A stretch of 18,653 nucleotides of DNA from Candidatus Bathyarchaeota archaeon (GTDB lineage: Archaea > Thermoproteota > Bathyarchaeia > 40CM-2-53-6), in contig CAWHWX010000002.1 in assembly GCA_963833125.1 (NCBI GenBank), forward strand, positions 1 to 18,653, read 5' to 3'. Made by a program: the position numbers and the translations under genes. Positions 1 through 18,653 of this stretch are shown in pieces. The number at the start of each line of letters is the position of its first letter. Within the stretch, counting starts at the first letter, position 1. The notes under the pieces are model-generated. The model searched no databases. It saw only the letters and a program-made list of their open reading frames with translations, and was not told where the DNA came from.

Positions 1-246
1 TTGGATCGTCTGTGATGTTCGGAGTATCGTGGGCTTGCACCATGTAGTGGAATGCAGGTCGCGGATTATCCGGTCCATCAACTGTGTTGCAATGGTCAAA
101 CTGGTCGGCCAGTACGGACCAGCGTTCGCGGCGGCACCGATGTGGTCTGGTGTGATGCAGTTCAGAGTACTCAACTGGTAGTCTGGGCGCCATCCGCCCC
201 AGGAAGGAAATTTCTCGAATAACTGGTCGAACTTACCGGTTGTCAT
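1..246 (-). CDS. Putative cyclase-family (kynurenine formamidase-like) protein, N-terminal part, runs off window; degraded or error-rich
   Basis: Manual translation from ATG at 246: MTTGKFDQLFEKFPSWGGWRPDYQLSTLNCITPDHIGAAA, then after frame slips LVRTGR and NTVDGPDNPRPAFHYM. This resembles the cyclase N-terminal consensus WGRWGxDDQLGTLNxITP..AAxLVRTG..GPDNP. Not in the ORF track. Confidence 0.65.
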   Translation of the reverse strand, partial: MTTGKFDQLFEKFPSWGGWRPDYQLSTLNCITPDHIGAAANAGPYWPTSLTIATQLMDRIIRDLHSTTWCKPTILRTSQTIQ

Positions 247-289
247 GTCATGGTTGTTGTTTTCGTCGGTGTGCGCAGGTGTCGGGAAC

Positions 290-1476
290 CTACCTAGCGG
301 TTAGTAAGTCTCCGTGTCCAGGTCCTCGGGGGATAATTGGCCAGATGTCGACAACTACCCCCCCCTCGACCACATGGTACGCATCGTAGAGGTTTACTGT
401 AGTTGGACCATACCCTGGAACGAACTCCATGGTACTTCCAAGTTTGAGGCTACATCGCTTGTCGACATCGAAGAGGGCATGCTCCTCCGCAAAGTAGCGT
501 GCCCGCATTTCAGATGGGTAATCCAACATCGTGGGTTGTACAAAGTCGATGCCGACTTGACTTACGACCGCAGTCAAATACGATTGTGTCTCCGTGCTGT
601 ATAACCACCGTTTCCCAGAACAGTCAGCGATTTCGGAAAGAACCCGGGACTAGGTTTCCATGGAAATTATCCTTCAAACGTAGGGTCCTCCCTTGAATCT
701 CAGTAACACGTGGATCTGCGCCCGTAATATCATAAGTACCAGTTCCGCCAGCCGAAACTATCTCACATTTGAACCCAGCCTCAGCTAGGCGACTGACTAC
801 CGTACCGATATGATCCATGGCTTCCCGAGCTTTCTTTACTCTCAATTCATGATCCGGTTCAAGCATACAATGTCCTGAGTACCCGCCTGCACGCCTCTGA
901 ACCTGAGGCCAGAAAGCGTAGCCAAATGTTTAGCCAGGTCTACGGCTTCATCTGGAGAACGAACACCTCCCCGCCGCCATTCCGACATCTATCTCGATGA
1001 TGACGTCAAGTTTGTTTCCCTACCTTAGAAACAGTCTTGGAGATGTCATCGGCATTATTCGCATCATCAACTGTGACCGTCAGGTGTCCATCTTTCGCAA
1101 CTTCGGCAAGCGTTTCGATTCTCTCCTTACCGACCACTGCAACTTAGCAATTAACACATCTTGGAGAGCGCCGCAGCTAATTACGAGGGCTTCCCAGACT
1201 GTGGCTGTGCAAACTCCGATCGCTCCCGCTTCATTTGCATTTTGGCTAATTCAATGCTTTTCTGGACCTTTATGTGAGGTCTCAGTTTAGCGTGCAGTGA
1301 TTTCAAACGTTGTGTCATGAAATTGATGTTGCGACGAACCACATCCAAGTCCAAGATCAATGCCGGCGTTATGAGCCCACGGCGATGTCTGCCTAACGCT
1401 GAACGGTATGAGTTGCATTAACCGCTTCTGAATTTCATCAATCTCTGGATAGGTTCTCGCACTTCGTTCGACTCAA
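290..1476 (-). CDS. DSD1/D-threonine aldolase-like PLP-dependent enzyme (alanine racemase fold), frameshifted; start approximate
   Basis: Joined fragments: ITPALILDLDVVRRNI..LRPHIKV (PLP Lys motif), AGAIGVCTATVWEA, IVSAGGTGTYDITG..VTEIQ (ORF 624-866), DCGRKS, AEEH..PTTVNLYD..VVDIWPIIPRG (ORF 290-577). Confidence 0.85.
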
Positions 1477-1550
1477 GCTAAACGGCTCTCAACGTCCATG
1501 GGAAATCTCTGGTAATAAGAACCATGGCTCAGGTTTTCGGGTTCAGACAT

Positions 1551-1683
1551 TCATCTAATGCATTCCGACTTACGGTAGTTAACAATCACCTTGGATCCTT
1601 CAACGGCGAATCTTCGGGTAATGGCGCTGCCGATTCCGGCGCAAACCACCAGTAACGATCGTGACTCTATCTTTCAATTTCAT
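1551..1683 (-). pseudogene. Truncated short-chain dehydrogenase/reductase (SDR) N-terminal remnant
   Basis: ATG at 1683 gives MKLKDRVTIVTGG, then after a 1-nt slip AGIGSAITRRFAVEGSKVIVNYRKS and a stop at 1551-1553. This is the TGxxxGIG Rossmann start, with no room for the rest of an SDR before the next gene. Confidence 0.75.
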
Positions 1684-1908
1684 GAGTTAGAAATCACCAG
1701 AAGGAGATGAGGTCTTTATTCTAAAATCTTCTTGGAAGATCTGATCCCATTAACATTCCTGATTGACAGATTGTTTTTGCTTCAATAAGAAAGCAGAAAC
1801 CGATTATTAATCAAGTAGCGAGTCCTCGCAACGTTCAATTTGAGGCTTGAAATAAACAGCATCATGCCAAGTGTTAAATATAGTTCGAAGAACCAGTTTC
1901 ATATCCGC

Positions 1909-3490
1909 TTGTCTACACAGAAGGTATTCCTACGGGAAGCAACTGGATTAGTTAGGTCATTCACATGGTATGATGCGACTATATTGAGCCTGGCCGTAAC
2001 AGGACCTACCCTGTTCGGAATGTCCTCCCAAATCGGCTACGTAGCCCCTAACGGACCTGGAGCCGACTTCACAATTTCCACAATCATTGGATTCCTGTTC
2101 ATGATCCCCCTCGCAGTAGTATACTACATCTTTTCGGTTCAGATGCCAAGATCCGGAGGGGACTATGTGTGGCTTGGGCGAACACTGAACCCAATTTTGG
2201 GATTTGTTTGGGGGATGGGCTATGTTCGGATTTTCATTCATTGCGCTTCTAGCAAGCGCATCTGTAACTGAAACCGCAGTCGTTATACCAGACGTAGGCG
2301 TAGCCTTAGGATACATCTGGAACAACCCAGGACTAATTTCCTGGGGACAGAATTTCACAGAGTAGTACGACAAATCTATTCGCTTGGGACGATCCTCACG
2401 ATAATTATTGGGATTATTATCGCCGCTTGCACGCCAAGGGTTTACAGTCGTATTATGCTCGTTTTAGCTGGAATAATCTTCATTGCCTCTTTCATCTTCA
2501 TCGGCGCCTTCAGACGCAGACAAGTGCCTCATTTGCGACAGGGCTAAGTAACTTAACGAATGGAACCATGACGGTTAATGGAGTTGTATCTCAAGCCGCA
2601 GGTGGGCGGGTATGCCTTTCGTTCCGGTGAATCAGACCGCCACTTTCCTAGCAGTCCCATTTGGGGTCTTGCTATTCAACGGATTCAATTATTCCGTCTA
2701 CATCTCTGGCGAAGTAAGGAATGTGAAGAATGGAATGCTATGGGGTGTGATGGTTGCACTATTGATCTGCGGAATTGTCGATATAACGGGACTCTACTTC
2801 ATAACAAACCGCCGGAAAGCTACCCATTCATGCAAGCAGTGTTTGGGTTATTCAACCAGGGTCACTTCTCCCTAGGAGTTAACCCATCGTAGCCCGTTTT
2901 CATCCCAGCAGTCCTAAGCAACCCATACCTATGGAGTTCGTGGAGATCGGATTTCTATTATTCAACTTCTGGTGGGCCGCAGGCCTCGCCATCTGCATCT
3001 CGAGGTACGTGTTCGCATTCTCATTCGACCGGGTACTTCCAACCGTTTTCGCAGATGTGAACGATAGACTCCACGTCCCGTTGAAAGCGGTCGGGTTCAC
3101 TTTCGTAATTTCAGTCATCCTAACCTACATCGCCATATACACGACATACATCGGACAGCTGCTCAATGTGGTTACGATTTGGGCCGTCGTCTGGATTCTG
3201 GTAGGAATATCGGCCATTGTCCTTCCATTTTGGAAGAAAGGATTCTCCAAGGGTCTCATTGGCGATCTTTGGTTACTTCCAATCTTTGGCGTTCTAACAA
3301 TCATAGGCATGGGAACTACCCTCTACTGGTCTGTGACAAACCCTGCAATTGGGCCCTCGACTCCGGCCTCGACCCTCCTGCTGGTCGTGATATTCCGATC
3401 CGCTGTCGTCATCTACCTAGCGCGATACTTCTACTTCAAGGGCAAAGGTCTTGACCTTATAGAGGGCCAAATGGAGATACCACAGAATAA
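1909..3490 (+). CDS. APC-family amino acid/polyamine permease, frameshifted
   Basis: TTG at 1909 gives (M)STQKVFLREATGLVRSFTWYDA; MPRSGGDYVW; YISGEVRN; SRYVFAFSFDRVLP; many TM segments across ORFs 1840-2271, 2612-2875, 2931-3614. Likely true end EIP(P)E* at TAA 3488-3490. TTAAATA box about 30 nt upstream. Confidence 0.88.
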
Positions 3491-3584
3491 GAAGACCAAC
3501 AGAGCGAACAAATCTAAACTCTCCCGCCTTAAGGTGCGTCATCGGTCAATGCCGTCGATGCACCGTACGTTATTTTTCGGTCAG

Positions 3585-4059
3585 CTAAGTCTTGGAGAAG
3601 GGTGGGCGTTCTAGGATTTCTCTGATCTCGGACGTAATCTGAACGTCTTTCTCGTATGTAATTCTAAACACCCATCGGAGCAGGTCGCGCTGGGATATGA
3701 TGCCGACCAGTTTTCCTTTCTCAACCACAGGTAGTCGCCTGACGCCGTGTTTGAGCATTGCAGCCATTGCTTCCTGGTTGGTCGACGGAACGTGCTACCG
3801 TAATCAGTGGACCTGACATTACGTTCCTAACTGGAGTTTTGAGAGCATTTGTTCGTTTCGCCACGTACCGTGAGATATCACGTTCTGTGACGATCCCCAC
3901 TGGTGTCCCTTCTTCAACGACTACGATGCTGCCAATATTCCGCTTCACCATTTTCTGCAATGCGTACTTCAGCGATCGCTTTGGTTCAACGGTCTCAACC
4001 CTAACTGCCATAAGAGCTTCCACTGAGTCTGAATCAACCACGTCAGGCAAACCCGTCAT
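3585..4059 (-). CDS. Stand-alone CBS-pair protein, frameshifted
   Basis: ALQKMVKRNIGSIVVVEEGTPVGIVTERDI and MLKHGVRRLPVVEKGKLVGIISQRDLL. Start placed at ATG 4059 because a TTTAAT box lies 25 nt upstream. Confidence 0.88.
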
Positions 4060-4083
4060 CAACACACTGGCGCTTTCATCGGG

Positions 4084-4100
4084 ATTAAAGGCTTCTTGGG
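4084..4100 (-). promoter_or_regulatory. BRE/TATA promoter of the CBS gene
   Basis: Minus strand CCCAAGAAGCC-TTTAAT ending 25 nt before ATG 4059, consistent with a near-leaderless archaeal transcript. Confidence 0.5.
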
Positions 4101-4290
4101 AAAACCTAAGTCTACGACTACTAGGGCTCTTTTTTGCGAGCTGCAAAAAAAAGGTCGTCCGTCCGAGAAACGTCTTACGGAAGCAAATCCAGGAAATCGT
4201 GTAACCTAGACCGGAAATTTGGATTATAGCGGGTTACGAGGCGTCTTTTATGTTAGGGCGTCTCTCTTGGCCGAGTTGGTGTTGAAAGAG

Positions 4291-4563
4291 ATGCTCCCTG
4301 TGGATTCAGCTAGGGTGGGTCATAAACGGCAGATCGTTGTTGAGGTTCTAGGATGGTATGGATTGATCGCTATCGTAATTGCCTATGGGACCGTGAGTCT
4401 GAGCTTGGTTTCGCCGAATAATTTGGCATATCAGTTCTTGAATCTAAGCGGAGCCGTAGGGCTTGGCCTAGTAGCGTTCGCTAAGAGGGCGTATCAAAAT
4501 GGCGTTCTAAATGTGGTTTGGGGTGCAATAGCTGTCGTGGCTTTGATACATCTAATTCTCTGA
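4291..4563 (+). CDS. Small 3-TM membrane protein (CBU_0592-like); start 4291 or 4315
   Basis: LGWYGLIAIVIAYG..YQFLNLSGAVGL..KRAYQNGVLNVVWGAIA matches the GWxG..AY..YQxLNLxG..LNxxW pattern. Confidence 0.75.
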   Translation: MLPVDSARVGHKRQIVVEVLGWYGLIAIVIAYGTVSLSLVSPNNLAYQFLNLSGAVGLGLVAFAKRAYQNGVLNVVWGAIAVVALIHLIL

Positions 4564-4602
4564 CCTCTGCCGGCGAAAACAGCTGTATGGTTAAGGGAAT
4601 TT

Positions 4603-5497
4603 TCAGTATGCGCTGGTCGGTAAGAACTTCTCTACTCGTTTCCTGAGCTCTATAGCGGCTTTTGACCATTTCCCGTCGCACACATTGTTTAGGTAACTGT
4701 CATTCTCAAATTCGAGCGAGAGATACCCACGGTACCGAGAATTTCGTAGGGCCATGAAGAACTTCTTCCAATCGACTACTCCCTCGCCAAGAAATGGGAA
4801 AATGAAGGTTTCTCCAAGGCCACCCGGTTTCCCGAAGGCATCCTTCACATGTACATGTCGCACTTTATCACCGAGCATTTTCGCCGCCCAAACGGGGTCA
4901 TTTCCATACACCACAAAGTGAGATGGATCCCAGGTTCACTCCAAGATACTTGGAATCAAAGTAACTCAGAAACTCCTTAACAGTATAGTAGTCGTGCACC
5001 AACATTCCGAATACAGGTTCAACCGTAACCACGACATGATTCTTCTCCGCCGAGTCGACTAGATTAGAAAATGAATCGACAACAACCTTCCAAGCTTCGC
5101 CTTCCGAGATTTCCCGACCAATCCTCTGAAACTCAGGATTCCAAGTCATCGGTCCCGTGAAGACGTTCATCAAGGGGATGGATAATTCGCTCGCTTCCCC
5201 CAACATAGCGGTCAAGACTTTCAGACTCCTATTCCTAACGCTACGATTCTTTGTTACGAGATCCTGCCAACACATTATGTTCGATACGGCGAGGCCACGT
5301 CTTCTCGTTTTGATGACCAGCTTTCTGAGTTCCCTGGTAGTCCGGAAATGCTGACCTAGCATCCATTCTACACCCGGCGGTACCCTGCTTTCGAGATGAC
5401 GCAGGATGGCTTCGTCAGTTGACGGCGAAGCCCAAACCGCCGGGGAAGTCATGTAGTAAGGGATGAATGATAACTTCCAGTCGGAGGCTCTTGTCAA
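4603..5497 (-). CDS. Sugar phosphate isomerase/epimerase, xylose-isomerase-like TIM barrel, frameshifted near 4930
   Basis: Metal-site motifs VEP, N(L)DPSH after frame correction, HVHVKD, GEGVVDW, GYLSLEFE (ORFs 4898-5497 and 4603-4914). Confidence 0.85.
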
Positions 5498-5501
5498 TTT
5501 T

Positions 5502-6347
5502 CTAGTAAGAGCCTCCTATTTCCTTCGCGACGAGGCCTATTTCTGTCAGACATTTTTCATCTTCCGCTTTCTCGCCTAAAGTAAAATGCGTCATCCCAGC
5601 GTCCACATACTGTTCAACGTCTCTCCGAAGAGTCTGGATGTCTGTTCGGTTGATTAAGTTCGTAAATGCAAATTGGTCATGAGGATATTTTCGCTTGCTC
5701 AACTCGTCGAGGATTACTTTTCCCATTTCCGCATATTCGTTAGGTTTGGGGTAGCTATCGTCGAACCATCTCGGGCCTATCGGCATCCATCCATCCGCAT
5801 ACTTTCCCGCCCACGTGAAGCGACACTGGTAGATGTCCCCCCCACCAGATTGGTGGATAGGGTTTCTGAATTGGTTTAGGCTCGAGAGCGGCACCCTTTG
5901 CGTTTACATATTTCCCATGGAAATCCACCGACCCCGGCTCGGTCCATAAGCGTTTCATCAATCGGATTGCTTCAAGGCTAAACGGCGATTCTCTCCTTAT
6001 TCTCATGCCATTCGGAATACCCTTCGAACTCAGGCCGGTACCACCCAAACCCCACTCCAACTATCAGGCGTCCATCAGACAGGTAATCTATAGTTGAGGC
6101 CATCTTTGCTAGAATACCCGGCGGTCGAAATGTGAGAGGTGTAACGGCCGTTCCTAATCTGAGTTTGACGGTTTTCGCGGCCGAAGTAAGGGAGGAAGGT
6201 CCAAACATCGATATGATTGTTTGAGTTTGGGAGCATGAAATGATCTGTTACAAGAAAATAATCATAACCCACTTTTTCGGCTTCCACTGCGAGTCTTTCG
6301 ATGAGCTTCGGTTTTGCCCGTCCAGTGACAGCTATTCCACACTTCAA
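5502..6347 (-). CDS. Luciferase-like (LLM) flavin/F420-dependent oxidoreductase, frameshifted
   Basis: AEKVGYDYFLVTDHF, AAKTVKLRLGTAVTPLTFRPPGILAKMASTIDYLSDGRLIVGVGFGW, PKPIQKPYPPIWWGG, ADGWMP across four ORF fragments. The stop lies 4 nt before the isomerase start. Confidence 0.9.
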
Positions 6348-6384
6348 TCCACATACCTCGCTGAAGGAGGTCGATGTAGACTAA

Positions 6385-6400
6385 GGCTAATATACAAAGC
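6385..6400. promoter_or_regulatory. AT-rich TATA-like element in the 84-bp divergent intergenic region
   Basis: TAATATA at 6388-6394 lies about 40 nt from both start codons (6347 minus, 6432 plus). Confidence 0.45.
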
Positions 6401-6431
6401 GAATCGCCTGTCTTCTACGAGATGACAACCT

Positions 6432-6926
6432 ATGCCCACACCAGTCCCATCTGGAATGAGGATTACTCAGGTCGCGGTAGTTGTGAAGGATTTACGGAAA
6501 ACGATGGAAGCATATCACAAGATTCTCGGTTGGGGGCCCTGGAGTGTCTACGAACATAAACCCCCAATCCTGCACCACCAAGAACTCCATGGAAAATCGG
6601 CTAACTATTCCATGCTTGGCGCGGAAGTCCACTGTGACCCGATCGACTTCGAGATACTGCAACCTTTGGAAGGACCGAGTATCTACAAGGAGTTCTTAGA
6701 AGAGAAAGGTGAAGGACTGCATCACGTTTCGGTTGTTAGCCCTGCTGAGGATGTTGAAAAAGCACTCGCCGATTTCAAGAAAAACGGCGTTGACGTAATG
6801 ATGAGCGGAAGGCTAGGTGAGAACATCAGGTTCTACTACATGGATACTGAGCCAGTTTTGAAGATGGTGGCTGAGACCGTCAGTGGTCACGCGATTTCTA
6901 TGAAGCCCATCTACACCTACCCTTGA
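6432..6926 (+). CDS. VOC (glyoxalase/methylmalonyl-CoA epimerase-like) family protein
   Basis: Intact 164 aa: ITQVAVVVKDL, FEILQPLEGPSIYKEFLEEKGEGLHHVS, FYYMDT..VAE. Confidence 0.9.
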   Translation: MPTPVPSGMRITQVAVVVKDLRKTMEAYHKILGWGPWSVYEHKPPILHHQELHGKSANYSMLGAEVHCDPIDFEILQPLEGPSIYKEFLEEKGEGLHHVSVVSPAEDVEKALADFKKNGVDVMMSGRLGENIRFYYMDTEPVLKMVAETVSGHAISMKPIYTYP

Positions 6927-6984
6927 CATTCATCCATCGAAAATAGAAGCAAGCGCCGTAACAGACAAGCCCGAGGAGATCGAG

Positions 6985-7686
6985 ATGTCTGATTTCAGCC
7001 TACCAGGCGTTGAACAACGAATCATTGATGACTTGGCGAGTAAAACGGTTGAAGTAGCTCGTGGATTGTTTGAGAACCACCTAGTAACCTCCACATTCGG
7101 TGTCGTGAGCAATCGAATCCCCAACACCGACTATTCACTGATTACTCCGAGCGGGTTCAGCAAACTCACACTCAATACCCGCCATCTGATCATCGTAGAC
7201 CTAGACGCCAAACTTGTTCAAGGAAATTTCAGGCCATCCGTAGAAACCGCCATGCATACTTACATACACAAGAATCGGCCCGAAATCAGTACGGTGATTC
7301 ATACGCACTCACCGATGGCCTGCGCGTTTGCAGCCGCTAACATGGAGATTCCATGTGTGTCAGCGGAACAAGCATTCTACCTTGGAGGCAGAGTACCTCT
7401 GGTAAGGAAATATTCACTTCCCGGCACAACGGAACGTGCGGAGTTAGCGGCGGTCCTCAAGGCGCTCGAGAAATGTGATGCCGCTCTCCTGAGGAAGCAT
7501 GGAGTCGTTGTTGTCGGAAGGACCCCCGAAGAAGGGTTGGAGACCGCGATAGTGCTCGAGGACATTGCCAACATGGCCGTCCACTCAATGATTCTTGCGA
7601 AACCTAGGGAGTTCACCAGAAAGGAACTATCCTACTTGAAGGTCTTCAAACGAACGAGGTATGGACAGCATCCTTCTGCAAAATGA
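6985..7686 (+). CDS. Class II aldolase/adducin family (FucA/AraD-like) Zn enzyme
   Basis: Intact 233 aa: ITPSG, PSVETAMH (FucA-type catalytic Glu), HTHS and KHG Zn ligands, C-terminal YGQ; GAGGAG RBS. Confidence 0.9.
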   Translation: MSDFSLPGVEQRIIDDLASKTVEVARGLFENHLVTSTFGVVSNRIPNTDYSLITPSGFSKLTLNTRHLIIVDLDAKLVQGNFRPSVETAMHTYIHKNRPEISTVIHTHSPMACAFAAANMEIPCVSAEQAFYLGGRVPLVRKYSLPGTTERAELAAVLKALEKCDAALLRKHGVVVVGRTPEEGLETAIVLEDIANMAVHSMILAKPREFTRKELSYLKVFKRTRYGQHPSAK

Positions 7687-7711
7687 CCCTTACCCTAGGG
7701 CATGAGTCAGT

Positions 7712-9275
7712 TTGAGCAATGACTATCTGGCCGCAATAGACGCGGGAACGGGCAGCGGTAGGTGTGTAATCTTTGACTCGGAGGGCACACAAGTTGCGAT
7801 TGCTTCGAGGGAGTGGTCGCATCCTACGATCCCGGCGTATCCTGGAGCTTTTGTGTTTGACACCGTGCGCAATTGGAAGCTTATTTGCGAATCAATTCAC
7901 GAGGCGATTGATAGGGCTAAGATTCGGCCCGATGAAATTCGTGGCATAAGCGCGACCAGCATGCGTGAGGGCATGGTGCTCTATGATGAGGTTGGCAGTA
8001 GAAATCTGGGCCTGCCCGAACGTCGATTCGCGCGCGAAGAACGAAGTTGTCCAGATGATTAAGAAGGGTCTCGCTAAGAAGATCTACTTCAAGGCTGGGG
8101 ACTGGCTCGCGATTACCTCGCCTCCAAGATTCCTTTGGATAAAGAAACACGAGCCAGAGATCTTCAAGAAAACTGCAAAGATGACTATGATTAGCGACTG
8201 GATTCTTTACAGGCTGACAGAGAAATTTGCTACCGATCCTTCGATTGGCTCAAGCTCAAATCTGTTTCAACTCGAAAAAAGGACTTGGTCGGACGAAATC
8301 ATCGACTGGTGTTCCCTACCTAGAAGTATATTTCCGGACGTAAAGGAACCGGGAACAGTGCTAGGAGATGTCACGGCTGAGGCCGCCGCCGAGACAGGTT
8401 TCAAACTGGGAACCCCTGTAGTCGTAGGTGGGGGCGACACTCAGCTCGGTCTTATCGGTATATCCGCCGTTCAACCCTATGATTCCGCCACAATTGGCGG
8501 AACGTTCTGGCAACAAACGGTTGTCACAGACAAACCGATCATAGACCCGAAGATTCGATTGCGCACTCTTTGCCACGCAGTTCAAGGAATGTGGATGACA
8601 GAGGGAATAGGGTTCCTATGTGGATTGACAATGAGATGGTTTAGGGACGCGTTTTGCGAACGAGAAAAGGAAATTGCGGCTCGGGAAGGAGTTGATGCAT
8701 ACTCTTTGCTGGAAAAAGAGGCCGAAAAAGCGGGTGCCTGGTTCGAACGGTGTCATCCCAATTTTCTCAGACATAATGAATGCTAGAAGGTGGATTCATG
8801 CCTCCCCTTCCTTTGTGCAATTCGACATCAACCGACCCGAGGCATCTGGCAAGAAAGAGTGCGTCAGGGCGATTGAAGAGAGCGCGGCTTATGTGGCGTT
8901 GGGCCATCTGCAAATATTGCAAGCTCTCACCCATAGAAAAATGAAACAAGTTGTATTCTGCGGGGGGCATCGAAAGGCTTCCTGTGGCCCCAAATATTAT
9001 CAGACGTATTTGGTATCACGGTCAAGGTTCCGATAATCAAGGAATCTACGGCCCTAGGCGCGGCAATTTGCGCGGGAGTGGGCGTCGGGATATTTCGGAA
9101 CCTGAAAGAGACTGCGAAGAGCATGGTCAAATGGGACCGGACCTTCGAGCCCAATCAGACCACCCATAGAGAATACGTGAAATTTTACGGCCGATGGTGC
9201 AAAGTGTACAAGAAGTCGTTAGGGATGGTTGAAGAAGGTCTGGTGCAGCCGATGTTCAGGGCCGCCGGAACATAG
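7712..9275 (+). CDS. lsrK: Autoinducer-2 (DPD) kinase LsrK homologue, FGGY family, frameshifted
   Basis: LsrK-characteristic strings: YLAAIDAGTGSGRCVIFD, SMREGMVLY, IWACPNVDSRA, TMISDW, GTPVVVGGGDTQLG, GGTFWQQ, GLTMRWFRDAFC, GVIPIFSDIM..WIHASPSF, C-terminal GLVQPMFRAAGT. Confidence 0.82.
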
Positions 9276-9384
9276 ATCGAAGATCCTAGAATGAAACTCA
9301 TACGCGAACTTGAAATTGACTTGGAATACGAAGCGGAGAATGGCTAAAGAACTAGCCTGCAACTATTGACCAGCTGAGAAAGAA

Positions 9385-10404
9385 ATGGCGACCATAACCG
9401 AAGTACAAGAAGTACCGCAAAACGACTACGCAAAGTACGGCCTAACGAAGGATCTCTTACGTGAAATGCTCAGGAAGATGCTCATTATCAGAAAGTTCGA
9501 GGAGAAAGTCGAGGAACTATTCATTGTCAAAGGGTTATTGATAGGCCCATCTCACCTGTACCTAGGCCAAGAGGCGATAGCGACAGGCGCAATGATGGCG
9601 CTTCAGCCCAACGATTTAACGGTAACCACATATCGCGGCCACGGACACGCTCTTGCCAAAGATGTTCCGTCCAACCTCTGCATGGCGGAACTTTTCGGAA
9701 AATCAACGGGTAACTGCAAAGGGCTAGGCGGCTCCATGCACGTTGCAATCTACCCCAAAACGGGTTCCATTTACGCCACGGCTATAGTTGGTAGCGGAAT
9801 ACCCATCACCGCCGGGGTTGGGCTAGGCCTCAAACAAAAGAAGACAAAGCAGATTGCCGCCACATTCTTCGGCGACGGTGCTTGCAATACTGGCGCGTTC
9901 CATGAGGGTGTAAACCTCATCGCCCTTTGGAAGCTACCGGTTCTACTATTCTGCGAGAACAATCAGTACGGAATGTCCACCAATGTCAAGATGTCAGTTT
10001 CAAGCCCAAGCATCGCTGAGAGAGCCCGCTCCTACGGAATGGAAACGACGGTTGTCAATGGAAATGATGTTGTAGCGGTATACGCCGCAACCAAATCCGC
10101 TGCTGAAAAGGCCCGCAGAGACTCCACCCCAACGTTCCTTGAATGCCTAACTTACAAGATGAAAGGTCACGGAGTCTATGACAAGGGAGAATATCGTCCC
10201 AAGGAAGAAGTCGCGAAATGGCTCGAACGCGATCCTATTCTTACATTCAAGAAACGGCTCCTAGACCAGAAGATCATGACAAAGGCAGAACTTGAACAAC
10301 TCGACGCGACAACACAACAAGAAATCGAGGACTCGGTTAAATTCGCCATGCAAGGTTCACCTTTACCTTTCGACGAGATCGGAAACTACGTTTACGCAAA
10401 GTGA
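9385..10404 (+). CDS. TPP-dependent dehydrogenase E1 alpha (acetoin/pyruvate dehydrogenase-type)
   Basis: Intact 339 aa: [34 protein letters not shown] motif, RDPI. Confidence 0.95.
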
Positions 10405-10409
10405 TACCA

Positions 10410-11388
10410 ATGAAAGAACTCACTTATGCTGACGCACTCCGTGAAGCGCTGCGCGAAGAAATGATCCGTGATCCGAACGTGATACTTCTCGGGGAAGAAA
10501 TCGGCGTCTTCAACGGGGTCTACAAGGTTACTAGAGGTTTGCTCGACGAATTCGGGCCTGAACGTGTTAGGGATACTCCAATCTCAGAAGCAGCCATCAC
10601 TGGGGCGGCAGTGGGTTTGGCGTTGGCTGGCATGAGGCCCGTAGCCGAAATCATGTACATGGATTTCCTCCCCATATGCATGGATCAGTTGTCTACCCAA
10701 GCTGCAAAAATGCGCTTCATGAGTGGAGGTCAACTCCAGGTACCCATGGTCTTGAGAACCCAATACAGCCTCGGCCTGCAAACATGGATCACAGCACTCA
10801 CAATTCACGCCCGCTTGGTTTCTGCAGGCACCAGGATTGAAGGAAGCATTGCCCGCTGATCCAAGCGACGCTAAAGGCCTACTGAAGTCAGCAATACGAG
10901 ATCCCAACCCAGTCCTCTTCGTAGAGAGTGGCCTACTCTACCGAACTAAAGGACCAGTACCCGAAGAAGAATACCTAACCCCTCTCGGACAAGCAGCCGT
11001 GAAGAAGAAGGGGAATGATGTCACAATTGTAGGAGTTTCAAGAATGGTTAATGAATCTCTCGCAGCCGCGAAAAAACTTGAAGATAATGGCGTCTCAGCT
11101 GAAGTCATAGAGTGATAACAATACAACTGCTCGACCTTGATACAATCGTCGAGTCAGTTAAACGAACTTCCAGGCTGGTGATCGCATCCGATGATGTAAA
11201 GAGAGGTGGCGTGGGAGCCGAGATCTCAGCCTCAGTCACAGAGGCGGCCTTCGACTACTTAGATGCACCAATTACACGGGTCGCATGCCCGGACATGCCA
11301 ATACCATTCTCACCCTCCCCTCGAGCAGCAGTATATGCCCAACGCAGCGAGCGTAGTCCAAGCCGTCCAAACCATATTGGGCAAGTGA
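10410..11388 (+). CDS. TPP-dependent dehydrogenase E1 beta, frameshifted
   Basis: [35 protein letters not shown] after frame correction, [32 protein letters not shown]; stop TGA 11386-11388. Confidence 0.93.
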
Positions 11389-11394
11389 TTCATC

Positions 11395-12556
11395 TTGACG
11401 CAAGTTGTGATGCCGGCTTGATCCTGGAATGCAATCAGGCAAGATAGTTGAATGGCTGAAGAAGGAGGGCGAGTTGGTTAGAAAAGGCGAACCCATACTC
11501 GTCGTAGAAGGAGAGAAAACCACATTCGAAGTTGAAGCTCCAGACAGCGGCCCCTTAACCAAAATTCTAGCCAGCATCGGGACAGATGTCCAAGTTGCCG
11601 AACCAATCGCAATCATCGGAGAAGCCGGATCGGCAACACCCCAATCAGTACCAAACGAGAAAACTGAGCAAGAGCGACCACAGCAACCTTCTCTGTCCCT
11701 GCCTCCGGAACTCCGTCGGATCGGGTAATTGCATCTCCCGCAGCACGGCGTTTAGCCCAAGAATACGGACTCGACCTAACCTCCCTAAAGGGAACTGGCC
11801 CAGGTGGCCGAAAAACGCGGGAAGATATCCTCGCAGCAAAACAAAGCACACCCGCATCGCAGTCTACCCAAATCCTCTCAAAGATGCCTCAACCCGCCGT
11901 TCTAAAGAGAACGAAACTCGCAGGGATCAGAAAGGCTGTAGCCGAAAGACTTTCGTTCAGTGTGCGAACAGTCGTCCCAGTCACGATTACCATCGAAGCA
12001 GACGCCACGAAACTATTGGCGATGAAAGAGCAGAGCCACGTTGGGTTCTCAGCTCTCGGAGTAAAAGCAGCTGCAAAAGCATTGGGTGACCATACCGATG
12101 TTAACTCAACAATAGAAGGCGACGAAATTACAAATTACTCTGACGTAAACGTCGCCGTAGCCATACACACCGAACAAGGCCTAGTTGCACCTGTAATCAG
12201 GAATGCAAACAAACTATCTCTGAAGGAGATTAGCTCAACGATTGAAGAGCTCGCCAAGAAAGCTGCCGAGAATCGCCTAACAATTGAGAACTTGACTGGC
12301 GGAACATTCACGGTAACCAACCTCGGCGCATTCGACGTCGAATCGTTCGCACCCGTCATCAACCCTCCTCAATGCGCAATTCTTGGTCTGGGCCGAATCG
12401 CCTACAAACCATTCGCCAACGGAAGTCAGGTATCCGGCTAGACCATCAACCCTACTAACACTAGTTTTCGATCATCGAATTATCGATGGTGTCCCGGCGG
12501 CTAAGTTCCTAAGGGACCTGAAACGTAATCTTGAGGAACCGGAAGGCCTGCTCTAA
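11395..12556 (+). CDS. Dihydrolipoamide acyltransferase E2 (one lipoyl domain, PSBD, catalytic domain), frameshifted
   Basis: Lipoyl domain EWLKKEGE..VEGEKTTFEVEAP; PSBD ASPAARRLAQEYGLDLTSLKGTGPGG; GGTFTVTNLG, PVINPPQCAILG; catalytic FDHRIIDG near 12465-12490; stop TAA 12554-12556. Confidence 0.92.
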
Positions 12557-12596
12557 CTCCAACCTTCGATCGACGGATTATCGAGTATCTAGAAGC

Positions 12597-13657
12597 CTAC
12601 TTTGTTGGCGGACGCAAGGCTATCTTCAATGCCTTTCCGCTTCCCATCAACTGAAGAGCTTCCTCAGCCCGATCAAGAGGCATCTCGTGGGAGATTAGCG
12701 GTTTTATGGATACCCGCCCCGACACGATCAATCGGAAGGCCCGTTCAACTGAGGAAGGTGTATGGTGGAACGCTCCTTGAACGTGCAATTCGCCATAGTG
12801 TATCCTCTCCGCTTCGAATGAAGCCATCGTCCCTGACGGGCATCCGCCAAAGAGGAGGATTGTCCCGCCCTTTCGTGCTAGACCCGGAGCCGCGTCCCAA
12901 GTTTCACGTCGGCCAACCGCTTCCACGACCATATCAGCTCCTCTCCCGTCAGTTAGCTCACGGACCCTTGCTACGAGATCCTCAGTTGACGAGTTTATCG
13001 TTACATCCACTCCAACTCCCTTAGCCTCCTTCAACCGGTCTTCCACGAGATCACACAATGCCACCTGACGTGCACCGTTGAGCCGGCGAGTTGGGCATGT
13101 AACAGACCTATCGGGCCACCACCGATGATTACGACAGTTGCTCCGGCAGGTAGGTCCTTAGTAAGGTCCCACCCGTGAACGACGCAAGCCAAAGGTTCTA
13201 GACTGGCCACAGTCTCGAGTGGCACGCCCTCCGGCACCTGAAATGTATTCTGCCGAACTATTTTTTCTGGAACTCGAATATATTCAGCGTACGTCCCTGG
13301 CCAAGTGAACCCAATTATGCTGTCATTCAAATGCTCGCACAGATTCGGTTGGTGCAAGAGGCAGTAGAAGCATCGATTGCAAGGGGCTGTGTTCGCAGCA
13401 ACCACTTTCATCCCAACGCTAAAGTTTGTGACCTCTTTGCCGAGGGCGGAAACGGTTCCGGCGAATTCATGTCCCATTATCTGGGGCGGTTTTGCGAGTA
13501 GGTGCCCGTGTTTGTACATCTTAACATCTGTGCCGCATGTCAAAGCGACGGCGCTTTTCACAATCAATTCTCCCGGTTCAGGTTCAGGCACAGAAACTTG
13601 TTCCACTTTGAGATTACCGGGTTCGTAGAACCTAACTGCGAGCATTGTGTTTGCCAT
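12597..13657 (-). CDS. Zn-dependent medium-chain dehydrogenase (polyol/threonine dehydrogenase-like), frameshifted near 13080
   Basis: LTCGTD, GHE, CNRCFYC..C, EPLACVVHG, GGGPIG, acidic DLVEDR (NAD preference); GAGGAGGT RBS. Confidence 0.92.
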
Positions 13658-13728
13658 GAATTGATTCTTAACCTCCTCTGGTTAGTTGATATTTAGCTCC
13701 GCTGCAACTGACTGGGCTTCGCAGTCTC

Positions 13729-14756
13729 TCATTCGTTCTCAACCATTATCTTAACCGCTTCCCCCGCATTCTCCGCGAGGCGAAGCGCGTCTATTGTTCG
13801 AGCGAGCGGGAACCTGTCCGTAATGACCTCTGATGGTCTAACTCGTTTACTCTCGATCAGTTGCATTGCCATTCGCATTTCAGTTTCGGATGTGGAGTAG
13901 CTCGACTGAAACCGTACTTCTCGGAGAAACATCTTACTCATATCCAGTGACATCGTCGCGCCTCGTGTTGGTGCGCCGAACAGAAGGACTGTTCCTCCTT
14001 TACGAACCGTGGCAAACGCTGATTCTAGCGCTTTCAAGTTGGCGGTTGCGACAATCGCATAATCAACCCCGAGGCCTCCGGTTAATAGGGAAATTGTCTT
14101 AGGGGCGTCGTCGGTTGTTGGATCGAATGATAAATCGGCGCCTAACTTGGTCGCGAAATGTCTACGTTGCTTAATCACATCAATAGCGTATACGGGTCCG
14201 GCCCCGAAGCATTTCAGGAGTTGTACATGAGTCAGACCAACTGGACCCAGACCATATATCGCGACACTGTTACCCACAGAAACGCCAACCTTACGAAGTG
14301 CTCGGATGCAACATGCTGTGGGCTCTGCCTGTGAGCCTTCCTCGAAACTCATGGAATCAGGCAACTTGTACACCGTTCCCCCGTTCACTAGCGCCTTTGG
14401 AACCCTGAAATATTCCCGAACCCGCAAGGATCGAGATTGCTTTTCGGATATTCTTCGCAAAGCGTTTCGAGGCCGTTCTTGCAAAAGTAGCAGTGGCGGC
14501 ATGACACATGATGGTGTACGACGACTCGATCGCCGACAGCAAAGTCTTTGATTTGTGTTCCGGCTTTGTGTATTACTCCAGATACCTCATGTCCAAGGAT
14601 GGGAGGAGTAATGTGTTCTCCATGAACCTTCTCCACATCAGTCCCGCAGATCCCACACGCTCGCATAGCCACGAGTATCTCGTCGGGATTAATCTCAGGC
14701 GTAGGGAGGTTCTGAATCTGAACCGTTCCATTCTCTTGGATGATTACGGCTTGCAC
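13729..14756 (-). CDS. Zn-dependent medium-chain dehydrogenase, frameshifted near 14420
   Basis: CGICGTD, GHE, HHHVSCRHCYFC..C, EPTACCIRA, GLGPVG, DVIKQR. Confidence 0.92.
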
Positions 14757-14759
14757 CGC

Positions 14760-14796
14760 TCAACCCTACCAAACATGTTCAAGGCTCTAGGGTTGA
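14760..14796. repeat. Perfect 9-bp inverted repeat just upstream of the dehydrogenase start
   Basis: TCAACCCTA (14760-14768), 19-nt spacer containing AACATGTT, TAGGGTTGA (14788-14796). Confidence 0.7.
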
Positions 14797-14914
14797 CTCT
14801 TATGAAGTAGGGACATATTTCAGAGACTCGATTAGCGATTACTGGTATCGAGCAGCCCAAGTAGTTCCACAAGATTCAAGGGTTAGAGGGACAGGTTGCC
14901 GAACTCGTTGCGTC

Positions 14915-15007
14915 GGGCTCGTGGTCCAGTCTGGTTAAGACGTCGCCCTCACATCTCCTAGGTGAGACCGGCGAAGATCCCCGGTTCAAATCCGGGCGGG
15001 CCCACCA
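14915..15007 (+). tRNA. tRNA-Val(CAC) with a 15-nt intron at position 37/38 (14954-14968) and encoded CCA
   Basis: Acceptor GGGCTCG/CGGGCCC, discriminator A 15004, CCA 15005-15007; anticodon stem TCGCC/GGCGA; loop CT-CAC-A^C; T arm CCCGG-TTCAAAT-CCGGG; BHB helix CTCA:TGAG. Confidence 0.96.
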
Positions 15008-15129
15008 CCCCACCACTCAAACATTTCATCTATCCTAGCCAGTCACGTCGCATTGTGTGCGCCGGATCGGGTAGCCTCTAAATATGAGCAGGCTATGAAA
15101 CATGAGTAACCGGTCAAGAGGTAAAACCA

Positions 15130-15408
15130 TTGAAGTCTAACATGAAAATGCTTGTTTACGCCGTTGTGGCTGGTGTCGTACTCACTCTGTTAACCGGCCT
15201 AATTGGTAACACCCCCGAGATCGGGGGTCAGCCGTTGATGGGGGCGGTTTACTTCGGATATCCATTCGCCTGGTTGGAGATGCTCGTCGTGGCTCCTCAA
15301 TATTTCCCATGGGTCGTCCGTCCCTTGCGATTAATCCTTGACATCGTCGTCTGGACGGTTGTAGTCTGGATTATCCTCTTCGTCGTGTCGAAGGCTAAGA
15401 AGAAGTAA
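15130..15408 (+). CDS. Hypothetical small membrane protein
   Basis: 92 aa, hydrophobic termini, GYPFAWL motif, basic C-tail; GAGGT RBS before TTG; TAAATA box near 15080. Confidence 0.75.
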   Translation: MKSNMKMLVYAVVAGVVLTLLTGLIGNTPEIGGQPLMGAVYFGYPFAWLEMLVVAPQYFPWVVRPLRLILDIVVWTVVVWIILFVVSKAKKK

Positions 15409-15433
15409 CCGCCAAGAATGGATTCCTTGCAGT

Positions 15434-18100
15434 TCAGCTTAGCTTCAGCTCTGCAAAAACATTCTCCTGTTCTCTCCGGATGGAGCAGCCAAGTTTTTCG
15501 CAGAGTCGGATCATCCTGAGATTCTCACCCATCACTGTACCATAAATCGATTCAATTCCTTTCTCCTTAGCGAATTCAATTAACATATCGACTAACTTGA
15601 CACCCAGACCCTTTCCCTGATATTTGTCGGCAACCACGACTGCGAATTCGCCCCGTTTCTTGTTGGGTTCGAGAATTAAACGGCTTACTCCGATCTCCAA
15701 CGTTCGGTTTCCTTCTCGGGTTTCCGCGATGATTGCCATCTCCCTGTCGTAGTCGATATTGCAGAAACGGACGAGGGCCTCATGTGGGAGGTCCTTGATT
15801 ATTTGGAAGAATCTGAATCGGCTTGTTTCCGTCGACAAGCCTCTTATGAATTCTAACTCTATGGGTTCGTCTTCCGGTTTTATGGGCCTTAGAGTGACTT
15901 CGGTCCCATCTTTCATTCTCCAGGGCATGACATATTTTGACGGGTAGGGTGTGATTACCAAATGGGGGTAGGGTTCGGTATGGTCGAGAGCGCGAGGATC
16001 AATAATCATCCTTGCGTCGAGAACGGAGAATTCACCCTTGGAGGCGATGAGTGGGTTGATGTCCATCTCAGCGATTTCGGGGAAGTCAACGATGAGATTG
16101 GAGAACCGTACCATGATCTCTTCGAGGGGTCGTATGTCGACGGGTTTCTTGTTCCGTAGACCTTTCGTAAGCGCTTTGAATATCTTTGTTTCTTCCATGA
16201 TGCGATGTGCGAGAATCTGATTTAGCGGCGCGAGTCCGAGCGAGACATCGTTAATGAGTTCAACTCCTGTCCCGCCCATTCCAAATAGAATCACAAATCC
16301 AAAATCCTTGTCCTTTTTCGCGCCTAGGATGAGTTCGTAGTCGATCTCAGATGCCATTTTTTGCACATAGATACCATCGATTTTAGCTTCAGGTTTGGCT
16401 TTGTGGGCTCTATCGATAATGGCCTTGTATGCATCCTTGACCGCTTGAGCTGAGTCAATGCGGGTAACGACTCCCCCAATGTCTGTTTTGTGAAGAATGT
16501 CTTCGGAGGAGATTTTCAACGCTACTGGGTAACCGATGTCTAACGCGATCATGGCCGCTTGGTCTGCGCTTTTGCTCAACGCACCCTTCGCTCTTGGGAT
16601 TGCGTAGGCGTCGAGGAATCGGTCAACTTCAGATTGATTGAGGGCTTTCCCGTCTTCGCTGCCTTGCGAATCAGTACTTTGAGATGGCTCTTTGGCGGAG
16701 AGAAGTCCACTTGTAATTCTTGTGGGGTTTGGTAGAGCTGGTCGAGGTTTCTTCTGTATTGGTACATGTACGTGTAGGTCTTTATCGCTTCTTCAGGCGT
16801 TGGGTAAGTCGGGATGTCGTTACGGTGGAATATTTCGCGACTTTCCCTGACGCTGCTCTCGCCCATCCAGACCGTAAGCATTGGTTTGCGTCTGTCCGCG
16901 GCGATTTTCGTAACGGCTTCGGCGAGCGGGGCGGGTTGACTCGTTCCTTGGGGAGTGTAGATTACAAGGAGTCCATCAACATTCGGATCCGCAATGCAGG
17001 TCTTCACAGCGAGTTCATACCGAGAGACGTCAGCGTCCCCTAGTATGTCGAGTGGATTTCCTCGGCTCCAGTATGGAGGAAGGGCTCCATTCAGTATTTT
17101 CATGGACTCGTCAGACAACTGTGCTAGTTGGCCACCATGAGTGACAATTGAGTCAGCTGCTAAGACCGCTGGTCCTCCAGCGTTGGTGACTATGGCTAAG
17201 TTCGGTCCCGCTGGCAGAAACCTTGAGTCTAGGACGGTGGCGCAATTGAAGAGGTCTCCAATTTCGTCGACCATCACAACGCCCGCTCTCTTGAAGGCGG
17301 CCTCGTAGACTGCGAAGTCACCCGCTAGTGCGCCTGTGTGTGAGGATGCTGCTTTTGCGCCAGCAGAGTTTCTTCCCGCCTTGATTACAATAATAGGTTT
17401 TGTGCGTGCAAAGCCTCTGGCCGAACTCATGAACTTCTTGGCGTTTCCGACGCCTTCCATGTAGATGATGATGCTCCTAGTGTTTGGGTCCTCGCCAAGG
17501 TAATCGATCATATCCCCATAGTCGATGTCTAGGGTCGATCCTAGCGAAGCGAAAATGCTGAAGCCTATGCCCGTGCTTACCGCCCAGTTGACTATCGCAG
17601 ATCCCAATGCTCCGCTCTGTGAGATGAATGCAATTTGGCCAGGTTGAGGGTTGTCTCTCAGGAACGTGGCATTGAGAGCTACCTGTGGCCTCGCCACGCC
17701 CACACAGTTTGGTCCTAGAATTCGAATGTCCTGCAGCGATTGAATTTGCTTAATCTCGCTCTCTAGTTCGACGCCTTCAGCTCCGATCTCTCGGAACCCG
17801 GCCGAAATGATGACGGTGCCTTCCACGCCAGCCTTCGCCGCACTCCGCTACTATGGACGGTACAGTCCTTGCTGGTGTAGCGATTACAGCCAGATCGATG
17901 TGTTCTGGTATCTTGGATATCGATGGGTAACACTTCAATCCCATGACGGTATCCTTGTTTATGTTCACTGGGTAGATTTTCCTGCGATCCTTGCCCAATA
18001 GTAGGTTTCTTGTCAGAGATTGACCGATCGATCCCTCGCTCTCAGAAGCCCCGATTATAGCAACGACTTTGGGGTTCAGCATTTTCTCGATACTGGCCAT
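15434..18100 (-). CDS. ADP-forming acyl-CoA ligase (alpha+beta) fused to C-terminal GNAT acetyltransferase (Pat-type architecture), frameshifted
   Basis: VAIIGAS..IYPVN; ILGPNCVG, ISQSGALG, ASSHTGALAG, NPLDILGDA; IGYPVALKISSEDILHKTDIGGV, EMDINPL; GNAT LRPIKPED..IDYDREMA..EFAVVVADKYQGKGLG. Confidence 0.93.
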
Positions 18101-18239
18101 TTTGAACTGGTCTGGTTCTGAGGTTAGGGCTAGTGATAAACGGGTTATCGGTGGTTCCTGACTATGGCAATTTGAATTGAGGACGATTTGGAACCGAAAC
18201 TTTCACAAGAAGTGAATTCGTACCTATTCTATTGTTTGG

Positions 18240-18653
18240 CTAGCGAATCAAAATGGCAGTTAGTACCCAAACGTCAACAGTGCTCCAAAGGTCATCTGCT
18301 GAAATCAGCGCCTCGACAGCCAGGCTAAGCGGGCTAGGCTCCCACTCCAGAAGCTACAAACCGAGTGAGCCGATACGCTTGCGGAACCGTTAGAAACACT
18401 AAGATGGTCGGCAGAGGCGCGGCGTTAGTCGCAACGAGCCCTGCTAAGATGATATATGCTCCAGCGATCATCGCACAAAAGAGCAAACGTGAAAAAACCC
18501 TACCTCGCTCCACGCCCCATGCCCTACATGCCAGTACTGCCCAAGTGATCCGATTTCGCTCGTTATCTTGTGCAATGTCTCGCAGGTTGTTAGCGTGAAG
18601 TATGGCCATTACTAGCAGCCCTACGGGGAGGGAGACGAGCAGTGGGGTCCATA
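18240..18653 (-). CDS. menA: UbiA-family prenyltransferase (MenA-like), 3' part, frameshifted
   Basis: SLPVGLLVMAILHANNLRDIAQD..RITWAVL is the MenA second Asp-rich motif. Frame-corrected C-terminus approximately MTFGALLTFG.LTAILIR* ends at 18240. Confidence 0.7.

Follow-up and report, generated by a model that had tools for sequence, protein, structure and literature searches.

How could an archaeon process the product of an LsrK-family kinase when the thiolase LsrF, which normally cleaves it, is missing? This question is raised by a stretch of 18,653 nucleotides (the window), which represents the entire contig C2 of a Bathyarchaeia genome of 87.8% completeness. A preliminary description had suggested that a thiamine- and lipoate-dependent E1/E2 complex encoded beside the kinase takes over this cleavage. 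Overall, this interpretation is partly supported by the analysis reported here.

Gene content and integrity of the locus

All genes named in the preliminary description were recovered at their coordinates and on their strands using open reading frames, Pfam and NCBIfam (Table 1). While the operon genes thus stood as claimed, the island extends further upstream, as APC permease, PLP enzyme and cyclase had been omitted. Gaps within the operon measure 25-110 nt, and the E1alpha stop and the E1beta start share 4 nt.

Table 1 Features of the window (coordinates counted from its first nucleotide)
Feature	Position	Strand	Basis
PF04199 'cyclase'-family hydrolase fragment, truncated by contig end	2..273	-	tblastn with C3 copy; Pfam of C3 copy
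PLP enzyme, D-threonine aldolase/D-serine dehydratase-like (BhcC-like), frameshifted	302..1469	-	PF01168 + PF14031 (C3 copy)
APC-family amino-acid-type permease, frameshifted	1888..3482	+	PF13520 (C3 copy)
Xylose-isomerase-like TIM barrel (sugar isomerase/epimerase fold), one frame break	4603..5497	-	PF01261
Luciferase-like (LLM) oxidoreductase, probably F420-dependent, several frame breaks	5502..6347	-	PF00296
VOC/glyoxalase-fold protein, intact	6432..6926	+	PF13669
Class II aldolase/adducin-family protein, intact	6985..7686	+	PF00596, 144.5 bits
LsrK-family FGGY kinase, at least four frames	7712..9275	+	NF008187
E1alpha, TPP-binding subunit, 2-oxoacid/acetoin-dehydrogenase-type, intact	9385..10404	+	PF00676, 262.5 bits
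E1beta, frameshifted	10401..about 11390	+	PF02779/PF02780 on fragments
E2 dihydrolipoamide acyltransferase, frameshifted	about 11393..12556	+	PF00364 + PF02817 + PF00198 (C3 copy)
Zn-dependent MDR dehydrogenase 1, convergent on E2, one frame break	12597..13675	-	PF08240 + PF00107
Zn-dependent MDR dehydrogenase 2, one frame break	13729..14756	-	PF08240 + PF00107
NDP-forming acyl-CoA synthetase-like/GNAT fusion, frameshifted	15434..18100	-	Pfam on G016 orthologue

The assembly is noisy and redundant: C2 repeats positions 88612-107231 of contig C16 with 97.6% identity and 91 gap positions, and contig C3 carries a strain copy of the region (90.6%). According to the frame map, only the VOC, aldolase and E1alpha genes are unbroken in the window, while frame breaks affect the TIM-barrel, LLM, LsrK, E1beta and E2 genes as well as both MDR genes. 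The broken genes are whole in C3 and in relatives, with a single break in the C3 kinase. Hence, the breaks reflect assembly noise and not pseudogenisation. The arrangement is syntenic in ten other genomes of the genus (protein identity 57-95%) and is therefore not a product of chance.

The kinase and the missing Lsr functions

Fragments of the window kinase score 122.5, 303.6, 78 and 54.9 bits against the NCBIfam model NF008187, and the intact orthologue of genome G016 reaches 668.7 bits, clearly above the LsrK equivalog cutoff of 528. Among PDB entries, LsrK (5ya0) is by far the best match (E = 2.3e-117), the next FGGY kinase being a xylulokinase (1.2e-29), and T. maritima, the source of a validated ribulokinase, scores below the LsrK cutoff. 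Judged by its sequence, the kinase genuinely belongs to the LsrK family, as had been proposed. In most relatives, its clade travels with thiolases that pass the LsrF model and are 58-63% identical to E. coli LsrF, which points to diketone chemistry. Its distribution is patchy, LsrK being carried by 10 of the remaining 22 genomes in the genus and by 13 of 401 in the class.

The reported absence of lsrF, lsrG, lsrR and lsrACDB from the window was borne out. A search of the whole 87.8%-complete genome for lsrF, lsrG and luxS, suggested earlier, retrieved none of the three; LsrR, LsrC, LsrD and an LsrB-type receptor were not found there either, and LsrA matches were generic ABC ATPases only. The best score with the LsrF model was 182 bits (cutoff 297), and the best match to E. 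coli LsrF was 32% identical.

The E1/E2 complex and its resident block

The E1alpha translation shows the GDG...NN thiamine motif and stays under the cutoff of TIGR03182 (347.8 versus 393.85 bits), while the intact E1beta of C3 clears NF006667, a PDH E1beta subfamily model (384.6 versus 321). In the C3 copy of E2, lipoyl, E3-binding and catalytic domains as well as the DHRxxDG motif are present; NF011457, the only acetoin-specific curated model that matched E2, gives 82 bits against a cutoff of 307. The genome also encodes candidate E3 proteins and a lipoate-ligase domain, E3 lying outside the operon. From these features, the complex looks competent. Two further E1/E2 sets occur in the genome, one of them near E3.

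Orthologous E1/E2 genes (E1alpha identity 74-78%) were found in all five LsrK-negative genomes examined in the genus. In four of these, a syntenic block of E1alpha-E1beta-E2, MDR1 and MDR2 follows a MIP channel gene and is free of VOC, aldolase and LsrK. The complex therefore has another substrate, and its adjacency to the kinase could be the outcome of an insertion at a variable site. Hence, E1/E2 and the MDRs are not dedicated partners of the kinase. MDR1 resembles threonine, sorbitol and alcohol dehydrogenases with generic NCBIfam and PDB matches, and for MDR2, sorbitol dehydrogenase, alcohol dehydrogenase and (R,R)-butanediol dehydrogenase are among the PDB matches; both are syntenic with E1/E2 with or without LsrK. 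By synteny, the acyl-CoA synthetase-like/GNAT gene beside the MDRs also belongs to the resident block (CoA_binding_2, Succ_CoA_lig, Ligase_CoA_2, ATP-grasp_5 and GNAT domains in the G016 orthologue).

Neighbourhoods of LsrK-like kinases

A census was made of 80 named LsrK-like loci, the best 80 of 593 candidate stretches, with LsrF counted as a neighbour within 6 kb. LsrF neighbours the kinase in 49 of these 80 loci, E1alpha plus E1beta in six and neither of them in 25, whereas both together were found in none, the kin in this census not being independent of each other. Beside the LsrK-like kinases of this set, LsrF and E1 are thus mutually exclusive. In addition, an LsrF orthologue is absent from all five to six E1-type genomes tested, where best matches were 27-37% identical or missing altogether.

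The neighbourhood search that had been proposed revealed the arrangement outside the genus in both archaea and bacteria; hence, it is conserved in other genomes. The linkage occurs in a second Bathyarchaeia lineage (L035), in further archaeal metagenome contigs (E1alpha identity 55-62%) and in four bacterial lineages (L066, L084, L097, L234). Quick trees require at least four state changes on the kinase side and place the E1beta neighbours of LsrK in different E1 lineages, indicating that the linkage recurs independently. In L084 and L234, LsrK leads directly to E1alpha-E1beta-E2. The L066 operon includes E3 and has a 334-nt gap ahead of E1alpha; its E1beta clusters, again in a quick tree, with Firmicutes E1-E3 operons devoid of LsrK. 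In four cases (G010, G006, L167, L189), a VOC gene lies downstream of E2, so that E1/E2 is flanked on both sides by genes of the LsrK module. Nevertheless, archaeal LsrK need not be accompanied by E1/E2: in 36 contigs anchored on the archaeal aldolase (ALD2) and reaching at least 600 b past LsrK, E1/E2 comes directly next in 16, DhaK-DhaL in eight (two of them then continuing with E1/E2) and other genes in 12. Elsewhere in archaea, LsrK and aldolase are paired with DhaKL and class II FBA in place of E1/E2.

Partner and accessory genes

In the best 80 of 593, the VOC protein accompanies LsrK-like kinases more constantly than any other partner, relatives with at least 44% identity being found in 56 of the 80 loci. 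It lies within 6 kb (at least 30% identity) in 38 of the 49 LsrF-type loci of this set, none of which contains LsrG, whereas LsrK-negative genomes lack it in their E1 block. The VOC protein is a candidate stand-in for the isomerase LsrG.

Aligned with E. coli FucA and AraD, the aldolase displays the HxH metal motif and a FucA-like, Glu-type PSVET motif; it misses the cutoff of NF005123 (159.9 versus 251 bits). A reverse search identified it as an obligate neighbour of archaeal LsrK. Class II aldolase partners of LsrK are non-orthologous, however, being of the Glu type in archaea and of the Asp, AraD type in bacteria, and in L066 and L084 the kinase lies beside a Thermotoga-type AraD clearing NF005123. 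As the family occurs in 5 of 31 LsrF-less and 5 of 49 LsrF loci of the best 80, its presence is not tied to a lack of LsrF.

The TIM barrel (weak NCBIfam matches to IolE and epimerases) and the LLM protein (158 bits with TIGR03619, cutoff 166.9) are lineage-specific accessory genes. Within the genus they are confined to G016 and G019, and beyond it to some metagenome loci and one Nitrososphaerota locus (L079), which weakens their earlier assignment to the pathway. Among the flanking genes, the PLP enzyme is found in 46 and the PF04199 cyclase in 31 of the best 80 LsrK loci; the C3 copy of the PLP enzyme scores 265 bits with the NCBIfam BhcC model (cutoff 690). In most members of the genus, the APC permease gene lies next to the operon, and the permease is likely the island's importer.

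A possible route and its alternatives

Tentatively, the window may be viewed as a catabolic island joined from two modules. The first would comprise the APC permease, VOC-fold protein, Glu-type class II aldolase and LsrK-family kinase, and its patchy distribution indicates that it was probably acquired laterally. The second, resident in the genus, would consist of E1alpha-E1beta-E2, the two Zn-dehydrogenases and the acyl-CoA synthetase-like/GNAT protein, with E3 supplied from elsewhere in the genome. In such an island, the kinase would phosphorylate the terminal hydroxyl of 4,5-dihydroxy-2,3-pentanedione (DPD, AI-2) or a close 1-deoxy keto-pentose, and the VOC protein would isomerise the product in the role of LsrG. 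The thiamine-dependent E1 would then cut the resulting methyl-ketone diketone or acyloin phosphate at C2-C3, the acetyl group being moved to CoA by lipoyl-E2. The three-carbon phosphate would feed into glycolysis, perhaps once an MDR has reduced it; such a reduction would render the overall reaction redox-neutral like that of LsrF. A resident acyloin-type complex could thus plausibly, though by no means certainly, perform the acetyl-CoA-forming cleavage of a DPD-like phosphate and replace the thiolase of canonical and soil-type Lsr clusters. The acetoin dehydrogenase system offers a chemical precedent, as its E1 takes acetyl groups from diacetyl and methylacetoin according to passages of PMC12247030. 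If true, archaeal LsrK together with a thiamine/lipoate complex may constitute an undescribed breakdown route for AI-2 or a similar small sugar.

Rather less probably, two separate pathways lie side by side. Here, MIP channel, E1/E2 and Zn-dehydrogenases of the resident block would serve to ferment 2,3-butanediol, acetoin or a similar small diol or acyloin, while the LsrK module would have a C-C cleavage of its own: once the phosphorylated intermediate has been reduced, the Glu-type aldolase would split it into DHAP and a C2 aldehyde. The two pathways would have no more in common than co-regulation or a small product, for instance acetaldehyde. This would agree with the block beside a MIP channel in four of five LsrK-negative genomes, with the constancy of the FucA-like aldolase near archaeal LsrK even where E1/E2 is missing, and with the similarity of the MDRs to polyol, butanediol and alcohol dehydrogenases. 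However, it leaves unexplained why E1 and LsrF never co-occur in the best 80 of 593 loci, why bacteria with AraD-type partners and without LsrF carry E1/E2, and why VOC follows E2 within the operon in four cases; the occurrence of the aldolase family in LsrF-less and LsrF loci alike does not fit either.

It is improbable that the locus is a misnamed ordinary pentose, pentitol or deoxy-sugar route in which AI-2/DPD is uninvolved, 'LsrK' being a pentulokinase, the aldolase an epimerase/aldolase, the TIM barrel an isomerase, the MDRs polyol dehydrogenases and E1/E2 a pyruvate or 2-oxoacid dehydrogenase further downstream. The kinase score above a cutoff that T. maritima does not reach, the company of LsrF-model thiolases, an E1alpha under the PDH equivalog cutoff and two other E1/E2 sets in the genome all argue against it, although TIM barrel, MDRs and SDR of the island are enzymes of a sugar type, relatives' islands add a second FGGY kinase, DhaKL and class II FBA, an AraD accompanies the kinase in L066 and L084, E1beta clears a PDH model, and neither LuxS nor an LsrB-type receptor was found in the genome. 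Very improbable is a functionless adjacency, with the LsrK module having landed at a variable insertion site upstream of E1alpha. Within the genus, this site is indeed occupied by MIP plus an unknown gene, by VOC-ALD2-LsrK or by VOC-ALD2-LsrK-DhaK-DhaL, and LsrK itself is patchy, but the linkage has been rebuilt with varying gene order and orientation, from more than one lineage of both E1 and kinase and in two domains, and in the best 80 loci it never coincides with LsrF.

Comparison with known systems

Canonical lsr operons were recovered by the same method in Bacillaceae and Anaerolineae relatives as a positive control. The window kinase belongs to the same family as that of E. coli and Salmonella (curated model, solved LsrK), and the proposed outcome, acetyl-CoA and triose phosphate, would match the LsrF reaction annotated by product names in the K-12 record. 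In contrast to the canonical system with LsrR, LsrACDB, LsrF and LsrG, the archaeal island would rely on an APC permease as importer, with VOC in the place of the isomerase and E1/E2 in that of the thiolase.

A soil-type cluster of LsrR-like regulator, VOC, LsrK, LsrF, PLP enzyme, SDR and cyclase occurs in Actinomycetota, Chloroflexota and Nitrososphaerota; no published description of it was found in the literature searched. It shares with the window the kinase clade (50-60% identity) and the VOC protein, which is 45-56% identical to bacterial and 80-83% identical to Nitrososphaerota copies; PLP enzyme, cyclase, SDR and permease, which flank the operon, are common to both as well. These clusters hold a true LsrF (58-63% to that of E. 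coli, clearing NF006081) without adjacent E1/E2; in the window, E1/E2 and a Glu-type class II aldolase are found in its stead.

With the acetoin dehydrogenase system (AcoA/AcoB/AcoC/AcoL), whose E1 cleaves methyl acyloins and diketones according to passages of PMC12247030, the window has in common a heteromeric E1alpha/E1beta with lipoyl-E2 and neighbouring Zn-dehydrogenases of butanediol/polyol type. The window operon differs in lacking E3 and in the LsrK module joined upstream. In C. difficile and Brevibacillus laterosporus, PTS sugar transporters lie beside operons of SorC-type regulator, E1alpha, E1beta, E2 and LpdA, which encode the closest annotated E1beta proteins (52-54% identity). Their regulator is a member of the LsrR/SorC family of sugar-phosphate sensors (full-length identity 26%, E = 4e-32), and LsrK is missing, since the PTS would deliver an already phosphorylated substrate. 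The E1beta of these operons clusters with the LsrK-linked E1beta of L066 and L084, while archaeal E1beta falls into another clade.

Gene content and integrity of the locus

The source genome (G000; 3.07 Mb in 39 contigs) has an estimated completeness of 87.8% with 7% contamination. Its contig C2 is entirely covered by the window, while a duplicate is present on contig C16 (97.6% identity, 91 gap positions), differing mostly by indels, and a third copy of the locus on contig C3 (L006) shares 90.6% identity with the window. These triple copies and strain mixing probably feed into the contamination estimate. All gene families named in the preliminary description were recovered at their positions using Pfam and NCBIfam models. 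The ORF map of the window is fragmented: judged against intact orthologs, only VOC, class II aldolase and E1alpha have continuous reading frames, and frame changes affect TIM, LLM, LsrK, E1beta, E2, both MDRs and the next gene. Pseudogenization was ruled out, as the broken genes differ among the three copies and the relatives' genes are intact. Since nearly all genes are also intact on C3, the breaks are regarded as assembly noise. The span originally assigned to the island was too small, because genes for a PLP enzyme, a cyclase, an SDR and a permease flank the operon on C3 and, in part, in the window.

Annotation of the gene following the MDRs as ADP-forming acetyl-CoA synthetase was dropped, since Pfam reveals an acyl-CoA-synthetase-like/GNAT fusion, which we take to be the architecture of Pat-type protein acetyltransferases. 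Hence, we do not assign it a part in ATP formation. This gene adjoins the E1/E2/MDR block with or without LsrK.

Coordinates and composition of the loci discussed
Locus	Position	Features	Remarks
G000, window	15434-18100 (-)	888-aa protein after the MDRs	NDP-forming acyl-CoA-synthetase domains and C-terminal GNAT (Pfam); also L022 1613-4279
G000, C16	88612-107231	Duplicate of window	
G000, C24	2948-6128	Additional E1alpha/E1beta/E2 set	
G000, C1	356493-359749	Additional E1alpha/E1beta/E2 set	
G000, C1	348139	E3 candidate	
G000, C14	81919	E3 candidate	
G000, C19	119197-121279	Class II aldolase-family gene, FGGY kinase	
L031, L032		E1-type	Window's genus
L035		E1/E2 convergent on LsrK	Other Bathyarchaeia lineage
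L066		Fused double VOC, LsrK, sugar-binding protein, ABC ATPase, permease, AraD-type, 334-nt gap, E1alpha, E1beta, E2, E3	Pseudogracilibacillus isolate
L084		LsrK, AraD-type protein, E1alpha, E1beta, E2, histidine-phosphatase-family gene	Anaerolineaceae; tight string
L097		LsrK facing VOC, E1beta, E1alpha	
L234 (G651, C12)	2653-15326	LsrK, 29 nt, E1alpha, E1beta, E2	Anaerolineae-order; ketol-acid reductoisomerase-like gene alongside
L127 (G183, C49)	1-10169	LsrK-DhaK-DhaL-class II FBA layout	Also L158, L173, L182-L184
L211	6014-11934	SorC/LsrR-family "sugar-binding transcriptional regulator", E1alpha, E1beta, E2, LpdA	Beside PTS sugar transporter genes; C. difficile record
L212	6986-12934	SorC/LsrR-family regulator, E1alpha, E1beta, E2, LpdA	Beside PTS sugar transporter genes; Brevibacillus laterosporus record

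An LsrK kinase in a genome lacking LsrF and LsrG

The intact kinase ortholog of genus relative G016, 89% identical to the window kinase over the C-terminal 405 aa, passes the LsrK equivalog model NF008187 with 668.7 bits (cutoff 528), the fragments of the frameshifted window copy reaching 122.5, 303.6, 78 and 54.9 bits. Among PDB entries, LsrK (5ya0) is matched with E = 2.3e-117, compared with 1.2e-29 for xylulokinase and 2.3e-28 for glycerol kinase. By these sequence comparisons, the enzyme is closer to characterized LsrK than to other FGGY kinases and more than a generic member of that family. That LsrK-like might simply mean a Thermotoga-type ribulokinase was rejected, as T. maritima remains under the LsrK cutoff; the E. 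coli genome, used as control for this cutoff, likewise fell under it, which renders the control uninformative. The kinase homologs carry the NCBI names Bathyarchaeia or Nitrososphaerota archaeon. Contig C19 encodes another FGGY kinase, immediately preceded by a further class II aldolase-family gene with 30% identity to that of the island. With 199 bits on the LsrK model, this kinase falls far short of the cutoff, and the two genes probably represent an ordinary kinase/aldolase pair for a deoxy-sugar or pentulose.

A search of the source genome for lsrF, lsrG and luxS, as proposed in the preliminary description, retrieved none of them. The best LsrF score in this 87.8% complete assembly is 182.3 bits on NF006081 (cutoff 297), with the best tblastn match being 32% identical to E. 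coli LsrF, and neither LsrG (tblastn), LsrB, LsrC, LsrD and LsrR nor LuxS was matched in G000. For LsrG, phmmer with the E. coli query, at the sensitivity of a single-sequence search, gave no match at E <= 1 when run against 17,639 ORFs covering the window and all loci, the E. coli control excepted. As a positive control, the same Lsr queries gave matches of 38-66% identity in relatives from Bacillaceae and Anaerolineae, and canonical operons with LsrR, LsrACDB (LsrB 53-66% identical) and LsrF were recovered in relatives of L066 and L084.

Recurrence of the LsrK-E1/E2 linkage

Using an alignment of kinase homologs, 593 stretches were confirmed, the best 80 of which were fetched as named loci and scored by tblastn with the island proteins and the E. 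coli K-12 Lsr proteins at author-chosen thresholds. Many of these contigs are short, related genomes in the counts are not independent observations, and all trees are quick LG+G4 searches. Within 6 kb of LsrK, 49 of these best 80 loci encode a true LsrF (mostly 58-63% identical to that of E. coli) and six encode E1alpha plus E1beta, while the two states coincide in none; the remaining 25 have neither, several of their contigs ending early. The LsrF-like proteins also score above the cutoff of the curated thiolase model (467 and 379 bits vs. 297). In the same set of 80, a VOC (at least 44% identity) occurs in 56 loci, a BhcC-like PLP enzyme in 46, an LsrR-like regulator in 33 and a cyclase in 31, and LsrG or LsrB in none. 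An LsrF ortholog was also missing from all five E1-type genomes tested, where the best matches are 27-37% identical or there are none. The linkage of LsrK with E1/E2 that the preliminary description suggested looking for elsewhere does recur in other archaeal and bacterial genomes. The binding protein encoded in L066 was ruled out as an LsrB ortholog (22% identity). The record of L032 names an Acidiferrales (Acidobacteriota) bacterium, but this locus shows synteny with that of the Bathyarchaeia genus at 63-86% protein identity; its contig is probably mis-binned or mislabelled.

The reverse search started from the archaeal aldolase alignment, with the best 80 metagenome stretches being sorted by the sequence after LsrK. 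In none of these 80 does LsrK lead into an LsrF ortholog, while in 16 it leads straight into E1/E2 and in eight into DhaK-DhaL, two of the latter continuing with E1alpha-E1beta-E2. Something else follows in 12; in 19 the contig ends less than 600 b past LsrK, and in 25 the C-terminal part of LsrK is off the contig. DhaK-DhaL separates LsrK from E1alpha in L131 and L161. A second archaeal layout comprises PLP enzyme, aldolase, SDR, VOC, cyclase, LsrK, DhaK, DhaL, class II FBA (PF01116), a second FGGY kinase and TIM.

According to the kinase tree (87 rows), at least four changes between the E1 and the LsrF state are needed. The kinase of L035, a hot-spring Bathyarchaeia contig, is sister to that of the Bacillota isolate L066 (support 97), which suggests that the kinase passed between domains; these two E1-type loci do not have sister E1beta genes. 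In the E1beta tree, the archaeal copies linked to LsrK are united in one clade (99), whereas L066 and L084 join Firmicute E1-E3 operons (97) and L097 stands apart. As these lineages are separate, E1 was recruited more than once. The E1beta proteins of L211 and L212 cluster with their LsrK-linked counterparts in L066 and L084, and the gene content of these records hints that Firmicute E1/E2/E3 complexes may be tied to phosphosugar metabolism.

A resident E1/E2/MDR block

The E1alpha, E1beta and E2 genes encode the expected domains (PF00676, PF02779, PF02780, PF00364, PF02817, PF00198), with E1alpha and E1beta having thiamine-binding domains and E2 combining lipoyl, E3-binding and catalytic domains, and the translations display a GDG...NN thiamine motif in E1alpha and a DHRxxDG motif in E2. 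On curated models, E1alpha stays under the cutoff of the pyruvate dehydrogenase E1alpha equivalog TIGR03182 (347.8 vs. 393.85 bits), E1beta passes the broader subfamily model NF006667 (384.6 vs. 321), and E2 scores 82 bits on NF011457, the sole acetoin-specific model matched (cutoff 307). The PDB matches of E1alpha are family-level only, with no solved acetoin-type E1 among them, and annotated plasmid relatives of E1beta bear generic names in varied contexts with no functional label. The operon itself has no E3; candidates for this enzyme are encoded elsewhere, two in G000 and others in G016, G014 and G002, and a lipoate-ligase domain is also present at another place in G000. The additional E1alpha/E1beta/E2 sets on C24 and C1 are 40-49% and 32-48% identical to the island's, respectively; the C1 set could be the housekeeping complex and has an E3 candidate at a distance of about 8 kb.

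Within the genus, the kinase occurs in 10 of 22 other genomes, all 10 carriers having it in a string of VOC, aldolase, LsrK, E1alpha, E1beta and E2 (protein identities 57-95%). Both convergent MDRs come next wherever the contig is long enough, an APC permease usually adjoins, and in relatives G010 and G006 the VOC is placed after E2. LLM and TIM are confined to the two closest relatives in the genus. Class-wide, the kinase was found in 13 of 401 genomes, belonging to 3 of 131 genera, a patchiness that suggests lateral acquisition. All five genus members tested that lack LsrK have an orthologous E1alpha (74-78% identity), and four of them keep E1alpha, E1beta, E2, MDR1, MDR2 and the acyl-CoA-synthetase-like/GNAT gene in synteny without VOC, aldolase and LsrK. 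As the E1/E2 and MDR block stands without LsrK, it constitutes a resident module that presumably has its own substrate, with the LsrK module added on its upstream side. This is the chief finding against a complex dedicated to the kinase. In the two LsrK-free regions examined (G014, G011), a 260-aa unknown protein and a MIP-family channel are encoded upstream. MIP channels carry small diols, and acetoin is fermented by such a route in some anaerobes. From these parts, we infer that the resident substrate would be a small diol or acyloin akin to butanediol or acetoin.

Aldolase and VOC

The class II aldolase (PF00596, 144.5 bits) has the HxH metal motif, in the form HTHS, and the acidic-ligand motif PSVET, both of which align with FucA and AraD. 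Here, the archaeal PSVET resembles the PSSE of FucA, whereas the PSVDT of the bacterial partners resembles the PSSDT of AraD; Glu in this acidic-ligand motif is aldolase-type and Asp epimerase-type. Likewise, window (159.9 bits) and L035 (174.6) stay under the cutoff of 251 of NF005123, the Thermotoga-type L-ribulose-5-phosphate 4-epimerase model, which L066 (300.6) and L084 (276.8) pass. Thus, it is the family that recurs beside LsrK, not an ortholog. The idea that the aldolase tracks the absence of LsrF was discarded, as the family is found in 5 of 31 LsrF-less and 5 of 49 LsrF loci among the best 80 of 593 stretches. The VOC scores 51.1 bits on PF13669 and 46 bits on the methylmalonyl-CoA epimerase model (cutoff 114.95), its sole clear PDB match being the uncharacterized protein 3gm5. 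For the aldolase and both MDRs, PDB sequence searches gave family-level matches only.

Possible function of the combined locus

While the arrangement reported in the preliminary description holds, its interpretation, cleavage of the kinase product by E1/E2 into acetyl-CoA and triose phosphate independently of LsrF, is partly supported; all substrates considered here are predicted from the observed family membership, absences, synteny and co-occurrence. That the resident acyloin-type complex also cleaves the C-C bond of the kinase product is the favored reading, falling just short of being probable. Such cleavage would explain the strict exclusion of E1 and LsrF beside LsrK and why LsrF is missing throughout E1-type genomes, as well as the repeated assembly of the linkage in archaea and in bacteria and the operons with E1/E2 between LsrK and VOC. 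According to the sections drawn on here of a study on an acetoin-system E1, this enzyme accepts diacetyl and methylacetoin as acetyl donors (PMC12247030). Phospho-DPD or an isomer would be cleaved into an acetyl-lipoyl group and a C3 phosphate; an MDR might reduce an aldehyde product to DHAP, which would render the overall conversion redox-neutral as with LsrF. The VOC could stand in for LsrG, since it occurs in 38 of the 49 LsrF-type loci among the best 80 of 593, none of them with LsrG. The farther-reaching version, in which a lipoate-dependent E1/E2(/E3) takes as its direct substrate a sugar-derived methyl diketone or acyloin in phosphorylated form (phospho-DPD, an isomer, or 1-deoxy-pentulose 5-phosphate), is rather doubtful. 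It would entail both a new substrate class for 2-oxoacid-dehydrogenase-type complexes and an LsrF/LsrG-independent consumption of AI-2 by archaea and some bacteria, with VOC as a non-homologous replacement of LsrG.

Two adjacent but separate pathways, the aldolase performing the cleavage, might also account for the locus, though we would not expect it: the Glu-type motif and the LsrK-free block fit this arrangement, and the mutual exclusion of E1 and LsrF fits cleavage by E1/E2. An ordinary pentulose or deoxy-sugar route, for which the AraD-type partners in bacteria could speak, appears unlikely beside a kinase passing the LsrK equivalog model. Least credible is an insertion without function; the patchy occurrence of the kinase is compatible with it, and the assembly of the linkage from different E1 and kinase lineages in two domains and its mutual exclusion with LsrF speak against it.

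If cleavage by E1/E2 takes place, a second, non-homologous way would lead from the AI-2 skeleton to acetyl-CoA and triose phosphate, peat and sediment archaea would join the removers of a bacterial signal, and phosphosugar-derived acyloins would become substrates of 2-oxoacid-dehydrogenase-type complexes. The Pseudogracilibacillus isolate behind L066, a cultured carrier, renders this idea testable. Our literature search yielded no account of an archaeal LsrK or of a link between LsrK and E1/E2. Candidates for lsrF in ammonia-oxidizing archaea are FbaB-like archaeal aldolases by that paper's own account, with LsrK unmentioned in the sections drawn on here (PMC11442133), and LsrK is not among the groups studied in the main text of the article on the FGGY family (PMC3245297).

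Further neighborhoods of LsrK

In L234, aldo/keto reductase, nucleoside-hydrolase-family, ketol-acid reductoisomerase-like and two GH106-like genes precede LsrK-E1alpha-E1beta-E2 and an APH-family kinase follows, a mix unusual around acyloin chemistry.

Most LsrK/LsrF pairs of Actinomycetota and Chloroflexota among the best 80 of 593 stretches lie in a cluster with VOC, PLP enzyme, SDR and cyclase and without LsrG and LsrB, for which no description was found in the literature searched. Loci of this soil type from Actinomycetota, Chloroflexota and Nitrososphaerota (within L036-L110, e.g., L073, L105 and L110) combine an LsrR-like regulator, VOC, LsrK, true LsrF, BhcC-like PLP enzyme, SDR and PF04199 cyclase, again with no LsrG or LsrB detected. 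The PLP/SDR/cyclase trio might, as one possibility, oxidize an amino-sugar-like precursor, open its ring, and deaminate it or split it by aldol cleavage. This gene content suggests that the soil LsrK/LsrF serves the catabolism of a DPD-like compound, not enteric-style quorum sensing.

Follow-up and report, generated by a model that had tools for sequence, protein, structure and literature searches.

An LsrK-family kinase gene of Bathyarchaeia in a conserved catabolic cluster distinct from lsr operons

Results

The window, that is the whole stretch of 18,653 nucleotides of a Candidatus Bathyarchaeota genome analysed here, carries a gene for a kinase of the LsrK family. The gene belongs to an archaeon, is conserved in related archaea, and stands in a catabolic gene cluster in which searches found none of the lsr partner genes. 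LsrK commits the widespread bacterial signal autoinducer-2 (AI-2) to uptake and destruction, and to our knowledge the characterised LsrKs are all bacterial and all encoded in lsr operons. With moderate confidence, the locus is interpreted as an archaeal LsrK-family gene, interrupted in the window by assembly errors, within a cluster for the catabolism of the AI-2 precursor DPD or a close analogue.

The kinase gene and its reading frames

The first-pass annotation had taken positions 7712–9275 as one protein that follows E. coli LsrK along its whole length. The full-length likeness is real but exists only across three 1-bp frameshifts, at about 7998, 8739 and 8961, which had been read through silently; the interval is not one ORF and comprises four frame segments on the plus strand. 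These were scored with the NCBIfam profile NF008187 (autoinducer-2 kinase, FGGY family; equivalog cut-off 528 bits), on which the four pieces are colinear and together span positions 3–520 of 521. Segment 1 (7712..7998) starts with TTG at 7712, encodes the N-terminal portion of FGGY_N, including its phosphate loop DAGTGS, and scores 122.5 bits on NF008187 (profile 3–95) and 39 bits on FGGY_N. Its frame is closed by one extra base near 7998, a base missing in contig C3 and in one public contig. Segment 2 (7999..8739), in frame +1 relative to segment 1, holds the remainder of FGGY_N and the start of FGGY_C, includes the GGGDTQ motif, and scores 303.5 bits on NF008187 (profile 96–342) and 117.7 bits on FGGY_N. 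It is closed by one extra base near 8739 that is missing in C3 and in the contig of public run X1; the contig of run X3 stops at about this site, with C3-like sequence thereafter. Segment 3 (8740..8961) scores 78 bits on NF008187 (profile 340–424) and 16.5 bits on FGGY_C, the latter below the cut-off, and is closed at a run of six G that counts seven in C3 and in the X1 and X2 contigs. Segment 4 (8962..9275) comprises the C-terminal part of FGGY_C up to the TAG stop at 9273–9275 and scores 126.1 bits on NF008187 (profile 418–520) and 27.5 bits on FGGY_C. The corresponding entries in the ORF list are 7712–8062 (116 aa), 7965–8786 (273 aa), 8674–9036 (120 aa) and the stop-to-stop frame 8937–9275. 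No single piece exceeds 528 bits, and the plain sum of 630 bits is a rough figure only.

Membership in the LsrK family

The assignment to LsrK rather than to a xylulo- or glycerol kinase is supported by profiles, structures and trees. On the longest window piece the second-best family is XylB with 117.8 bits, and the ribulokinase and fuculokinase models yield 29–82 bits. The intact orthologues, 518–521 aa long and of the two-domain FGGY_N and FGGY_C kinase architecture, pass the NF008187 cut-off (668.9 bits for P0002, 686 for L013 and 680 for L014; 669–686 over five loci) and miss that of XylB (TIGR01312, cut-off 380.25 bits) with 224.7–233 bits. Comparison with solved structures resulted in 396.8 bits for E. 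coli LsrK (5ya0) versus 106.6 bits for the next, a xylulokinase, and the six genome_contigs orthologues (L011–L016) are 45.5–48.6% identical to E. coli LsrK over the full length. The LsrK-family clade that includes the window kinase received a support of 100 in FastTree reconstructions of 124 and 102 rows and in a quick IQ-TREE reconstruction of 51 rows. Inside the family the Bathyarchaeia clade (support 99) stands apart from the E. coli clade (support 100), and the mutual branching order of the three main subclades is unsettled in the trees.

The motifs that the first-pass annotation had regarded as untypical of other FGGY kinases are all present (SMREGMVLY in segment 1; IWACPNVDSRA, GGTFWQQ and GLTMRWFRDAFC in segment 2; and PIFSD..RWIHASPSF, in full PIFSDIMNARRWIHASPSF, in segment 3), and their specificity holds for some residues and fails for others. 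In an alignment of 50 LsrK-clade rows versus the 73 nearest other FGGY rows, the distinguishing positions are W99 (43/50 versus 0/73), C101 (44/50 versus 0/73), F265 (47/50 versus 1/73), W266 (50/50 versus 0/73), W360 (48/50 versus 2/73) and H362 (42/50 versus 0/73). All of these and Q267 occur in the window kinase, and the seven residues, chosen as family-specific sugar-pocket positions by conservation in the alignment and not from a substrate complex, are present in 41–50 of the LsrK-clade rows and 0–2 of the others. D105, R107, G263, G304 and W309 are common across FGGY kinases.

Both PGAP and IMG already label the archaeal orthologues "autoinducer-2 kinase", so the name is in public databases; the partner set is what differs from lsr operons. 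A protein-cluster search, whose matches were generic "autoinducer-2 kinase" clusters only and for the most part bacterial, left the subclade unplaced; Agromyces proteins annotated as "FGGY family carbohydrate kinase" share one related protein cluster. A plasmid search gave 80 records, all below 60% identity and of the canonical kind (53 from Sinorhizobium, the remainder from enterobacteria and others), among which there was no member of the window's kinase clade. Genes of the LsrK family occur in other odd settings as well; one, on a Deinococcus plasmid, is flanked by an MFS transporter and a cupin. PMC8028047 describes the solved structures of LsrK as open forms without substrate, and the putative substrate of the archaeal clade is therefore assigned from homology and from neighbouring genes.

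Origin of the frameshifts

The three shifts are most likely consensus errors of the assembly, in which case the gene in the population would be intact, about 520 aa long and under purifying selection. Errors are probable because relatives carry the gene as a single ORF, public contigs are in frame, and dN/dS is low. Single ORFs of 518–591 aa scoring above 528 bits were found in 11 related archaeal genomes. Relative to an intact orthologue, the window gene has exactly two inserted bases and one deleted base (one gained near 7998, one gained near 8739, and one G lost from the G-run after 8961), with a dN/dS of 0.094 at a dS of 0.60 over 519 codons. Contigs from public runs, 95–99% alike, lack the 7998 base, lack the 8739 base, and contain the extra G after 8961; the uninterrupted frame absent from the window kinase is present in the orthologues and, at all three sites, in these contigs. 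Four public runs were searched as Logan contigs only (bins covered, 29/30 for X1 and 15 for X3), and one of them may be the window's own source. The window contig (C2) stands out by a coverage of only 0.185 by ORFs of at least 300 aa; the 80–110 kb windows of the 520-kb contig C16, which contains a twin of the region, have 0.53–0.58 versus a genome median of 0.59, a measure too blunt for C16.

The alternative that the strain recently lost the function through these frameshifts, amid a decay of the whole cluster, is distinctly unlikely. The identical three shifts do occur in both C2 and C16. However, the two contigs are 100% identical over ~4 kb at the kinase yet different elsewhere, which points to one shared consensus and not to two independent observations. 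Numerous neighbour genes are frameshifted as well in both contigs, but the conserved neighbours are broken at different places, and 73 of the 81 indel events between C2 and the twin region are of 1 bp, in coding sequence and differently placed, a pattern that fits consensus error. Two of the three indels lie outside homopolymers, and the genus has the gene as an accessory trait, missing or not detected in 12 of the 22 other species; against a decayed gene stand the low dN/dS and a frame disrupted by nothing beyond the three indels. The public contigs in which all three shifts are undone differ from the window at 2–3% of sites, a distance that leaves a small chance of a real, very recent loss in the strain. 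The C3 copy lacks the three shifts and has two others at different positions. On the preferred reading, the gene is broken in the assembly rather than in the organism.

Archaeal host and distribution

The archaeal context proposed in the first-pass annotation is borne out, the contig being neither chimeric nor bacterial. The sole SSU rRNA of the genome (G000) scores 1424.5 bits with the archaeal model versus 1045.7 bits with the bacterial model. That a bacterial contig was binned into an archaeal MAG is exceedingly improbable, even though the 18.7-kb contig has no marker gene of its own and the MAG is 7% contaminated. The region recurs in C16 and also in a 1.57-Mb contig (C1) of the congeneric genome G448, where the cluster shares the contig with a TFB gene; the TFB family had matches, among 14 control genomes, in the four archaeal ones only. 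Five of the closest six genome_contigs loci are labelled Bathyarchaeia or Bathyarchaeota, and the sixth, labelled "Acidiferrales bacterium", appears to be a second record of genome G438, which the grouping places in the same genus as the window. G000 is 87.8% complete, which makes absences from it weak.

Within the genus the kinase was found in 10 of the other 22 species, and two further genera of the order have it too. Over the order it occurs in 13 of 105 genomes, 11 of which pass the NF008187 cut-off, whereas two samples of the phylum outside the order yielded 1/400 and 0/300. The E. coli control genome remained below the cut-off and no control matched at 1e-100, so the control is not proof of sensitivity; the sensitivity of the search is vouched for by the 656–686-bit matches in related genomes. 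Horizontal transfer, which the first-pass annotation had taken to be implied, is compatible with this patchy spread. In an AU test a single clade of the nine archaeal-genome rows was not rejected (p-AU 0.11); the group was named after seeing the trees, and no conclusion on donor or direction of transfer follows.

The gene cluster around the kinase

The kinase is part of a conserved one-strand order: a VOC/glyoxalase protein, a class II aldolase, the kinase, and E1 alpha, E1 beta and E2 subunits of the pyruvate dehydrogenase (PDH) or acetoin type. This order is kept in L011–L016, L036, L038 and L042, and it is adjoined by two Zn-dehydrogenases, an APC permease, a PLP enzyme and further oxidoreductases. 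The VOC protein (6432..6926, plus strand) is intact with 164 aa and 84–98% identical across the Bathyarchaeia loci. Its L013 orthologue matches Pfam Glyoxalase_4 and Glyoxalase, and among solved structures the VOC protein comes closest to 3gm5, "lactoylglutathione lyase and related lyases" (56.6 bits). It is a candidate analogue of the P-DPD isomerase LsrG. The class II aldolase of the AraD-FucA family (6985..7686, plus strand) is intact with 233 aa, and ends 25 nt upstream of the kinase start. Of the 10 archaeal loci with upstream sequence, 9 have it next to the kinase. The L013 orthologue scores 155.3 bits on Pfam Aldolase_II. For the aldolase of the window, the best subfamily, NF005123 (L-ribulose-5-phosphate 4-epimerase), gives 159.9 bits, below its cut-off of 251, and E. 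coli AraD (1jdi, 70.4 bits) is the closest among solved structures.

Downstream on the plus strand, the TPP-dependent E1 alpha of a 2-oxoacid or acetoin-type dehydrogenase (9385..10404) is intact with 339 aa. It scores 347.8 bits on TIGR03182, below the cut-off of 393.85, and human PDH E1 alpha is its closest match among solved structures (196 bits). E1 beta (10410..11385, plus strand) lies in three frames in the window, with NF006667 pieces of 149.5, 90.9 and 61.2 bits; it is one 325-aa ORF in L013–L016, and C16 and C3 have most of it in a single frame. The E2 dihydrolipoyl acyltransferase (11414..12529, plus strand), with lipoyl, E3-binding and catalytic domains, is likewise in three frames, and its intact L013 orthologue of 389 aa has the Biotin_lipoyl, E3_binding and 2-oxoacid_dh domains. 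No E3 was found within the window. The two Zn-dependent medium-chain dehydrogenases (12603..14756, minus strand; ~351 and ~341 aa), each interrupted in the window by a frameshift, comprise ADH_N and ADH_zinc_N domains. Their best NCBIfam scores, all below the cut-offs, are for L-threonine 3-dehydrogenase (198.8 bits) and scyllo-inosose 3-dehydrogenase (200.2 bits). Four conserved genes on the upstream side are in pieces and were matched to intact L011 ORFs: a PLP enzyme of the D-serine-dehydratase or BhcC-like kind (293–1414, minus strand), an APC-family permease (1912–3482, plus strand), a xylose-isomerase-like TIM-barrel protein (4609–5497, minus strand) and an F420/LLM-class oxidoreductase (5505–6347, minus strand). 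All four are syntenic in G448.

Comparison with lsr operons and other known systems

Searches with the E. coli proteins (tblastn) detected none of LsrR, A, C, D and B in eight archaeal loci, and neither LsrG nor LsrF was found in the archaeal loci searched. In G000 the E. coli LsrG query had no match, LuxS was not found, and the best LsrF-like match is 33% identical, lies on another contig and looks like an ordinary DhnA-type aldolase. The LsrKs of E. coli and Salmonella (PDB 5ya0–5ya2) share with the archaeal kinase the FGGY two-domain architecture at ~520–530 aa, the same strongly supported family clade and the LsrK-specific residues. They form a separate subclade, whereas the archaeal kinase has an archaeal host and no lsrR, lsrACDB, lsrG or lsrF nearby, and the window copy contains the three frameshifts. 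Both the lsr operon (lsrRK and lsrACDBFG; E. coli K-12, peat-soil Bacillus) and the archaeal locus are small catabolic clusters whose first step inside the cell falls to a kinase of this family. The archaeal cluster has no ABC importer, no LsrR repressor, no LsrG isomerase and no LsrF thiolase; in their stead it contains the APC permease, the VOC protein, the class II aldolase, E1 alpha/beta with E2, and the two Zn-dehydrogenases.

The AraB-AraD and FucK-FucA pairs resemble the archaeal locus in that an FGGY kinase directly adjoins an enzyme of the class II aldolase fold; however, the archaeal kinase is far below the ribulokinase and fuculokinase models and the aldolase is below the cut-off of every named family. 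With acetoin and pyruvate dehydrogenase complexes, the E1-E2 genes have in common an alpha/beta E1 dependent on TPP and a lipoyl E2 that comprises E3-binding and catalytic domains, but the archaeal scores are below the PDH equivalog cut-offs, E3 is missing from the window, and the genes lie downstream of an LsrK-family kinase on the same strand. In the literature we found no description of such an arrangement, no paper linking LsrF, LsrK and a glyoxalase, and no paper on an AI-2 kinase or AI-2 quorum sensing in Bathyarchaeota or Bathyarchaeia, although supplementary tables of surveys may list archaeal lsrK.

Sister clusters in metagenomes

The same large kinase clade (support 99) contains 72 metagenome loci (L044–L115) on soil, peat and sediment contigs, 18 of which are well flanked, having 5 kb or more to either side. 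A VOC protein accompanies the kinase in 46 of the 72. Among the 18, VOC occurs in 13, LsrF in 12, a class II aldolase in one, LsrF and aldolase together in none, and LsrR-like (SorC/DeoR-type) regulators in eight; LsrG and LsrB were found in none of the 18, and LsrB in none of the 72. Three sister LsrF proteins, at 485.4, 395.2 and 385.1 bits, exceed the LsrF equivalog cut-off of 297 bits. The VOC-LsrK-LsrF sister clusters resemble those of Bathyarchaeia in the VOC protein (46–77% identical), the PLP enzyme (44–59% identical), the APC permeases and the lack of LsrG and LsrB. They differ in the true LsrF, for which the Bathyarchaeia loci have the class II aldolase, in the frequent LsrR-like regulator, and in three SDRs and a 2-hydroxyacid dehydrogenase. 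These extra enzymes, together with a distant D-apionate-lactonase-like protein and the PLP enzyme, suggest that another compound is degraded by a longer pathway, with a DPD-like molecule perhaps no more than an intermediate. The sister clusters with a true LsrF nevertheless lean towards DPD-type chemistry. Contigs L064 and L080 are probably archaeal, judging from 14–16 of 19 ORFs that match G000 at ~50% identity versus 10 of 16 for the archaeal L041, and sister contigs of 70–74% G+C with 0–2 G000 matches are probably bacterial.

Discussion

In the canonical route, as given in PMC8016206, LsrK is followed by the isomerase LsrG and then by the thiolase LsrF, which yields DHAP and acetyl-CoA. The archaeal cluster may achieve a comparable breakdown with other enzymes. 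A small 1-deoxy-diketo- or keto-pentose, DPD or a close analogue, would be taken up, perhaps via the APC permease, and trapped by the kinase through ATP-dependent phosphorylation of its terminal hydroxyl, in the manner of E. coli LsrK acting on DPD. The VOC protein might then perform the enediol-type isomerisation that is the job of LsrG in E. coli, and the class II aldolase, possibly with the TPP/lipoyl E1-E2 module, might replace the CoA-dependent LsrF to yield a triose phosphate and a C2 unit. The outcome would be nutrient scavenging, with free AI-2 lowered as a by-product and no quorum-sensing circuit. DPD can form abiotically from pentose phosphates, and split transketolases are used in D-apiose pathways. 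The wider proposal, that this Bathyarchaeia genus and related soil, peat and sediment microbes carry out complete DPD catabolism independently of the Lsr importer and LsrG, with cleavage by the aldolase in the archaea and by LsrF in the sister clusters, is rather doubtful.

A kinase that is LsrK-like by descent only and acts on an ordinary pentulose or deoxy-pentulose (L-ribulose, L- or D-xylulose, 1-deoxy-xylulose) is a serious possibility, if not the one we would choose. The Zn-dehydrogenases would then make the sugar from a polyol, the AraD-like protein would epimerise or cleave it, and E1-E2 would be a separate acetoin or 2-oxoacid module. The aldolase matches best the L-ribulose-5-phosphate 4-epimerase and fuculose-phosphate aldolases, which equally suits an ordinary pentulose pathway and counts against the DPD reading, but it is below the cut-off for all named families. 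The dehydrogenases resemble polyol, threonine and inosose dehydrogenases, and in several loci a second, distant FGGY kinase is close by. It also speaks against DPD that the archaeal clade is separate from the only assayed LsrKs, that its loci are devoid of any lsr partner, and that the LsrK family is met in other odd settings, such as that on the Deinococcus plasmid. However, the intact orthologues pass the AI-2 kinase equivalog cut-off and miss that of XylB; F265, W266, W360, H362 and the like, near-invariant in the LsrK family, are rare or absent in other FGGY rows; and the sister clade is coupled to a true LsrF in most well-flanked loci, never to LsrG, and often to the same VOC protein. A role in sensing or quenching, in which the archaeon would import AI-2 to listen to or silence bacteria and phospho-AI-2 would act on a regulator, is very improbable. 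The gene is of the LsrK family, near-identical sequence occurs in sediment and peat metagenome runs, that is in dense mixed communities, and sister loci have LsrR-like regulators; yet the archaeal loci yielded no LsrR-like gene, LsrB or Lsr ABC transporter, LuxS was not found in the 87.8% complete G000, and every neighbour is a catabolic enzyme.

The kinase, a conserved member of the LsrK family that evolves under purifying selection, is fixed in roughly half the species of a single genus of Bathyarchaeia and is associated with different partner enzymes. If its substrate differs from DPD, the NCBIfam AI-2 kinase "equivalog" label, applied by PGAP and echoed by IMG's own, overreaches what is shown. 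If the substrate is DPD, archaea abundant in peat, soil and sediment would be cross-domain sinks of a bacterial signal, and the VOC-fold enzyme and the class II aldolase would be new, non-homologous solutions for the LsrG and LsrF steps. The "AI-2 genes in archaea" of metagenome surveys could then be checked against a specific pathway.

Reading frames of the kinase gene

The LsrK-family kinase gene at 7712–9275 (+ strand) is spread over several frames, and the ORF listing of the window contains no single ORF for it. Three ORFs at 7712–8062 (+, 116 aa), 7965–8786 (+, 273 aa) and 8674–9036 (+, 120 aa) and a stop-to-stop frame at 8937–9275 (+) each encode part of one FGGY kinase, and Pfam finds FGGY_N and FGGY_C domains in the pieces. 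The NCBIfam autoinducer-2 kinase profile NF008187, whose cut-off is 528 bits, matches the four pieces colinearly with scores of 122.5 bits (profile positions 3–95), 303.5 bits (96–342), 78 bits (340–424) and 126.1 bits (418–520). XylB is the runner-up family on the longest piece, with 117.8 bits. Against the intact ORF of the archaeal locus L011, the only indels in the window are two single-base insertions and one single-base deletion. When the window kinase is read in the frame of this orthologue, dN/dS is 0.094 at a dS of 0.60 over 519 codons.

The genome that contains the window (G000) comprises 3.07 Mb in 39 contigs and is 87.8% complete with 7.0% contamination; the window is all of contig C2. 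It is a redundant strain-variant copy of a region that the MAG holds in three versions, on C2, on the 520-kb contig C16 and on the short contig C3, and these versions probably add to the 7% contamination figure. C2 aligns with C16:88612–107231 at 97.6% identity, with 349 mismatches and 81 gap openings, and with most of C3 at 90.6% identity. Over window positions ~ 6500–10500, the kinase and its three shifts included, C2 and C16 show no differences. Outside this segment they differ, and single-base events account for 73 of the 81 indel events. Measured against intact orthologous proteins, many genes are broken in both C2 and C16, at different sites, among them E1 beta, E2, both dehydrogenases, the permease and the LLM oxidoreductase, while the C3 copy is mostly intact. 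C2 is unusually poor in long ORFs; those of at least 300 aa cover a fraction of 0.185 of its length versus 0.698 of C3.

The shifts were also compared with contigs of public sequencing runs (X1–X3) that are 95–99% like the window and mismatch it at 2–3% of sites. X1 contigs have one base fewer than the window at 7998 and at 8739, and both X1 and X2 contigs carry an extra G after 8961. The X3 contig stops matching at 8738 and continues with C3-like sequence. In C3 the kinase is shifted at two other sites and lacks all three of the shifts seen in the window. Consensus errors in a region of mixed strains are the most probable cause of the three kinase frameshifts. A very recent real loss of the kinase in the window's strain is improbable; it keeps a small share of the probability because C2 and C16 cannot count as independent copies at the kinase, and because of the 2–3% divergence between the window and the public contigs.

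Placement in the FGGY family

The nearest solved structure is that of E. coli LsrK (5ya0), with 396.8 bits, compared with 106.6 bits for xylulokinase. Orthologues at the archaeal loci L011–L016 are 45.5–48.6% identical to E. coli K-12 LsrK. Intact orthologues score 668.9–686 bits with NF008187 and 224.7–233 bits with XylB, which is under the XylB cut-off of 380 bits. In all three trees computed (FastTree with 124 rows, FastTree with 102 rows and IQ-TREE quick with 51 rows), every LsrK-like row falls into a single clade supported at 100. Inside this clade the E. coli group (support 100) is set apart from a large group that holds all archaeal rows (support 99–100), the branching order being left unsettled by the trees.

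The first-pass annotation had described a close LsrK homologue that follows the E. coli protein along its whole length and carries strings atypical of xylulo- or glycerol kinases. Its family assignment agrees with the FGGY phylogeny, where the kinase falls within the LsrK clade. The full-length likeness and the quoted motifs are also present, but only when three frameshifts that went unmentioned are read through. An alignment with the 73 nearest other FGGY rows divides the motif residues: W99, C101, F265, W266, Q267, W360 and H362 hardly vary within the LsrK clade and each occur in at most 2 of those rows, whereas others are common to FGGY kinases generally.

Several Bathyarchaeia loci hold a second, distant FGGY kinase a few kb away, 24–31% identical to the LsrK-like kinase (L012:1677–3191, L013/L034:3254–4705, L039:7239–8735 and, on another contig of the window's genome, G000:C19:119981–121276).

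Gene neighborhood in the archaeal loci

The kinase is preceded by a VOC/glyoxalase protein (6432–6926, +, 164 aa) and a class II aldolase (6985–7686, +), which lies between the two. On its 3' side follow E1 alpha (9385–10404, +), E1 beta and then E2, all on the + strand, and downstream of E2 two Zn-dehydrogenases and a Pat-like acetyltransferase on the – strand. Further upstream are an LLM/F420-type oxidoreductase, a xylose-isomerase-like TIM-barrel protein, an APC permease and a PLP enzyme resembling D-serine dehydratase or BhcC. The gene order is conserved in the archaeal loci L011–L016, L036, L038 and L042, and the aldolase adjoins the kinase in 9 of the 10 archaeal loci with upstream sequence, the exception being L039. 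In the distant archaeal genome G339 the aldolase and two dehydrogenases stay with the kinase, and E1 alpha/beta are 6–7 kb away.

The archaeal loci differ from the canonical E. coli Lsr set in that queries with LsrR, A, C, D, B, F and G gave no match in them. Neither LsrG nor LuxS was found in the 87.8% complete G000, and the best LsrF-like match there, on another contig, has 33% identity.

The Pat-like protein (window 15440–18100, –) combines an ADP-forming acyl-CoA synthetase-type domain with a GNAT acetyltransferase. It is in pieces in the window and unbroken in C16, C3 and L014, with at least 616 aa visible. Such a domain combination is best known from bacteria.

Archaeal host, distribution and probable transfer

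The sole SSU rRNA of G000 scores 1424.5 bits with the archaeal model versus 1045.7 bits with the bacterial one. The match (G000:C12:52720–54269) spans 1550 bases against 1478 model positions and may contain an insertion. Six near relatives of the kinase, 72–89% identical, occur in species genomes, five of them titled Candidatus Bathyarchaeia or Bathyarchaeota. The sixth, L014 (DATIYC010000038.1, equal to G500:C38), holds the same cluster and is titled 'Candidatus Acidiferrales bacterium'. Its record and G438:C38 are equal in contig number, coordinates, score and size, and both appear to come from one genome. Because G438 is grouped in the window's archaeal genus, the bacterial label is probably wrong. 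In the congeneric G448, assembled in 3 contigs, the cluster and a TFB gene lie together on a 1.57-Mb contig; the TFB family used matched only the 4 archaeal genomes among 14 control genomes. The SSU rRNA, the titled relatives and the G448 contig bear out the archaeal context claimed in the first-pass annotation and argue against a chimeric or bacterial contig.

At a threshold of E ≤ 1e-100, NF008187 matches 13 of the 105 genomes of the order, G000 counted: 10 of 22 other species within the genus, 1 of 10 in a sister genus and 1 of 6 genomes of another family. Eleven genomes of the order exceed the cut-off, each with a single ORF of 518–591 aa, and the match in a further genome, G453, is partial and contains an internal stop. 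When the phylum was sampled evenly, one of 400 other genomes matched (G339, 661.9 bits); a second sample gave none among 300. The kinase is an accessory gene concentrated in one genus, a spread that fits acquisition by transfer. Transfer into archaea is favored because the archaeal spread is patchy and the canonical clades are bacterial, all their named examples being so (E. coli K-12, enterobacteria, Sinorhizobium, Bacillus with a full lsr set and a Deinococcus plasmid). No donor is indicated by the trees of LsrK-family rows, and a single archaeal clade is not rejected by the AU test (p-AU 0.11).

The Deinococcus psychrotolerans plasmid (L125) is a further non-canonical setting for the LsrK family. 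Its annotated lsrK is flanked by an MFS transporter and a cupin protein, and within 9 kb of it no further lsr gene occurs.

Sister clusters on metagenome contigs

Scanning metagenome contigs yielded 80 loci, 8 of the enterobacterial clade (L116–L123) and 72 others. LsrG adjoins the kinase in all eight enterobacterial-clade loci, and L122 shows the full lsr set. In the 72 others, a VOC protein is found with the kinase at 46 loci and LsrF at 32. In the 18 of these flanked by 5 kb or more on each side, a VOC protein occurs in 13, LsrF in 12, a PLP enzyme in 15, an LsrR-like regulator in 8 and a class II aldolase in 1; LsrG and LsrB were found in none. None of these 18 loci combines LsrF with the class II aldolase; one or the other is present in 13, and both are missing from 5. 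Within the large clade, aldolase-type rows (Bathyarchaeia clade, support 99; L070/L073) are distinct from LsrF-type rows (support 97–98).

The LsrF proteins tested exceed the NCBIfam LsrF equivalog cut-off of 297 bits, with 485.4 bits for L045, 395.2 for L064 and 385.1 for L080. The L045 cluster (L045:892–13704) reads two SDRs, a SorC/LsrR-like regulator, an APC permease, a VOC protein, an SDR, a distant D-apionate-lactonase-like protein (658 aa, 262 bits versus a cut-off of 750), a 2-hydroxyacid dehydrogenase, the kinase, LsrF and a PLP enzyme. The latter resembles 3-hydroxy-D-aspartate aldolase, with 271.5 bits versus a cut-off of 690. The lactonase-like and PLP genes in an LsrK/LsrF operon hint at a longer pathway for an unidentified compound.

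L064 and L080 have a G + C content of 0.47–0.48, and 14–16 of 19 ORFs match G000 at about 50% identity, resembling the known archaeal locus L041; both are probably archaeal. They (L064:5803–17507 and L080) combine an LsrK-like kinase, a VOC protein and a true LsrF with two SDRs, a 2-hydroxyacid dehydrogenase, a split transketolase and an enolase-superfamily sugar-acid dehydratase, and are a second, LsrF-containing form of the cluster.

Proposed pathway

In E. coli, LsrK phosphorylates the AI-2 precursor DPD to P-DPD, LsrG isomerizes P-DPD, and LsrF moves the acetyl group to CoA to yield DHAP and acetyl-CoA, as described in PMC8016206. The large kinase clade recurs with true LsrF, never with LsrG and usually with one VOC protein, which suggests that the kinase product may be P-DPD or something very like it and that the VOC protein may stand in for LsrG. 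We infer the following roles from gene content. The kinase would make P-DPD or a close analogue, and the VOC protein would take LsrG's isomerization step. In the Bathyarchaeia, the class II aldolase would take LsrF's place and could cleave the hydrated 2,4-dione to DHAP and a C2 acid. E1–E2 could act instead or in addition, cutting the methyl-ketone/acyloin end as an acetoin dehydrogenase would. The VOC fold supports enediol-type proton transfers, and class II aldolases are metal enzymes that stabilize the enediolate of DHAP.

A plainer explanation is an ordinary pentulose kinase working with an AraD-like epimerase. The likeness of the class II aldolase to L-ribulose-5-P 4-epimerase speaks for it; the orthologue scores over the NF008187 and under the XylB cut-off, the residues typical of the LsrK clade and the recurrence of true LsrF in sister clusters speak against it. 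We regard it as unlikely, though a rival to be taken seriously, and prefer a catabolic kinase for DPD or a close analogue. Nothing points to a signaling circuit, because the archaeal loci are without an LsrR-like gene and without a receptor.

The name autoinducer-2 kinase is already in public annotation, in two NCBI records labelled Candidatus Bathyarchaeia archaeon and in many IMG records. We found no paper on autoinducer-2 kinase in Bathyarchaeota, on Bathyarchaeia with quorum sensing and AI-2, or linking LsrF, LsrK and glyoxalase, and archaeal LsrK is not treated in passages of two surveys (PMC12781772 and PMC12503165). The gene call itself is thus already public; the novelty lies in the set of partners and in the division of the clusters into an LsrF type and an aldolase type, the VOC protein at 6432–6926 being a candidate non-homologous replacement of the P-DPD isomerase.
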